From a virus: a DNA stretch of 64,000 bases. The translations under genes and the position numbers were made by a program. The notes beneath the pieces are model-generated. The model did no database searches, had not been told where the DNA came from, and saw only the letters and a program-made list of their open reading frames with translations. Below are positions 1 through 64,000 of this stretch, piece after piece. Each line of letters begins with the position of its first letter. Position 1 is the first letter of the stretch. The stretch covers positions 1-64,000 of the IMG/VR virus record IMGVR_UViG_3300008110_000181, one strand, 5' to 3'.

Positions 1-1326
1 CACCTGCTGATTTATGAACGGAAGATACTTCTTAATGATCTTCGTTTTTACACCATCGTCCTTGAGTAAGGAGTAGGCAAAATCGTAATAAACGATTTCT
101 TCTTTTTTCTTTGAGAGGTCTTCGAATGTTTTTTGGAGATTGGTTTGAAATTCTTCTAGCTTCTCATGCTCAGTATTTCGGTTTGCAAGGTTTTGGGTAA
201 TAGTTTGAATTTCAGATTCAAGTTCTCGTATTTGTCTCTGGTTGAGGTTAATCCGAGTATTGTTTTGAGAAATCTCATGGTTGAGTTTCGTAATCTCCTT
301 GGAAAGTGCAATGAATTGACGCTCTCTCTCCTGTTCTATTTTTATAGTCTCCTCTAGATCTTGATAACCTTTCTGGAGTTCCTTTGCTTTATTTTGAGCG
401 TCTGTAATTCTATTTAACCGAAATGATTCTTCAATAGTCTGAGTACAGGTAGGGCATACCGTATTTTCGGTAAAAAACTTATGCTCTTTGGTAATTCCAG
501 ATACTTTTTGCGATATTTTACCCTTGAGATTGTTTAGTTTTACTAACTTGTCTCCAGCACCAACAACCTCTTCTTGTTCCTTCATGAACTTAAAAATAGA
601 CTCTTCAGTTGTAGCAATCTCACCCATATAAATGCCAACTTCAGAATCTAACTTGGCAATCTTTTCTTGGTTGGCATTAATATTGGCATTACCACGATTC
701 TCAAGTTCATTGATAAACTCTTGCTGCATCTTCATCTTGTCCTTAAGAGTTTCCTTCTTAAGTTCAAGAGACTTGACTTGATCCTTCTTCTCACGGATCT
801 TATCCTTAATCAGAGCATTCATCGCAGAGAAGATGCGAATATCCAAAAGATCTTCAATCACTTCACGACGGTGTGCAGTCGCAAGTTGCATAAAAGGCAC
901 AAAAGTACTGCTACCCAGAATCACAATCTGAGTAAAAGACTTGTAATTAACCTTGAGAATATTTTCTTCTAGAATCCGTTGATTTGCACGATCATCTGCT
1001 TCTTTGTGTAGTGGATTACCATTTACTTCAATATCAAAAATATTTGGTTTGATACCACGACGGACCAAATAATCCCGACTATTGACAGTGAACTCAATTT
1101 CAACCAAACAATCTTTCTCATTGGTAGTGTTCACCAATTGAGGTTTGTTGATTTTACGAAATGGTTTATTGAATAATACAAATGTAAGAGCATCAAGAAC
1201 GGTAGACTTACCAGCACCATTAGTTCCAATGATTAAGTTTGTATGATTTTTTTCAAAGTCAATCTCTGTAAATTGATTACCAGACGAGAGAAAATTTTTG
1301 TATCTAATCTTGTGGAATACTAGCAT
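1..1326 (-). CDS. gp46: Recombination endonuclease ATPase subunit (gp46, Rad50/SbcC-like); 3' end runs off the window
   Basis: Hand translation from ATG at 1326: MLVFHKIRYKNFLSSGNQFTEIDF...GTNGAGKST (Walker A), coiled coil, CPTC zinc hook; downstream of gp47. Confidence 0.95.
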   Translation of the reverse strand, partial: MLVFHKIRYKNFLSSGNQFTEIDFEKNHTNLIIGTNGAGKSTVLDALTFVLFNKPFRKINKPQLVNTTNEKDCLVEIEFTVNSRDYLVRRGIKPNIFDIEVNGNPLHKEADDRANQRILEENILKVNYKSFTQIVILGSSTFVPFMQLATAHRREVIEDLLDIRIFSAMNALIKDKIREKKDQVKSLELKKETLKDKMKMQQEFINELENRGNANINANQEKIAKLDSEVGIYMGEIATTEESIFKFMKEQEEVVGAGDKLVKLNNLKGKISQKVSGITKEHKFFTENTVCPTCTQTIEESFRLNRITDAQNKAKELQKGYQDLEETIKIEQERERQFIALSKEITKLNHEISQNNTRINLNQRQIRELESEIQTITQNLANRNTEHEKLEEFQTNLQKTFEDLSKKKEEIVYYDFAYSLLKDDGVKTKIIKKYLPFINQQV

Positions 1327-1579
1327 CTTTTGGGGGAATAACGATATCGTCAGGAGTGATCACAGCATACTTGTAATTATACATCTTGCAAGTCTTTATG
1401 GCAAGTTCATCATCAACTTCAACCACATCCATTTCAGTTTCTTCTTGATCTTCTAACTGTAGAGCATATCTTACTGCATCATCCTCATCCTCAAACAGAA
1501 ATAAGACCTTTTGACCATATTGGTCCTGAACTGCATAGGCACCGTCGTCTTTTCTGTCTTTGAGTGTAAGGAGAAACAT
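1304..1579 (-). CDS. Conserved cyanophage hypothetical protein between gp47 and gp46
   Basis: 91-aa acidic ORF tightly packed in the operon. Confidence 0.75.
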   Translation of the reverse strand: MFLLTLKDRKDDGAYAVQDQYGQKVLFLFEDEDDAVRYALQLEDQEETEMDVVEVDDELAIKTCKMYNYKYAVITPDDIVIPPKDASIPQD

Positions 1580-2477
1580 TTACTCTACCTCGCAAGCTTG
1601 TCGATAAAGATCCTGAAAAATACCTTTGATGATGTTCTTATCAAATTCAAATTCTGCTTCTTCAATATAACGATTCAAAATTGACATTGTATTTTCCTCT
1701 TCATCAATTTCAAAGTCTTCATTTTCTTGAATATCAAAGTTCTCAACGATTTTGAGATCTTGAATACCCACCGTATAAAGTTTGTCAATAAACTTCTCAA
1801 AATCTTTAGGTTTTGATTTCTTACGAACAATCACCTTAACAATCTTATTCTCATACTCAGTAGCATCAAATAATTGATAAGGAGTATCTTCGTAATAAAG
1901 GTTATAGAATAATTTATAAGGATTGTTGATTGGAGTATGTGTCAGGGTTTCCGTATCAAAAATATGAAATCCACGAGTATCATTTACATCTGTCCAATAC
2001 ATTTCATAAGGATTCTAGGTGTCCCATTGCAACTTTTGCTTTGGTTTTTTTGATTTGGTTTAAAGTTTGTTCCTGATTTTCTGGGTTGATCCAGGGCAAA
2101 ACCATGATTTTGAGACCACCAACAGTTATCTCTGTTGCTTCACTATAAGTCTTGACATTTGGGTAAGTTTGAAGTAACAGACCTGGAGAATTGACACTGT
2201 TGGTTGATTTGTAGTATGTGTCGTGATTTCCGATAATCATATGAACATCATACTTTTTCAAATTGTCAAACACAACTCTCTTTGACCATTCAAGACTTTG
2301 GTAATCAATTGACTTGCGACTATCAAAAGCATCACCCATATGAATGACTGCCTCTACCCCGTGTTCTTCAAGGGCAGGAAAAAATACATTCTTATAGAAA
2401 AGTTCAAAGTAATCGTGAAGATACTTTGATCCTTTTTTCGCACCGTAGTGACTGTCAGTTATAATTGCAACCTTCAT
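1580..2477 (-). pseudogene. gp47: Recombination endonuclease nuclease subunit (gp47, Mre11/SbcD-like), split by an internal deletion and frameshift near 2014
   Basis: 2004..2477 has metallophosphoesterase motifs DSHYG, GDAFD, GNHD and GH, then stops. NPYEMYWTD continues in another frame (1580..2014). The intervening GHYH segment is absent. Confidence 0.85.
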
Positions 2478-2947
2478 CGGTTCCTGTATTGAATGGCGTC
2501 TTTGATACTATTATAGTCCGAACTACTGCCAGAAAGCAAGCTATCGTCAACAACCATAACTTCATCAAATCCAGTCCGTTCAATGATCTTGGTTTTAATA
2601 TCCAGTTGTTTCTTTTCTTTTTGAATACGTCTAAGAAATGCATAATGAATAATCTGAGTAAAGTATGCAAAGGGATTCTTGGACTTCTCTGGATCAAAAT
2701 TATGAATGTACTGAACGCAATTTTCAATTCCATCAGAAATCATATCCTCACGGAACATATAATTCACAAAATTTGGTTTATATGATAAATGAGTCGCAAT
2801 CTTCAGAAAACACTCACCCAAGTAGTTTGTAATACGGGGTTTCGGTAAACCTGCTTCTTTTGCAGCAGCAACCTTTGTCCGATAAACAATCAGTGCTTCT
2901 AATAATTCCTTATTATTTACATAATGTTCTGTTTTCTTCTTGGGCAT
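2474..2947 (-). CDS. gp55: Late-transcription sigma factor
   Basis: HYVNNKELL...NFVNYMFREDMISDGIENC...NPFAYFTQIIHYAFLRRIQKEK signature. Confidence 0.95.
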   Translation of the reverse strand: MPKKKTEHYVNNKELLEALIVYRTKVAAAKEAGLPKPRITNYLGECFLKIATHLSYKPNFVNYMFREDMISDGIENCVQYIHNFDPEKSKNPFAYFTQIIHYAFLRRIQKEKKQLDIKTKIIERTGFDEVMVVDDSLLSGSSSDYNSIKDAIQYRNR

Positions 2948-2978
2948 AGCATTGGACTCATTATTATAACTTTTGTTT

Positions 2979-3030
2979 ATTATAACACATTTTTCAAGGG
3001 CTTGACAAGATACAAAAACATGTGTAGACT
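2979..3030. promoter_or_regulatory. Divergent sigma70-type promoters sharing the quasi-palindrome CTTGACAAG
   Basis: Minus strand: TTGTCA(3008-3003)-18 bp-TATAAT(2984-2979), upstream of gp55. Plus strand: TTGACA(3002-3007)-17 bp-TAGACT(3025-3030). Confidence 0.6.
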
Positions 3031-3057
3031 ACCTTTGTCTGGGTTGAAGATGGGAGT

Positions 3058-3465
3058 CTAGCTTTCTTTAATACCTTTAAAGATTCTTTCAAGTTTCTTG
3101 CGAGCATCTTCCACTGAAGACAAATATCCCATCTTCGAAGATAATTTTACTTTACCTGATGGATTGTAAACATCAATTGAATCATCATCTTCGATATAAT
3201 TATTGTAAATATTGATTAATCTTTTATCTTTAGTTTCAGTCATTGTAATAATTTTATCTAGTTTAACAATAAAGAAATCATCATTTGCCATTTCCATCCA
3301 TGGTTTTACTTTAATGTGAGCTCCATGTTGATTATGAAATGCTTTCATCGTAACTGGATTTTGAAGAACTACAACAGGATCTCCATCATTTTCATCTATC
3401 AGAACTAATGATAGAATTTCTTCACCTGATACTAGTTTAATAATTGCGTAAAACTCGTCTCCCAT
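3058..3465 (-). CDS. Conserved T4-like hypothetical protein (Sm-like fold)
   Basis: IIKLVSGEEI N-terminus typical of the gene between uvsW and gp55. Confidence 0.75.
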   Translation of the reverse strand: MGDEFYAIIKLVSGEEILSLVLIDENDGDPVVVLQNPVTMKAFHNQHGAHIKVKPWMEMANDDFFIVKLDKIITMTETKDKRLINIYNNYIEDDDSIDVYNPSGKVKLSSKMGYLSSVEDARKKLERIFKGIKES

Positions 3466-4712
3466 TAGTTCTTTAGTGGTATGTTTACAATATCATAATT
3501 AAAGTTTTCTTCGTTATAAACTTTGATTCTTTCGATTAAGTGATTGAGAGTATAATTTTTTCTTGACTTATAACTGATATCATCGGCAATGTCATATAGA
3601 GTTGCTTTGGTTTTATTATCGCCTTTTCTGAGAACTCTACCGATTGACTGAAGATTTCTGATTCTTGATTTAGATGGTGAAGCAAAGATTACATTATGTA
3701 GATTCTTGATATTAATACCAGTAGAAAAAGTTCCGTATGATGCAACGATGATTGCGTTGTTTTCTTTTTCAGTAATTTCTCTAACCTTTTCTCGATCTTC
3801 TGTATCTACACCACCATGCACAAAGAACACATGGCGTTGTTCAACTGTACCATTATTTATGAGTTCGTATAAAGGTTGTCCGTGACCTTCAACTCTGGAA
3901 AAAAGAATGAGAGTATTACCTTTAAGATCAAGAGCAAGATTACGAATAAACTTGTTGCGTTTCTCGTGATTGATAATATACTGAACCTCATCCTCAAAAG
4001 TCTCAAATTTATTCGGTGGGTGTTTCAATAGAAGTATATTGATATCCAATTTAGCAACGTGACCCTTCTGCATCAGTTCTTCTGTTCTGATGATTTTATA
4101 TGAAGGACCAAATAAACCTTCTAGAACCCACTTGTGTGTTTGTGTTCCGTCTAGAGTTCCTGTAAAACCGTAACGAAATTTAGCATCAGAAAGTTTTGTC
4201 ATTATAGATACTAATGACTTTGATTTAAACTGGTGTGCTTCATCTCCAACGACCACATTAAATCTTGAGAAATATTGTCGGGGAAGTTTGTAGATGGTTG
4301 GAGATATCAACAACTTTCGATTGTGTCTTAAAGCGTCGTATACTCCCTCAACTTGGTACTCACGGGGAGCATACTTGCAAATAGAAGTCATATAATCTTT
4401 GACTCCTTCTTTTGAGATATGCTCATTTACCTCAAAAGGAAGACCATAGAACTTATTGTTCGTGAACTCATAAGTGTACTCATGATTTTCACAAAAACGG
4501 GTAAGTTTATCTAATAGACCTACATAGATCTCACCTGTTTGTGTGTTGAATAAACGAATTTTTCCATCCCAGTGCCTATTGCGGAACTGTGGCATGAATT
4601 TTGCTCCTGGCACGTCAAATGTGAACTGATCTGCAAGTTCGTAATAGACGTGCGGTTCTGCTTTTACTTGAAGATATACCTCGTTCTTTTTTGAAATGAT
4701 CAAATGAGACAT
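3465..4712 (-). CDS. uvsW: RNA-DNA/DNA-DNA helicase UvsW with an in-frame deletion removing Walker A
   Basis: WDGKIRLF, DEAH and QSIGRVLR motifs present; LISPT joins directly to IYKLP with no ASGKS. Confidence 0.9.
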   Translation of the reverse strand: MSHLIISKKNEVYLQVKAEPHVYYELADQFTFDVPGAKFMPQFRNRHWDGKIRLFNTQTGEIYVGLLDKLTRFCENHEYTYEFTNNKFYGLPFEVNEHISKEGVKDYMTSICKYAPREYQVEGVYDALRHNRKLLISPTIYKLPRQYFSRFNVVVGDEAHQFKSKSLVSIMTKLSDAKFRYGFTGTLDGTQTHKWVLEGLFGPSYKIIRTEELMQKGHVAKLDINILLLKHPPNKFETFEDEVQYIINHEKRNKFIRNLALDLKGNTLILFSRVEGHGQPLYELINNGTVEQRHVFFVHGGVDTEDREKVREITEKENNAIIVASYGTFSTGINIKNLHNVIFASPSKSRIRNLQSIGRVLRKGDNKTKATLYDIADDISYKSRKNYTLNHLIERIKVYNEENFNYDIVNIPLKN

Positions 4713-4746
4713 ATACTCATAATATTACTTATGAGTATTTATTGAC

Positions 4747-5178
4747 TCAATTGAAACCTGCTTGGAACCTATGCCACTCAATTGCGTTTTTAATTTGAAA
4801 AGTTCGATTCGCAACTGTTTTTATAACTTCTTCAAGAAACTTGAGCATAATATCATAATATCTAATTTTGAGATCAATTTTATTTAACCTCTCATCGGCA
4901 TCCAGATGCCTCTGTAATGCCTCTTTGTCTCTAACCTTATATGGGAAAGGTTCCTCCTCATACACCTCTATTGGTGCCTTTCCCGTATAGTAATTATACC
5001 TTTCAAGTCTAACCTTACTATAAGTTTCTCTTGCTTTCTCACGTAGCAAAGTAATTGTATTATAGATGGTATAATACTTTGCATGGAGTTGAGGAATTTT
5101 TAAAGATTCATCATGTAAATTATCAGGGTCAATAACAGAATCTCTCTGCCACATCTCCTGGATTTCATCAAGATTCAT
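4747..5178 (-). CDS. uvsY: Recombination mediator UvsY
   Basis: NRTFQIKNAIEWHRFQAG C-terminus; synteny. Confidence 0.92.
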   Translation of the reverse strand: MNLDEIQEMWQRDSVIDPDNLHDESLKIPQLHAKYYTIYNTITLLREKARETYSKVRLERYNYYTGKAPIEVYEEEPFPYKVRDKEALQRHLDADERLNKIDLKIRYYDIMLKFLEEVIKTVANRTFQIKNAIEWHRFQAGFN

Positions 5179-5714
5179 AAAGGTTTGCCGTTTTTGCCCA
5201 GGATATTATAGACAGTATACTTGAAAGTGACCTCTGCTGTAAAGTAGTTTACATCAGTGTCTTGTGCTTCAAATTCTAATGAGGTTAAATAAGTTGGAAA
5301 AAGATCTTTAAACCTCACCACCGCAGTAGTATTATAGTTACTATTTAAAATATGTAAACTTCCATCACTAAAGGATTCTAGTATATCTGATATACCATCT
5401 TCATTTGTTGTAAAATCTTTAAATTGTTGTGTTGTTTCTGGGAATCCCAATCCAGTCAACCAATTGTGAATTGCCATGTAATTCTTAAGATCTTCATCAA
5501 CTAAAAATCTTAAGTTTAAATCACCATAGATTAGTTTATCACCAGGTACATCAATATCCTTGAGATATGATGGTTGAATTGTTGTACCTAAAGATATTTC
5601 TGGTATTCTAGCAGAATTACAGAAAAAAGAAACTTTTTGGTTTTTTGCTAAAGTAAATTTAAAACCAATTGGTGACAAAAAATTTCTATTCTGTATTTGG
5701 TTCTCAAAGGCCAT
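5175..5714 (-). CDS. gp3: Tail completion / tail tube terminator
   Basis: NFLSPIGFKF...FLVDEDLKNY; between gp23 and uvsY. Confidence 0.88.
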   Translation of the reverse strand: MAFENQIQNRNFLSPIGFKFTLAKNQKVSFFCNSARIPEISLGTTIQPSYLKDIDVPGDKLIYGDLNLRFLVDEDLKNYMAIHNWLTGLGFPETTQQFKDFTTNEDGISDILESFSDGSLHILNSNYNTTAVVRFKDLFPTYLTSLEFEAQDTDVNYFTAEVTFKYTVYNILGKNGKPL

Positions 5715-5732
5715 TTTTATTTTTATTTAGAT

Positions 5733-5758
5733 AAAAAAAGAGGGTCCGCAGACCCTCT
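5733..5758 (-). terminator. Rho-independent terminator after gp23
   Basis: AGAGGGTC-TGCG-GACCCTCT hairpin followed by a T run on the minus strand. Confidence 0.85.
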
Positions 5759-5778
5759 GATAGATATGTGAATCGAGA

Positions 5779-7170
5779 TCACATGAGGTTGGTAACACGT
5801 ACTCTTCTGTAGTAACGGTTTGCGTTAGCAGTAAGAGCACTTGTACCAGCAGCAGTACCAGAAGCAAGAGCACCGTTATTAGCAAATGGGTTAGCAACAA
5901 TGCCATAACGGGTCTTGAATCCGATCTTAGGCTGGAAGCTCGTCTCACCAACTGCACGTACCATCTGAAGAGGTACATATGGGCAATAGAAGAGACCAGC
6001 ATCATAAGGGGAAGAACCCTTATAACCTACAACGTAGTACTGAGCACCAGATCCAGCAGAACCAACGTTTGCCGAATATGGGTCAATATATACACGATAC
6101 TTACCTTGGAGAACACCAGCAAAGGTATTGCCAGTATCGTCTACGTTCAGGTTAGCATTGAGTGCAGGGGTGTAGTCGAGAACACCAGCCATGGTCAGTG
6201 CTGAAGCAACGTCAGCAGAGCACATGATGATGTTGCCCTTCCCTCTACGAGTTCTTTGTGCAATTGCGTTTGCATCACGCTCGATTTGGAAGATCAGACC
6301 CTTGAACTTTTCAACAGACCAACGACCGTTGGAGTCAACGTCAAGGTCAAAAGTACCTGCGGTAGCAACGTTTGACTGAGCACCTGCTTCAGCAACGTTG
6401 TAGATGGTACGAATGACTTCACGGTTGATTTCTGCAAGAATTTCAGTTGACAGAATGTTTGCCAACTCAGCTTCTGCATTCAGACCGTGAATTGCCTTGA
6501 GGTCCTGAGCAAGCTCAAGTGAGTACTCAGCCTTGAGGGCTCTTGAACGTGCGGTAACGGTGACCTTCTCGATTGAGAATGCCATCTCGTTGAACGAACC
6601 AGAGTCTCCGCCAAGGTTCTCTGAGTCACCGGTGTGCATACCAGTGTTTACATTATAGGTGCCTGAGTCATTCAGAACTGCAGGGTTATCACCAGTTTGT
6701 GCTGCAGTGGTGCCGATACCAGTTGCGGTAAGTGAACCAGCAGCATTCTGACCAGAGAATCTGGTATTTACTTCATTGAAGAATGCTTCATCACCAGTCT
6801 GGCTGGTGTAACGTGAACGCATTGCGAAGATGAGTCCAGTAGGACCGTTCATTGGTTGAACACCTGCGAGGTCATATGCGACCAGGTTAGGCATTGAACG
6901 TCTGATCAGTGAGATCAGAACTGGGTCGAAACCTGCAACAGGAGCATTAGCAAGACCACCATATGCACCCGAGTTTGCTACAGCATTACCCGAGTTGGTG
7001 ATTGGGGTTTCGGAAAGAAACTCACGCTCTTCACGAAGTGTTTTTTCTTGGTTCTCCAGGAGAACTGCGGTCACCATTCTGCGATGTGCATCTTTGATTT
7101 CTCCAAGACCATTATGGTCTAGGAGTGGTGCCCACTTCTCCTGCAGTTGTTCTGCATTGAACATTTGCAT
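5779..7170 (-). CDS. gp23: Major capsid protein
   Basis: GVQPMNGPTGLIFAMR, RALKAEYSLELAQDLKAIHG, FQPKIGFKTRYG. Confidence 0.98.
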   Translation of the reverse strand: MQMFNAEQLQEKWAPLLDHNGLGEIKDAHRRMVTAVLLENQEKTLREEREFLSETPITNSGNAVANSGAYGGLANAPVAGFDPVLISLIRRSMPNLVAYDLAGVQPMNGPTGLIFAMRSRYTSQTGDEAFFNEVNTRFSGQNAAGSLTATGIGTTAAQTGDNPAVLNDSGTYNVNTGMHTGDSENLGGDSGSFNEMAFSIEKVTVTARSRALKAEYSLELAQDLKAIHGLNAEAELANILSTEILAEINREVIRTIYNVAEAGAQSNVATAGTFDLDVDSNGRWSVEKFKGLIFQIERDANAIAQRTRRGKGNIIMCSADVASALTMAGVLDYTPALNANLNVDDTGNTFAGVLQGKYRVYIDPYSANVGSAGSGAQYYVVGYKGSSPYDAGLFYCPYVPLQMVRAVGETSFQPKIGFKTRYGIVANPFANNGALASGTAAGTSALTANANRYYRRVRVTNLM

Positions 7171-7216
7171 TTGAATTTACCTCTTTAGGAAAGTTAGTTT
7201 GACTATGATCTATAAA

Positions 7217-8119
7217 TCACTTTTTAGAAACTCTATTCAGAGTCTGAAGATATGATTCCATCAAACCAGAAACTGGTTGATGTGAACCTTCAATACCTTC
7301 GGAGATTGTTTCTGAATTGTTTCTCTGAGTACCAGCATTAGATGGGAAGTATGATTCCCTCAGGGTTACTAGTTTCTCACGATAGTTCTCTTCACTATCA
7401 AACTCAACATTTTCGGCAAGAGAAGCGAGTTTGTCCTTCTGAGAAAGTGCAAGACCCTCAGTGACATCTGCAAAGATTACATCAGCAACCGACTCTGCTA
7501 ATCTTCTATTTAGAGCAACGTTTCTTTGAATTTGCTCGTTGAGTTTTTCTTCCATTTCATCAAGTTTATCTACCATGCTCTCGATTACATCATATCTATC
7601 TTCAGGGATTGTTACATAATGATCTTCAAAAAGATTGATAGCAGCTTCAAAAATGGTACGTGCCTTCTCTTGGAATTCCTCAGAAAGCTCTTCACCTGCA
7701 AGGAGAGCATTGACATCTTCTTCGATATCAAACTCTTCTTCAACTTCTTCCTCTTCCTCTTCTACTTCCTCTTCAGAAGAAACTTCGGCAACTTCCTCAT
7801 CTTCTTCTGCTTCTACTTCTGCATCAACAAGTTCTTCTTCCTCTTCGGTCTCTTCTTTGACACCGGCAGGCATTGGATCTGCTGCTTTAGCACCCTTGTT
7901 GACAATATTCTTAACCTGAGAAAGAGTTGCACCAGGCGTTTTTAACTTTGCCGAATCATCATCGGACTTATAGTTTTCTGGGGTAGGACCACCAAGATCT
8001 TCCCAAGAACCTGATTGGCCATCAGGAATACCTGTGGTCAATTTAGGCATTGGATCTGCAGGCTTGGCTCCTTTGGTTACTACGTTTTCCATTTCTTGTA
8101 AATTGCTACCAACGGACAT
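7217..8119 (-). CDS. gp22: Prohead core scaffold protein with an apparent in-frame internal deletion
   Basis: Acidic coiled coil; ELSEEFQEKARTIFEAAI is joined directly to LFEDHYVTIPEDRY. Confidence 0.9.
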   Translation of the reverse strand: MSVGSNLQEMENVVTKGAKPADPMPKLTTGIPDGQSGSWEDLGGPTPENYKSDDDSAKLKTPGATLSQVKNIVNKGAKAADPMPAGVKEETEEEEELVDAEVEAEEDEEVAEVSSEEEVEEEEEEVEEEFDIEEDVNALLAGEELSEEFQEKARTIFEAAINLFEDHYVTIPEDRYDVIESMVDKLDEMEEKLNEQIQRNVALNRRLAESVADVIFADVTEGLALSQKDKLASLAENVEFDSEENYREKLVTLRESYFPSNAGTQRNNSETISEGIEGSHQPVSGLMESYLQTLNRVSKK

Positions 8120-8150
8120 TTGTTTAGATATTTTTGTATTAATCTATATT

Positions 8151-8158
8151 TATTTATA
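8151..8158 (-). promoter_or_regulatory. T4-type late promoter TATAAATA upstream of gp22
   Basis: Exact TATAAATA. Exact copies also at 9277-9284, 32579-32586 and 48027-48034; (A/C)TAAATA variants at 4736, 13810, 18621, 23153 and 58657. Confidence 0.8.
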
Positions 8159-8160
8159 AA

Positions 8161-8811
8161 TTATAGATTTGAAAGAAATTCGTTGAATAAATTCAACTTA
8201 TGTTCTTCAAGTCTTTTTTGGTCAACAAGGGTGTTAATTCTTCTTTGAGTCTGCTCGGCAAGTCTTTCACGAAGAATGCCACCTTCCCAAACCCACTCTT
8301 TTCCTTCCATAATGCCTTGAACAAAAGCATCAGGTGCAGAAGGATCGGCAACGATATCTGCAGCAGTCGCTAACATAAAATCTTCACCAACAATTTTATG
8401 ACCTTCATTGGTCATTTTTAATGAACCAACACCACGAGAAGAAACACCAAGACAAACTCCTTCACCAATTAGAGATTTTGCAATCTTACCCATTGGTGTT
8501 TCGAGGAGTTGTGCCTTACCTCTAAAATTAGAACCTTCTTGAGTAAGTGAAACAATTTTATGAGAAACACGATCTAAATTTACTGTAGGACCATCGGGAT
8601 GTCCAAGTTCACCAAGAGCACGACCTTTTTGAATAAAGGTTTCATCGTATCTCTTTACTTCTCTTGAAAGAGTCTCCATTGGGTACATTCTGCCATTTCT
8701 ATTAGTAATGTTTCCTTGTAAGAAAACACCTTCGATATACATTTTTTTGGCAGAACCCTTACCTTCTACAATAAATTCTACTTTTTGAATTTCTTCTGTA
8801 ATGAGTTTCAT
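8161..8811 (-). CDS. gp21: Prohead core protease
   Basis: ALGELGHP, GVSSRGVGSL, DIVADPSAPDA. Confidence 0.97.
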   Translation of the reverse strand: MKLITEEIQKVEFIVEGKGSAKKMYIEGVFLQGNITNRNGRMYPMETLSREVKRYDETFIQKGRALGELGHPDGPTVNLDRVSHKIVSLTQEGSNFRGKAQLLETPMGKIAKSLIGEGVCLGVSSRGVGSLKMTNEGHKIVGEDFMLATAADIVADPSAPDAFVQGIMEGKEWVWEGGILRERLAEQTQRRINTLVDQKRLEEHKLNLFNEFLSNL

Positions 8812-8816
8812 TTTTA

Positions 8817-9083
8817 TTAATTGGTAAAACCTACTTTTGCTGCTTTAATTGCTGGAGTTGTATAGATTACATCAGTTGGTAATTTTGTTAAAAATTCAAC
8901 TGAGTTTGCAGGCATACTAAAGAATATAGTTGATCCAGCACCTACTACTGTCGAAATACCAACAGTTGCGATACCACCACTATTATTATGCAATCTTACG
9001 CAAGTAGCTTGACTGATACTTGACGCAGCACCTGCTGTAGTTGGAGTTGCAACTTCTGTTGCAACCATCTTAGTTATTGGCAT
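8817..9083 (-). CDS. Small conserved hypothetical protein in the head cluster
   Basis: 88-aa ORF between gp20 and gp21. Confidence 0.7.
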   Translation of the reverse strand: MPITKMVATEVATPTTAGAASSISQATCVRLHNNSGGIATVGISTVVGAGSTIFFSMPANSVEFLTKLPTDVIYTTPAIKAAKVGFTN

Positions 9084-9250
9084 TACTCTTCCTCTGGTTC
9101 TGTCTCAGTTTGATCAAACATTGATGAAGCAACCACTGGTCTCAGAGAATCAATTTTCTCAGATGCTTTAGCAAACAATGCATTTTTAATTTCATCACTA
9201 ATCTTGGATGCTGCAGCGTCAGTGCTAATCAAATTTACAATTTCTTCCAT
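9083..9250 (-). CDS. Small prohead-core-like protein (55 aa; not in the ORF track)
   Basis: Hand translation MEEIVNLISTDAAASKISDEIKNALFAKASEKIDSLRP...EPEEE; late promoter at 9277. Confidence 0.7.
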   Translation of the reverse strand: MEEIVNLISTDAAASKISDEIKNALFAKASEKIDSLRPVVASSMFDQTETEPEEE

Positions 9251-9279
9251 AAAAACTTTAATACTATGTATAAATCTAT

Positions 9280-10956
9280 TTATATTTCTGCCTTTTTAGT
9301 ATCTTTTTGAACCTGAGCATCAGTTACAGCACCTTGATCATCAGTATTTGGTTCCATAGGAACATCGCCTAAAGGACCAGTTGACCCTTCAGGTGGAAGT
9401 GGTTCACCAGTAATTGGGTCTACTGAATTTGGATCTGGAATTATACCCTCTGCAATTTCTTTTTCAATTTGTTCGTTCATTTCTACAATTTCTGCATCAG
9501 TTTGACGTAAGACTTTTCTTCTGACCCAATCTGTAGAATAATACTTACCAATGTATGGTTCGATAGTTGCTAAAGTTCCGAGTCTTTCATTTAAAAGTTC
9601 AGACTCTTTTAGCTCAGAGAACTGATTATCATATAAAAAGTCATATTGGATATGATCACTAATTTGTTCCCAATCTTCTGGACTGACAATGTTCTTGAGA
9701 ATCAATTGCGTTCTCAACATATCATTGAACATTTGAGCAAATCTTTTTCTTAAACGACCAACAAACTTAGCAAACTTAAGTTCGTCTCTTAAAATTTCTG
9801 AAGAACGACCTAAGTTAAAACCACCATCACTTGCAATTCTTGATTCAGGAACTCCCAATGCTCTATAAAGTTTCTTTTGGAAATATTCAATATCTGCAAG
9901 TTCACCAAGATTCTGCCCACCAGGAAGGGTTGTAATTTCTGTGCCACGACCACCTTCACGACGAGGAAGCCAAAAATCTTCCATCATACTCATAAATTTG
10001 CGATCATCACGAACTTCACCAGTATTTGCATCATAAACAAGTTTATTACGATAACGCATCATAACATCACGAAGATATTGTTCTGCCTTTACTTTAGGAA
10101 GATTACCAACATCGATGTAAAAAATTCTTCTTTCCGGTGCTCTTGATAATCTATAGATAACAAGACTATCTTCAATCATGCGAAGCTGATTAAGAGACTT
10201 GATTGCTTTATGGAGATATGATAAAACAGTACCTTTATTTCTATCTACTAACCCAGATGTACAATATGCAATGGAATCTTTGGCAATTTTAATAGAATTT
10301 TTTTGTCTATCCATACCAGAGGTTAAACTTCCGGCATATGCATTTGATGGAGTATACAGGAAATATTCTTCAATTTCTGGAGAAATATTTTGATACCCAT
10401 CATCAATATTAACGTTTCTTAACGACAATCTATCCTTTCCTTTCTTTTTTTCTTGCCTAATATATTTCATCTTCATTGGATCAATATACCTTAGATCCTG
10501 AATTCCTGCTTGAGGATTTTTTACGTCGATGATTTTTAAATAATATAACCTTCCATCTATATACCAATTTCTAAAAATTTCATGACACTTTCTATCGAAG
10601 TCCATGATTTCTTTGATATATCTAAATTCATTTCTAATAGATTTTTTTAATTTATCACTAGCATTTACATTTGTTAATTCAATTTCTACAGGAGAATCAT
10701 AAAGGTCACTAACCAATGCTTCATTTACAACATCTTCGATGGCATTATCACACTCTGGGTGCAATGCCATTTCTCTATATCTTTTAATTAAATCTTGCTC
10801 AGTTCTGTAAACACCTTCAATATCTACATAGGAACCATAAAATCCACTTGCAATATAATTATCAACCCCGTCATCGTTGTTAGGCGGGACGGGGGAAATT
10901 ATAGAAGTGGATTTGGTATTTTTATCTTCAATAGAAAAACCAAAAAGTTTTGCCAT
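9280..10956 (-). CDS. gp20: Portal vertex protein
   Basis: YRLSRAPERRIFYIDVGNLPK, EDFWLPRREGGRGTEITTLPGG. Confidence 0.98.
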   Translation of the reverse strand: MAKLFGFSIEDKNTKSTSIISPVPPNNDDGVDNYIASGFYGSYVDIEGVYRTEQDLIKRYREMALHPECDNAIEDVVNEALVSDLYDSPVEIELTNVNASDKLKKSIRNEFRYIKEIMDFDRKCHEIFRNWYIDGRLYYLKIIDVKNPQAGIQDLRYIDPMKMKYIRQEKKKGKDRLSLRNVNIDDGYQNISPEIEEYFLYTPSNAYAGSLTSGMDRQKNSIKIAKDSIAYCTSGLVDRNKGTVLSYLHKAIKSLNQLRMIEDSLVIYRLSRAPERRIFYIDVGNLPKVKAEQYLRDVMMRYRNKLVYDANTGEVRDDRKFMSMMEDFWLPRREGGRGTEITTLPGGQNLGELADIEYFQKKLYRALGVPESRIASDGGFNLGRSSEILRDELKFAKFVGRLRKRFAQMFNDMLRTQLILKNIVSPEDWEQISDHIQYDFLYDNQFSELKESELLNERLGTLATIEPYIGKYYSTDWVRRKVLRQTDAEIVEMNEQIEKEIAEGIIPDPNSVDPITGEPLPPEGSTGPLGDVPMEPNTDDQGAVTDAQVQKDTKKAEI

Positions 10957-10988
10957 ATTATAAAGTTTAAACTGCTATTATGTACTAT

Positions 10989-11582
10989 TTAGCTGATGTC
11001 TTCTCCACCAGCTTTAGCAGAATTTCCTCTGTATGCTTCCCACCAATGTACTTGTAGTTCTACAGTAAATTCTTCAATGGTATCACCAGTTTCATAACTT
11101 ACATCAATTGCAGAAATATTGGTTGGGAAAATATCCCAGAACTTATAAGATCTGAGAATTGACCCATCACGGTCTAGTTGATGAACTGTTGCATCTTTAT
11201 GGTATTCTGCAGGATTTGTCAATCCTGTTGCATTATCCATTTTATTAATTACATTCATCCACTTTTCAAAAGCAGAACGAATTGAGAAGTCTACATCATT
11301 AATTACTGTAATTGTCCAGGTATCAAATGTTCTATCTCCTGCAACTTTTAAAATACGACCTCTAAAAGGAACTTCAATTGGAGTAATATTTGATGCTGGC
11401 AAGGCAGCTGCTTTCACAAGAAATCTTGCCTTGTTCAAAATTTCATTATCAACATTTACATCAGTTGGAAATGCTAATTCAACTTCAAAAAGATTAGGTC
11501 TTGCACCACCACCAGCTAACTTCCCTTTGAAGTCAGTGATTTTTCTGAGTGGGATAGTATTTTGTTGTTGACGATTTGCCAT
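10989..11582 (-). CDS. gp19: Tail tube protein
   Basis: GGARPNLFEV, FRGRILKVAGDRTFDTWTITV. Confidence 0.96.
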   Translation of the reverse strand: MANRQQQNTIPLRKITDFKGKLAGGGARPNLFEVELAFPTDVNVDNEILNKARFLVKAAALPASNITPIEVPFRGRILKVAGDRTFDTWTITVINDVDFSIRSAFEKWMNVINKMDNATGLTNPAEYHKDATVHQLDRDGSILRSYKFWDIFPTNISAIDVSYETGDTIEEFTVELQVHWWEAYRGNSAKAGGEDIS

Positions 11583-11605
11583 TGTTCTTTAAACCTCTTA
11601 ATGAA

Positions 11606-13774
11606 TTAAACGTTACCAATTACTTCTTCAAATGCAACACCAGTTCTGGTGGCAACGAAGGTTAGACCAATAAAGTTGATTGATCTTGCTGGTTTAATAT
11701 AGATGTCAGCAACAAATTCATTATTATCAATTACAGAAGCAGTATTATTAGTTTCATCACAAATAACGACATAATCAGAAATACCTCGTTTTGATTGAAT
11801 ATCACGGAGGAATGGTTCAATAATATTTACGAAGTTTGTTCTTGTGATCTCATCATTAAATTCAAAGAGTTGATCTTTTGCTGCAGCAGAAATTGCATCT
11901 TCAAGATAGATGAACAGTCTGCGAACATTTACACGATCAAATGCAGATGCTTTAGCAAGTCCTGTTTTATCCCCAAATAATACGATACCAGAACCAGGTG
12001 AGAAGATTACAGGATTGACTCTATTGCTGTAGAGACGATCTCTTTGTGTCTTCGATGGATTATATGCAAGTTTAACTGCATTGAGAATTGTACCTCTGGT
12101 TGTTCCTGCTGGTGAGAACCATGGGAAATTATTAATGTCATTACGGGCACAAATGCCAGCAATATCTCCATTTAATGGTACATATCTAAATGTATTATTA
12201 AATCTGTCGTACATGTACTTATAACCACTATCAAAAATTGCATATGATGAAGATGTTAGTGGTGCATAGAAACCAACAACATTAGATGTGATTGTTTCAC
12301 TATTTTCAACGGTTACTGATCCAACTGCAGTATCGGTAATGAATGCTTTTCTATATGGTGAGATAAATGCAATAGAATCTTTTCTGATCTCAGCAACAGA
12401 GATTAATTTATTTGCAAGTGCTTGTGCAGATTCTTTTTCAAGGTTAGCGGAACCCATGATAAGAAAATCAACTTCATATTGCTCTTGATTTTCTAAGATA
12501 CCATATCCATTTACAATATTGCTTAGACCAGCTGTGAGTGATCCAGTATTTGTAACACCATTTAGACCACCGTAATCTCTACCACCTGCTAATTTTGAAT
12601 TAAATGCACCAATAGATGAGAATAATTTTCCTTCCGTGGTTTGATCCCAGGCACCATTAGTAGCAAGAGTAAATCCACTGCTATAACCGGTTGTCACAAC
12701 TCCAGTTGGTTGTGATCCACCATAAACATATAGAGAATTCTCAGAAAGATATTTTCTCCAATATGAAGTGGATCCAGCAGAAAATTCTGCATCTTTTGCT
12801 TTAGAAAGACCTAAATGCTTCTCTAAAATTGTACCAGCATTTCCAGTGATACTTCCATCTCCATCAATTACTACAACATGTAACTCATCAAATCTAGAAG
12901 CTCTAGCATCGGCATAAGTGGTTGTTGTTGGTTTATCGGCAATGGTTGACCACTTTATTGAAACCTCTGTAGTTGCAGTACCAACTACGGCAGTGCTTAC
13001 CACAAGATTTTGTTGCTCAAACCAATCTTGAATTGTTGATGGTGTTAGTGATGTAAAAGATGTTGTGGTTCCAACCGTATGAATGCCAATATCACCAGAT
13101 CCGAATGCCCAAACACCTGCTTGCTGATAATCAACGGCAACTTCAGTTCCTGCTGCAGAAACATGACTTAATACTTTTACTTCAATGCTAGCAGCACCTA
13201 TATTAGTAATTATACCTTTTAAGTGACCATTTAATGCAGTAGTTGTTCCAGAACCAATATTAACTTTGCCTAAAACAGATTGTGTAACACCCATACCAAT
13301 CGAAAGACCAGATGTGGTTACACCTAAGATTTGATCTGCCTCAGAGTCAATAATTCCGATTCTTAGACCGTTTGCCCATGAACCTGGTGTTCTTGCAGTA
13401 ACAACTACACCATTAATTGTGGTTTCATCATAACCAAGTTGCTGATAGTGCTCACTACTTTTAATCTTTGTAGTTCCACCTACACCAGCATTTGCAAATC
13501 CATTGTCATCTGCTCTAATGACTTGTAATGCTCCACCATAAGCTAAGTATGATGATGCACACAGCCAGGTCTCATACTGCTTATCTGTTGAGTATGGTTT
13601 TCCAAAAAGTTCTATTAAATCCTTTTCACTCTGAACTAATGTTGGTAACTCGACTGGTCCTCTTTCAAAAGGACCAACAATTGCCCCTACTTTATCTGAG
13701 GTTGGGTCAATTCTACCAACTGTTAGATCAACTTCTCTTACTAAAGTTCCAGGAGATGCTAAATTTAGTGGCAT
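11606..13774 (-). CDS. gp18: Tail sheath protein
   Basis: ASPG N-terminus, PWFSPAG, FDRVNVRRLF, KPARSINFI. Confidence 0.97.
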   Translation of the reverse strand: MPLNLASPGTLVREVDLTVGRIDPTSDKVGAIVGPFERGPVELPTLVQSEKDLIELFGKPYSTDKQYETWLCASSYLAYGGALQVIRADDNGFANAGVGGTTKIKSSEHYQQLGYDETTINGVVVTARTPGSWANGLRIGIIDSEADQILGVTTSGLSIGMGVTQSVLGKVNIGSGTTTALNGHLKGIITNIGAASIEVKVLSHVSAAGTEVAVDYQQAGVWAFGSGDIGIHTVGTTTSFTSLTPSTIQDWFEQQNLVVSTAVVGTATTEVSIKWSTIADKPTTTTYADARASRFDELHVVVIDGDGSITGNAGTILEKHLGLSKAKDAEFSAGSTSYWRKYLSENSLYVYGGSQPTGVVTTGYSSGFTLATNGAWDQTTEGKLFSSIGAFNSKLAGGRDYGGLNGVTNTGSLTAGLSNIVNGYGILENQEQYEVDFLIMGSANLEKESAQALANKLISVAEIRKDSIAFISPYRKAFITDTAVGSVTVENSETITSNVVGFYAPLTSSSYAIFDSGYKYMYDRFNNTFRYVPLNGDIAGICARNDINNFPWFSPAGTTRGTILNAVKLAYNPSKTQRDRLYSNRVNPVIFSPGSGIVLFGDKTGLAKASAFDRVNVRRLFIYLEDAISAAAKDQLFEFNDEITRTNFVNIIEPFLRDIQSKRGISDYVVICDETNNTASVIDNNEFVADIYIKPARSINFIGLTFVATRTGVAFEEVIGNV

Positions 13775-13859
13775 CTTAATTCCCCTCGCGATCCAAATTT
13801 ATCTACAAATATTTATGAAAAGGTATACTTTCAGGTGGGAAACGATGCGTGAACACTAA

Positions 13860-14105
13860 TTACCAATCAGGATAATCCCACAAAACCATATTATCTTTTA
13901 TTTTTCTTTTTTTCTGCACTCTACCAATTGTGCATTGCTTACATTCATATGAATATGAGGATGCTATTGTATTTTTATTTTTTCGAGTTAAATAAAAATC
14001 ATTCATTAAACTTTTTATCTTCCCACACTTTTTACACTTTCTATCAAAAAATAATAAATGTTCAAATTCTATCTGATCATCTAAATCCATTAAACATAAT
14101 CCCAC
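13860..14105 (-). CDS. Small CxxC...CxxC zinc-binding hypothetical protein
   Basis: CKKCG...CKQC; between gp17 and gp18. Confidence 0.65.
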   Translation of the reverse strand: MGLCLMDLDDQIEFEHLLFFDRKCKKCGKIKSLMNDFYLTRKNKNTIASSYSYECKQCTIGRVQKKRKIKDNMVLWDYPDW

Positions 14106-15733
14106 ATGTAGGATCGATCACCATATTCATCTGTATACCATCTGTCACCATCAGCATCTACAAAACTGTCCTCATCCAATCCATCAAGAATAAATCCAAA
14201 CGGTGCCATATCTTGCTCAATTTGATTTTTTTGTTCTTCATAGATTCTTTTACGAACATCATTATCTGTCATCTCTTTAAAATAGTCCTGAGCAACTAAC
14301 CAAGAGAAAATAACAAGACACATTGCTAAGTCATCATTACAGCCTTCTTCTGCTTCAAAGGAATTGTGCTTTTGTGCAAATGTCGTTAATTCAGAAATAA
14401 TATCATAATCAACAGTCAGTAACTTATCATCTTCTAACAACGTCTTTAAATTAGAACATCCCAACTTCTTAACTGCGGCAGTCATCCTCACACCCAATTG
14501 AGACTTCTTACCACTAAATCCAGAACCTACAATCTGACCAGCACGACCACGCATGGCACACATCAAAACATTGTCATATTCTAGATCAAAATGTAAAATA
14601 CTTGCGACTTGATCTCCAATATCATTGACTTCAATTAATAACCAAGCATCATTATACCCCTTAGCAACTTCATGAATGATATTGGGGAAGAGCATTGGTT
14701 TTATTTCGTTGTTTTTATATTTTGCAACAACTTTATATGGAAACTCTGTAATGTCAAAAACAATAAATGCCGAATAGTCATTACCAAGACCTCGGGCAAC
14801 GTCTACAGTAATCAAATAATTATTTTCTTCTTTGGGTTCTTGATATATGTCTAAACCAGCATTTCTTTTGATTGGATCTTCGTAGACAAGATTTCTTAAC
14901 TTTGATGCATTAATTAAAGTATTGACAGATCCTAAAAATTCACATTCAAACTCAACCTTAAACTGTTGCTCAGAAGTGTTTGCAATAGTCTGTTGCTTCC
15001 ATCCTTCGTCTCTACCAGGCACTTCCGACCAATGAACGTCTGTGGGTACATATTCGTTCTTGCCCCGTTCAGAGTCATGCCACATGCGGTAGAAGTGATT
15101 CATACCACGGGGAGTAGAAACTATGATGACCTTCGTGCTTTGTCCAGAAGAAATAGTAGGATAAACAGAGGCAAAGAAGTCATCAGCAATGTGATTCGGG
15201 ATGAAAGCGAATTCGTCAAGAAAGATGACATTATAGGATCCGCCTCGGACAGCAGATGACGAAGTAGAGTTAGATGAAATTTTGGAGCCATTTTCTAGTT
15301 CTAATGATCCTTTATTCCAAGATATAATACCTTGTTGCATCCACTTTGGTAGATTTTCATAAGCAAGTTGTAATCTTCCAAGTAAGTCTCTTGCAGTAGA
15401 TGCTTTGTTTGCTAATATAGCTATATTAACATTATCGTTAAAAACAGCATAATGCAACAGATATGAAACAACAGTTGTAGATTTACCTGTCTGACGAGGC
15501 ATTTTACAAATGTTGAATCTATTGTCATGGAAATTTTGAATTAACCTTTCTTGGAAAGGATACATCTTGAATGGAACAAGTCCGTGATCCAGAGACACAA
15601 TCTTAATATAATTCCTAGCAAAATATACAGGATCTTCTTTACACTTTAAGAACTCAATAATTTGGTCCTGCGTAAATTCAATTGCTGTATTTGCTTTTTT
15701 TAGATTAGGATTACCAAGATAAACTTCACTCAT
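14090..15733 (-). CDS. gp17: Terminase large subunit
   Basis: PRQTGKST, IFLDEFAF, DVARG, DDLAM. Confidence 0.97.
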   Translation of the reverse strand: MSEVYLGNPNLKKANTAIEFTQDQIIEFLKCKEDPVYFARNYIKIVSLDHGLVPFKMYPFQERLIQNFHDNRFNICKMPRQTGKSTTVVSYLLHYAVFNDNVNIAILANKASTARDLLGRLQLAYENLPKWMQQGIISWNKGSLELENGSKISSNSTSSSAVRGGSYNVIFLDEFAFIPNHIADDFFASVYPTISSGQSTKVIIVSTPRGMNHFYRMWHDSERGKNEYVPTDVHWSEVPGRDEGWKQQTIANTSEQQFKVEFECEFLGSVNTLINASKLRNLVYEDPIKRNAGLDIYQEPKEENNYLITVDVARGLGNDYSAFIVFDITEFPYKVVAKYKNNEIKPMLFPNIIHEVAKGYNDAWLLIEVNDIGDQVASILHFDLEYDNVLMCAMRGRAGQIVGSGFSGKKSQLGVRMTAAVKKLGCSNLKTLLEDDKLLTVDYDIISELTTFAQKHNSFEAEEGCNDDLAMCLVIFSWLVAQDYFKEMTDNDVRKRIYEEQKNQIEQDMAPFGFILDGLDEDSFVDADGDRWYTDEYGDRSYMWDYV

Positions 15734-15739
15734 AAAAAA

Positions 15740-16740
15740 TTACCTCTGTTCAATCCAGTTCAGAACTGCAAGTGCTTTCTTATTGGTACTAGGACTTGCA
15801 CAAGCAAGAGTATAAGTATCACTGATTGTTCCAATACCACTTCTACCCAACTGAAGTGCTGCTTTATCATCAAGATCAACTAATGTACCATTACCATTAA
15901 TTACAAAACCACTCAAAAGAGTATTTCCACCAGTCGTTGCAGTTTCAGTAATATTGTATTGCATAAAGGAGTTTGGATCTGGATGATCTACCCAAGTTCC
16001 GCCTGTATTTGTTGCATTTTCAATAAGTTCCCAATAGACATTTGCATTATCATCCGTTGCTGCTTGTAATGATCTCAAAAGCATCACCGCACCTAGATTA
16101 CTAGATTTTAGACGAAGACTTATAATTGGATAGAATGTATTTGCAAGAGGCATCGTTGTCCCTGTGATGGGATTTGATATACTCTCAAGAGCTCCAAGTT
16201 TTTCTGGTTCTCCTTCTTGAATGAGAGAATTAGAACCCTGATACAGATAATGAGTTCCTGCAACACCAGTTACATTTTCTATCTCAAGTCTAATTGGTAA
16301 GAATGGAGTAGAACACCACACTCCTGGATTTGTATTTGAGTTCTCAAAAGTATGGGATACAACAGTCTCATTCTTCATCAACCAAGCAAATTCTACAATG
16401 CCAGCACCATACCAGGAATGTATCTCATCACATTCTTGGTTTGGCGAATGATTTTGCTTCCTGTAGTGGAACCAACTTGCATGATTACATTACTGGCATT
16501 TACATTAAATGTTGCGGTTGCAATTCCAACTATTCTTTCATCCCATACATCAGTCTCTTTACCATACTGAAAGGTGTTAAAGAATACTGTTTGATACGGA
16601 GCAACTTTGAGACGATTGTTATTGGTGAATTGAGGTCTCCAGTCAGTCTGGTTTCCCCAGTGATCTGCGATATTATAAACCTCAAATAGACTTCTCTCCT
16701 GATCTAGAAAGTCTTGTGTTTTCTTATTCCACTGTGCCAT
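15740..16740 (-). pseudogene. Virion-associated beta-rich protein split by an internal deletion and frameshift near 16410
   Basis: 16393..16740 ends RYIPG|MVLAL*; the overlapping frame WYGAGIVEFAWLMKNE runs into 15740..16381; TGGTA is shared at the junction. Confidence 0.7.
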
Positions 16741-16742
16741 AA

Positions 16743-17057
16743 TTAATCAGTCCAAGTTAGTCTTTCTGGTTGATATCTTTGTGAATTTTTGATTCTTAAA
16801 GAACTTTGAGATTGTGATGGATAGATGTTATGAACAATCGCACCAGGATATTCTCCTTGAAGTTGTTCTGCAAGAGCGTTCTTATCCATCATAGAACCTT
16901 CAACTTCCATACGATATAGTTTTCCTTCCCAAACTACATCAGCAAGGAAAGATTCTGTTGCTTGCTCTGGTTGAGATCCACCACTCATATAGAGATTTCC
17001 ATTGAAATCTCCGGCGATATTGATGCTTTCTGATAAGAATTGTTGAAAAGATTTCAT
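16743..17057 (-). CDS. Putative internal head protein with a capsid-targeting-like N-terminus
   Basis: MKSFQQFLSE resembles the T4 internal-protein capsid targeting sequence (MKTYQEFIAE type). Confidence 0.6.
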   Translation of the reverse strand: MKSFQQFLSESINIAGDFNGNLYMSGGSQPEQATESFLADVVWEGKLYRMEVEGSMMDKNALAEQLQGEYPGAIVHNIYPSQSQSSLRIKNSQRYQPERLTWTD

Positions 17058-17058
17058 T

Positions 17059-18597
17059 TTAGTTGCAGTTCCAACGACGGAGGGCTTTGTTGATTCTTGA
17101 ATCTGGGTCTCTTGCAGTTTTTGCAGAAGTCAGTTTAGACTTCATACCAGACATACGTGAACAGAATGATTTGCGTCTTGAGGCTCTTTTTCCAGTTGGA
17201 TTTTTTTCAGTTACAGCAGTCTTAAGTTTAGAACCTGGATTCTCACGACGATAAGCATTGACTGCCTTTTGACTTAATCCATCAGTTTTATCTTGGCGAT
17301 TGACTTTTTGCCAATCTTCACCAAGTTCTTGTCTCCAATCTGAATACTGCTCTGGAACACAATTGGGAACTAGTTTTTTGCCTTTCTTTTTTAGACCAAC
17401 TTGATTATATCCTGTCCAACATGCTTCATCAACTTTACCTTGTCCACTATCAAGATAATCTGCCGCAGTATCAATATAATCTGCTGCTTTTGTAATTTTT
17501 GATTGTACCCATGCTTCAAGACCACCTTCACCTTTACCCATTTTCTTCTTCAATCTTTTTGCAGCAGAAATAATCGTTGAGAGTTCCGAACGAGCCATTG
17601 AATACTCGTGATCCTTTTCTTCATTTGCTGGATGAACCTGAGCAACACTGAACTTCATTTGATTATCAGTTAAACCTTGTGCTGGTTGTGAGTATGCTTC
17701 CCAAAACTTAGGACCGTACTTACATTCTGACTGAGTTTCATTCTTCTCACATGCTGGGCAATATCGAATCATGTCCACCGATTCTGATTTATTTCCCCAA
17801 TTAGCAGCACCAACTTTACGACACTTGACAAGTGCTCCTGATGCATATGCACTTGGCCAAACACTATATCTTGATTTTACTTTATTATAACAGGCATCTT
17901 TTTTTGCTTTTTTCTCTGCTTCTTGTAGATCAATTTCTTCTTTCATCTTCTTTTTTGGTTTATCTGTTGAAACATAAGTTGGTTTTGCAGCACCAGATTT
18001 TTGTTGCTGGCCAGGATCTGCTGCTTTTTTTCTTCTTGCTGCTGAAAGTCTTTCTGCCTTTGTCATGCTTGCTCTTTTTGCAGAAGACACGCATTTTGGA
18101 GTTCCTTCTCCTGGTTCATCACTTGCACATGTTCCACCAGTTACGACATTGACCCAACCAGGTTTTCCATCCTTTGATTTGGATTTTCCAAACCAATCAC
18201 GAAGACCCTCTTCATTCATAGTTTCTTCATATGCCATACCTCTTCTGGTATGCTTTAATTCACCTTTTTGTTTTGCCATTAGTTCTTTGGAATATTTTTG
18301 TGCTTTTACTGCACTTGAAACATTCTCATCTGGAGTTTTTTTCTTTGGATTGTCATATACATCAACATCTCCATCAGCATCTCTATCAACATATTGAACG
18401 GTTGAATGATGTACAAGATGCTTGAGTTGAAGATTAGGATCTAATTGATGCTGTGATTTTTTTAAATGGGGTGTTTTATGGGTAAAAACAGCCTCATCAA
18501 CTTTTTTGAGTTTACGTCCCTGACAATGGGCACGTTGACTAAATCCTTTTGGATTATCACAATCAATTGATTTTTTATATTTTTCGGACCAACCCAT
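17059..18597 (-). CDS. Modular basic protein (C-terminal DUF6321-like module); putative protease-processed internal polyprotein
   Basis: Lys/Arg/Cys-rich modules separated by hydrophobic-X-E linkers; ends SFCSRMSGMK...DSRINKALRRWNC. Confidence 0.7.
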   Translation of the reverse strand: MGWSEKYKKSIDCDNPKGFSQRAHCQGRKLKKVDEAVFTHKTPHLKKSQHQLDPNLQLKHLVHHSTVQYVDRDADGDVDVYDNPKKKTPDENVSSAVKAQKYSKELMAKQKGELKHTRRGMAYEETMNEEGLRDWFGKSKSKDGKPGWVNVVTGGTCASDEPGEGTPKCVSSAKRASMTKAERLSAARRKKAADPGQQQKSGAAKPTYVSTDKPKKKMKEEIDLQEAEKKAKKDACYNKVKSRYSVWPSAYASGALVKCRKVGAANWGNKSESVDMIRYCPACEKNETQSECKYGPKFWEAYSQPAQGLTDNQMKFSVAQVHPANEEKDHEYSMARSELSTIISAAKRLKKKMGKGEGGLEAWVQSKITKAADYIDTAADYLDSGQGKVDEACWTGYNQVGLKKKGKKLVPNCVPEQYSDWRQELGEDWQKVNRQDKTDGLSQKAVNAYRRENPGSKLKTAVTEKNPTGKRASRRKSFCSRMSGMKSKLTSAKTARDPDSRINKALRRWNCN

Positions 18598-18603
18598 TAG
18601 AAA

Positions 18604-19035
18604 CTAAGACTCTTCTTTATTATTTAGGAAACCCTGTTTCAACAATTTTGATAGTTCTGCTGTTGAACCTACGAATAAAGCATTATTAGTGACATTATTT
18701 GTAGTTTTTGGTGAGTCTTCTTCAACATCTTTTAATTTCTTCTGAAGATCAATTAACTTATCGGTCGTATCAGCAACACTTTTGATCAATTGACCTGCAA
18801 CTTCATAGGCTCTTGGACTTCCCCCTTCACCGGCAAGTTCCATGATACCATTAATTGCCTCTTGCCCTTTTTCAATTAATGAATATAAATTTGCACGAGT
18901 ATATTCGTAATCTTTTTGGATATCATCATTTTTTATATTTAAAATTGGTTTATTTATCTCTGAAGGTGCTTTTTCAACTTCTATGATAGAACTTTCAATA
19001 TTCAATGCTTTATCCAAATCTTCATAATTTGCCAT
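18604..19035 (-). CDS. gp16: Terminase small subunit
   Basis: DYEYTRANLY, PRAYEVAGQLIK, FVGSTAEL. Confidence 0.9.
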   Translation of the reverse strand: MANYEDLDKALNIESSIIEVEKAPSEINKPILNIKNDDIQKDYEYTRANLYSLIEKGQEAINGIMELAGEGGSPRAYEVAGQLIKSVADTTDKLIDLQKKLKDVEEDSPKTTNNVTNNALFVGSTAELSKLLKQGFLNNKEES

Positions 19036-19040
19036 AATTT

Positions 19041-19889
19041 TTAATAATCAGTTTGTCTTGGTTGACTATATGTTTTAGTATCCAATAAATCTTGCCACGA
19101 CTCATTAAAACCAAAATCATCATCTGCTTCTACGAATGGATCATCCGATGATGTGATTGCACCATCGTTGTTATAATCCTGTTTTGCTTTTGGTGTAGCA
19201 ACATATCTTACTTCTCTCGTTGCAGTTGCTATATTAGTGCTGGTTGCCATGTCAACCTGAACTTTTTTAATCAGTCCATCAGTATTGTCTGCTATTGCAC
19301 CGAAGAGATATGTTTTTACTGTAAATTGTAATGTGTATATCAATGCTCTTCTGGTTGAAAAATCACCCTCATAATCATCTTGAAAACTGATACTATCTAA
19401 AACTACGGGTATATCTCTTTTTTCACCAATAGAATCCACAAGATCTAATGTAATTGTAAATGATGGTTGAAAATATGGTAATATTTGTTCTACTATTTGC
19501 AAGGCATCATCATTTAATTTTGAAAGAATATTAAGTTCAAAACCAATGTTATATGGCACTGGCATAAAAACTTTTTTCACTTTATTATTGCTTTCATCAA
19601 CTGCTTTAAAAGTTTGTGTTACTGTAGTTTTTCTTGTAGGATCATATGAAATACTATTATGCTCAAATGACATTCTAGGCAATGTGATTTGATATGGTCG
19701 GTTCAAATCTTTTTGTTCTGTAATTCTTGCTAGAAATTTTTGAGCTGGTCCATAATTCAGAGGAACTCTAAGAACACTTAGAACATCAGAATTTTCATCT
19801 TTATGTTTGATATGAATATCATTAAATAAAGTACCAAAACCAATAATGGTTTTTCTAATAATTTCGTGATAGTAATAATTTCCAAGCAT
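19041..19889 (-). CDS. gp15: Tail sheath stabiliser / completion protein
   Basis: FGTLFNDI, LPRMSFE, QIVEQILPYFQP. Confidence 0.95.
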   Translation of the reverse strand: MLGNYYYHEIIRKTIIGFGTLFNDIHIKHKDENSDVLSVLRVPLNYGPAQKFLARITEQKDLNRPYQITLPRMSFEHNSISYDPTRKTTVTQTFKAVDESNNKVKKVFMPVPYNIGFELNILSKLNDDALQIVEQILPYFQPSFTITLDLVDSIGEKRDIPVVLDSISFQDDYEGDFSTRRALIYTLQFTVKTYLFGAIADNTDGLIKKVQVDMATSTNIATATREVRYVATPKAKQDYNNDGAITSSDDPFVEADDDFGFNESWQDLLDTKTYSQPRQTDY

Positions 19890-21352
19890 TAATAGACACC
19901 AAATGGATTATCTTGACTAAAATCTATAATATCTATACCCTCATTCTCAATTTCGTCATTTTGTGCATATGGATCTTCTGTAATAAAGGTATCATACTTC
20001 TTAACAGTCCATAGAGCACTAGATGCCGCTCCAACAATTGACTCACCTTTTATAAAATCACCTGATATAATAGAAATTAATAATTGTTTATTATTTATGT
20101 TCCAATTCTTAACCCTAGCTTTCGCACCAGAAATAGATCCAGTAACAATTTCATTATCTTGAAATGTTCCTATACCAGTATTATTTACTATTGCGGATGG
20201 TGATGAAACAGTAATAGATGGATCAACAACTCTATTTAAATCGTCATATTGAATTGAATATCCACTACCTGCATTTCTTATACCAAAAGTTAAAATACCA
20301 GAGACTGAATCTTTTATATTTGCAACTATAATTGCACTAGTTGAACCAATACCTGTTGGTGTCTGATTAATTGTAATAGTTGGAATTGTAAAATACCCTA
20401 AACCTTGATTTATAGCAGTAAGAGACTTTATTCCTACCCCACCAGAAGTATTAATCATACAAGTAGCAGCTGCCCCAGATCCACCTCCACCAATAAAAGT
20501 CAATATTGGTGCTTCAGTATAACCATAACCAGTATTTGTAATTAAAACTTCCTTAATAGAATGTGCATCTCCAACTGAAGTTGTGATTGCAACTGCTCTT
20601 GCATTAGCGCTTGATAATCCAATTGGAGATGTTGAAATTGAAACTACAGGTGGATTGATATAACCATTTCCATCATGATTTAAAATTATACGTTGTACAT
20701 ACCCAGTTTGTGTTGCCTGTGCAACTTTTAGAGTAGCATTTTGTGCATCATCATAATCAATGAGATATAATGTAGCAGTAACATCCTTAATAAGTTCATC
20801 AACTTCATCAACCGTAGTATCCATAATCTCATCTTCATATTCAAATAGTTCACAAACTAATTCATAAACATAAAGTTTTCCTAGTTGATAAAAAGGTTTT
20901 TCATGCTCAACAAATTTAACTTCAAATAATCTTTGACCCAATGGAAAATAAATTAAATCACCCTCTCTTGGTCTAGTTACAAGTTCTACTTCATTTGGGT
21001 CATTGTAAATTAAGTTTGGGTTATAAATTGAAGTTAAGATTGGTGCAATAAATTCTTCAAATCTTTCTTTTGAAATTGTAAGAGTTACTTCATCACGCAA
21101 AGAAACCCCAAATTTTGTCATAATATCACCGGCACCAGCATATCCTTCATAGTTATTGACATATGCTTCAATAATAAAATTGTCATCAAATTTTGATGAT
21201 TGTATTTCTTTGAATACGTTATCCGATCTTAATATTTTTCTTGGGATATACATAACGTCAATTCCATATATCCTCAACTGTTCATTTATTAGATCTTGAA
21301 TTAAGTTTTGTTCAGTTGATGAACCATTTAAAAAGAAAGGATTAAGTGCCAT
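19889..21352 (-). CDS. gp14: Neck protein
   Basis: MALNPFF, RPREGDLIYFP, FYQLGKLYVYEL, NPFG C-terminus. Confidence 0.93.
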   Translation of the reverse strand: MALNPFFLNGSSTEQNLIQDLINEQLRIYGIDVMYIPRKILRSDNVFKEIQSSKFDDNFIIEAYVNNYEGYAGAGDIMTKFGVSLRDEVTLTISKERFEEFIAPILTSIYNPNLIYNDPNEVELVTRPREGDLIYFPLGQRLFEVKFVEHEKPFYQLGKLYVYELVCELFEYEDEIMDTTVDEVDELIKDVTATLYLIDYDDAQNATLKVAQATQTGYVQRIILNHDGNGYINPPVVSISTSPIGLSSANARAVAITTSVGDAHSIKEVLITNTGYGYTEAPILTFIGGGGSGAAATCMINTSGGVGIKSLTAINQGLGYFTIPTITINQTPTGIGSTSAIIVANIKDSVSGILTFGIRNAGSGYSIQYDDLNRVVDPSITVSSPSAIVNNTGIGTFQDNEIVTGSISGAKARVKNWNINNKQLLISIISGDFIKGESIVGAASSALWTVKKYDTFITEDPYAQNDEIENEGIDIIDFSQDNPFGVY

Positions 21353-21359
21353 ATTAAGA

Positions 21360-22202
21360 TCATCCTATCATATCTAATGGTGGTAGTTCATATTCAAGTG
21401 CCATTCTTTGTTTAATATCTTCTAAATCTCTCTGTGCATCGTCGTAAATTTGTCTTCCATTGAGTTCTATACCACCAGGAAGTTTTACCCCCTGGAATTT
21501 AATCAAGTTCTGTCCCCACTGTCTTTTTATGAGTGCAGTTAGATATTTTTTTAAGAAACTGTCATTATAAACCTTAGTAAAGGTATTTGGATCTAAAATT
21601 CTGTAGCATTCAATAACAATATAAGTATCTTTTGTTTGTGATCCCCAATCAATATCCAGATAAAGTCTATTTTGTCTCTTGTTGAATCTTATTTGTTTAT
21701 CTGTAGTAAGTAAAAAGTCAATATCTTCTAAGTAACTTTTTACCATTGCATATTGCAAAAGTTCAACAGAATTAAAATAATATAAGTCATTTAAAAATAA
21801 TTGATATTTGATACTCCACATTCCACCAGAAATAGAACTAGTATCAAATTTAAATATCTTTTCTATTCCAATGACAGAATCTGGGACTTGTATATAATTA
21901 GAAGCTTCGTAAAAATTAAATGTAGTTGTACCAATACCAGCAATGTTGGAAGAACCTGTCGTAGTTGTAACACCAACTCCACCAGGAAGAGTACCTTTAC
22001 CTTTATTGAGATCTTGCTCAGTAAATTTGTACTTTAAGTACATTTTTTCAATACCATCAAAATGACGTTCTTGAAAGTATTGAAGAGCATCATCTACTAA
22101 ATCATCTAATTGTTCTTCGGCAACGTTAATTTCAATAACTGGTTCACCAAGTTGTCTTAAACAATAATCAATTAATTCTTGTCTTGAAGCTGGTTTTGAC
22201 AT
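21360..22202 (-). CDS. gp13: Neck protein
   Basis: YCLRQLGEPVIEINV, KRQWGQNLIKFQGVKLPGG. Confidence 0.95.
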   Translation of the reverse strand: MSKPASRQELIDYCLRQLGEPVIEINVAEEQLDDLVDDALQYFQERHFDGIEKMYLKYKFTEQDLNKGKGTLPGGVGVTTTTGSSNIAGIGTTTFNFYEASNYIQVPDSVIGIEKIFKFDTSSISGGMWSIKYQLFLNDLYYFNSVELLQYAMVKSYLEDIDFLLTTDKQIRFNKRQNRLYLDIDWGSQTKDTYIVIECYRILDPNTFTKVYNDSFLKKYLTALIKRQWGQNLIKFQGVKLPGGIELNGRQIYDDAQRDLEDIKQRMALEYELPPLDMIG

Positions 22203-22792
22203 CAGTAGAATCCTCCATCGATACTGTCAGTCCAAACAGGTACATTATTTGCATTAGTGGTTAGTAATAAATTTGTAGTTTGAATTCCCACCGATGGGGT
22301 TGCAGTCGCAATAACTTCAGCATTAGGACCAAAATATGCAATACCGTAAGTTTTTCCAACCCCTGCTTGTAATGTTGTAATTCCTGTTAATGAAAAATCA
22401 ACAACATTAATTGAACCCCATCTTTGTGATGGGGTTCCCAGACTATAAGTATTATCAATATTTGGTACAATATTGGAATTTACTTCTCCAGAAAATACAA
22501 CATTATCTGTTGTTGAATTTCCAAGACCAATAGTGCCACCATAAAAAATTGCATTACCTACAAACGTAGACGTTCCTTCAACCTGAATATTTTGGTCAAA
22601 ATAAACATTATCGTAGAATGTACTTATGCCCAAAAATTCAGATGGACCGTCAACAGATAATGAACTAGATGTTACACTACCTCCTACAACATTAGTGGCA
22701 TTAACTGCTAGATATGGAATATCTGGAGCACCAAATGCTGTGATAACTTTTATTCTGTTTTCTTGTCCGATTCTTACTGGTATTCGGGGCAT
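22202..22792 (-). CDS. Virion structural / fibre-like protein
   Basis: Beta-rich, with a NTYSLGTPSQRW fibre-type motif and an IDGGFY end. Confidence 0.6.
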   Translation of the reverse strand: MPRIPVRIGQENRIKVITAFGAPDIPYLAVNATNVVGGSVTSSSLSVDGPSEFLGISTFYDNVYFDQNIQVEGTSTFVGNAIFYGGTIGLGNSTTDNVVFSGEVNSNIVPNIDNTYSLGTPSQRWGSINVVDFSLTGITTLQAGVGKTYGIAYFGPNAEVIATATPSVGIQTTNLLLTTNANNVPVWTDSIDGGFY

Positions 22793-23130
22793 TAGTAAGT
22801 TACTCCTTTTCTTACAAATACCATTCCTTCAACGACCTTGGTTTTTTTGGAACCATCATCTAAAACTACATCATAAACGTATCTACCTTCTTTCAATGCT
22901 GCAGTTTGTTGTTGAGTCAAACTGATTTGAAGTATCCCTGCACTAGGGACTACAAAAGTTACAGCAAATCCAACTTTTGTTGCACTATATGGATGCTTAG
23001 ATAATTTAGCAGCAGCGGTATATCCACTGAGATTTAAAGCACTATTACCAGAACTACTAGCTAAGGTAAAAACTTGATCAAAGTCTACTCCTGTATTAAT
23101 GATTAAATTGTTAACATAAACAGCAGACAT
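22792..23130 (-). CDS. Small virion protein (BppU N-terminal-like Ig fold)
   Basis: LNLSGYTAAA...ISLTQQQTAALKEGRYVYDV...VVEG. Confidence 0.65.
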   Translation of the reverse strand: MSAVYVNNLIINTGVDFDQVFTLASSSGNSALNLSGYTAAAKLSKHPYSATKVGFAVTFVVPSAGILQISLTQQQTAALKEGRYVYDVVLDDGSKKTKVVEGMVFVRKGVTY

Positions 23131-23177
23131 CTGAATATTCTGTTATTTAAACTATTTATGAATGCTATAGATTATGT

Positions 23178-23360
23178 TTATTTAAACTTAGAACCTTCTA
23201 AATCTGCTAAAACTTCTTGTTGCTTCATGTACAACTTAATATATGATTTAGTCAGATTGCGAAGTTTATTTAAATCTTCACATTCATCAATTTCTCTACT
23301 GAGTTTCTCATATTCAAATAATTTATTCATATCACTTAAACTAATTTTACTTGGATCCAT
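23178..23360 (-). CDS. Hypothetical protein
   Basis: 60-aa helical ORF in the operon. Confidence 0.6.
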   Translation of the reverse strand: MDPSKISLSDMNKLFEYEKLSREIDECEDLNKLRNLTKSYIKLYMKQQEVLADLEGSKFK

Positions 23361-23547
23361 TTAAAATCTCCTTTAATAATGATTTAATTTCATCAATATC
23401 TTTTTTCATTTCATTGATTTCTCTTTTTTGAAATTCTCTTTGATTGATTGAATTTACATATTGGTCATATGCTGTAGAATCGCAATTAATTATAGCACCA
23501 CTATTTTCATCACGATATAAATTTTGATACCCTTCTACCTTAATCAT
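23347..23547 (-). CDS. Conserved hypothetical protein
   Basis: IKVEG..NLYRD..SGAIIN motif and coiled coil. Confidence 0.7.
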   Translation of the reverse strand: MIKVEGYQNLYRDENSGAIINCDSTAYDQYVNSINQREFQKREINEMKKDIDEIKSLLKEILNGSK

Positions 23548-26500
23548 TTATCGAATTGCTAATGTTCTTAAACTCTTAATTCTAGGTGCTCTAGATTGAT
23601 CTGTACCAGACATAACTATTTTAATTGTGTATCCAACAAAAAGATCCAGATTGTCTGCAGTAAATTCATATTCCAAGAATTCATTATCTAAACTTGGTTG
23701 TACATATCTATCTGGTCTGCCCGTATTCTTAGAAGAGTCGAGAACGAGGAATCCTTGATCCGATACAGATCTTAGATTATCATATCCAGGGAATAGTTCA
23801 AAAGTTTGAGGAATACCATCAGAATCTGCTCTGATCAAACTGTAAAGAACTCTAAAATCAGCTGATGCATGTCTATATGCACTTAAAATCACTTTCAATG
23901 TTGTTGCTGGTTGTGCTAGATTAACAGTATTTGATACATAAACTGCAGCATGAGGGTCATTATTGATTGAATTAACCCTATTGTCTGTTACATAATTTGT
24001 AATCGGTACGTTTAATCTACTACATCTAAACTCTGTAATTGCATTATCTAGATAAATTATTGGAGATAAATTAGAATTTTGTGTATTTAAAGTTATACCC
24101 GTTACAAAAGATTTGTTTCTCAATAGTTTAGCTAAACCGGGTTGATTTTTCTCATTAATCTCTGAAGCCACTATTCTCATTGATCCTAACGTATTGACAG
24201 CATTTAGTTGAACCGGTTCGGAAACTTGCTCAACGAATGCATTTTCTGTTCCATTTGCACTTCTACCACTTACAGTTCTAATGAAAGCATTTACAGATGT
24301 GTCAGCTCCTGGTGTCAATAGATCATATGATGGAACCAGACTACTATAATTAATATTTTCAGATGCTTCTACTTTTGATCCACCATAAGAAGATTCATCA
24401 ATAAATGACAACTCTGGAGCAGATGTTGTTGAACCGTCAGAAGATCTATTAGCACCATTTCCAGTTCTAGAAACTTCTATATGGTAGTTATCAATTCCAA
24501 TTCCAGTTAAACTCATATCATGATCTTTATTGATTCTTCGTAAAGATACTCCATTTAGTTCGTATTTGTAAACTAAACTATCTTTATCATGTAAGGTAAT
24601 TAAAGATTGATCAATACCTCTTCCACTTGGTGAATTTGAAATAGTCAAGGATCCATTTCCAACTGCAGAATAACCTATAATCTCCTGACCAACCAAGATA
24701 TAACCAGTATTTCCTGCTCCAACAGGAATACCTTCAAAGGTAGTAAATATCGATGTGTTTGCAACACTGACAGTATTACTTTCACTAATAGAAAGTTCCG
24801 CACTTAATGAAGTTGGTGAGTAACTAGATTCTACGTTTGCAATTCTAACTTTATCAATACCAGAATACATTCCATGATCAAAATGTTCTAGTCTAAAGTA
24901 ATTGCCAGAATTAACACCACCATCAGGGACAAAACTTCTTATAGTTGTTGTTGCTAGTGAAACTATGGTTGAGGACGGGAAGTTATCTGGATAGAAACTT
25001 ACTCCAGCACCAACTCCAAAAGAACTAGACTCTCCTTGTATACCAGATAGGTATAAAGTATCCACTCCAGAGATGGATGAAATTGATACTCTTGCATCTC
25101 TACCCAAAGTCGTTACAATACCAACAACATCACCTATCTTGTAACCAGTACCTGTTGCGGTAGTTGCTGCAATACCCGTAATTGCACCACTAGAGTTTGT
25201 TGTTACAGTGAGTTTTAGACCAGATCCACGACCGATAATATTAGTTGTATCTAAATTAATCAATGTTGAACTTGCTGGGTAATTTGTACCACCACTTGTA
25301 ATCACTGTTTGTGTTACTGAGCACCCAACTCCAACGATATAACCATAAGTATTCGGTTTTGTTCCTGAAATTTTTCTACCGACTTTTAAAATGTCATTGA
25401 CTAGAGTTGCGTTTGATGCCGTTAAAACAGTAGAAATTCCAAGAGTTGCAGTTTTTGGTAATGTTCTAATTGGATTATTATTTAACCTTGCAATATAACC
25501 ATTGCTCTGATTTAGAGGTGGAGTAGTAAAGAATGCGGTACCAGTTTCTGCTGTAAACTTAGCTTTATATAATTTAAACTTAAGATCTTGATATTGATTA
25601 GCAGTCCAAATAGATCCATTCTGTGATTTAAACAGACTTCCCATTGAGAACTGCTTAGAGTAGATTACAGATTCTGTAATTGGTAGTGATTGGGTTTTCT
25701 TGCTAGCTTCACCCATTGTTGCAATCCACATTTCATATTTGTCACTATGTGCAGATATAACTACAACCGCATATTCATTGTTGGGTGCCAAATAGATTGG
25801 TTCTGGGAAAGTTACCTTTGTTTCTATTTCACCATCATCTGAAATTAGAATATCAGATGGTCTTAAAGTTACTGATTTACCCAAAACAATTCTAGTTGGG
25901 GTACCTAAATCAACCGTTCTAATTTCAACTCTTACTGGAGCATTTCCATCATCTTTCTTAGCAAAGAACAATCCAACAGAAGTTAAAAATGCACCATTGA
26001 TATCATCAATACTATCATTTTCTCCTGGTGCTTCTACACTTCCACCCACTGTAAATGATTGTGCTAATGGATCAAAGAATTGTGCAACAGTATTTTGGGT
26101 ATTTCTTGTAATTGTTGTTAGATTTGTAGTTAGACTTAGATTTAAGTTTGTAACAGTTTGAGTGGTTAAATTATTTGTAATAGCAGTTACTTCATTTTCC
26201 CATTGATTTAATGTACCATCAGAACTATATGCAACTTCTGCAAAAGAAATTGAATTACTTCCTGGGATTCCCAATTCATTAGTTGGGCTAGAAGTAAGTT
26301 TAAATGTTTTAGTTCCTGTTGGAATTCTTACTGTAGGAACTGGTGTACTATTTGGATCTCTCAAGAAGAAAGTACCGATTAAGTCACCATAGTTATCAGA
26401 TACTAATCTGAGATCTTTTACATATGCTATAGCACCACTAGTTTGACCAATCAATAACATACCTTTGGTTAAATAACCAGTATATCTTCCTTGTGCCTCT

Positions 26501-29500
26501 TCTGCCAATGAATTTGTATCTATATTCAATACTTTTGTTGTATTACTATATGATGTCTGTAAAGATTCTGTTTTAATATATGGATTAATATTGTATTTCT
26601 TTGATGGAGCATTAAAAGGACCATACTTATGATCAGGTGTTGCCAATCTAAATGAAATTAAATTAACACCATTGACAGATCCAACGACAGTTTCACCTGT
26701 TCTAAAGATACCGGTAGTTCCTGGTGTAGATAGTGTAGTATCTGTTGCAACTTCAATTAATTTTGGTGTAAAATCAACAGCACTATTGCTATCAAGGAAT
26801 TGGTAATATTGAGTTGATGGTTTTAAATTTGATACAGAAAATTCTGTATTTCTTGATCTCATGAAAGATTCATCTGATGAAGAAACTAAAACATTTCTAA
26901 TAGAAACATCAGTATTTGTTACTGTATCAAAAGTAACATTGGTAGATGAACTTGAACTATTAAATGACTGTGTATCTCTAGATTCTGAGACACTGCTTCC
27001 AATTACTGCACTACTTCCTGCTCTACGTGGGTTTGCTATTCGAACAACAGATGTGGATGAAGTTTCTCTGACAACTGGATTCGTAATGTCTTGTCTAAGA
27101 CTACCATTAAGATCCCTAGTAATAGTTCTACTGGAGTTATTTGTGATATTAATATTTCTATCTGGGAGCTGAATAGTTCTAACCCAGGTATCTACTGCTG
27201 GATTTAGATTAATAATACCGGTATAAACAACAACATTAAATGGATTTACATTCTCTACACCAGTTGCATATAATTGGGAAATCCAGTCAATTTCTTCATA
27301 TTTTAAAGTTACAGAATTGCCTGTTTTTTGAACATTTGCATCTAATAATTTAAAATCTTGTTGATAATCTAATGATTCATCGATGACATCAGTTGCTGGT
27401 AATACTCTGGATTTAATAGAATTTCTAGTAATTAATGGTATTAATTCTTTAGCAGATGGATTAACCTGTACATTTGATAATCCACGATTTATTAAACTAT
27501 TATTTCTAAAGTCATCAACGAAAAATCCACTCTTAAATCTATTTCTACCTTCACTATCTTGAACTTGAAGAGTTTGTGTTTGAACCTCTAAGAAAGATAG
27601 TGAAGTTACTCTTTCTAGATTTTGAACTCGGTTATCAATATAACCGATATCTCTCATGGTATATCTTCTATTATCTCTAAGTTGTATTACTGCATCTTGT
27701 GGATTAAACAAATATGGGGGCAACTGAATAGTTGCTATTTCCATCATAGCATCATTTTTTGTAGGAGCTTTTGGATTAATTGCAGATATCCCTTTTTCTA
27801 ATATAAAGTTTCCAGATTTATCTAAGTATAATCTATCAATTCTTGGAAGGTAAAAATCATAAGATACTGAGAATGATTCATTTGGTGTCAATAATAATTT
27901 TGGATCGGTATTAAAATTTCTGGATGAGAAATCAAATGGTGATGCTGAAGTTGTAGATGGATTAAAAGTTGAAACCCTAGGTCTAAAATCTAATATATCT
28001 GATGCTCTAATACCAGAAACAATAGATGGGATATCTGTGGTATATCTGTCCTTATCATAACTTAATACCGTAAAGACGTCCCCATTATCGTTAGATTCTA
28101 CAGTATAGTAATCATATACAACTAAAAGTTTTTTAGATGGTTCAGGAACATCTTTGTTTCTAACTATCTTAGAATAATCATAATATTCTTCTTTTTGACC
28201 CTTATCTAGAGTATATGATGATGTAATATCTTTACATTTACCCAAAGTTACTAACTCAACCTGAGTTTTAATATTCGATTCTTCAAATGTTACTTCTTCA
28301 CCAATTACAAATCTATCACTAGTTAAGTAAATAACTTCTAAAGTATTTGTTGGATTAGATACTTTTTCGACAACTCTTGCGACTGTTTTAGAAGATCCAC
28401 CAAGTATTAATTCTCCAACTATTGCATTATTTGTAACATTTGCAGTTGATGTAAATAAAATTCTATCTAAAGATGGAGATGATGAATCGTATGATTCAAA
28501 TACTCCCATAATTTTTACAACATCTGGTTTTAGTAACGATATTTCTTCATCTTGAACTCTTAAACCATAATATGGACTATATGTTAAACCATCGGAGATT
28601 GAGGTATTGATACCAGTTCCAGACTGTTGGAATTCTGATCTAGTTATTTCTAATTTTTCACTTCTTACATATTTTTTAATTTTATTCTTTACTCCAGACT
28701 TAACTAATGTTACATTTATTGTTGCTGAACCATTAGTCAAATTTCTAATCGTTAAAGTGTTATTTGTTACATCAACAGAATCACTAGATAGTGGTGCTAT
28801 AGTACCATTAGCATAAACTACTGAATATCTTTCTTGGTCGAATGAATCAAAAAATGCGGAAGTAATCCCTAAAGTCGAAGATACTGTAGATGCATTTAAA
28901 ACTATTTGGTTACTGGCAATAGTTTGATTTATTAACTGAGCAGAAATTTTTAGTGAGGATCCTGTAAGACCTACACTTGCAATATTTTTATGCGGTAATA
29001 TGCTGTAGAGATAAGAATCGGATGGATTTCTTATAATCGTTGCAGATGGGAATGCATCAACTTGTATAGTACTCGTTGGTAAATTACCTTCAAAAACACC
29101 AGAAACTGATGGACTTATTGCAGAAAGTTGGAATGATGAACCATCTGAGGAAACTGCTGAAATTCTATTATAGGTTTCTGTAGAAAATCCTGGTTTTTGA
29201 TATCTAACAATGGTACCGGTTCTAACATTAAAGAACTTTCCTGGACAAGTTACAGTTGATATACCTCCTTGTGCTGTAGATATGGAGACATTTGTAATTC
29301 CACCAAAAAATCTAAATCTCTCTAATACTGCATCGGCAGTAAATGTTGGAATACCAACAGCACCAAATACATCTTGCTTGAATGATTTTATGCTTTGAGT
29401 ATTGTATACTGTAGCAGAATTGATTGTTCTTGGAAAATCAACACCATTTACAATAATTGATTCACCGACCATGAAACTTCCAGAAGTCTGTCTAACATCA

Positions 29501-30993
29501 ATCGTATCGGAACCTGCAGCTGCAGATACAACATAACCATTTGCACCACTACTTTTTCCTTTGATATATGAAGATGCTGGTATTTCTGTTGAACTCGCAG
29601 ATCTATTTAATACTAATCTTGTATTGGTTTGTATATCGTATAAGTATAAATCATGATTTGTAGCTGCGTTAGAATATGCAGAGTCTGTTAAATTGAATGC
29701 ATATACTCTTGCGCTACCAATTCCAACTCCACCTGCAGCAAATTCGTCATATAATGTTACAACTCCTTTTGTTTGTGGAGTACCTTTAACATTATTAACT
29801 CTTATCAAATTCCCCATCTCAAAGGAAATACCAACATTAGATTGTGATTGAGTATCTCTTGGTTTTTCTACGTCTAAAATTGTTGATGAAACTTTTTCAA
29901 TATCATAACCTCTAACGTATGCTTTTCCCGGAGATACTTTTACACACATCAGATCGTTTGATGGTTTTGATCCTCCAGGGGTAGTTTCATTTGAGAAAAA
30001 TAACCCATTTCCACCTAATCTATCGTTGAGTGAATTGTGAATTGATGGGTTAAATGGATCAACTGCATAATCACCAGACTCTTCGTAAGTTCTTTGTGCA
30101 AGATAATCTCTAAATTTATCATTGGTGGATTTATTTTCTATCTTTTTAATTTTACCACCATCAATTCTCAATAATTCAATAAAATTACTGTCATTAAAAT
30201 CTGTTAATAATTTTTTATCTAACGTTAATTTAATTTGTAATCTATCTGCACCAGGTGCGGCATAGTTTTCAAATCCTTTTGCATTATCATAAATTGACTT
30301 ATCATCCTTTGGTGTAATAATAACTTCATCAATAGTCAAACCAACACGATAATTTGGTGTATTGCTATAATAATCTAGCATCAATATTTGTTTGGGGACA
30401 TTTACAAAATATCCTCTTACAAAATATACACCATTATTAATAAAAGCTGCTGAACCAATTGACGTGGCATTAAAAGAAATCAATGATGCAAAAGAAGAAC
30501 CAGCATTAATCGTGGTTCCTCCGTATGTAATATTCTCATTGATTGTCAGATCTTCACCATCACTAAACTGTCTAAAAATAAAATCATTATCAGAATCTAA
30601 GTATTTTACATAAATTGTTGGATCTAATACTGTATTACCATTAGGAATTTCTACATGTTGTATAGTTGCAGTTATTCCAGAAACAGAACCAGTAATTTTT
30701 TTACCAACTAAATCTTCTAGATATAAAGTAATGTCTGTTCCAGCATTTGTTTGATTTAACTTTACTGCATAGAACTGACCGTCATATATTAAATTTCCGG
30801 GGATAACTACAGATCCCTCTTTAAACATATGACTACCAAATGTTTCTATTTGGTTTTGTAATAAAGATTGTATAGACGTTAATTCTCTGGCTTGAACTGG
30901 CCTTCCTGGATTAAATAAAATCTTATAAAAATTTTTATCAGAACTGAAATCGTCGTAATATGGACTAATATTTAAATTTGTTTTTTGTGCCAT
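23548..30993 (-). CDS. Large virion structural protein (VrlC/DUF4815-like), 2481 aa
   Basis: PYYDDF...GRPVQARELT, APGADR, RRYTMRDIG, GFFVDDF, DPLAQSF. Confidence 0.85.
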   Translation of the reverse strand: MAQKTNLNISPYYDDFSSDKNFYKILFNPGRPVQARELTSIQSLLQNQIETFGSHMFKEGSVVIPGNLIYDGQFYAVKLNQTNAGTDITLYLEDLVGKKITGSVSGITATIQHVEIPNGNTVLDPTIYVKYLDSDNDFIFRQFSDGEDLTINENITYGGTTINAGSSFASLISFNATSIGSAAFINNGVYFVRGYFVNVPKQILMLDYYSNTPNYRVGLTIDEVIITPKDDKSIYDNAKGFENYAAPGADRLQIKLTLDKKLLTDFNDSNFIELLRIDGGKIKKIENKSTNDKFRDYLAQRTYEESGDYAVDPFNPSIHNSLNDRLGGNGLFFSNETTPGGSKPSNDLMCVKVSPGKAYVRGYDIEKVSSTILDVEKPRDTQSQSNVGISFEMGNLIRVNNVKGTPQTKGVVTLYDEFAAGGVGIGSARVYAFNLTDSAYSNAATNHDLYLYDIQTNTRLVLNRSASSTEIPASSYIKGKSSGANGYVVSAAAGSDTIDVRQTSGSFMVGESIIVNGVDFPRTINSATVYNTQSIKSFKQDVFGAVGIPTFTADAVLERFRFFGGITNVSISTAQGGISTVTCPGKFFNVRTGTIVRYQKPGFSTETYNRISAVSSDGSSFQLSAISPSVSGVFEGNLPTSTIQVDAFPSATIIRNPSDSYLYSILPHKNIASVGLTGSSLKISAQLINQTIASNQIVLNASTVSSTLGITSAFFDSFDQERYSVVYANGTIAPLSSDSVDVTNNTLTIRNLTNGSATINVTLVKSGVKNKIKKYVRSEKLEITRSEFQQSGTGINTSISDGLTYSPYYGLRVQDEEISLLKPDVVKIMGVFESYDSSSPSLDRILFTSTANVTNNAIVGELILGGSSKTVARVVEKVSNPTNTLEVIYLTSDRFVIGEEVTFEESNIKTQVELVTLGKCKDITSSYTLDKGQKEEYYDYSKIVRNKDVPEPSKKLLVVYDYYTVESNDNGDVFTVLSYDKDRYTTDIPSIVSGIRASDILDFRPRVSTFNPSTTSASPFDFSSRNFNTDPKLLLTPNESFSVSYDFYLPRIDRLYLDKSGNFILEKGISAINPKAPTKNDAMMEIATIQLPPYLFNPQDAVIQLRDNRRYTMRDIGYIDNRVQNLERVTSLSFLEVQTQTLQVQDSEGRNRFKSGFFVDDFRNNSLINRGLSNVQVNPSAKELIPLITRNSIKSRVLPATDVIDESLDYQQDFKLLDANVQKTGNSVTLKYEEIDWISQLYATGVENVNPFNVVVYTGIINLNPAVDTWVRTIQLPDRNINITNNSSRTITRDLNGSLRQDITNPVVRETSSTSVVRIANPRRAGSSAVIGSSVSESRDTQSFNSSSSSTNVTFDTVTNTDVSIRNVLVSSSDESFMRSRNTEFSVSNLKPSTQYYQFLDSNSAVDFTPKLIEVATDTTLSTPGTTGIFRTGETVVGSVNGVNLISFRLATPDHKYGPFNAPSKKYNINPYIKTESLQTSYSNTTKVLNIDTNSLAEEAQGRYTGYLTKGMLLIGQTSGAIAYVKDLRLVSDNYGDLIGTFFLRDPNSTPVPTVRIPTGTKTFKLTSSPTNELGIPGSNSISFAEVAYSSDGTLNQWENEVTAITNNLTTQTVTNLNLSLTTNLTTITRNTQNTVAQFFDPLAQSFTVGGSVEAPGENDSIDDINGAFLTSVGLFFAKKDDGNAPVRVEIRTVDLGTPTRIVLGKSVTLRPSDILISDDGEIETKVTFPEPIYLAPNNEYAVVVISAHSDKYEMWIATMGEASKKTQSLPITESVIYSKQFSMGSLFKSQNGSIWTANQYQDLKFKLYKAKFTAETGTAFFTTPPLNQSNGYIARLNNNPIRTLPKTATLGISTVLTASNATLVNDILKVGRKISGTKPNTYGYIVGVGCSVTQTVITSGGTNYPASSTLINLDTTNIIGRGSGLKLTVTTNSSGAITGIAATTATGTGYKIGDVVGIVTTLGRDARVSISSISGVDTLYLSGIQGESSSFGVGAGVSFYPDNFPSSTIVSLATTTIRSFVPDGGVNSGNYFRLEHFDHGMYSGIDKVRIANVESSYSPTSLSAELSISESNTVSVANTSIFTTFEGIPVGAGNTGYILVGQEIIGYSAVGNGSLTISNSPSGRGIDQSLITLHDKDSLVYKYELNGVSLRRINKDHDMSLTGIGIDNYHIEVSRTGNGANRSSDGSTTSAPELSFIDESSYGGSKVEASENINYSSLVPSYDLLTPGADTSVNAFIRTVSGRSANGTENAFVEQVSEPVQLNAVNTLGSMRIVASEINEKNQPGLAKLLRNKSFVTGITLNTQNSNLSPIIYLDNAITEFRCSRLNVPITNYVTDNRVNSINNDPHAAVYVSNTVNLAQPATTLKVILSAYRHASADFRVLYSLIRADSDGIPQTFELFPGYDNLRSVSDQGFLVLDSSKNTGRPDRYVQPSLDNEFLEYEFTADNLDLFVGYTIKIVMSGTDQSRAPRIKSLRTLAIR

Positions 30994-30998
30994 TTTGC

Positions 30999-32561
30999 TT
31001 AAAATTCCAGAATAATTTTAACGTCTTCTTTTTGTCTAAGATTTCTTGCCACCAGAGGTCTATTATCGATGTAAATAACATCTCCTGACTTTTTATTTAT
31101 CTCTGGTTCTGCAAGTCCATTTGTAAATAATACTCCTAGATCTATTACTTTATTTCCTACTGTAACTTTATTATCATTAAATGAAGTATTGATTGGTGCA
31201 TTAAAACCAGATGTTATAAAAAAGATATTGTTTGCGGATGATTCAAATTCGTTAATTTTTGATTTTGTCGTAATATTCGAATTATCAGTCTCATTAGACT
31301 TATTTGGATAATATAATGATCTATCTCTGAAATACTTTAGAACTAATGTATCACTATCATATGATGCTACATATCCTCTAGCAATTGTTCCATCAGATCT
31401 AGTTTGATTTATTTCTTCACCAATTACTGGTTTTTGACCAATAGAATTTAATTTTATTGAATACAATCCAGAAAAAGCATTTTCATCAAAAATAGTACTA
31501 GATGCACCATATTTTGGATTTTTTAAAATACCAATTTGAGCAAACTTAGTGTCAATCGGAACATCTTTCGTTGAATCATCAAATCTTGCATAAATCAAAA
31601 CTCTATCAGCACCCAATTCTCTATAAACATCATATCCATGACCGTTAGAGGGTGGAATGATGGGTATTAATTTTGCATTTTGTGATAAAGTTCCTGTTCT
31701 TAGAGCACCCAGATCAACAATACCGTAAGTATAACCCTTCCCGCCTGCAGTAACAACGGCAGATTTAATTGAACTATTTTCTACCGTAACTAGTACCGTT
31801 GCTCCAGACCCATCACCATTAATTGAACAAGTATATGTACCATTAACATATCCATCACCAGCAGTATCAATATAAACTTTCTTGATTTGATTTTCTTCTA
31901 TTTCAGAATTGCCAGCATTTCGAATTCTTTGAATTTCACTATCAGTGTCAGTTTCCCAATTGTTAGGTAAGATTATATATTCTGTAGAATCAAACTTGAT
32001 AATGTCTGACGGAGAAACTGTAAATAAGTATTTCCAAACATAACCATCATTACTTGATCCAGCAGCAGAAGGTTCCGCATCAATAAATGATGGTTCATCT
32101 TGTGACTTATTTCCTAGTAAATTAGTACCAGAAGAACCATTATCAATGCAAATATAAACTCTATAGTTGCTGTTAATTACATAAAAATCCGAATCAAATA
32201 ATCTTGGTAGGTTGGAGTTAGGGGTTAAATTTGTAATACTATAATCATGACGATACATATCATATCTTGTATTAGAAGTCCAATTGACTTTTCTAACTAC
32301 TCTTCTAACATTTGCTGGTGTAATTTTTTTACCAAATAAAAGAGTATCTCTATAATGTGAAAGATACTGTAAATTGTCAGTTGGTGATGGTGGGTTTGAA
32401 TCCCATGTTGTTTCCGTACCTACAGTACCACTTGTTCTACTAAAACCACCATCATTAGGATTTGCTAATCCCAAAAAAACATAGTAGGAGTTAGTATTAA
32501 CAGAATCAACAAAATTTCCTGCATTAAATATTCTAAATTGATCTGTTATTATAGATGCCAT
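30999..32561 (-). CDS. gp8: Baseplate wedge subunit
   Basis: IITDQFRI, RVYICIDN, DGYVWKYLF, QKEDVKIILEF. Confidence 0.92.
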   Translation of the reverse strand: MASIITDQFRIFNAGNFVDSVNTNSYYVFLGLANPNDGGFSRTSGTVGTETTWDSNPPSPTDNLQYLSHYRDTLLFGKKITPANVRRVVRKVNWTSNTRYDMYRHDYSITNLTPNSNLPRLFDSDFYVINSNYRVYICIDNGSSGTNLLGNKSQDEPSFIDAEPSAAGSSNDGYVWKYLFTVSPSDIIKFDSTEYIILPNNWETDTDSEIQRIRNAGNSEIEENQIKKVYIDTAGDGYVNGTYTCSINGDGSGATVLVTVENSSIKSAVVTAGGKGYTYGIVDLGALRTGTLSQNAKLIPIIPPSNGHGYDVYRELGADRVLIYARFDDSTKDVPIDTKFAQIGILKNPKYGASSTIFDENAFSGLYSIKLNSIGQKPVIGEEINQTRSDGTIARGYVASYDSDTLVLKYFRDRSLYYPNKSNETDNSNITTKSKINEFESSANNIFFITSGFNAPINTSFNDNKVTVGNKVIDLGVLFTNGLAEPEINKKSGDVIYIDNRPLVARNLRQKEDVKIILEF

Positions 32562-32609
32562 GCTAATAGTTTTTTATATATTTATAAACCATTTCGATGA
32601 GTAACTATT

Positions 32610-35600
32610 TTATGTCAGTTGTTTTGGTAAAGCACCAGTATCATAAACCAATTTCAATCCAATAGATCTTCTTTGTACCGTTGGATATGTTGTCAATCCA
32701 ACATCAACTGTATTTGTTGTAACAGCAATTGAAACTGGATTAGTTCCTCTGGTAAATCCAGATAATCTTCCCCATGAAAATTTGCCAACTGGTCTTAATT
32801 CAGTTCCTGATGTAGAAAGACCTGCTATATTAGCATTAGAGTGTACGTTACATGTTATAATTCCAGCATTATCATCACCCACAACCCCAGACCAAGCACT
32901 TACATGATAAACACAATCTAGATAACTAGTTCCAATACCAACAACATTAGTATTAGAACTATTTGTGGCAGTTATACCATTACCAATTCTTGTATCATAT
33001 ATGTAAATTGGATATCCAGTAGATAGACCTGCTGTAACAAAAGTATCTGAATCTAAGTTATTAACAAAGAATTTTAATGCTTTTGAAGTTCCTATTCCGG
33101 TTGTAGTTCCTATGCCCGTAATTACTCCGCAGAATCCATTAACCGTAGTCACTGACTTAAGAGTTTCAATCAATCTTGGACCAGTGGTTGATAATCCTAC
33201 CGTGCTAGAACTTCCAACAATTAAGAGATCAAATGATTTTGCAGCAATTTGATTGTTATAGTTAAAGAAAGTTGCATTATCTACAAATATTTCTGTACTT
33301 GATGTTGTTATACCCGATATGACCTTTGCAGTTGGATAAACTTGTCCTTCAATAGAGTCTCTGGTTTTATATACTGTTTGTCCAAATACAATTCTATCTC
33401 TCTTTTGTTTGGTCCAGTTAATTGGTTTTGAATTAATTTCATCAATACCAGATCCACTGTACAAATCCGTTTCAATTCTATCAGCAAATTCTATATTTTG
33501 TACAAGTCTTTCGTTTTGCGTAATTGTATTTGGATATGCATTATTTTTGATTATTTGTACAGTATCACCTATTTTAATTGTTTGTGGAATATCAGAATTT
33601 AGCACACTATCTGAACCAATAGTCCCTCTATAGAAGAAAATTGCGATATTATCTTCTGGTTTTGGTGCGCTAGTGAATACAAATGTAGTGCCACCATTAA
33701 AATCATATGATTTGCCTGGTTCTTGTAAAATTCCATTAACAAAAATTACAAGCAAATTCTTCATATCCAGATCATAATTTTTATCTTTTTCAAAACTTAA
33801 TAACTGACCATTGTAATATAATGGGAAAGCAAGTCTAAATCCATCTTGATATGCAGCAATAGAATCAATGTAATCCAGATTACCAAATTGCCATAGTGCA
33901 AAAGAATCTGTAAATGTATCTAAAACAGTTAATTCAAAATTAGATAATGGTTCACTCAGTCTTGCATCAGTTACAAGTCCAACAGGTCTGATTACATCAC
34001 CCCTCTTAAATGAGTATCCAGGTCTTGTGATAGTGAAATTTTTGATACTAAACAAAGATCCTGGTGCAACAGTTTTAGTTGCAGGTACTGTTGCAGTTGC
34101 ACCATATGAAATTACATTTGCAATAGTTCCTGTAACAATACCAACATAAGATCCAATTGCTGATGCAACGTTTGCACACTCACCACTAAATGTGTACACC
34201 CCTGGTAATTGGGATACATCTCCAATAATAGTATTGTCAATTACTTGCACTTCAGTCGTATATCCACCTGTATCGACGACTTCATTTCTCATTACCTGAA
34301 TTGCAATATCTCTTGCTTGGTTAAATGCAAATATTGACTGCTGCTCTTCACCAGCCAGTAATGTTTGATTTGTTTTGTATATATTTGCTGCTTCCCAAAC
34401 TTGATCATTTCCACCAAATCTTAAATTGTATAAAACTGTTTCTAGAACAGCTTTGATGTCATCTGTACACTCTTTATTACCACCTGGTACTGTAAAACCA
34501 GGATAGTTTGCTAACATTCTACCGACCGCAATATCAGCAATAAACTGTAAGTTTCTAGAAATTAAATTAGCAGCATCATAGAATCTACCTCCAGCATAAT
34601 ATGGATTACTATCAACATCCAAACTTAGTACCAATCCAACTCCTGTTTGTGTTGTAGATCCTATACCAATACGGGAAACTCCTTGTACAGGTAGATTTGC
34701 GTAAGATGGGTCTGGAAGGAACACTTCACATGGTGTAATAGTGCTATAACCACTTCCACCAGTGTTAACTGTAAAGGAGAGAGTTCCACCAGCACCTACA
34801 TTGGCAGTTATAGATGCTATTGTACCACTATGACCAGATTGTGTTATGGCAACAGATACAGGTCCTCTATATCCAGAACCAATATTTAAATTATACCAAG
34901 GGAATACTGTACCAAAACCAATATATGTATGCGGTAATGTACTTGTCCCAACTTTTGCAGTAAACGTAGTACTTGATGCGACACTGACAATTGGGAAAAA
35001 TGTCTCCAATCTAGATACGGTATCTCTTGGGAAAAATGACGTAACCCCAGCATTAGATGGGCAAGTAAAACCTAAACCAACCAGTCTTACCAAATCACTT
35101 TCAGATAATCTATGTGGTTGTGTCGTTGTTATTTCAATTATTCCAGAGAAATTGTTATAACTTGCAGTGCTTACAGATACTGCAGTTCCGGTATATGATG
35201 TCCCAACAACAGAAGTAATTGTACCTGCAGCACTAACAATTGGTTTTACTATTGCCCCAACTAATGGTGCATAACCAATCCCAAGTGTTGAACCTATAGA
35301 GACTATTAAACCACCTCTAGGTCTGTCATTTTGATTAATATCATATTCAGATACAATATCAACTTCTGCACCACCTCCTGGTCTAATGCCTGAGAACACA
35401 ACACTCGTTATTCCAGCATTTTCTCTAAGTGCAAAATTATTTTTAGGGTTATTACTTGTTGTAGGAGTTTGGAATATGCCGTTGATTAATAGCAATCCAT
35501 TTCCACCACTTGTTCCTAGACCTACTGTATTTGCACTGCCAACTGTCAATGTAAATGTTCTACCGATTCCATTGAATTTTGTTGAAATATCATCATAAAT

Positions 35601-38600
35601 GATATTTGTAGTATAATCATTTCTTAAGAAAACTCTTCCTGTAAAATCAGACTTAATTGAATCTAAATTACTTTGATCTTTTTCTTCTTGAACATTGCCC
35701 TTTGGTGGGTCAGCAAAATATAAAATATTTTGGACAATGTTAAAAGCACCAACATTTACAGATACTTGGGCACCTGCAGAGTGTGAGGTTGAGGCAGTTC
35801 CTAAGTAACCTCTCGTTACTGTTACTAATGGATAAGTGCCAATTCCATTTACGGGACCAGTTGATGTTGTTCCAAATCCAACACTAATTACACCCATATA
35901 TTCATTATCAACTTTTATAATATCTTTAGGTACAATGGTGCTAATTCCAGTAACTTGGAAAGACGATTGACCAGCACCTATAGTGTTATTCAACTGATAA
36001 TATATTTGCTTAGGGAATATTGGATATTGAATTACATCGTCTATTGTTATTACACATTTTTCATTTTTCTTCTTCATTTCTAAAACATGTGCGTTACCTT
36101 CACCAGCAGATGTAAACGTAACGGCTGTTCCAGTTTTTGTGGTTGAAATTTGGAAAGAATCTTCCGTTTTATTAACAACATAAACTGTTGATGGTAAGAT
36201 CCCTGTAGCAATACCAGATTTATATGTTAATGCAACTGTTCCAATACCTATTATTGTTGATTTAGGTGTGTAAATTAACTCTTCATCTTCACTAAAGAAA
36301 TGCTTTGATGATTTAAATGTCCCAGTGGTTAAATCTAAATCGTCAGGGTCACTTGTATCAAATTCTCTAGCAAAAATTGGTAATTCATCAGAGAACATTA
36401 CAAAATCTGTTTTATTGATTCTTCCACCATTAAATGAGTTATAAAACTTGACAATTACGGAATCTCTTGTGAATGTTAATCCATTACTGTCTTTATAATT
36501 TAATGGTGGTGCAATATTAATTGCATCAGTAATAGTATACAACAATTTATTAAAACTTGATAATTTAACAGTTCCTGATAGATTGTTATCTGGATAGAAT
36601 GTCAAAATAACATTTCCACCGGAAATATTCCCACCAAAAGTACCTAACCCAAGTCTAGTATCATTTGTTGAAATACCACTAACTGATAAAAATGGTAGTT
36701 GTTTTACATATACTGAAGAACCATCATGAATTGTTAAAACTTGATGAACTGCTTTAGTAGAACCAATACTTACTTCTACTAGAGATTTGCTCGAATTAAA
36801 TAAGGTGTAATTGTATGAAGATACTACTAATGGATTAGTGGTTAATCCCGATGTAGCATATGAGTCGTATATTGCACTTCTCTCTGAACCATTTGGAGTT
36901 CCAGATGTTTTAAACCTATATGTCGAAATACCAATTGTTGTAGTTCCAAAACCAACAATATTTGCCTTAACTGAAACATTATTTTGGGAAGTTAGATTTT
37001 CAAAATCTAATGATAAGACATTAGAACTTAAATTGGCTGCAAATGATCCAATAAATCCAGCAGTATATCCATTTTCATCTGCACCAAAGTCATCAAAGTA
37101 AAATTCAGAAATAAAAGTATCACTATTATCATGAGTCACATATAACTCAGAATATTGCATCTTGTTACTAACAGTATCGGTTATATGTACAGATGCATGG
37201 AGAGATTTAAATACTGACGCATCTACAGATAAAATATTGGTTGTAAGACCAACTGTAGTGCTTAATCCAGATGTACTTTTTATGGAGTTAAATTTTGTAA
37301 TAAATCCTATCGAAGTTGATGCCACTCCAATTGCATTAGTTTGGAACGACTTTTGTATAAATTTAATATCATAATCCGTATTTGCAAAATCTACAGGTGC
37401 AAATCTTAAATTGACTTCAGTATTTTTTGTTTCTAAAGAAAACTCACCAATCTTTTCTCCAGCATATTCTGTAGATCCAATTCCTGCAGTGACAATTGTG
37501 CCTTTCTCTAGTAAGAAAGCATCAGATCCATTATTTACAACAACTAAATCTGTCAATTGAACTTTAGAGCCATCACTAGTTGATATTTTTACAAGAGCAT
37601 CCAAGTACTGAATATTGGATGTAGATAAATTGATTATATCAAGATATTGATTTAAATTTGAATCTAAATTTGAAAACTGTTTATTGATATTATCAATTTT
37701 TAAAACTCTATTGGTTTTGTTGCTAATAAATGGAGTTAAAAGTTTACTATCAAATTTTATAAACTTTGAATAACCATTAAATGAACCAATATCTTTTACA
37801 AGATCAAAACCATAAACAGTTTCAGTTCTTTGCTCAGTAATAATATCTTTTATTGCAATGGTAGAGTCTTCACTAGTAAATGTGAAATTACGTGATGAAG
37901 TTATGCCAGTATCATTAAAGTTTTTTGTACCAATCGTATGCAAGAAATTATTTACAACTGTTTTAGATTGATCATATGTAATAGGGCTCTTAATTGTATA
38001 TGATAAATTTTGATAATAATCATTATCAGGAACAACTTGTATGTCATTATTTAATTTACCGATATTATTTGCCCATCCAGTATTTGTTTTTGTTGCATAA
38101 TCTATCTCAAATTGTCCAAAATTCTCTCTAATTTCAGAGATAGTTACAATAGTTCCAGATTGTTTCCCAGTAATTTTTTCTCCAACATTTAATTCATATG
38201 AACCAAAAACTTTTATGTATGAATTATTAAAAGAAGTTACTTTTAAATCTCTCTCTATTCCATTTGAGAACACTTTTTCATTTAAAGCAAATCCCAATTT
38301 CTCCTTAGTTAATTCAAATTCTGGATAGATTTTTCTATTAACTATTACTGGAACAAAATCCTGAATTGTTTTTGGCGTCCCAACATCATCTGTTAATGCT
38401 GATGCGTCTACTCTTATTCTTGCTAATAAACCTGTAGTATTAAAATCAATTACCTTAAAGAACTTATAACCATAATTTTCAGAATTAAATCCGTTACCAG
38501 AAAGACTGGTATTTTTCTGAATACCTTCGATAAAGACTTCATCTCCAGGAGCAAAGGGTGCAGTCACAAATCCATCGGTTGGTTGTGAAATATAAACATC

Positions 38601-41600
38601 AAAAATTACCGAAGAATAATATTCAATCTTTTGAATACTGAATCCATTTGTGTTATTTGTTGCTGCTAATTTTATTTCTGTATCTACAAGACCTTTTGGT
38701 TTTTGAATAATAGCAACTGAAGATACTGAACTACCAGATAATCTAGCTTCTAAAATTCCTGTATCTAATTTTTGACCCGTTAGAACATCAACTATTACTA
38801 TACTTGGTGCATTAGTATAATTTGAACCACCTTTTAGAACAGAAATATCTTTAATTGTATTTGCATCTTTAATGAATATTTGTGGTGAAATATACGCAGA
38901 TGGTTTTAACGTAATATCAGATTGATATGAAAAACCTTCATTAATTATATTAACTTCCTTTATGTCACCAATTGTTTTTGAATCTAAAATAATATTTGCA
39001 TCAATACCATCATCTGTTACAATTTCATTTAAAACTGGAACTGTATTATAATCTGATTTTGATGATGTTATCTCAATCTGATGAATTGGTCCCTTAGTAG
39101 TCTTAGATGAAGTGACATATTCTAAACTTTGACACTCTGTACTAGCATAAGATAGTCTCTCCGGTAATCTCTTTAAGAAAATATTGAAGGTTGTGGATGC
39201 TACCCCTACCACAGTATATGTGTCACTTTCTATGAATAGACTATCTTCATAAGAAATTGATGAATTTTGCTTAACATCAAAGTCTGAATTTATAACTTTA
39301 CCATCTTTTTCTAAACCATAATATAATCTTTGTGGAATCTGATCATCAAAAATAATTTTTAAAGATGCATTTGTACTAATTCCAGGATTTCCTACCCTGT
39401 AACTATTAAACGAACTAGTAGAAGCTGTTGAAACAAATTCATGTATAAATGATTTGTCAAAATAAACTTTAAAATCATAACCAGAGAGAGAAGGATCTAA
39501 TAGATCAAAATTGATAGAATTATTTTTAGTTACTTTTATTTCTGGGTTAATCAATCCAACTGATTGACCCTCCATACCACTAAACCCAATACTGACAGTA
39601 TTTGGTGGATCAACGGTGCAATCTTTGTAGGTTAATGCCAGTTGAATATTATCTTTATCAACTCTAACAATATAATATTCACCATCATCTAATGGTTGTA
39701 ATAAATTGTTACTGTTACTTGTATATAATACTTTGTCTCCAGTTTTAAATCTATGATTTATTAGTCTAATAGTACCTCTTAAAGAAGATGGGTTATATAC
39801 TCCAGGTTTACCTAGTCCATCTGTATTTGTAAATCTCTTAAGAAGTTCTCCATCAATTGAGGCATCTACTATTCCACTATTATTAATATCATAAGTTGTG
39901 CTGCCAATGCCAACATTAGAAGTTAAAGAGTTTATATAAGACCTTATTGATGTTGCCGTTCTTCTTGTGGCATTTCCTGGGAATATCACATCTTTAATCA
40001 GAGCATCTCCAGTAAATCCAACTCCAATCATTTCTCTAGTAGCCACTAGAGCATCGTTGTAACTTACTACACCATCACCATCTAAGTCAAATTTTGAGTA
40101 ATTACTCCAAATAAAATCGTAAACATCTTGCCCACTTCTATTGCCAGTAGTTCCAAGTCCCACCGTAAATCCTAACCCCACCAATACTCCGATTGATGGT
40201 TGTTGAGTGGGTTTTGTATAATAAAAATTTGAAACTGTTATAGATGTAGAACCAAATCCAACAGGATCTAAAACAAGTTTTTGATAGTCTTCATTAAAAG
40301 AAACCCTAACAGATGTAGATTCTCCAGTTCCAATAGGACCTGGAGGTACTAATCCAATACCAACATTGAGATTTGGTTTAACATTTAATTTTACAGTATC
40401 ACCACTAATTAATCCATGAGAACTTGCGACAGAAACTGTTGTTTTAAATCTTGTTAAAGAACCCGTAATTTGATTAAAAGTACTTTCTAGCAAATAACGA
40501 TCATCATCATTTCCATTTGTATGGAAGAACAATTCTGGGGCATCAAAAGATGTTTTTAATCCAATACTATTGATTGTTTTATTAACAATGTAAAAATCTT
40601 GATATTGCCCGTTAATCGGTATACTAAATGTGGATGAACCGTTTGTTGAAACTGATATTGTACCAGAGGGTGGAGTAAATCTTACCTTTTGATTAGTTAT
40701 GAATGGATGATTTTCTAAGTAGATTGTCCTTGTTGGAATATCTCTAGATACTGTAAAATCAGCAAAATTAAATGATACTGACGTTCCATCTCCAGATCCA
40801 GTCCCAACACCGATAGATTCTCTAGGATTAAAATAAACTCTGTCATTCAATTTAGAATCAACATTATCTCCTAGATTTTTATCAATAGTAAATGAATTTG
40901 GTAGAAGTGAAATTTGTGCTTGGGCACTATGAGCAACTCCAACAGTATCTCTGTAAACTCGAATTATATTTTTTATTCTGAATAGATTTAAAACTTTTAC
41001 AACTTCTGTGCCAATTCCAATACTACTTCCTGCTGAAATTGTAGATGGTATTTGAGAAACATAAATTTCAGTTGAACCAATTGATACATTTGCAGGTATA
41101 TTCTTAGTTAAAGTTGTAGTTATAGAAGATACACCAATTTGATAAATTCCATCTAATTTTGTAAAAATAGTTGAAAAACCAGTTAATGAAATAAATTCAT
41201 TATTAAGTAAATCATGTGATGGCAATATAGAAAGTTGCAACTTTTCTGGATTAATCTGAGTAAGAATTACGTTATTGTAAACATCTTGGTTGCAAACAAT
41301 ATTTGTAACATCTTTACCTTTTAATGAAGATACTTTTGCTGATAAATCTTCTCCATCATCAGATTTAAATCTTAATATATCATTAATTTTATAATTATCC
41401 CCATCATTTACAATCTCATATGAATCTACATTTCCAGTGGAAACAGATTGTACTTTAACAACCTGATTTTTTAAATCCGAAAAACTTGAAAGAAAATCAT
41501 TTTCAACGTTTGGATCAATTAGTTTATATGGGTAAGTATTCCTTAAAACTCCAGATGTTGAAAAATCAAATAATTTTTGATTTAAGTATAAATTATCTTC

Positions 41601-44600
41601 AATCACATTTGATTTAAAAGCATCACCAATATAATATGGGAATTGAGGTTGGAAGCTAATATTATTGATTGGTGCAAAATAAGCATAAACACCAAGTGGA
41701 AATTCTGGTGTTTTGCAGAATCTTCCATTATTTTCATCAAGATCACCATTTTCCGTATATTTGTAATCCTCAACAAAAAATCCAGACACAAATCCAGAAG
41801 GACGATCAGTATAAGTAATGTCTAATTGATATCCAGATACAAGAGATTTTGGAGCAGAATTTACGTTCTGTGGATTGGTGTATCCATATGCACCATAAAT
41901 TGGATTGCCATCATATGCCCATCCGATAATTTTAGAGTGATTAGCACCGTTATCACTAAATGCATCTTGCAATTGCTTATTGTATGCAATAGATGCATAC
42001 TTTAAATCATTTTCTAGGGTTTCAGAAATAAATTCACTACCAAACCTAGATACATTATTTAAAGTTAAAGATCTAACTTCAGAATTAAAGAATCCATTTG
42101 AACCTGCAGAAACAACAGAAATTTTAGAAGTCGATGAATAACCTATACCAGAATTTATAACTTTAACTGACTTTATTCTTCCATTTTCTATAATTGGTAA
42201 AAATTCAGCTCCACTTCCCTTACCACTTGGATCTGTAACTACAATATCTGGTGTAGAATAATATTCTAATCCACCATATTCAATTTTTACGGTATTAATT
42301 CTTCCTTCACTAATATTTGGAGTAACTTTTGCATCTTTACCATTCTTAATTGTTATGATTGGTTTTTTCTCAAAATTTAATATTGTAGATCCATATCCAG
42401 TTCCAGATTCATATAGATATGCATCTATAATTTTTCCTCTAACTGATGGTGTTATATTTAAAACTTTTGTTGGTTGAACTGTAGATGCAATGCCTACAGA
42501 AGTGAACTCAACCGAAACCAAAATTGAGGGATAACTAAAATATTGATAACCAGAACCTTTTGATTTAAATTTAACATAATTTTTTCTTTCATAATTGGTT
42601 GCAACTGTTCCATTTATTCCAGCATCACAAATCCTAAATGAATTGTCATCTATTTTTAGAATATAAAACTGATTAGAAGTATCTGTTGAGACTCCAACTA
42701 TTGGACTTGTCTGATAATTATATACTACCAAATCACCATCATTAAATCCATGATTTGTGAAATTAACAGTATTACTTGATGTGGATATCCCCGATGGTTT
42801 TACAATCAACTTTCTATTAGTATAACCTTCTCCACCATCAATTATTTTAATTTCTGTTAAGGTTTTTTTATTTGATTTTGTATAAAACTTATGAACACCA
42901 AAATTATTATCAGTGTTAAACTTTATAGTATTAATACCAGTAGAGTAATCCTTTAGACTTGGATATAGTAATACTGTTCTTGGACTTGTGCTTTTTGGAT
43001 AATATGAAGAACTATCAATCAGAGTTGAAGTTCCTATTCCAACACCAATTCCTTTATTACCATTTGCATTATAGAAGATTTCTTCACCATCTGCAAAGAA
43101 ATGGTCTGTATCAAACGTTAGTTGCCCTGTAGTGGTGTTTATACCACCACCTGTAGTAGTTGCTCTACCATCAAAAAGAACTTCTCTAAGTCTTAGATTC
43201 AAGATAGGTTCTAAAACTGCCCCACGACCATTACCACCATTTACCCCAATAGAAACAATCCTATCAATGTCAAAATCTTGTGGATCAACGTATACTTTTT
43301 TAATTAAACCACTGATTACGGGTTGAATGAGTGCAGTAGTTCCAATACCAGCAGAGACAGAAATTTTTGGTAAATTGATAACATCATAATCTCTTCCACT
43401 GTTAATCACAGAAATTGACTTTAATGGTCCATAATAAATCTTATCCTGAGATTTATAACTATCAATTTCAACACCATTAACTAGCATTCCAACTGGACCT
43501 GGTAAAATTACTTTACTCTTATCATCAGTAACATTTGGATTAAAGTTAAGTGGGAACTTTTTCAGTAATTTTTGTGGTCCAATTACTCCAGATTTTTGCG
43601 ATGCAAGTGTAAAAGTATGTGTTCCTATTCCAGAATTATATGGAGATCTAAAAAGAACATAATTTGAACTTCCAATAAAAGATGAAGATGCATATAATCT
43701 TATTTTCTTTGCATCTGGAGACACCATTTCTACAAAATAAAATCCAGTATCTAATCCAACAAGAGTATCTGTGTTTGGTTTATAAAAAATTCTATCTCCA
43801 GTAATGAAAGTAATTGGATTTTCAAATGCTATTACACTATAATTAATATCAATTAAAGTTTCTAAAGCACCACTAGTATTATTAATTGTATAACTATCTA
43901 ACTTTTTAGTTATCTGATAATTATATGGAATACTAAATCCTCTATTACTAGATGGTAAAGAATTTGATGCAACGTATCCATAGTTTGTATCTGTATATAA
44001 GTTACTAATGTCAGATATTAAAGTATCGTTACCAAATTTTATAGGAGCATAAACACTACTTGCTTTATTAAGTTTTCTTCTTAAATCATATAATACACCA
44101 GATACGGGTGTAAAGTTTCCTAAAATCTTAATAGAAGTTGTATTTTCACCAATTTTCTCGTCAATATAAGAAGTAAATACGACGTTGTTTGTACCTCTTT
44201 GAACAATTTCTACTTGATCACCATGTTTAAAACTAGTTTGATCATCTTTTAAAATTGGTGACTTTAAATTTAATGATTTTGGACCATTGAAATTATCAAT
44301 ATGAAATCTTGAGTTTGCATTATATAACCAAGAATTTACAAAAACTTCTTTGAACGATTTATTAGAAAATCTAGTTTTTATAATTGGGTTGCCTAGACTT
44401 TTAATATTAATAGAATCTCCTTCTGCAACACCATTAAGATATTCCGAAATTTGTTCAAATTTTGCTAAAGACCCTAAAATGCTAAAAGTAACCTTCTTTG
44501 TTAGATCCCCATTTTCATACCCAAAATATATTTGATCATTACGAATATCTGCGGCAAATGGAATAGCAGTTTCTATACCAGAACAACCGAAAAATTGATT

Positions 44601-45668
44601 AATTGATTTATTTGTATATGTTATATTAGTATTTTCACCCGAAACAAGAACTCCAGATTCTTCAAAACCAATTGTAGAATCTACTGAAATTATTGAAGAC
44701 CCAATAGATACTGCTTCTGTACATTTTGAGTTAGGTGTAACTTTAAAAGTACCTTGAACTGCAGATGGTATATCGTAACCAACAAATAAAGATAATTTAT
44801 AATATGTTTTAAAATTTCTTGTTAAAATTTCAACATTAGATACTGATGCAGTTGTTGCAGGATCATTATTTTTTTGAATTTGTTGACCAACTAGGTTATT
44901 TGGTTCTCCAGAAATTTTTTCAATTAAAACAACTTCTCTTCTGAGATATTCTGCTGTTGATGGTTTAAGTAGAAAATTTTCTAAGTTAACAATAGATGCG
45001 TTAACACCATATAAAACTTTGAATAAAATTTTAAACGATTCTGAAGTTCCTTTAGATTGATAAAATGCCCTAATAGACTTAATAAAGTTTCCTGGATTGA
45101 GATTTTCATCAAAATCAATTTCTTCAAATCCTGGTGCAAAAGTATACTTTAATTTTTTAAATAATTCTTTTAAGAATAAAGCACTTAAGTTGGTAATTTT
45201 TGCAGATGCTTTATGAGATGAAGCCTCAGAATTTTGGAATATTAATTCTTCTTGATTTATTTCTTGATGGTAGTTAGTAATACCACTAAAACCACGTTGA
45301 CAATTTAAGAAAGAGTTTGTGGTTATTCCAGTATAAGTAATGATTTCATCATCAATCTTTAGTAAACCGTATTTTTCAGGAAATCCTTCTGTAGTGTTTA
45401 CATTAATTGTAATTTTATTTTCAGTTCCAATATCAGAAGTCAAGTATATACTTCTATTTGAAATTGATGATGATAAAATATTGCTAACTTTTGAATATTG
45501 ATCTAAATTTTCGGCAATATCAACTGGACCACCCTGATATTCCTGTGAAATGTAATACTGTTTTAAAAATTCTCCCACTTTTGGATTTTCATCCAAAACG
45601 AAACTTGGAAGTTGACTTTCAATAATTTGATGAATTTTAACCCTTGAATCAAATCCCGTCTGTATCAT
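32610..45668 (-). CDS. gp7: Baseplate wedge initiator, 4352-aa multidomain protein
   Basis: Between gp6 and gp8; FLKQYY/SKGT N-terminus, YHYH-like segment (IIGWAYDGNPIYG...GDLDENNGR), DNDYYQNLSYTIKS, FSWG near the C-terminus. Confidence 0.85.
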   Translation of the reverse strand: MIQTGFDSRVKIHQIIESQLPSFVLDENPKVGEFLKQYYISQEYQGGPVDIAENLDQYSKVSNILSSSISNRSIYLTSDIGTENKITINVNTTEGFPEKYGLLKIDDEIITYTGITTNSFLNCQRGFSGITNYHQEINQEELIFQNSEASSHKASAKITNLSALFLKELFKKLKYTFAPGFEEIDFDENLNPGNFIKSIRAFYQSKGTSESFKILFKVLYGVNASIVNLENFLLKPSTAEYLRREVVLIEKISGEPNNLVGQQIQKNNDPATTASVSNVEILTRNFKTYYKLSLFVGYDIPSAVQGTFKVTPNSKCTEAVSIGSSIISVDSTIGFEESGVLVSGENTNITYTNKSINQFFGCSGIETAIPFAADIRNDQIYFGYENGDLTKKVTFSILGSLAKFEQISEYLNGVAEGDSINIKSLGNPIIKTRFSNKSFKEVFVNSWLYNANSRFHIDNFNGPKSLNLKSPILKDDQTSFKHGDQVEIVQRGTNNVVFTSYIDEKIGENTTSIKILGNFTPVSGVLYDLRRKLNKASSVYAPIKFGNDTLISDISNLYTDTNYGYVASNSLPSSNRGFSIPYNYQITKKLDSYTINNTSGALETLIDINYSVIAFENPITFITGDRIFYKPNTDTLVGLDTGFYFVEMVSPDAKKIRLYASSSFIGSSNYVLFRSPYNSGIGTHTFTLASQKSGVIGPQKLLKKFPLNFNPNVTDDKSKVILPGPVGMLVNGVEIDSYKSQDKIYYGPLKSISVINSGRDYDVINLPKISVSAGIGTTALIQPVISGLIKKVYVDPQDFDIDRIVSIGVNGGNGRGAVLEPILNLRLREVLFDGRATTTGGGINTTTGQLTFDTDHFFADGEEIFYNANGNKGIGVGIGTSTLIDSSSYYPKSTSPRTVLLYPSLKDYSTGINTIKFNTDNNFGVHKFYTKSNKKTLTEIKIIDGGEGYTNRKLIVKPSGISTSSNTVNFTNHGFNDGDLVVYNYQTSPIVGVSTDTSNQFYILKIDDNSFRICDAGINGTVATNYERKNYVKFKSKGSGYQYFSYPSILVSVEFTSVGIASTVQPTKVLNITPSVRGKIIDAYLYESGTGYGSTILNFEKKPIITIKNGKDAKVTPNISEGRINTVKIEYGGLEYYSTPDIVVTDPSGKGSGAEFLPIIENGRIKSVKVINSGIGYSSTSKISVVSAGSNGFFNSEVRSLTLNNVSRFGSEFISETLENDLKYASIAYNKQLQDAFSDNGANHSKIIGWAYDGNPIYGAYGYTNPQNVNSAPKSLVSGYQLDITYTDRPSGFVSGFFVEDYKYTENGDLDENNGRFCKTPEFPLGVYAYFAPINNISFQPQFPYYIGDAFKSNVIEDNLYLNQKLFDFSTSGVLRNTYPYKLIDPNVENDFLSSFSDLKNQVVKVQSVSTGNVDSYEIVNDGDNYKINDILRFKSDDGEDLSAKVSSLKGKDVTNIVCNQDVYNNVILTQINPEKLQLSILPSHDLLNNEFISLTGFSTIFTKLDGIYQIGVSSITTTLTKNIPANVSIGSTEIYVSQIPSTISAGSSIGIGTEVVKVLNLFRIKNIIRVYRDTVGVAHSAQAQISLLPNSFTIDKNLGDNVDSKLNDRVYFNPRESIGVGTGSGDGTSVSFNFADFTVSRDIPTRTIYLENHPFITNQKVRFTPPSGTISVSTNGSSTFSIPINGQYQDFYIVNKTINSIGLKTSFDAPELFFHTNGNDDDRYLLESTFNQITGSLTRFKTTVSVASSHGLISGDTVKLNVKPNLNVGIGLVPPGPIGTGESTSVRVSFNEDYQKLVLDPVGFGSTSITVSNFYYTKPTQQPSIGVLVGLGFTVGLGTTGNRSGQDVYDFIWSNYSKFDLDGDGVVSYNDALVATREMIGVGFTGDALIKDVIFPGNATRRTATSIRSYINSLTSNVGIGSTTYDINNSGIVDASIDGELLKRFTNTDGLGKPGVYNPSSLRGTIRLINHRFKTGDKVLYTSNSNNLLQPLDDGEYYIVRVDKDNIQLALTYKDCTVDPPNTVSIGFSGMEGQSVGLINPEIKVTKNNSINFDLLDPSLSGYDFKVYFDKSFIHEFVSTASTSSFNSYRVGNPGISTNASLKIIFDDQIPQRLYYGLEKDGKVINSDFDVKQNSSISYEDSLFIESDTYTVVGVASTTFNIFLKRLPERLSYASTECQSLEYVTSSKTTKGPIHQIEITSSKSDYNTVPVLNEIVTDDGIDANIILDSKTIGDIKEVNIINEGFSYQSDITLKPSAYISPQIFIKDANTIKDISVLKGGSNYTNAPSIVIVDVLTGQKLDTGILEARLSGSSVSSVAIIQKPKGLVDTEIKLAATNNTNGFSIQKIEYYSSVIFDVYISQPTDGFVTAPFAPGDEVFIEGIQKNTSLSGNGFNSENYGYKFFKVIDFNTTGLLARIRVDASALTDDVGTPKTIQDFVPVIVNRKIYPEFELTKEKLGFALNEKVFSNGIERDLKVTSFNNSYIKVFGSYELNVGEKITGKQSGTIVTISEIRENFGQFEIDYATKTNTGWANNIGKLNNDIQVVPDNDYYQNLSYTIKSPITYDQSKTVVNNFLHTIGTKNFNDTGITSSRNFTFTSEDSTIAIKDIITEQRTETVYGFDLVKDIGSFNGYSKFIKFDSKLLTPFISNKTNRVLKIDNINKQFSNLDSNLNQYLDIINLSTSNIQYLDALVKISTSDGSKVQLTDLVVVNNGSDAFLLEKGTIVTAGIGSTEYAGEKIGEFSLETKNTEVNLRFAPVDFANTDYDIKFIQKSFQTNAIGVASTSIGFITKFNSIKSTSGLSTTVGLTTNILSVDASVFKSLHASVHITDTVSNKMQYSELYVTHDNSDTFISEFYFDDFGADENGYTAGFIGSFAANLSSNVLSLDFENLTSQNNVSVKANIVGFGTTTIGISTYRFKTSGTPNGSERSAIYDSYATSGLTTNPLVVSSYNYTLFNSSKSLVEVSIGSTKAVHQVLTIHDGSSVYVKQLPFLSVSGISTNDTRLGLGTFGGNISGGNVILTFYPDNNLSGTVKLSSFNKLLYTITDAINIAPPLNYKDSNGLTFTRDSVIVKFYNSFNGGRINKTDFVMFSDELPIFAREFDTSDPDDLDLTTGTFKSSKHFFSEDEELIYTPKSTIIGIGTVALTYKSGIATGILPSTVYVVNKTEDSFQISTTKTGTAVTFTSAGEGNAHVLEMKKKNEKCVITIDDVIQYPIFPKQIYYQLNNTIGAGQSSFQVTGISTIVPKDIIKVDNEYMGVISVGFGTTSTGPVNGIGTYPLVTVTRGYLGTASTSHSAGAQVSVNVGAFNIVQNILYFADPPKGNVQEEKDQSNLDSIKSDFTGRVFLRNDYTTNIIYDDISTKFNGIGRTFTLTVGSANTVGLGTSGGNGLLLINGIFQTPTTSNNPKNNFALRENAGITSVVFSGIRPGGGAEVDIVSEYDINQNDRPRGGLIVSIGSTLGIGYAPLVGAIVKPIVSAAGTITSVVGTSYTGTAVSVSTASYNNFSGIIEITTTQPHRLSESDLVRLVGLGFTCPSNAGVTSFFPRDTVSRLETFFPIVSVASSTTFTAKVGTSTLPHTYIGFGTVFPWYNLNIGSGYRGPVSVAITQSGHSGTIASITANVGAGGTLSFTVNTGGSGYSTITPCEVFLPDPSYANLPVQGVSRIGIGSTTQTGVGLVLSLDVDSNPYYAGGRFYDAANLISRNLQFIADIAVGRMLANYPGFTVPGGNKECTDDIKAVLETVLYNLRFGGNDQVWEAANIYKTNQTLLAGEEQQSIFAFNQARDIAIQVMRNEVVDTGGYTTEVQVIDNTIIGDVSQLPGVYTFSGECANVASAIGSYVGIVTGTIANVISYGATATVPATKTVAPGSLFSIKNFTITRPGYSFKRGDVIRPVGLVTDARLSEPLSNFELTVLDTFTDSFALWQFGNLDYIDSIAAYQDGFRLAFPLYYNGQLLSFEKDKNYDLDMKNLLVIFVNGILQEPGKSYDFNGGTTFVFTSAPKPEDNIAIFFYRGTIGSDSVLNSDIPQTIKIGDTVQIIKNNAYPNTITQNERLVQNIEFADRIETDLYSGSGIDEINSKPINWTKQKRDRIVFGQTVYKTRDSIEGQVYPTAKVISGITTSSTEIFVDNATFFNYNNQIAAKSFDLLIVGSSSTVGLSTTGPRLIETLKSVTTVNGFCGVITGIGTTTGIGTSKALKFFVNNLDSDTFVTAGLSTGYPIYIYDTRIGNGITATNSSNTNVVGIGTSYLDCVYHVSAWSGVVGDDNAGIITCNVHSNANIAGLSTSGTELRPVGKFSWGRLSGFTRGTNPVSIAVTTNTVDVGLTTYPTVQRRSIGLKLVYDTGALPKQLT

Positions 45669-45669
45669 A

Positions 45670-47601
45670 TTACTTTCTTATAAGATTTCCGTTAAGGTAA
45701 CTAGATGTATAATAATTTTTAGTAAATTCTGATCCAGATACTTCTTCACCAGAAGATATTACATCCTTTATCATATTTATTTCACTTTTTGAAATACTGA
45801 AATTTAAATATAATTCTTTTAATCCAACCACATCATTTGATTCTGGTATTGCCTGAACTTCGATAATGTTATTTTCTTTTACCGTAGAAGTAATGTTTAT
45901 ATTATTAATGAGGATTTCTCCCTTTTCATAATCAATTGTTCCAGCAGATTTTAAAACAACTCTCGTCTCTGTCTCACTGATGGGTTTAACTATTGATAAA
46001 AATCCTGTTTTTCCATCATCACTTGGAATATCTGTAAAGTACACAGTATCAGATTCACCAAATATTGTAAAACCAGTTGATTTAATATTATATCCTTTCT
46101 TGCTGATATGAAACTTATTACCAAAGCAAAGTTCATATTGTGCATATTGATTTATATAAGCTGGTAAATCTCTTCTAATTCTAACTTTTGTGATATTTGA
46201 GGTGATTGAAAAATCAGTATTGTCTATAATTTGTAAAACTTTACTATACTTGAATCTCCCACCAAATTTATTAAGATCTAAAGAGTTTGCATATTTGTTC
46301 AGAGAATTTACAACTTTATTCTTTAAAAATTCTGCAGAAGAAATTTTTGAATAATCATAGTAAATACCAGCATCAATTTCAACATATAGAACTTTAAGGT
46401 CAACTATTTTTTGATTAATTCCAGAAACACTATATTTTCTTAAATTGTCTAATATATTTTTCTTATTAAAATCTGAAACAAATGTTCCATTTTTAGGCTT
46501 AATGCTAATCATCACCGTGCCATATTCTGGTGGATCTAATTCTTCACCACCAACAATACTGACAGATTCTGTATCTGGATAAACTCTTTTGATTATTGAT
46601 TCATAATCACTTGCGGTAACTGCTCTATTTTGTGATGCATAAATTCTTGGTGCAAAATATTTAATAGAATCAATTCTTTCAATGTCAGATCCATTTTGGG
46701 ATACTTGATTTGTCGTCACCGTAACGGGTGAATCTAGAACTAAAACATCATTATTATCATCTTCTAAAGAACCAGAAAATAAGAATCTTCCTACACCATT
46801 TCCCTTCTTACCTTCAGTGACAATATAATTTGCTGTTATAATATCTCCGTCTTGATTTGTACCATTTCCTAACTTTCTACCAATTAATCCATCACCAAAG
46901 AATATTTCATATTTTTCATCTTGAACTTCTTGAATCAAAAAGATTCTCGATGTTTCATCTAAATTTAAAATATTTTCTACTTGATTATATTTAAATCCTA
47001 GTTCTTCTGCATTCGATGCTTTTTTTACATAAACTCTAACTGTAGAAGTATCAATAAATGGGTTATCTAAAATAAATCTTTGGTCTAAGGACCCGTCATA
47101 CTTAAATTTACTTGTTAAAAATGTTCCTTGATATACTGTTATATTATTGAAACTTGCTATACCAGCAGAACTTACATTTACTGTGATATTTTCTGGTATT
47201 GAAAATACATGAGAAGTATTTTGTATATCACCTGTACAAACTAATCCTGCTTTTAATGTTAAAGTCTTAGTAGTTTGCTTACCATTACCATCTAATAACC
47301 CAGTTATGCTAAAAGATATTTGTGCTTTAGATGCTGTTGTTGAGTGAGGTATATATCCAACATTTCTTGCTAGTGAGACTACATTCTCTCTAAGAGTTGC
47401 AGAGTCTAAGAAAGACTCATTAACAACCATGTTTGTATTGAATGCTGTAATATATGTGTTATATGCTAAAGTATCAATCAGCACAGAAAAATTAGATCCT
47501 TCAAAGTCAAAATCCGTGAAGTCTGAATTTTCACGAATATAATCTTTTATAGAATCTCTGATTTGATCGAAATCTAAATTAGTAAATTTAGTAAAAGGCA
47601 T
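45670..47601 (-). CDS. gp6: Baseplate wedge subunit
   Basis: DFDFEGSNFSVLIDTLAYNT, SQNRAVTASDY. Confidence 0.95.
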   Translation of the reverse strand: MPFTKFTNLDFDQIRDSIKDYIRENSDFTDFDFEGSNFSVLIDTLAYNTYITAFNTNMVVNESFLDSATLRENVVSLARNVGYIPHSTTASKAQISFSITGLLDGNGKQTTKTLTLKAGLVCTGDIQNTSHVFSIPENITVNVSSAGIASFNNITVYQGTFLTSKFKYDGSLDQRFILDNPFIDTSTVRVYVKKASNAEELGFKYNQVENILNLDETSRIFLIQEVQDEKYEIFFGDGLIGRKLGNGTNQDGDIITANYIVTEGKKGNGVGRFLFSGSLEDDNNDVLVLDSPVTVTTNQVSQNGSDIERIDSIKYFAPRIYASQNRAVTASDYESIIKRVYPDTESVSIVGGEELDPPEYGTVMISIKPKNGTFVSDFNKKNILDNLRKYSVSGINQKIVDLKVLYVEIDAGIYYDYSKISSAEFLKNKVVNSLNKYANSLDLNKFGGRFKYSKVLQIIDNTDFSITSNITKVRIRRDLPAYINQYAQYELCFGNKFHISKKGYNIKSTGFTIFGESDTVYFTDIPSDDGKTGFLSIVKPISETETRVVLKSAGTIDYEKGEILINNINITSTVKENNIIEVQAIPESNDVVGLKELYLNFSISKSEINMIKDVISSGEEVSGSEFTKNYYTSSYLNGNLIRK

Positions 47602-47602
47602 T

Positions 47603-48004
47603 TTATCTTGTTGCCTCTAATAGGAACGAATATTCTTGAGTGGGAAACTCTTGACCAATAATATTAAACACAATATTCACATAAAAAGCATTTTCATCTG
47701 GATTTGGTTCAACTTCAACTTGAATAACTTCAACTCTAGGTTCATAATTTGCAATCGCAGTTTCAATTTCAGTTTGTATGACAGAAGCAGTACCAAAATC
47801 TACAAAATCAAATAGACTGTCTCTGACTCGGGAACCAAATGTTGAATTAAAGAACTTTTCTGTTGGTATCGTTTCGACAATATTTCTCACAGATCTACGA
47901 ATCGCATTTTCATTCTTTAAAACTTGAAGATCTTTTGTTACTGGATGAGGTTCGAATGATAGGCTAATATCTTTGAAAGATCTAGATATTTTTTGAGATG
48001 CCAT
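47603..48004 (-). CDS. gp25: Baseplate wedge subunit gp25
   Basis: FKDISLSF..HPVTKD, NYEPRV. Confidence 0.93.
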   Translation of the reverse strand: MASQKISRSFKDISLSFEPHPVTKDLQVLKNENAIRRSVRNIVETIPTEKFFNSTFGSRVRDSLFDFVDFGTASVIQTEIETAIANYEPRVEVIQVEVEPNPDENAFYVNIVFNIIGQEFPTQEYSFLLEATR

Positions 48005-48035
48005 TGACCAAGAGTTTTCTTTGCTTTATTTATAT

Positions 48036-48278
48036 TCAGTGCCAGGGAGAACCATATGTTGGTTCTGTTCCATACTCCCAATCATCATAATCGTCATCAT
48101 TTCTTATTTTTTCATGTAATTCTACTTGTTTCTTCAAATCGTGCTTTGGTGCCAAATCGTGCATAACCTCTTGAATAATTCTTTTCGGTTGTGCAGATTC
48201 ATAATCTGTAATTAGTTTAGATGTACCCCACATTTCTCTCATGTAATTGGGGTCTCGATCAACGGGTAAATTCGACAT
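48036..48278 (-). CDS. Conserved cyanophage hypothetical protein
   Basis: 80-aa ORF with AGGAG Shine-Dalgarno and a late promoter. Confidence 0.7.
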   Translation of the reverse strand: MSNLPVDRDPNYMREMWGTSKLITDYESAQPKRIIQEVMHDLAPKHDLKKQVELHEKIRNDDDYDDWEYGTEPTYGSPWH

Positions 48279-48346
48279 AGTAGCTCCTGTTTTAACTGAA
48301 TAAAACAGAACTTTTATAAAGGAGGTTGCTATCTCCCTACCTCTAT

Positions 48347-48688
48347 TTAACGATCTACTTCCCGAAGACTATAAGAATCTGAATTTAAATATTTTAAAAT
48401 TTCAAGTGCAATTAATCGTGGATTTCCTTCTCCACATGTATATACATCCACGGCAATGCATCCGTTTTCTGGCCAAGTATGGCACGATACATGACTCTCT
48501 GCTAGTGCCACAACGACCGTACAACCCTGTGGAAGAAAGCAATGTGAGAAAGTATTCAGAATAGTCATTTTGGCACGGTTAATGCCTCTTATCATTGCTT
48601 CTTGAAGTGATTTCACGTCATTAATCGCTTCAAAATTAACACCATACACCTCTAGAAGCAGGTGTTTACCCATCGGAAACTGTTTCAA
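48347..48688 (-). CDS. speD: S-adenosylmethionine decarboxylase-like proenzyme (pyruvoyl)
   Basis: GKHLLLEVYG, LAE-SHVSCHTWPE autocleavage motif, DVYTCG. Confidence 0.92.
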   Translation of the reverse strand: MKQFPMGKHLLLEVYGVNFEAINDVKSLQEAMIRGINRAKMTILNTFSHCFLPQGCTVVVALAESHVSCHTWPENGCIAVDVYTCGEGNPRLIALEILKYLNSDSYSLREVDR

Positions 48689-48711
48689 TTCACTTGATTG
48701 AAAAAATCTAT

Positions 48712-49302
48712 TTAGTTAATGTAAAATCCTTTGCGAAAATACTCCCCATCATCAATAAATTTCATATTTTCAACTTTTTCTTCGTCCCAAACGGGTATTG
48801 CAACCGAGTTTCCATGCCTAAAATCAGGATTTCTACGAAAATGCACTTCAATTAGGTTTCCATTGATAAATTCGCAGTTGATCCAGTCATAGTCACCCTT
48901 TAAATTATTTAAAATTTCTGGAAATTCAATATTACAGTCGATTTTTTCCCATTTTTTCCATTTATAGTATGGATCAGAATCATCTTTAGTGCCGACGACA
49001 ACGAGTTCCGACCATTTTTTGTAATAATCGACACTTAAATGAGTGCCAGTGAAGATTTCACACCAAAATTCTGCAGGGTGAAAGTGATCTGTCTCATTTT
49101 CGACCCATTCTTTACGTGCAAACCGACCCATACCAAGTAAATTGAATGATGGTCGGACAATATAAAAGTCGGGTTTAGGTACCGTGGTACCGACTGGACC
49201 ACAAGTATAACCTAAAACCCGACTTAAGAATAATTTATTGTATATCCAAAGGTCTGATGGATGAATATTGTACCATTCATCATCTCCCTCTAGATAGTAC
49301 AT
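48712..49302 (-). CDS. Conserved phage hypothetical protein
   Basis: YNKLFLS..LGY.CGP.G, YIVRP..N..GMG, INCEFI...IEVHFR. Confidence 0.7.
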   Translation of the reverse strand: MYYLEGDDEWYNIHPSDLWIYNKLFLSRVLGYTCGPVGTTVPKPDFYIVRPSFNLLGMGRFARKEWVENETDHFHPAEFWCEIFTGTHLSVDYYKKWSELVVVGTKDDSDPYYKWKKWEKIDCNIEFPEILNNLKGDYDWINCEFINGNLIEVHFRRNPDFRHGNSVAIPVWDEEKVENMKFIDDGEYFRKGFYIN

Positions 49303-49449
49303 TTATTTTCCCTGCCCACGGTATTTTTTTCTGGCACCATTACGAGACGTTGCTGCGTATTTAGTACCACCACCATCACCCTGCCGAGACTTTTTCGGAG
49401 GACCGGGGATATAAGAACTTTTATTTAAACCGACTTTTGCTTTGGCCAT
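49303..49449 (-). CDS. Small basic protein (48 aa; not in the ORF track)
   Basis: MAKAKVGLNKSSYIPGPPKKSRQGDGGGTKYAATSRNGARKKYRGQGK. Confidence 0.7.
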   Translation of the reverse strand: MAKAKVGLNKSSYIPGPPKKSRQGDGGGTKYAATSRNGARKKYRGQGK

Positions 49450-49616
49450 ACATTATCTCCTTTTAAAATTTCAGTTTCAAGATCTTCAGGACATGGAGCA
49501 CCTGTCTGATAAAATTCAATTGCCAGATCTTCCATGGTATCGAAATATTCTTCTTCTGTTAGACCAGTGTAAATTCTACGGCCTTGACAGAGAATATTAT
49601 AGCGATCGTTTGACAT
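49425..49616 (-). CDS. Hypothetical protein
   Basis: 63-aa ORF in the operon. Confidence 0.65.
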   Translation of the reverse strand: MSNDRYNILCQGRRIYTGLTEEEYFDTMEDLAIEFYQTGAPCPEDLETEILKGDNVWPKQKSV

Positions 49617-49620
49617 ACTA

Positions 49621-50379
49621 TCAAATCACTCTTGTTTTCTCGTGACCAACTCTAATACGTGGATCGCACCAAATTTCAAATCCTGCTTCTTTAGCATCTA
49701 AACAGAACGATACGTCTTCTCCACACATGTCCTGAACTTCACCCGATTCAAAGACTTGCATTTTAGGTGCAAACCAGGGGTACTTCATTTCGGGATGCTC
49801 AAAGACACCTTTCTTAATCAGAAGCCAACCAAAACCAGTATAATCGACAGTGAATGGTTTACGACGTTTTGAGATACTTTCAAGAGTTTCATGATTCATC
49901 ACACCACCATTGTTGCGGAAATCATCTTCCTCAAGCCAGTGGGCAACAGAAGTCGTCACTCCATCTTCGGTGCAGTACCAACCAGCCGCAATGTCTTTTT
50001 CCATCAGAACAAGTTGAAAAAACTTTTCTGTATTGAAAACAATATCGTTATCAATCCAAAGTTGCCAATCATAAGGAAGCTTGCCATCCCAGGGCAGTTG
50101 GTCAGGACCACGCAGCACATTCGCACCTAAGCACTTGCATCTTGCAAAGTTTACCATTGATGAATAATCTTGCGAGATTTGAATGCTTGCCCCTGCCTGC
50201 ACCAAGTCAAAGCAGAGTTGTACAAAACTTTTTAGGTAAGTGTAAGATACACTACGACCTGGCAGACAAAAGACAATGACTTTACCACGCACTAGTTCTC
50301 GGGCTTTTTCATAATCCCATTCTTCTACAGACCCCCCAGCTGCGGGTGCCTTTGCTTTTACAGTAAATCCTTTAGCCAT
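49621..50379 (-). CDS. GT-A-fold glycosyltransferase-like protein
   Basis: WIDND (DxD) motif, TGFGWLLIK, GEDVSFC, RVGH. Confidence 0.8.
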   Translation of the reverse strand: MAKGFTVKAKAPAAGGSVEEWDYEKARELVRGKVIVFCLPGRSVSYTYLKSFVQLCFDLVQAGASIQISQDYSSMVNFARCKCLGANVLRGPDQLPWDGKLPYDWQLWIDNDIVFNTEKFFQLVLMEKDIAAGWYCTEDGVTTSVAHWLEEDDFRNNGGVMNHETLESISKRRKPFTVDYTGFGWLLIKKGVFEHPEMKYPWFAPKMQVFESGEVQDMCGEDVSFCLDAKEAGFEIWCDPRIRVGHEKTRVI

Positions 50380-50401
50380 AATAGATTGTAATTACTTCAA
50401 T

Positions 50402-50430
50402 ATCATACTCTATTATGTATGACCTGTCAA
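50402..50430 (-). promoter_or_regulatory. Sigma70-type promoter
   Basis: TTGACA-17 bp-TATGAT upstream of the glycosyltransferase-like gene. Confidence 0.75.
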
Positions 50431-50597
50431 TCTCTCTCAGATAGGATAATTTCCGCACCAGATAACTCTAATTTAATTTCTGTATCTTCGTACCAATCTA
50501 AGTCATTAATTAATTCTTCTGGTATTACAAGATAATACTCCCCAGTAATTGGATCGACTTGTAGGGGCTTAAAAATTTCTCCGGAATTTTTTCTCAT
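50427..50597 (-). CDS. AbrB/MazE-like small DNA-binding protein (56 aa; not in the ORF track)
   Basis: MRKNSGEIFKPLQVDPITGEYYLVIPEELINDLDWYEDTEIKLELSGAEIILSERD; IP..L...L.W swapped-hairpin pattern. Confidence 0.6.
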   Translation of the reverse strand: MRKNSGEIFKPLQVDPITGEYYLVIPEELINDLDWYEDTEIKLELSGAEIILSERD

Positions 50598-50768
50598 TTA
50601 CATCAAACTTATTTTTATTTTTTATATATTAAAAAAAATTTTTATATTCGTTGTATAGAGAGATGGCAAAAGCAAGACTTTATAGATTACAGGGACCCAT
50701 GGGTTTTATATAACGGCGGCAACCCCCGAACCGCACGGGCACGGGGGCACTGTCTTGGTCACGAACGA

Positions 50769-50954
50769 TCAGGCAGGGGCACCGCTGCGGATGTGACGGT
50801 TGGCATGACCTGCTTTCACTGCAGGTCGCCATGCGGTCTTGCTGCCTCCAACCTGAGACATGGTTGCCTCACCCGTACGGGGACCACGGACGGGCAGACG
50901 GGTGATCTTGAATTGACCTGCTGCGATTGCTGCGTTCAGTTCGGTTGCGGTCAT
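50769..50954 (-). CDS. Small early protein (probable start MTATELNAA)
   Basis: Downstream of TTGACC-16 bp-TACAAT. Confidence 0.55.
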   Translation of the reverse strand: MTATELNAAIAAGQFKITRLPVRGPRTGEATMSQVGGSKTAWRPAVKAGHANRHIRSGAPA

Positions 50955-51004
50955 GATGGGGGGTCGGTTGACTTGAGAGTATTGTAGCAGATCGGGGGCA
51001 GGGG

Positions 51005-51176
51005 TCAACCCTGCTTCAGGTCATCCCGAAAGACATCAGCGAACTGCCCTGCGATGGCATAGGCAGAGATGCCCAATTGGGGCTGAAGACGTGACCCCAT
51101 GAGGGAGTCGTCGTTGCCACGGGCAGTCCAAACGATTTGACGGGTACGGAGGTCGGTTGACTGAGAGAGGATCATG
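51005..51176 (-). CDS. Small early protein (probable start MILSQSTDL)
   Basis: ORF track 51005..51217; promoter-like box near 51200. Confidence 0.5.
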
Positions 51177-51213
51177 GGGGTCGTTTGAACTGAGATCATC
51201 CTAGCAGATCGGG

Positions 51214-51351
51214 TCACCAGATCACGGGGTTGCCTTCAAAATCCGTAACAGTGCCCTGCTCCGTATCGGTGGCAATGCTCTCCAGGATCTCCAGGAGTTG
51301 GGTGCCAGTGGTGGCACGGTTCAGCAGGGAGGTAGCGAGATCTTTGGTCAT
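51214..51351 (-). CDS. Small early protein (45 aa; not in the ORF track)
   Basis: MTKDLATSLLNRATTGTQLLEILESIATD...; -10 TATACT at 51374-51379. Confidence 0.55.
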   Translation of the reverse strand: MTKDLATSLLNRATTGTQLLEILESIATDTEQGTVTDFEGNPVIW

Positions 51352-51384
51352 GGGTCTGTGTGTTGACTGAATCAGTATAAGGGG

Positions 51385-51558
51385 TCAGAGGGGCATCAGA
51401 TGATCGAACTGTGCCAGAGAGGAAGGTGCCACGTGGGCAGGAGATCCACAGGATCGATAGAAGTCCACCATGCACTCTGCCTCTGCCAGACTGGTGAACC
51501 ATTGAGACCTCCACTCACAGGAGTTGTAGGGGGTCTGGTAACGGACTTCGATTCGCAT
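51385..51558 (-). CDS. Small early protein (57 aa; not in the ORF track)
   Basis: MRIEVRYQTPYNSCEWRSQWFTSLAEAESMVDFYRSCGSPA...; TACAAT box upstream. Confidence 0.55.
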   Translation of the reverse strand: MRIEVRYQTPYNSCEWRSQWFTSLAEAECMVDFYRSCGSPAHVAPSSLAQFDHLMPL

Positions 51559-51603
51559 GGATCGGTTGTGGTTGTGAGAGTATTGTAGCAGATCGGGGGG
51601 AGG

Positions 51604-51876
51604 TCACTCCTCCGACAGTTCCTCCATCATGTCGTTGATTTCGATCCCATCGATGGCAGGATCATCCCATCGGCATCCGTCAGGAGTCTCCTTGCTGCCA
51701 CACTCCCAAAGCATTGCCACCAGGTCCTGATAGGTGCCTCCACGTCGGGCAATGCGACGTGCCTCATGGTAGAGTCCCTCATCGTTGCCGATCCAGAGAG
51801 AGACATTCCAGGTCTCCCAGTTTGCCCATCCGTTGTAGGTTTCGGTTTCGGGGATCATGGAGGTGAGAGCGTTCAT
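51604..51876 (-). CDS. Early hypothetical protein (YNGW.NWETW family)
   Basis: YNGWANWETWNVSLWIGND motif seen in other phages. Confidence 0.7.
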   Translation of the reverse strand: MNALTSMIPETETYNGWANWETWNVSLWIGNDEGLYHEARRIARRGGTYQDLVAMLWECGSKETPDGCRWDDPAIDGIEINDMMEELSEE

Positions 51877-52031
51877 GGGTGGTTGCGTGTGAGTGTATTG
51901 TAGCAGGTCAGGGGGGTCAGTCCCACCATCCGTTGCGGGTGTTGACCTTCATGCCCAAGGCGGCACACATCATGGGGAAACCGATGGCGACGATCATCAG
52001 GAGAGCGGCAGCAAGGTAGTGATTCACTCCC

Positions 52032-52928
52032 TCATGCGGCACACTGGAAACGACCGTGGTTGAAATTAGCATTAGAAAAGACCTCACGATTCACCAGTTT
52101 GAACATACCAAACTCATTGGTCAGTACATAACCTTCGGCATCAATGCGATTCCCGTAGAGGTATGCTGCAGGACCATTGTTGCGGCAGAGATAGAGGCAG
52201 TCATCTTTGATAGACTTCACCAGTGCCCACAAACGCAGCAGGTTGGTATCACAATCGAAGTCTTCAGGGTTGACTTCCTCACCAGCACGAATGCAGGCAT
52301 TGATCTGTTGCTTAATCTTTGCTGCCTCTTTATCAGTTACAAAGGTGGCAGTGGTTGCCATCTGTCGGGCAAAGTTGCAGACTTCCTCTACATCAGCAAA
52401 TCGGGTTTGACCGTGTGCAATCCATGCATCAGGTTTCACGAATAGCACGGAATCAGTAGACTCCAGATTCACCGTGAGAGGGATTGCCCAACTATCACGA
52501 AGATCTGCAATTGCCTCATAACGAGTGTGAGGTGCAATGATCACCTGTTGATCTACTACCTCTGGGAACTTGTAAGTGAGTAGGTTGGAGTTGTATTCAT
52601 CAGATCCACCAAACCCGATAAAATCTCCCTGCAGAATGGAGTCTGAATGAGGAAGGCAATCATAACAAACGTGCAGAATTTTTGCAACTTCACCATCATA
52701 GAATTGATCGATTTCTTCATGATTGTGTGCAATGCGAATCTTTACTTTGTTGAAGACTGCTTTGGTGCCAATGAAGAACTTACCAGTTGCAGGGTTTGTG
52801 CCCCATACAATTGCGGGAGCACCGTCAATCTTAACACTGAGAGTGCCAGCAGCAGTGAACCAATCCAGAACATCAAGATTGCCCGTGAGGATCTCATCTT
52901 CGGGGTGTTCGAGGTGTGTGTTTTTCAT
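52032..52928 (-). CDS. Ligase-like nucleotidyltransferase-fold protein (DUF6267-like)
   Basis: HLEHPED, K-I-D-G (motif I), QGD, EGYV, KLV.R. Confidence 0.7.
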   Translation of the reverse strand: MKNTHLEHPEDEILTGNLDVLDWFTAAGTLSVKIDGAPAIVWGTNPATGKFFIGTKAVFNKVKIRIAHNHEEIDQFYDGEVAKILHVCYDCLPHSDSILQGDFIGFGGSDEYNSNLLTYKFPEVVDQQVIIAPHTRYEAIADLRDSWAIPLTVNLESTDSVLFVKPDAWIAHGQTRFADVEEVCNFARQMATTATFVTDKEAAKIKQQINACIRAGEEVNPEDFDCDTNLLRLWALVKSIKDDCLYLCRNNGPAAYLYGNRIDAEGYVLTNEFGMFKLVNREVFSNANFNHGRFQCAA

Positions 52929-52948
52929 GCTCTTAGTATAGGGGGTGA

Positions 52949-53158
52949 TCAGTTGAACCAGTAGGCAAGTTGTGCCAGTTCCTCTGCCGTCTCTTGCAGG
53001 TTGTCAGGGGTCAGACGTGCCAGGATACGCTCCGCATCCTCCTCAGGCACGTAGGAGAGGTCACCATTGATCTCACCTGCCAGGATCTCAGCGAGTGCGA
53101 TGCAACGGTCCTGCAGGGTCATGGAGAAGTTCAATGCCTTGAGTTCGGTGCTGTTCAT
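52949..53158 (-). CDS. Small acidic early protein (start MNSTELK)
   Basis: ATG lies 6 nt after TATACT. Confidence 0.6.
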   Translation of the reverse strand: MNSTELKALNFSMTLQDRCIALAEILAGEINGDLSYVPEEDAERILARLTPDNLQETAEELAQLAYWFN

Positions 53159-53346
53159 GCTCTTAGTATAGGGGGTCTGGGGGTGCTGTGGGGGTTTGGT
53201 GTCCAGTCCACGAAGTGGCACAGGGTCAGCCGCTGGGGGTGCCCTGAGATCTTATACTAAGGGCACAACGGAGAGAGGGGTGAGGTAACCCCGAAGACGA
53301 AAATGATCGACACCTCCCCTGCCATAAAATAAAAAATAAAAACTAT

Positions 53347-53370
53347 AAAAAAGGGGGCACGAATGCCCCC
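53347..53370 (-). terminator. Rho-independent terminator
   Basis: GGGGGCA-TTCG-TGCCCCC then T6 on the minus strand (UUCG loop). Confidence 0.85.
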
Positions 53371-53377
53371 GAATTCT

Positions 53378-53725
53378 TTATGCAAACATGAACCCATCTT
53401 CGAAGTCGTAGCAGTTAAACACAGGGGAAGTTCCTGCCTGCCCGATGAACTTGTGAATGAACCAATTGAAGTTCTTTTGAAATACACATTCACCCTTGAT
53501 TCCGTGCTCCGAAAGAATAGCATTCAGACGGGACTTAGTTGTCTTTGACTGATAACCACCGTCAAAGATTTGCACGAAGTCATCACCAACGACTGCAATC
53601 TTGTTACCGTGAAGGTATACAGTAGACTCGTTAGTTTCGGAATCGTAAGTAACTTCGGTATTGTCACAATGCCAGTTCAGGTTGTTAGAAATGGCATTGT
53701 TCATTTCACGTTCGATCTTACGCAT
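53378..53725 (-). CDS. Early hypothetical protein (probable start MRKIERE)
   Basis: VYLHGNKIA...TTKSRLNAIL; TTGCAA-17 bp-CATACT promoter upstream. Confidence 0.7.
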   Translation of the reverse strand: MRKIEREMNNAISNNLNWHCDNTEVTYDSETNESTVYLHGNKIAVVGDDFVQIFDGGYQSKTTKSRLNAILSEHGIKGECVFQKNFNWFIHKFIGQAGTSPVFNCYDFEDGFMFA

Positions 53726-53794
53726 GAGTCCGTTTCGTGTGAACAAAGGTAGTATGGACCAGATCGGGAGGCATTGCAACCCCCCTTGTGCCAC

Positions 53795-53980
53795 TTAGTC
53801 GATTGGCACATCCTCCACCAGTTCAGGGTAGTATTCTTGACACTCAGTGATCAATTCTTCGTCCGAATACTTAGCATAACCCTCATCCAGATAATCATAA
53901 CAGAGTTGGGTCATTGTTTTGAGATCCATGTCATCCAACATCTGCTGAATGAGTTGATCTTGAAGTTCAGAACGGTTCAT
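53795..53980 (-). CDS. Small acidic early protein
   Basis: 61-aa ORF. Confidence 0.6.
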   Translation of the reverse strand: MNRSELQDQLIQQMLDDMDLKTMTQLCYDYLDEGYAKYSDEELITECQEYYPELVEDVPID

Positions 53981-53985
53981 GAGTT

Positions 53986-54192
53986 TCAGTTAAGAATGAT
54001 ACGATAATCAATGGATTTGATGCACCAACCTGTAGCAAATGTGATCTCTTCTACGAGGTCATCTTCATCATCTGCTTCCCAGATTGTACCAAACACAACA
54101 TCACGGAGTTCTTCTTTGTATTCATCAGTGACGGGTTCATCATAAGCATCATCGCTAAAATCAAAGGCGATTTCAGTAACTTGGAATTGCAT
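53986..54192 (-). CDS. Small acidic early protein
   Basis: WEADDEDDLVEEIT..TGWCI motif. Confidence 0.65.
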   Translation of the reverse strand: MQFQVTEIAFDFSDDAYDEPVTDEYKEELRDVVFGTIWEADDEDDLVEEITFATGWCIKSIDYRIILN

Positions 54193-54341
54193 CAGTAGGT
54201 CACCAGTGCGGAAACTTTATCATACAACTGGGCGACATTCACACCCAGTTGTTCACTCACTTCATCCCAATCTTCATGAAACTCAATGAGATCCAGCAGA
54301 GCACGAATCTCTGCTTGGTTTAGTTCAAGAACTTCAGGCAT
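54192..54341 (-). CDS. Small acidic early protein (49 aa; not in the ORF track)
   Basis: MPEVLELNQAEIRALLDLIEFHEDWDEVSEQLG... Confidence 0.5.
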   Translation of the reverse strand: MPEVLELNQAEIRALLDLIEFHEDWDEVSEQLGVNVAQLYDKVSALVTY

Positions 54342-54346
54342 TGTTT

Positions 54347-54472
54347 TCAGTAATCGTAGTTTCCGTTCAGGTACTCATTCACATCGAACTTTTCATCTTT
54401 GAGTTCAGGAATGTCCATGTCGAAGATTTCACCAGGCATGTCCTGAATCTCACTCCAAAGTTCATCAAACAT
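54347..54472 (-). CDS. Small acidic early protein (41 aa; not in the ORF track)
   Basis: MFDELWSEIQDMPGEIFDMDIPELKDEKFDVNEYLNGNYDY. Confidence 0.55.
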   Translation of the reverse strand: MFDELWSEIQDMPGEIFDMDIPELKDEKFDVNEYLNGNYDY

Positions 54473-54566
54473 GGTTCAATTTCTGACGACTTGAATACAA
54501 TACACGATCTCGGTGCCCCATGGGGGTTTAGTGTACGGTTCCCCAACTGGCACAGGGTCCGCTCCG

Positions 54567-54594
54567 ATTCTCAATAAGAAAATATTATTGAGAA
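54567..54594. repeat. 28-bp palindromic box, with an identical second copy at 55309-55336
   Basis: ATTCTCAATAAGAAAATATTATTGAGAA at both sites. Confidence 0.85.
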
Positions 54595-54613
54595 CGGAAA
54601 CAGTTAGTGTTAC

Positions 54614-54820
54614 TTACTGACCAAAGAATTCTTCGTAAACATCAGCAATGCGATCAATCAACCAATCGGTGGCGTTTACATCAAACACCTCACAAACCCA
54701 ATCCACGCAATCATTCAGATCAGTGTGATTGTTGCACATAAAATCACGCAGGGCGGGAGCAATGTCGAGATCGAACTGGTGAACCTCAGTAGCAGTAGGC
54801 ATCGCAGTGGTGTTGTTCAT
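54614..54820 (-). CDS. Small acidic early protein
   Basis: 68-aa ORF; ATG lies 6 nt after TAATGT. Confidence 0.6.
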   Translation of the reverse strand: MNNTTAMPTATEVHQFDLDIAPALRDFMCNNHTDLNDCVDWVCEVFDVNATDWLIDRIADVYEEFFGQ

Positions 54821-54871
54821 GTGTACACATTAGGGCATCAGGGGGCACAGCACAAGGGGGGTTGTGCCAGT

Positions 54872-55186
54872 TCAACGATTGGCACACACGTAGTTGTAAA
54901 CATTGCGGCAATCTTGGTACAGTGCCTTACACTCAGGCACGAACACGTTCTTGACCCATGCCCAGAAAGTCTTGGCACCTTCGATGACACGAAGCACGAA
55001 AAGTTGAGTCCGTTCGGTCATATTGTGCTCTTGCCACTTCTCAGCAGTGATCATAGCAATTGCAGCAACGAATGCACAGAAGATCTCAACACCATCCATG
55101 AAAGTGTTGAAGTGTTTCTTATAATCAATCTCGGCGATCATCTCCACGAAAGCATCAGCAGGAGGGAAAGATTTGGTCAGTTCCAT
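54872..55186 (-). CDS. Early hypothetical protein
   Basis: 104-aa ORF with its own promoter. Confidence 0.6.
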   Translation of the reverse strand: MELTKSFPPADAFVEMIAEIDYKKHFNTFMDGVEIFCAFVAAIAMITAEKWQEHNMTERTQLFVLRVIEGAKTFWAWVKNVFVPECKALYQDCRNVYNYVCANR

Positions 55187-55387
55187 TGTTGTTTTGTGTG
55201 GCGGGTTGTTGTAGAGAATTCCTCAACCACGAAACCAACATAAAATATTTTTCAGCAATCCGCAAGGGGGTCTGTGCCACCACGTGGATTGGCACACGGG
55301 CAGCTGCCATTCTCAATAAGAAAATATTATTGAGAATCAATAAGAGTACTGTTATTGAGAATAAGACCAATTAATCAACTGGCACAT

Positions 55388-55546
55388 TCACCAATCGATA
55401 TCGAATTCCTTGATGCTAGCATGTACATCTTCGTCAGATTCTAGTCCTAGGATATCTCGCCAATTGAGATCTTCTAGTTCTAAATCATCATAACACATGA
55501 GATCTAGTGTGACGCGTACCATACGCTTTGTGTGTGTCGCAGGCAT
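55388..55546 (-). CDS. Small acidic protein (52 aa; not in the ORF track)
   Basis: MPATHTKRMVRVTLDLMCYDDLELEDLNWRDILGLE...; TTGCGT-17 bp-TAGAAT upstream. Confidence 0.55.
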   Translation of the reverse strand: MPATHTKRMVRVTLDLMCYDDLELEDLNWRDILGLESDEDVHASIKEFDIDW

Positions 55547-55577
55547 GTGATTCTCGTGCGTGGTGTGCTACATTCTA

Positions 55578-55739
55578 TCATGCATAATGTATATACGCAA
55601 GTGTATCATAGTCTTGCGTATCTCGTGCATAATCCTCGTCGATGTCTACGTCACGTTGTGCATAATTCTCGTAATACGTATCCTCGTCGAGATTATAATC
55701 GTTACTGAAAGTGTAGTCGAGATCGTAATCGTCGTACAT
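55578..55739 (-). CDS. Asp/Tyr-rich 53-aa peptide
   Basis: MYDDYDLDYTFSNDYNLDEDTYYENY...; TTGCAA-17 bp-TATACT upstream. Confidence 0.55.
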   Translation of the reverse strand: MYDDYDLDYTFSNDYNLDEDTYYENYAQRDVDIDEDYARDTQDYDTLAYIHYA

Positions 55740-55919
55740 AATGCTCGTCGAGATTGTGTAACTAGATGTAGTATAGCATAGTCTCGACGAGTTTGCAAGC
55801 CTTATGATGCACCGTCTCGTCGAGATCATAATGATATATATGTATTCTTGTCGAGATTTGTTAAGAAATGCTTATAAGTCTCGTCGAGATTTGTGTGGGT
55901 CTCGTAATATCTCGTCGGG
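55635..55919. repeat. Phased CTCGTCGAG(A) repeat array
   Basis: Exact or near copies at 55635, 55683, ~55713, 55744, 55783 (inverted), 55816, 55847, 55880 and 55911. Confidence 0.85.
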
Positions 55920-55923
55920 GGTC

Positions 55924-55952
55924 TTGACATTGAGACCTTCGTGTGTTATAAT
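55924..55952 (+). promoter_or_regulatory. Perfect consensus sigma70 promoter with no downstream gene
   Basis: TTGACA-17 bp-TATAAT. Confidence 0.8.
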
Positions 55953-56173
55953 CCGCAGACTTAACTCACAAGTCCTAGAGGCATTTATGAGACTTTTAGA
56001 AGGTATTAAACACAAGTCCTAGAAGGGTTTAGAAGGCATTTAGAAGACCTATTCTCAACTATATTCTCAATTGATTCTCAATAATTATCATCTTATTGAG
56101 AATGTTATAAAACAATAACATATATTTTTTAATACCTTTTTTAATTAACTTTAACCTTATTTTGTATCAATCA

Positions 56174-56437
56174 CTACCATTTTTGCACTGGACAATAGGC
56201 TGCCACAAACTTCACCTTATGTTCTAACCAACAACCACAATGTCTACAACGTTTCTGTTGTTCATGATAATATTCACAGGTCTTACATGTATTCAATCGT
56301 TCTTCCCTTAACTGATCACTGGCATAGATCTGATGTTCTATAGGCATCATTGCATCCTTGACAACTTCAAATGTAAACTGTGCAAGATTCTTTCCTTGCT
56401 CAACTAATGACGGAAACTCTTCTTTATTGTCCGACAT
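56174..56437 (-). CDS. Cys-rich metal-binding protein (DUF6171-like)
   Basis: RL..CKTC...RCRHCGC...K......CP..KW. Confidence 0.75.
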   Translation of the reverse strand: MSDNKEEFPSLVEQGKNLAQFTFEVVKDAMMPIEHQIYASDQLREERLNTCKTCEYYHEQQKRCRHCGCWLEHKVKFVAAYCPVQKW

Positions 56438-57023
56438 AGAACCACCCTGTGATTACATACTTTGTTCCTTTTAAGACTAATCCACCACGATGACAATGTG
56501 TTAAACCAGCAGGCCAAATAAGTAATGTTCCTTTGCTTGGATTGATTCTCTTCTTATAATACAGAAACTCAGTCTCTCCACCTTCAAAATCATCATTCAA
56601 ATAAAACATCCAAACAGCAACTCTTGCCGAATGTTGCATGGCACTGTTCTCATCATGCCAGACATGATAACCACCACCAGCAGGAGTCTTTTGTACCTTT
56701 TGATTGATCGAATACAAGGTAATTGGTTTAAGATGTCCAAACACGGTCGTATACTCAGACAGACATTGTTTTAGAACTTCATTAACCTGTTGTTGTGGAT
56801 TTGTCGGTTTAATATGAGCACCGAGTTCACCTAGATCAAGTGCCCAATCAAATCGTCCTGCATTACTATTCTCAAACTGATGATCTTCACAAAAGACGGC
56901 ATCCATATCATGATAATAATCAAATGCGGATACGATCTCATCACACAGATCAAAACTTAATATATTTTCGTATGTGCCGATGAAGTCTTCATACGTTCCT
57001 TTTAATTGTGTAGATTCTTCCAT
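56424..57023 (-). CDS. 2OG-Fe(II) oxygenase
   Basis: YHVWHDE, MFYLNDDFEGGET, HCHRG, KYVITGW. Confidence 0.92.
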   Translation of the reverse strand: MEESTQLKGTYEDFIGTYENILSFDLCDEIVSAFDYYHDMDAVFCEDHQFENSNAGRFDWALDLGELGAHIKPTNPQQQVNEVLKQCLSEYTTVFGHLKPITLYSINQKVQKTPAGGGYHVWHDENSAMQHSARVAVWMFYLNDDFEGGETEFLYYKKRINPSKGTLLIWPAGLTHCHRGGLVLKGTKYVITGWFYVGQ

Positions 57024-57325
57024 TGTTCTGCTTCTGGATACTTTTCAATCACCTTATTCACAAACAAATCATAATACGTCTCATTCCATGATTCGACATT
57101 ACGTCCCCACTTTTCGATCGGACATTCTTCATACAAATGTTTCACCTTATTCGGCACATAACAATTGCACAGAATACAACCTTGATTCTCTGCATGATAA
57201 TGTTTACAATCAAGACAATGATCTAATCGTTTCTTTTCTTCTTCGGGATGAACGGGAAACAAGAACTTTGCATCGTTCATTTCACACACAATATGAAAGA
57301 CAAACTCTGATAGTTCCATACTCAT
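57002..57325 (-). CDS. Cys-rich metal-binding protein (DUF6171-like paralog)
   Basis: RLDHCLDC...CILCNC...K......CPIEKW. Confidence 0.7.
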   Translation of the reverse strand: MSMELSEFVFHIVCEMNDAKFLFPVHPEEEKKRLDHCLDCKHYHAENQGCILCNCYVPNKVKHLYEECPIEKWGRNVESWNETYYDLFVNKVIEKYPEAEQWKNLHN

Positions 57326-57342
57326 TTCAATTGAATTCTTTG

Positions 57343-57371
57343 ATTATAACATTCTGATGCTGAAATGTCAA
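57343..57371 (-). promoter_or_regulatory. Sigma70-type promoter
   Basis: TTGACA-17 bp-TATAAT upstream of 57325. Confidence 0.8.
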
Positions 57372-58627
57372 GCAATGTTTGATCTCTGTACCAGTGCTCC
57401 TGATGCACCTTTGTTTGCCCAACGAGTATTGGATACATTCAACCATGGGCCAGCACTACCACCATTGGCGACGTTTGTTGAACCACCAGCGGCACCATAG
57501 GTTCCACCTGCACCGCCATTAAAACCTGCACTGGTATTCGATGTCTGATTCTGTGCCGAATATCCACCACCACAATTTAATGAAGCAGCAGATCCTGGTG
57601 AATTACCACCAACTGGCCCTGCGGTATTGTTTGATCCTTGTCCCGTACCTCCACCACCACCTGCGGCGGCAGCTGCAGACCCAATGTTCGTGTCTGATCC
57701 ACCACTACATCCCAAATACCATGGTGTAAAATACCAGACACCCTGGGATCTTTGTCCTCTGAAATAGGTCACACTTCCACCTGCATTACAATAGTTTTGT
57801 GTCTCTCCAGCCGCACAACTACCTGGGCAACCTGCCCACCAGTCCCAGTTAAATGTCGTCTGATAAGAATAATAATTAGAACAAATTGTCGTGCCACTGA
57901 CATTACCAAATGGCCCACCAGCACCACCACCTCCACCACCTGCAATCAGTGCCGTATTGGATAGATTTAAGTTAATGGTCGATGCATTCCCTGTCGTGCG
58001 ACTTGTCGTATTTCTCAGATACAATGCACCACCACCACTATTACCATTTGTCGCGGCAGAATTGACGGTTTGACCAGATCCACCCGTTCCTTCTCTTCCT
58101 AATACTTTCGTCGCGGCAAATGTCAAATCTAAATTCAGTGCGGATGCAGAAAAGACAATGGCATGAGCACCTGTCGTGCTTCCCTTCCATGTTGAATTAT
58201 CAAATGTAACTCTCTTAGGTACATTTAAATCAATGTTGGATGACCAGTTATCACCAATTTGTCCTCCACCAGGACTAATATCAACCTGACTATTACTTCC
58301 ACCCGTATAAGATACATCATAACGTTTGATCATATTTTTCAATGATGAAACTTTATGATTATTCGCAGCGGTAACTCCTGCACCATCGACACCACAAGTC
58401 TGATTCTCATAGGCATCGGGTACAATCGCAGTTGCCGCTGCTTTCTCATCGGGATTTGCATTAACATCCGCAAAGACTTCATTTGCACCTGTCTTTCTGC
58501 GATAATCACCAAATCGAATATTTGTCCCAGGTCTACCCATTGTAGAGGCAATCGTACTGAAACTCAGTGCTCCCACACCTGGCCCAATATCTTGAAAGTA
58601 TTTGGTCTGTGTCGTATTAACAGGCAT
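57368..58627 (-). CDS. Gly-rich virion protein, gp38-type adhesin-like
   Basis: IAGGGGGGAGG and other polyglycine motifs flanking a Cys/aromatic-rich insert; CTAAATA late-type promoter upstream. Confidence 0.6.
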   Translation of the reverse strand: MPVNTTQTKYFQDIGPGVGALSFSTIASTMGRPGTNIRFGDYRRKTGANEVFADVNANPDEKAAATAIVPDAYENQTCGVDGAGVTAANNHKVSSLKNMIKRYDVSYTGGSNSQVDISPGGGQIGDNWSSNIDLNVPKRVTFDNSTWKGSTTGAHAIVFSASALNLDLTFAATKVLGREGTGGSGQTVNSAATNGNSGGGALYLRNTTSRTTGNASTINLNLSNTALIAGGGGGGAGGPFGNVSGTTICSNYYSYQTTFNWDWWAGCPGSCAAGETQNYCNAGGSVTYFRGQRSQGVWYFTPWYLGCSGGSDTNIGSAAAAAGGGGGTGQGSNNTAGPVGGNSPGSAASLNCGGGYSAQNQTSNTSAGFNGGAGGTYGAAGGSTNVANGGSAGPWLNVSNTRWANKGASGALVQRSNIA

Positions 58628-58668
58628 TGCGACAAGAATAGATGTCTATTTTTAGATATTTAGACTCA

Positions 58669-59181
58669 TTACCGATATTTGATCGCAACCGTGAACCGAT
58701 GACGATTTCGAAATGTTGTCGCACGATGTAAAATCGATGCATCAAAAATTGATAATCGATTTGGTAATGGACAAATACCCTGAATACTATCATCCATATA
58801 AAATTGTGTCTCACCACCATCATTCAGATTCCATTCTAAATGTGGATAATACAACAAGGTATAACCAGTCTGATCATCAATATGAAAATAAGGATTCTCT
58901 CCTGGTGCAAAACAATTCACATACATTCGATACATCTTCAAAGATCCAAGAAAATCAAATGTTTCTATAATCTTTCGACTGAATAACTTATAGACAAATT
59001 CATGCCCAGAAATATGATGCACCATACCTGTCGGAGGATAACCAACAATATCAGGTTCACCATAATGATAATTCGCACTCAGACAGTATTGATATACTCT
59101 CTGATGCTCTGGTTTGGTTAAAAAGTTATCGACAAAATTAATTTGCATGAATCGTTGACCGAATGTGTAAATTAAATGCAA
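58669..59181 (-). CDS. 2OG-Fe(II) oxygenase (prolyl-hydroxylase-like); probable start MQINFVDNF
   Basis: YFHIDD, GGETQF, LHRA, RFTVAIK. Confidence 0.88.
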   Translation of the reverse strand: MHLIYTFGQRFMQINFVDNFLTKPEHQRVYQYCLSANYHYGEPDIVGYPPTGMVHHISGHEFVYKLFSRKIIETFDFLGSLKMYRMYVNCFAPGENPYFHIDDQTGYTLLYYPHLEWNLNDGGETQFYMDDSIQGICPLPNRLSIFDASILHRATTFRNRHRFTVAIKYR

Positions 59182-59758
59182 CCGTGATTCTAGGATAATC
59201 TGGTGTCGGTTGTGATGGTCTCACCCGATGTCCCAAATGTGCAGGAAAGATAATCAAATCACCCTCACGAATCTGTGGATTGTACACATAGAAATTATTA
59301 TACCTTCGATTCAATTTACTGAGTGAATCAATGAATGTCACGGGTACATGACGTTCTGGATCGAATTGTAAGAAATGAATTGCGGAAAAGTGTGCATCAG
59401 GTTCATTAAATGACATTCCAATATGATCGTGCTCTTCCTGATATTCACCGTTCTCATAGTAATTAAACCATGCAGTCGTGAACTGAAATTCTGTACCTTT
59501 ACCGAATACCTGACTGAAATGTTTCTCATAGTTCTGTCGAACTTCTGAGGGTTGAATAAACATTTTATAATTGATGTTATCCTGCTCAAATGTTGTATAA
59601 ACCTTATCTGTAATCCAACCAGCAGGTTTATCAATCTGATGATCTTTCTGATACTGCAATATCTTCGGAAGAAGAAGTTCTTTGAGAACTTGATTCTTCT
59701 CCCGAAGACTGTATTGATAAATGTAAGTCGGAAAGATAATCTTTCTATATTTGTTCAT
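59138..59758 (-). CDS. Putative 2OG-Fe(II) oxygenase (TIGR02466-like)
   Basis: WFNYY...HDH, EGDLIIFPAHLGHRV, RITVAFN. Confidence 0.85.
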   Translation of the reverse strand: MNKYRKIIFPTYIYQYSLREKNQVLKELLLPKILQYQKDHQIDKPAGWITDKVYTTFEQDNINYKMFIQPSEVRQNYEKHFSQVFGKGTEFQFTTAWFNYYENGEYQEEHDHIGMSFNEPDAHFSAIHFLQFDPERHVPVTFIDSLSKLNRRYNNFYVYNPQIREGDLIIFPAHLGHRVRPSQPTPDYPRITVAFNLHIRSTIHAN

Positions 59759-59954
59759 GCTTCACAGGTTGTTGATAGTACACATCATTCCAATGTCTTA
59801 TGACCCCCGCAACAATAAAAAGATTAGTAATGAGATAAGTGAGAAATATAAGAGTCCGTAAACAAGCAATGTGGTCTGCTTCTCTGTCATTTTTCGTCGC
59901 CTTCTGACCAAGTGCCTTCGCCCATAACCTCCACATATTCTTTTTCTTCTTCAT
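59745..59954 (-). CDS. Small membrane protein
   Basis: WRLWAKALG.KA...D.EAD..A..RT followed by a hydrophobic helix. Confidence 0.65.
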   Translation of the reverse strand: MKKKKNMWRLWAKALGQKATKNDREADHIACLRTLIFLTYLITNLFIVAGVIRHWNDVYYQQPVKHEQI

Positions 59955-60189
59955 AGACTGATTCTCTTGATCTTACATATTGGAGTTCATTCCATTGATT
60001 ATTATAGCACAAAACTAACAACCGATCATTACGATGCAGATTACATGCTGCATAGTTCTCATAATTCTTCGGTTTGACGTTTAATTCAATCGTGATATAT
60101 TCTTTGCCCTTGAAATACACCCATCCCTCAACCTTGTGATTCCAATAGACATAATGATTGACTTCGGGTGTATAACTCATACAAAGCAA
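59887..60189 (-). CDS. Hypothetical protein
   Basis: EGWVYF...YITIE motif. Confidence 0.65.
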   Translation of the reverse strand: MLCMSYTPEVNHYVYWNHKVEGWVYFKGKEYITIELNVKPKNYENYAACNLHRNDRLLVLCYNNQWNELQYVRSRESVYEEEKEYVEVMGEGTWSEGDEK

Positions 60190-60485
60190 GACTCCAGTAC
60201 AGTTTTCTTCGGCACCATTGCAGAATAGGGTGACGTATCATTTATACTAACAACGTCCCCGACCTTTCCTGAATTGATGGGGGAGTGATATTGTTTGGTT
60301 TTGGTGTTGTAGAAGCCCCAGATGCAACTGACTTTATCACCAAGGTTATAGTCAAAACTGCGATCAAAATGAATCCAGATTCCAACAATATTTCTTTGAA
60401 ATTGTTTTTGTTCATAATGATAACCTTTAGGTGCTTTGTGAGGGAATTCAATAGTCATCGCCATACTTGAGTCCTGATTCGGCAT
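60177..60485 (-). CDS. Hypothetical protein
   Basis: FPHKAPKGY...IWGFYNTK...SPIN...TSPYSAM. Confidence 0.7.
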   Translation of the reverse strand: MPNQDSSMAMTIEFPHKAPKGYHYEQKQFQRNIVGIWIHFDRSFDYNLGDKVSCIWGFYNTKTKQYHSPINSGKVGDVVSINDTSPYSAMVPKKTVLESCFV

Positions 60486-60753
60486 TGAGCAATTCTACAG
60501 TAGTTTGAAACCCTTTGGCAACTGTCAATTCATGAGTCTTTCCAATGTCATACACTGCTTCAACATCGTAGGTTGGTGCAGTAATCCAACTAAATCCCTT
60601 GCCAAAAGTATTATCAGGATTGACCACATACCAATGGCAAGCAGTGTCAGGGACGAATACAGAACATTTTTTCCAGTCATTGTCCCATTGAGGTACTTGT
60701 ACAAAGGATAGTGCGGCAAACAGAAAACCGAAAAGACTCAGAAACATGATCAA
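60448..60753 (-). CDS. Hypothetical protein with an N-terminal hydrophobic segment
   Basis: 101-aa ORF. Confidence 0.6.
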   Translation of the reverse strand: MIMFLSLFGFLFAALSFVQVPQWDNDWKKCSVFVPDTACHWYVVNPDNTFGKGFSWITAPTYDVEAVYDIGKTHELTVAKGFQTTVELLNAESGLKYGDDY

Positions 60754-60911
60754 TCTTCGTCGATAAGTGCTTTCAGATAGGCAGGATTCACTCCATCGGC
60801 AAGATAACCCTGAAGACGTACACTACACTCTTCTTTTGTAAGTTTAGTGTCGGTCACTTCCCACCCTTGGGTGAATACTTGTACGATTTTATAGTAAGTT
60901 GTTTCGGTCAT
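60750..60911 (-). CDS. Small hypothetical protein (53 aa; not in the ORF track)
   Basis: MTETTYYKIVQVFTQGWEVTDTKLTKEEC...GVNP. Confidence 0.55.
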   Translation of the reverse strand: MTETTYYKIVQVFTQGWEVTDTKLTKEECSVRLQGYLADGVNPAYLKALIDED

Positions 60912-60913
60912 GA

Positions 60914-61159
60914 TCAGGTCAGAAATACATCAACAAGTCGGGACTCTTCATCTTCTGCAAGGGCAAATTTGGGTGCCTTCACAATATTTGGCATAATGCG
61001 ATCTTCATAGTTAACATCAAAACATGAAGTTTCATGAACATTTTTATTTGTCAGAAGATCAAAGCATTCTTGATCATCGGATGCAATCACACTGATCATG
61101 CCACCATATTCAGAAGAAGGAAATGGAACCCAATAATCAACTAGATAAATGTATTTCAT
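60914..61159 (-). CDS. Conserved cyanophage hypothetical protein
   Basis: YLVDYWVPFPSSEYGG; TTGACA-17 bp-TACAAT promoter at 61183-61211. Confidence 0.7.
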   Translation of the reverse strand: MKYIYLVDYWVPFPSSEYGGMISVIASDDQECFDLLTNKNVHETSCFDVNYEDRIMPNIVKAPKFALAEDEESRLVDVFLT

Positions 61160-61172
61160 TGTTACTTGTAAA

Positions 61173-61355
61173 TTACTCCTTGATTGTAGATGAATGTTTT
61201 GTGTTTGTCAATAGAGTTTGTTGCCTTTCAATTTCAAACTTAATGGGCAATAGATGAGAAGTAAAGAAACCAGCATAGGGACCGTCTTTTAACAGTTCAC
61301 GAATGTTCTCCACTTGCATCAGAGCAAGAGTTAGTTGCATTTTTCTATCCATCAC
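61173..61355 (-). CDS. Hypothetical protein
   Basis: 60-aa ORF. Confidence 0.6.
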   Translation of the reverse strand: MMDRKMQLTLALMQVENIRELLKDGPYAGFFTSHLLPIKFEIERQQTLLTNTKHSSTIKE

Positions 61356-61606
61356 ATGAACTCTGCAATGTAATAATCACAAGTCACCTCAAGTTCTGCT
61401 GCTTTCCTCTCAATCTCATTATCAATAATCTTTTGAGCTTGATTTTCATATTCAAGATACCGTTGCTTGGCAAGATGATACATTTCCTGAACTTGAGCGT
61501 GCTTCATAAAATCATCAAAGGCATTCATGAATTGAGTGATTTCTTCATCGTTCATTGGCGCATCCAATCGTTTGACAGTAGTAGGCATCATACATCTTCT
61601 GATCAC
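61352..61606 (-). CDS. Hypothetical protein
   Basis: KAAELEVTCDYYIAEF C-terminus; start uncertain. Confidence 0.6.
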   Translation of the reverse strand: MIRRCMMPTTVKRLDAPMNDEEITQFMNAFDDFMKHAQVQEMYHLAKQRYLEYENQAQKIIDNEIERKAAELEVTCDYYIAEFM

Positions 61607-61681
61607 GTTGGATCAGAAAGATATTATAACCAATAATGGTAATTGCCGCAACAGCAGCATAAGCAATATATTTCTTTTTCA

Positions 61682-61945
61682 TCAGCAGGCACCATAAAAA
61701 GGATTACCCTCTTGAGGAGAGTTTTGATTGTCACCAGTCACCACATAATCATAAGCAAGACGTTCACGAATGGCAACTGCCTTCTCCACACGGTTCAGAT
61801 ACTTCTTGGAGATCTGATCAATACCTTTCCAGGAAAGAATTTGCATACACCATTCTTCTGAGATGTCACCGAACGGAGTAGCAACAGGGTAGAAACCGAT
61901 CAGCATGGTGCCATCTTTAGATTGCAGGGTGGGGAAGTCAGGCAT
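61682..61945 (-). CDS. Hypothetical protein (probable start MPDFPTLQS)
   Basis: TATAAT box at 61970-61975 supports an internal start. Confidence 0.55.
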   Translation of the reverse strand: MPDFPTLQSKDGTMLIGFYPVATPFGDISEEWCMQILSWKGIDQISKKYLNRVEKAVAIRERLAYDYVVTGDNQNSPQEGNPFYGAC

Positions 61946-61977
61946 GAGGTGTGTCCCGATTACCTCTGTATTATAGG

Positions 61978-62181
61978 TCAGAAAGACGGCACCACGTCGT
62001 TGCGTAGTCCAGTTTGGGAAGTGTCCATCTGCTCCCAAACGGAATAGAGTTTGTTATACAGTGCAGGCACACTCCCATATTCCCGTGCGATTCTATTTTC
62101 TTCACGGAGATTGAGTTCTTGCAGTGCAGATAGAATCACACCAAGTTCATGAACATTTAGATTTACTTGTGTTTCAGTCAT
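61978..62181 (-). CDS. Hypothetical protein
   Basis: 67-aa ORF. Confidence 0.6.
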   Translation of the reverse strand: MTETQVNLNVHELGVILSALQELNLREENRIAREYGSVPALYNKLYSVWEQMDTSQTGLRNDVVPSF

Positions 62182-62408
62182 TTCTTTTCAGTCTCCTTTA
62201 CTACAGGTTTGGTATAGGGAATTCTACCAGTCTCATTATAATTGATAATATCATACTTAAACTTACACTCTAATGGTTTTTGATTACAAAGTTTGAGTGC
62301 ATCATTATAAGATGACTGGCTATAAAAAGCACCCCCAGTAATGAATCCAAGCACGGCAGTTAAAATAAAACTTGGATAAACAACAACTTCTTTCATATTC
62401 AATCCCAA
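62178..62408 (-). CDS. Small membrane protein
   Basis: Hydrophobic N-terminal segment. Confidence 0.55.
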   Translation of the reverse strand: MGLNMKEVVVYPSFILTAVLGFITGGAFYSQSSYNDALKLCNQKPLECKFKYDIINYNETGRIPYTKPVVKETEKK

Positions 62409-62800
62409 GAAACATTTTGAAGTAAGAACCCAGGCATCACATATGTCCAGGCACCAGTGTCAGTGCTTCCACCGACCTTATATTCCCACTTATACTCATA
62501 TTTGTTGTGACTGTCCCAAGTCATGTACCCCTTCACTTTATCAAAACGACCTTTGATCGTCAACTTATGTTTGTTAGAAAAGATATTACGGGTGCGAAGT
62601 GCTCCACCAGTCTCACGGGTTTCGACAACCTTACAGACATCAGGATAGGTTTGAAGTCCTGCTTCAAGTACACAGGGAGTTTCATATACAAATGGTCGAT
62701 AGACTTTAGGTGCAGGTGGTGCAGTCTGTGCAAGTGCTGGTGATGTGACCAGCAATGACATGATAAGAAAAAGTTTTTTCATCCAATTACTCTCCAACAA
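62399..62800 (-). CDS. Signal-peptide-bearing hypothetical protein
   Basis: MKKLFLIMSLLVTSPALAQ signal peptide. Confidence 0.65.
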   Translation of the reverse strand: MLESNWMKKLFLIMSLLVTSPALAQTAPPAPKVYRPFVYETPCVLEAGLQTYPDVCKVVETRETGGALRTRNIFSNKHKLTIKGRFDKVKGYMTWDSHNKYEYKWEYKVGGSTDTGAWTYVMPGFLLQNVSWD

Positions 62801-63093
62801 ACAACAGCATTGCCCTTACTTGTAGAAGCAATATGGGCAAAGGCAGCATAAGACAGATCAAGGTCAGCATGAGAATATGGACCACGATCATTTACACGAA
62901 CGATTACTTGTTTTCCGTTGTCTTGGTTTGTAACTCTAATTTTAGTTCCCATAGGAAGGTAAGGGTGAGCAGCAGTCCAACGGTAAGCATCAAATCGTTC
63001 TCCGTTTGCAGTAGTTTGTCCATGAAAACCATCACCAATTCCATAAAATGTAGTGATGCCACATGCAAGACCAGCAATCAAAGTTTCAATCAT
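62779..63093 (-). CDS. rlpA: RlpA-like double-psi beta-barrel protein (putative lytic transglycosylase)
   Basis: FHGQTTANGERFD, TAAHPYLPMGT, VRVNDRGPY, DLSYAAF. Confidence 0.9.
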   Translation of the reverse strand: MIETLIAGLACGITTFYGIGDGFHGQTTANGERFDAYRWTAAHPYLPMGTKIRVTNQDNGKQVIVRVNDRGPYSHADLDLSYAAFAHIASTSKGNAVVCWRVIG

Positions 63094-63248
63094 TCCTTAA
63101 TTTCATCTCCCACAAATTCCAGATAATTATATCCAATTAATTTACGACCTTGATGTGTCTCAGTATCAATCAAAATATTTTCTTTTTCTAGTTTTTCCAA
63201 TCGACGATTGGTTGCAGTATTCAGTTTAGGTGTCCAGTAATAACTCAT
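63090..63248 (-). CDS. Small hypothetical protein (52 aa; not in the ORF track)
   Basis: MSYYWTPKLNTATNRRLEKLEKE...; AGGAGG Shine-Dalgarno. Confidence 0.55.
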   Translation of the reverse strand: MSYYWTPKLNTATNRRLEKLEKENILIDTETHQGRKLIGYNYLEFVGDEIKE

Positions 63249-63408
63249 GAGATTCCTCCTTTCTTGTTATATTCTATCATAGATCGTCGTGCAGAGTAAT
63301 CCTCAAATTGAGTTGCAAACGATGCAATCGTCCGACCATTATCTGCCCAGTGCAAATACCAACGATTTGCAAACTGTTTAATTAGAATTGGTTTATCCAT
63401 ATTGGTAA

Positions 63409-63600
63409 TCATTTGATGTCACCCTCGGCAATCAAACCCATGATCTCACGGGCAGTGGCAGCAAAGTTAATGTGATCCTCAAGACCTTCATCACTGTAGA
63501 TCTTGAACACATCAGATTGCCGATAAGTGTCTACAATCAGAGCACAGGCATCATACAGAGCAGCAACGTGGTGTGCCTTAGAGGGAAAAGAGAGTGCCAT
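63409..63600 (-). CDS. Early hypothetical protein
   Basis: 63-aa ORF downstream of a dyad-type promoter. Confidence 0.6.
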   Translation of the reverse strand: MALSFPSKAHHVAALYDACALIVDTYRQSDVFKIYSDEGLEDHINFAATAREIMGLIAEGDIK

Positions 63601-63627
63601 GGGGGTGTTCTCTTGATTACCTTGTAA

Positions 63628-64000
63628 TTATACTGCCGAACAAAGTCGGTTGCCAAAGGGATGTGCCACTTGCAGTTCTGGCACATTCAATTCATCGTAC
63701 AAATAGTCCAGATATAGGGTTTCTTCTTGCTCCCGTGCCTCTATTTCGTGTGGTTGATGCCAATAATCCATATTTTCCATGCATTCTTTACCATAATACA
63801 TTTTTCCGCTTCGCAACCGCAGTGAACCGACTACCCACTGCCGCAGATGGGTCAGTTCATGTAAAAGAGTTTTTATATACAACTCATCATCCATATGGGT
63901 ATTCAGTTCAATCAGAAAGTGACGTGGACGATAGGTCTCACCCACAACGTCACAATATCCATAAACCTGCTCACGATTCAGACCACGATGAACAATATCC
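63628..64000 (-). CDS. Zincin-like (HExxH) metallopeptidase-domain protein; 5' end probably outside the window
   Basis: TLLHELTHLRQW...PHEIEA. Confidence 0.7.
   Translation of the reverse strand, partial: DIVHRGLNREQVYGYCDVVGETYRPRHFLIELNTHMDDELYIKTLLHELTHLRQWVVGSLRLRSGKMYYGKECMENMDYWHQPHEIEAREQEETLYLDYLYDELNVPELQVAHPFGNRLCSAV

Follow-up and report, generated by a model that had tools for sequence, protein, structure and literature searches.

Three consecutive genes on the minus strand of the window (the whole 64,000-nucleotide stretch of viral DNA that was analysed) match phrog_219, phrog_2885 and phrog_438. The outer two encode a gp6-like baseplate wedge subunit (45670..47601; phrog_219, E 1e-195) and a gp8-like baseplate wedge subunit (30999..32561; phrog_438, E 2.9e-157). 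The gp6-like protein is 65% identical to the 'baseplate wedge subunit' of S-SKS1, which, judged by gp6, is the isolate nearest to the window's record. Between them lies a giant open reading frame of 4352 residues (P0002; 32610..45668), whose first 1000 residues match phrog_2885, 'baseplate wedge subunit', with E 0. By gene order and PHROG membership P0002 is a T4-type baseplate wedge protein in the gp7 position, as the first-pass annotation had proposed. Its likeness to T4 gp7 lies in its place between the gp6-like and gp8-like genes and in the PHROG label. T4 gp7 is about 1030 residues long; P0002 is about four times longer and differs in carrying YHYH and phycobiliprotein-like modules. The source of the window is a marine T4-like cyanomyovirus; its record measures 74.7 kb and is 35% complete.

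Near the C-terminus of P0002, residues 3692 to 3853 (34110..34595, minus strand) form one domain of β-type phycobiliprotein (PBP) fold, a true homologue of the PBPs. The window holds exactly one copy, and sequence, profile, AlphaFold, Foldseek and VIA-align evidence all bear on the assignment. The first-pass annotation had read a PBP-like insert in gp7 here, and the peptides it quoted are found as written in the translated ORF. Taken singly, the window copy scores 21.2 bits against Pfam PF00502 (E 3e-4), 1 bit short of the curated cut-off of 22.2, which speaks for a helical segment that resembles PBPs by chance and is not homologous to them. We regard such a coincidence as extremely improbable. 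With phmmer, nearly all matches of the same copy in the PDB are PBP β chains (best E 0.004). A profile of 56 copies gave 160 PDB matches, the best 60 of which are all PBP chains (top E 7.7e-8), and the alignment is colinear over the entire domain. PF00502 is matched individually by 22 of 56 domain copies, and many relatives carry precomputed matches to it.

The AlphaFold2 model of the domain, for which the input was phage copies only and no templates, has a pLDDT of 93.8 and a pTM of 0.90. Foldseek returned PBP β chains (prob 1.0, TM 0.73). VIA-align superposed residues 1–159 of the model on residues 31–184 of phycoerythrin β (7ap5_BBB) with a Z of 18.0 and an rmsd of 2.2 Å over 144 residues, whereas unrelated helical bundles reach a Z of only about 13. 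The best 50 VIA-align entries are all β-type chains, and all are PBPs except 8u0f_C, the β chain of a 'bacterial fluorescent protein' (Z 17.6, on a par with PBP β chains). Chance resemblance is thus refuted by the PDB profile search, Foldseek and VIA-align. The Pfam/HMMER and AlphaFold/Foldseek checks on the domain alone, which had been suggested at first reading, recovered the PBP family and the PBP fold; a fold unlike that of globins or PBPs, named there as evidence to the contrary, did not appear.

Helices A, B, E, F′, F, G and H are located by the model and the structural alignment. This globin-like fold from A to H is shared with PBP β subunits (CpeB, CpcB and cryptophyte β chains; Z 16–18, rmsd about 2 Å). 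A long non-helical G–H loop spans residues ~3794–3830 (34179..34289, minus strand; no helix at model positions 103–140), and phycoerythrin β provides the best match for it. Two differences from PBP β subunits, both remarked on in the first-pass annotation, were upheld by the profile and structural alignments. The N-terminal X/Y helices are missing: residue 1 of the model pairs with residues 31–34 of PBP chains, and the sequence N-terminal to the domain is Gly/Ser/Thr/Val-rich, a composition that is not helix-like. The loop between GGN and Cys is 7 residues shorter than in PBPs, a deletion that presumably takes out the loop bearing Arg77/78 of β subunits. An αβ heterodimer of the PBP kind is not expected because the X/Y helices are missing. 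With the hairpin that forms the αβ monomer absent from the model, we would not file the domain as a light-harvesting antenna subunit. PBP β subunits are free antenna proteins of about 170 residues, whereas the phage domain is embedded in a virion baseplate protein. Assembly into (αβ)3 discs or phycobilisome rods is unlikely, both because the X/Y helices are missing and because of this fusion.

Equivalents of Cys82, Asp85, Cys153, Asp39 and the PGGN Asn72 of PBP β subunits are all found in the phage domain (all codons on the minus strand). In the alignment Cys3734 (34467..34469) corresponds to Cys82/84 and Asp3737 (34458..34460) to Asp85/87 of the CxRD motif, which has been described as a bilin attachment site (Rockwell et al. 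2023, PMC10151467). The window copy reads C-T-D-D, keeping the Cys and the Asp of the motif and having Asp in place of the Arg (Arg84 in β subunits). We take this Arg to be propionate-binding in PBPs. The second β-type site (Cys153/155 and Asp39) is present: Cys3831 (34176..34178) falls in the second colinear stretch of the alignment, immediately before helix H, and Asp3698 (34575..34577) is colinear with Asp39, which we assume to be the partner of the β-153 bilin in PBPs. Both Cys codons lie exactly where the first-pass annotation had placed them. PGGN aligns with PGGN, so that Asn3731 (34476..34478) is the equivalent of Asn72, presumably the γ-N-methyl-Asn of PBPs. The retained Asp39 and Asn72 equivalents had not been listed at first reading.

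The survey of cyanophage structural proteins proposed at first reading revealed a large family, with 1776 unique copies in 266 proteins. In the search for the close-relative locus a single protein recovered one locus only, and an alignment-based search was needed. The hosts are cyanophage baseplate and fibre proteins, each with one to about 30 copies, often nested; tandem and nested repeats of this kind set the phage relatives apart from PBP β subunits. Nested or split match patterns occur in 81 of the 266 relatives, with further copies or other domains inserted, often in the G–H loop. In one protein of 5984 residues (P0136), all 34 domain matches listed have the Cys and the Asp and 31 have CxRD. 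The copies take two forms, β-like with two Cys and α-like with one Cys and CxRD. One-Cys copies matched only PBP α chains, while the window copy and the family profile matched β chains first; judged by sequence, the two phage subfamilies mirror the two PBP subunits. The one-Cys copies share an ungapped K-C-x-R-D-I-G-Y with the α subunits CpcA and CpeA. They differ from these in lacking X/Y and in sitting inside fibre or baseplate proteins; the window copy differs in being of β type. A tblastn search with P0133 placed the α-type arrays in tail-fibre-like genes of cyanophages. Of 338 records with a match, all 337 that are named are cyanophages (one labelled 'Marine'), and among 2358 gp6-bearing T4-like phage records no PBP-like match was found outside the cyanophages. 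The family thus consists of PBP-derived modules confined to cyanophage baseplate and fibre proteins. Within an isolate panel, the profile search found no copy in P-SSM2, S-SSM7 or S-SM2. A full-text literature search turned up no description of a PBP-like domain in a structural protein of any phage.

Conservation of the two Cys and the bilin-coordinating Asp, claimed at first reading, extends across the family: the Cys82-type Cys is retained in 824 of 861 copies (96%), the Asp85-type Asp in 847 of 861 (98%) and the Cys153-type Cys in 589 of 810 (73%). The Asp39-type Asp is present in 143 of 146 close full-length copies and in 550 of 861 family-wide. C-x-R-D occurs in 543 of the 861 copies (63%) and CxDD in 217, and all four site residues are retained in 285 of 445 full-length copies. 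In raw counts the Cys153-type Cys and the Asp39-type residue are both present in 294 copies, both absent in 115 and discordant in 36; this association runs along clades and loses significance once the tree is taken into account. The Cys153-type Cys changes 11 times on the tree, which gives too few independent pairs, and we do not claim coevolution of the two. An intradomain disulfide cannot explain the conserved Cys because most α-like copies are single-Cys: 138 copies have the Cys82-type Cys and lack the second, and 109 of these hold exactly one Cys. PBP topology also separates the two sites, one at either end of the A/B helices and more than 20 Å apart in PBPs. A disulfide between the two was accordingly rejected as the main cause of Cys conservation.

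The first-pass annotation had suggested that the phage bilin genes could have their missing client in this domain. Across a 24-isolate panel (18 domain-positive, 6 domain-negative) this survived for the lyase gene cpeT and failed for bilin synthesis. cpeT is present in 14/18 domain-positive and 0/6 domain-negative isolates (Fisher p 0.0016, kinship ignored), so that all 14 cpeT-encoding isolates carry the domain. In S-PM2, S-RSM4 and Syn1 a full-length cpeT stands immediately upstream of a domain-rich, multi-copy fibre gene. No association was seen across the panel for bilin reductase (pebS/pcyA; 6/18 domain-positive vs 2/6 domain-negative) or for haem oxygenase (ho1; 2/18 vs 2/6), and P-SSM2 has matches to both enzymes and zero domain copies. 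The S-type lyase (PF09367, cpeS) was found in 0/24 isolates, ruling it out as a stand-in in the four domain-positive phages without cpeT. Neither S-SKS1 nor the window's own record contains cpeT, bilin reductase, ho1 or cpeS, although absence from a record that is 35% complete carries little weight. T-type lyases act at the Cys153 position (PMC10452541).

In a small sample, the retention of Cys tracks the supply of bilin. The Cys82-type Cys survives in 43/46 copies from Synechococcus phages, in 8/8 from P-HM1 and P-HM2 (both of which carry ho1, bilin reductase and cpeT) and in 6/13 from Prochlorococcus phages without ho1. The three copies in P-SSM4 have none (0/3), and both Cys are gone from every copy. 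This phage keeps the domain without either Cys, and the fold therefore also has a pigment-independent role.

ApcE and the BBAGs offer a comparison. ApcE, the core-membrane linker, is a large protein of several domains; its PBP domain is broken by a loop insertion and attaches bilin without a lyase. It belongs to the cellular phycobilisome, has Rep linker domains and pairs with ApcB, whereas the phage domains are in virion proteins at far higher copy number. The bilin biosynthesis-associated globins (BBAGs) are related to PBPs but are not antenna proteins (Rockwell et al. 2023, PMC10151467). They are free-standing bacterial proteins with genes beside those of haem oxygenase and bilin reductase; in contrast, the phage domains are fused in structural proteins and across the 24 isolates show no link to those genes. 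The window's domain is likewise fused, and its record has neither gene, so it does not fit the description of a BBAG.

We lean towards reading the domain as a bilin-binding module, and bilin binding is likely. In favour of this are the homology and fold, the conserved pigment-site residues, the α-like and β-like subfamilies, the confinement to cyanophages, the link to cpeT and, on small numbers, the pattern of Cys retention. During infection, thioether bonds would join a bilin to Cys3734, with Asp3737 beside it at the Cys82-type site, and to Cys3831, with Asp3698 beside it at the Cys153-type site. Loading of the latter would fall to a T-type lyase, the phage's CpeT if encoded and otherwise the host's; in the window's lineage it would have to come from the host. 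At the Cys82-type site a host S/U-type lyase would act, or the bilin would attach without a lyase, as in ApcE and BBAG globins. The result would be a pigmented assembled baseplate. Counting against bilin binding are the C-T-D-D motif without Arg, the absent X/Y helices, the shortened loop, the lack of bilin and lyase genes in the window's record and in S-SKS1, and conservation in the domain a little below that elsewhere in the protein (79% vs 84.5% identity to P0025). It is speculative that the pigment would make adsorption or baseplate triggering light-responsive, or would shield the virion from light damage. The fuller proposal, that arrays of PBP-derived domains in cyanomyovirus baseplates and fibres carry covalent bilins loaded by phage or host CpeT and act as a virion photoreceptor gating adsorption by light, we consider rather unlikely.

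The captured PBP fold may instead be a rigid, pigment-free helical spacer in baseplate and fibre proteins, tolerant of insertions, its conserved Cys engaged in interdomain or intersubunit disulfides or in metal binding in an oxidising sea; we judge this possible, though doubtful. Tandem or nested arrays that reach about 30 copies per protein are typical of structural repeats, and P-SSM4 has three copies with Cys at neither site. Yet it is mainly phages of bilin-poor hosts that have lost Cys, and nearly all α-like copies hold a lone Cys followed by x-R-D, with its Asp. A structural disulfide would account neither for the Arg-Asp nor for the Asp39-type residue beside the second Cys. P-SSM2, S-SSM7 and S-SM2 work without the family, which fits an accessory decoration, but a generic spacer would not be expected to be confined, among 2358 T4-like records, to cyanophages, nor to show co-occurrence and synteny with a bilin lyase gene. 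Consistent with the absence of pigment are conservation below that of the flanks, the loss of both the X/Y hairpin and the Arg-rich B–E loop, and the missing CxRD Arg of the window copy; nor did our literature search bring up any pigmented virion of a cyanomyovirus.

We think it improbable that the domain is a ligand or sensor module with no covalent phycobilin, for instance one that binds biliverdin or haem non-covalently, uses a redox-active Cys or recognises a ligand on the host surface. Its distal, C-terminal location in a baseplate protein makes receptor binding plausible, the window copy lacks the CxRD Arg, and the wider globin/BBAG superfamily includes biliverdin binders without CXRD (PMC10151467). 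The conserved residues are, however, specifically those of the PBP thioether sites, the nearest matches in sequence and structure are light-harvesting PBP α and β chains and not haem globins, and the linked gene encodes a bilin lyase.

Most T4-like cyanophages carry cpeT, including some that infect Prochlorococcus, which has no phycobilisomes. A lyase client borne on the virion would answer why cyanophages keep this gene. We know of no chromoprotein in a virus particle, and the domain, if it binds bilin, would be the first. It would then also offer a new source of small monomeric biliprotein tags that lack X/Y helices and possibly attach their own chromophore. If nothing is bound, a host antenna protein has still been captured and reused as a virion building block, in α-like and β-like forms.

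A virion photoreceptor, if real, would explain both the retention of cpeT and the light-only adsorption of some cyanophages, and these two long-standing questions become directly testable. Adsorption of S-PM2, P-HM1 and P-HM2 depends on light and is independent of host photosynthesis, and a pigmented baseplate or fibre is a candidate mechanism. P-HM1, P-HM2 and S-PM2 adsorb only with light, and P-SSM2 adsorbs in the dark (PMC6628666). Profile matches number 6 in P-HM1, 6 in P-HM2 and 13 in S-PM2, with none in P-SSM2. The phages that need light thus have the domain and the dark-adsorbing phage is without it, a match that is anecdotal.

The window contains exactly one phycobiliprotein (PBP)-like copy, residues 3692-3853 (34110-34595, minus strand) of a 4352-aa baseplate protein whose open reading frame, taken from translation, spans 32610-45668 on the minus strand. 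The peptides quoted in the first-pass annotation are all found as written in this translation, and its two cysteine codons are correct (Cys3734, 34467-34469; Cys3831, 34176-34178). Searched alone, the copy matches the Pfam PBP family PF00502 with E 3e-4 and 21.2 bits, below the cut-off of 22.2; its matches among solved structures are almost exclusively PBP beta chains (best E 0.004). Domain copies were gathered from 81 viral contigs and 56 of them aligned (A2). The A2 profile matched 160 PDB sequences, and all 60 listed are PBP chains (best E 7.7e-8); individually, 22 of the 56 copies match PF00502. An AlphaFold2 model was calculated from A2, which is free of cellular PBPs, and no templates were used. 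It has a pLDDT of 93.8 and a pTM of 0.90 and shows seven helices, with positions 103-140 forming a long loop. The top Foldseek ranks are beta-type chains only, all of them PBPs bar 8u0f_C (probability 1.0, TM 0.73). VIA-align places model residues 1-159 on residues 31-184 of the C-phycoerythrin beta chain with Z 18.0 and an rmsd of 2.2 Å over 144 residues; beta-type chains fill its first 50 places, and 49 of these chains are PBPs (Z 15.9-18). The annotation had proposed a PBP beta-like domain, to be checked with Pfam and AlphaFold plus Foldseek, and both the sequence and the predicted fold bear it out. Judged by these, the domain is a true phycobiliprotein domain.

The X/Y helices are absent, as annotated, because the domain begins at helix A. 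The PGGN-to-Cys loop is indeed shorter, with 7 residues missing. Asp3698 is aligned with PBP beta Asp39, Asn3731 (within PGGN) with Asn72, Cys3734 with Cys82, Asp3737 with Asp85 and Cys3831 with Cys153. Position 84 is Arg in PBP beta chains, whereas the window's single, beta-type copy has Asp and reads C-T-D-D. The assignment of the 4352-aa protein to the gp7 position is upheld: the gene is flanked by a gp6-like gene (45670-47601, phrog_219) and a gp8-like gene (30999-32561, phrog_438), and the first 1000 residues of its product match phrog_2885, ‘baseplate wedge subunit’. By gp6, the closest isolates are S-SKS1 (65%) and S-SRM01 (64.5%).

The domain belongs to a large family. Among 5.8 billion proteins searched, 151 giant relatives were found, many with precomputed PF00502 matches; when 1.84 billion representatives were searched exhaustively, 424 proteins were found, some with as many as 28 matched stretches. 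We counted 1776 unique copies over 266 proteins, from 1 to about 30 per protein. The Cys82-type cysteine is conserved in 824/861 copies and the Asp85-type aspartate in 847/861, within a C-x-R-D (543/861) or C-x-D-D (217/861) motif. The Cys153-type cysteine (589/810) and the Asp39-type aspartate (550/861) are also retained, and no significant association between these two was seen in a tree-corrected test. A profile mostly of two-Cys copies, the subfamily that includes the window's copy, matches beta chains first. In a further 138 copies only the first cysteine is present, and 109 of these contain a single Cys in total; their consensus is K-C-x-R-D-V-G-Y...GGN. Such lone cysteines argue against a disulfide within the domain as the main cause of their conservation. 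A profile of five one-Cys copies (L017:7241-7735, L052:11333-11830, L022:12167-12673, L018:11432-11971 and L019:3669-4208, all loci on other viral contigs or genomes) gave 36 matches, every one a PBP alpha chain. These alpha-like copies are without the 7-residue deletion of the beta-like phage copies. Their sequences thus suggest either separate captures of alpha and beta chains or an ancient divergence inside phages. One relative, P0136 (5984 aa), carries 34 alpha-type copies among the matches listed (residues 310-5865, nearly its whole length), all with Cys and Asp and 31 with C-x-R-D.

In 81 of the 266 relatives, insertions interrupt some of the copies. What is inserted, frequently at the G-H loop, is another copy or a different domain, and sometimes hundreds of residues precede the first copy's helix H with its Cys. 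Residues 3674-4422 of the relative P0008 show this arrangement: the N-terminal part of one copy leads into a second copy, complete or incomplete, before the C-terminal part of the first appears. In P0253 and P0261 a repeated His-rich F-T-C-A-R-D-x-H-A-T-x-H-x-Y-P-R lies inside the G-H loop (columns ~300-600 of alignment A1), which may be a metal-binding fibre repeat.

By tblastn against 50,697 phage records the domain occurs in 338, named Synechococcus (270), Cyanophage (57), Prochlorococcus (10) and Marine (1). The neighbouring gp6 matches 2358 T4-like records, among them phages of Escherichia (632), Klebsiella (302) and Salmonella (192); among T4-like phages the domain is therefore cyanophage-specific. 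The genes bearing it are annotated as baseplate wedge, short tail fibre, tail-fibre-like or virion structural protein, and the alpha-type arrays too fall within tail-fibre-like genes. The P-SSM2 tail-fibre protein (NC_006883.2, 16002-17960) matches P0133, an alpha-type array, at both ends only, so that the repeats resemble a cassette inserted into a common fibre. A full-text literature search found no paper on PBP-like domains in phage structural proteins, and in the portion of the Rockwell et al. 2023 survey of PBP relatives available to us (PMC10151467) phages figure for PcyA/PcyX only, not for globins. In databases, many of these proteins already bear a PF00502 label that was assigned automatically.

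The annotation suggested that the domain could be the missing client of the phage bilin genes. In 24 complete isolate genomes, picked by known accession numbers rather than randomly, we looked for the domain with the A2 profile and for CpeT, CpeS, bilin reductase and haem oxygenase with the corresponding Pfam models. The domain and cpeT occur together in 14 phages (P-HM1, P-HM2, S-PM2, P-SSM4, Syn9, P-RSM4, Syn33, S-RSM4, S-SM1, Syn19, Syn1, S-SSM5, S-CREM1 and P-TIM40); four have the domain without cpeT (P-SSM7, S-SKS1, S-ShM2 and S-T4), none has cpeT without the domain, and six have neither (P-SSM2, S-SSM7, S-SM2, S-CRM01, S-SRM01 and S-TIM5). Fisher's test gives p 0.0016 with shared ancestry ignored, or 0.0021 when P-HM1 and P-HM2, one species, are merged. 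Only in S-PM2, S-RSM4 and Syn1 is cpeT both full-length and high-scoring. In all three it precedes a many-copy giant ‘short tail fiber’ gene on the same strand, at a distance of 0.5-1.5 kb; in S-PM2 this fibre gene is placed between gp5 and gp12. Neither bilin reductase (6/18 with the domain, 2/6 without) nor haem oxygenase (2/18 and 2/6) is associated with the domain in these isolates; P-SSM2 and S-SSM7 have both genes and lack it. The Pfam search found CpeS in 0/24. The suggestion is thus supported for the lyase (14/18 against 0/6, and synteny), but not for the bilin synthesis genes. In S-PM2 (NC_006820.1, 165307-165888) cpeT is separated from the fibre gene by three small ORFs and a gene for a 2OG-Fe(II) oxygenase, and RefSeq places 16 tRNA features under one locus tag (168556-173383) within the 11.3-kb fibre CDS, which looks like an annotation coordinate error.

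We lean, with some reserve, towards putative covalent attachment of bilin to one or both cysteines. The Cys153-type site would be served by a T-type lyase, of the specificity described in PMC10452541; the Cys82-type site would use a host lyase or bilin self-attachment, for which bilin biosynthesis-associated globins offer a precedent (Rockwell et al. 2023, PMC10151467). No phage bilin gene was found in S-SKS1 or in the window's own viral record of 74.7 kb (estimated completeness 35%), so any chromophorylation there would rely on host enzymes or be lyase-free. Retention of the Cys82-type cysteine tracks bilin supply in a small sample of related phages: 43/46 in Synechococcus phages, 8/8 in P-HM1 and P-HM2, which infect the bilin-poor Prochlorococcus MED4 but have ho1, cpeT and a bilin reductase of their own, and 6/13 in Prochlorococcus phages without ho1. 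This pattern is not expected of a structural disulfide. The main rival, a purely structural module without pigment, seems rather unlikely to us, yet several observations speak for it. The detected P-SSM4 copies covering both sites (L115, 70000-77600) have neither the Cys82-type (0/3) nor the Cys153-type (0/3) cysteine, despite a short CpeT-like protein and a bilin reductase encoded by this phage; the fold thus persists without Cys in some phages, which points to a pigment-independent structural role. Copy number is high, domain conservation is below average (79% vs 84.5%), the window's copy has lost Arg84 as well as the Arg-rich loop, and coloured virions did not turn up in the literature searched.

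That a putative pigment on the domain gates adsorption by light is speculative and, we think, improbable; photoprotection would be an alternative to such gating. According to Liu et al. 2019 (PMC6628666), P-SSM2 adsorbs in darkness and P-HM1 and P-HM2 fail to; in S-PM2 adsorption is light-dependent yet independent of host photosynthesis, an effect ascribed to tail fibres and/or host receptors. The A2 profile finds 6 matches in P-HM1, 6 in P-HM2, 13 in S-PM2 and none in P-SSM2, an anecdotal parallel across four phages.

A second giant protein (2481 aa, 23548-30993, minus strand), encoded downstream of the gp8-like gene, has no PBP-like copy and matches phrog_358 (function unknown) over its full length. 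In the 4352-aa protein itself, residues 1858-1945 weakly match EF-hand and dockerin-like calcium sites, and a YHYH domain (PF14240, E 5.9e-26) occupies residues 1239-1333 (41670-41954, minus strand).
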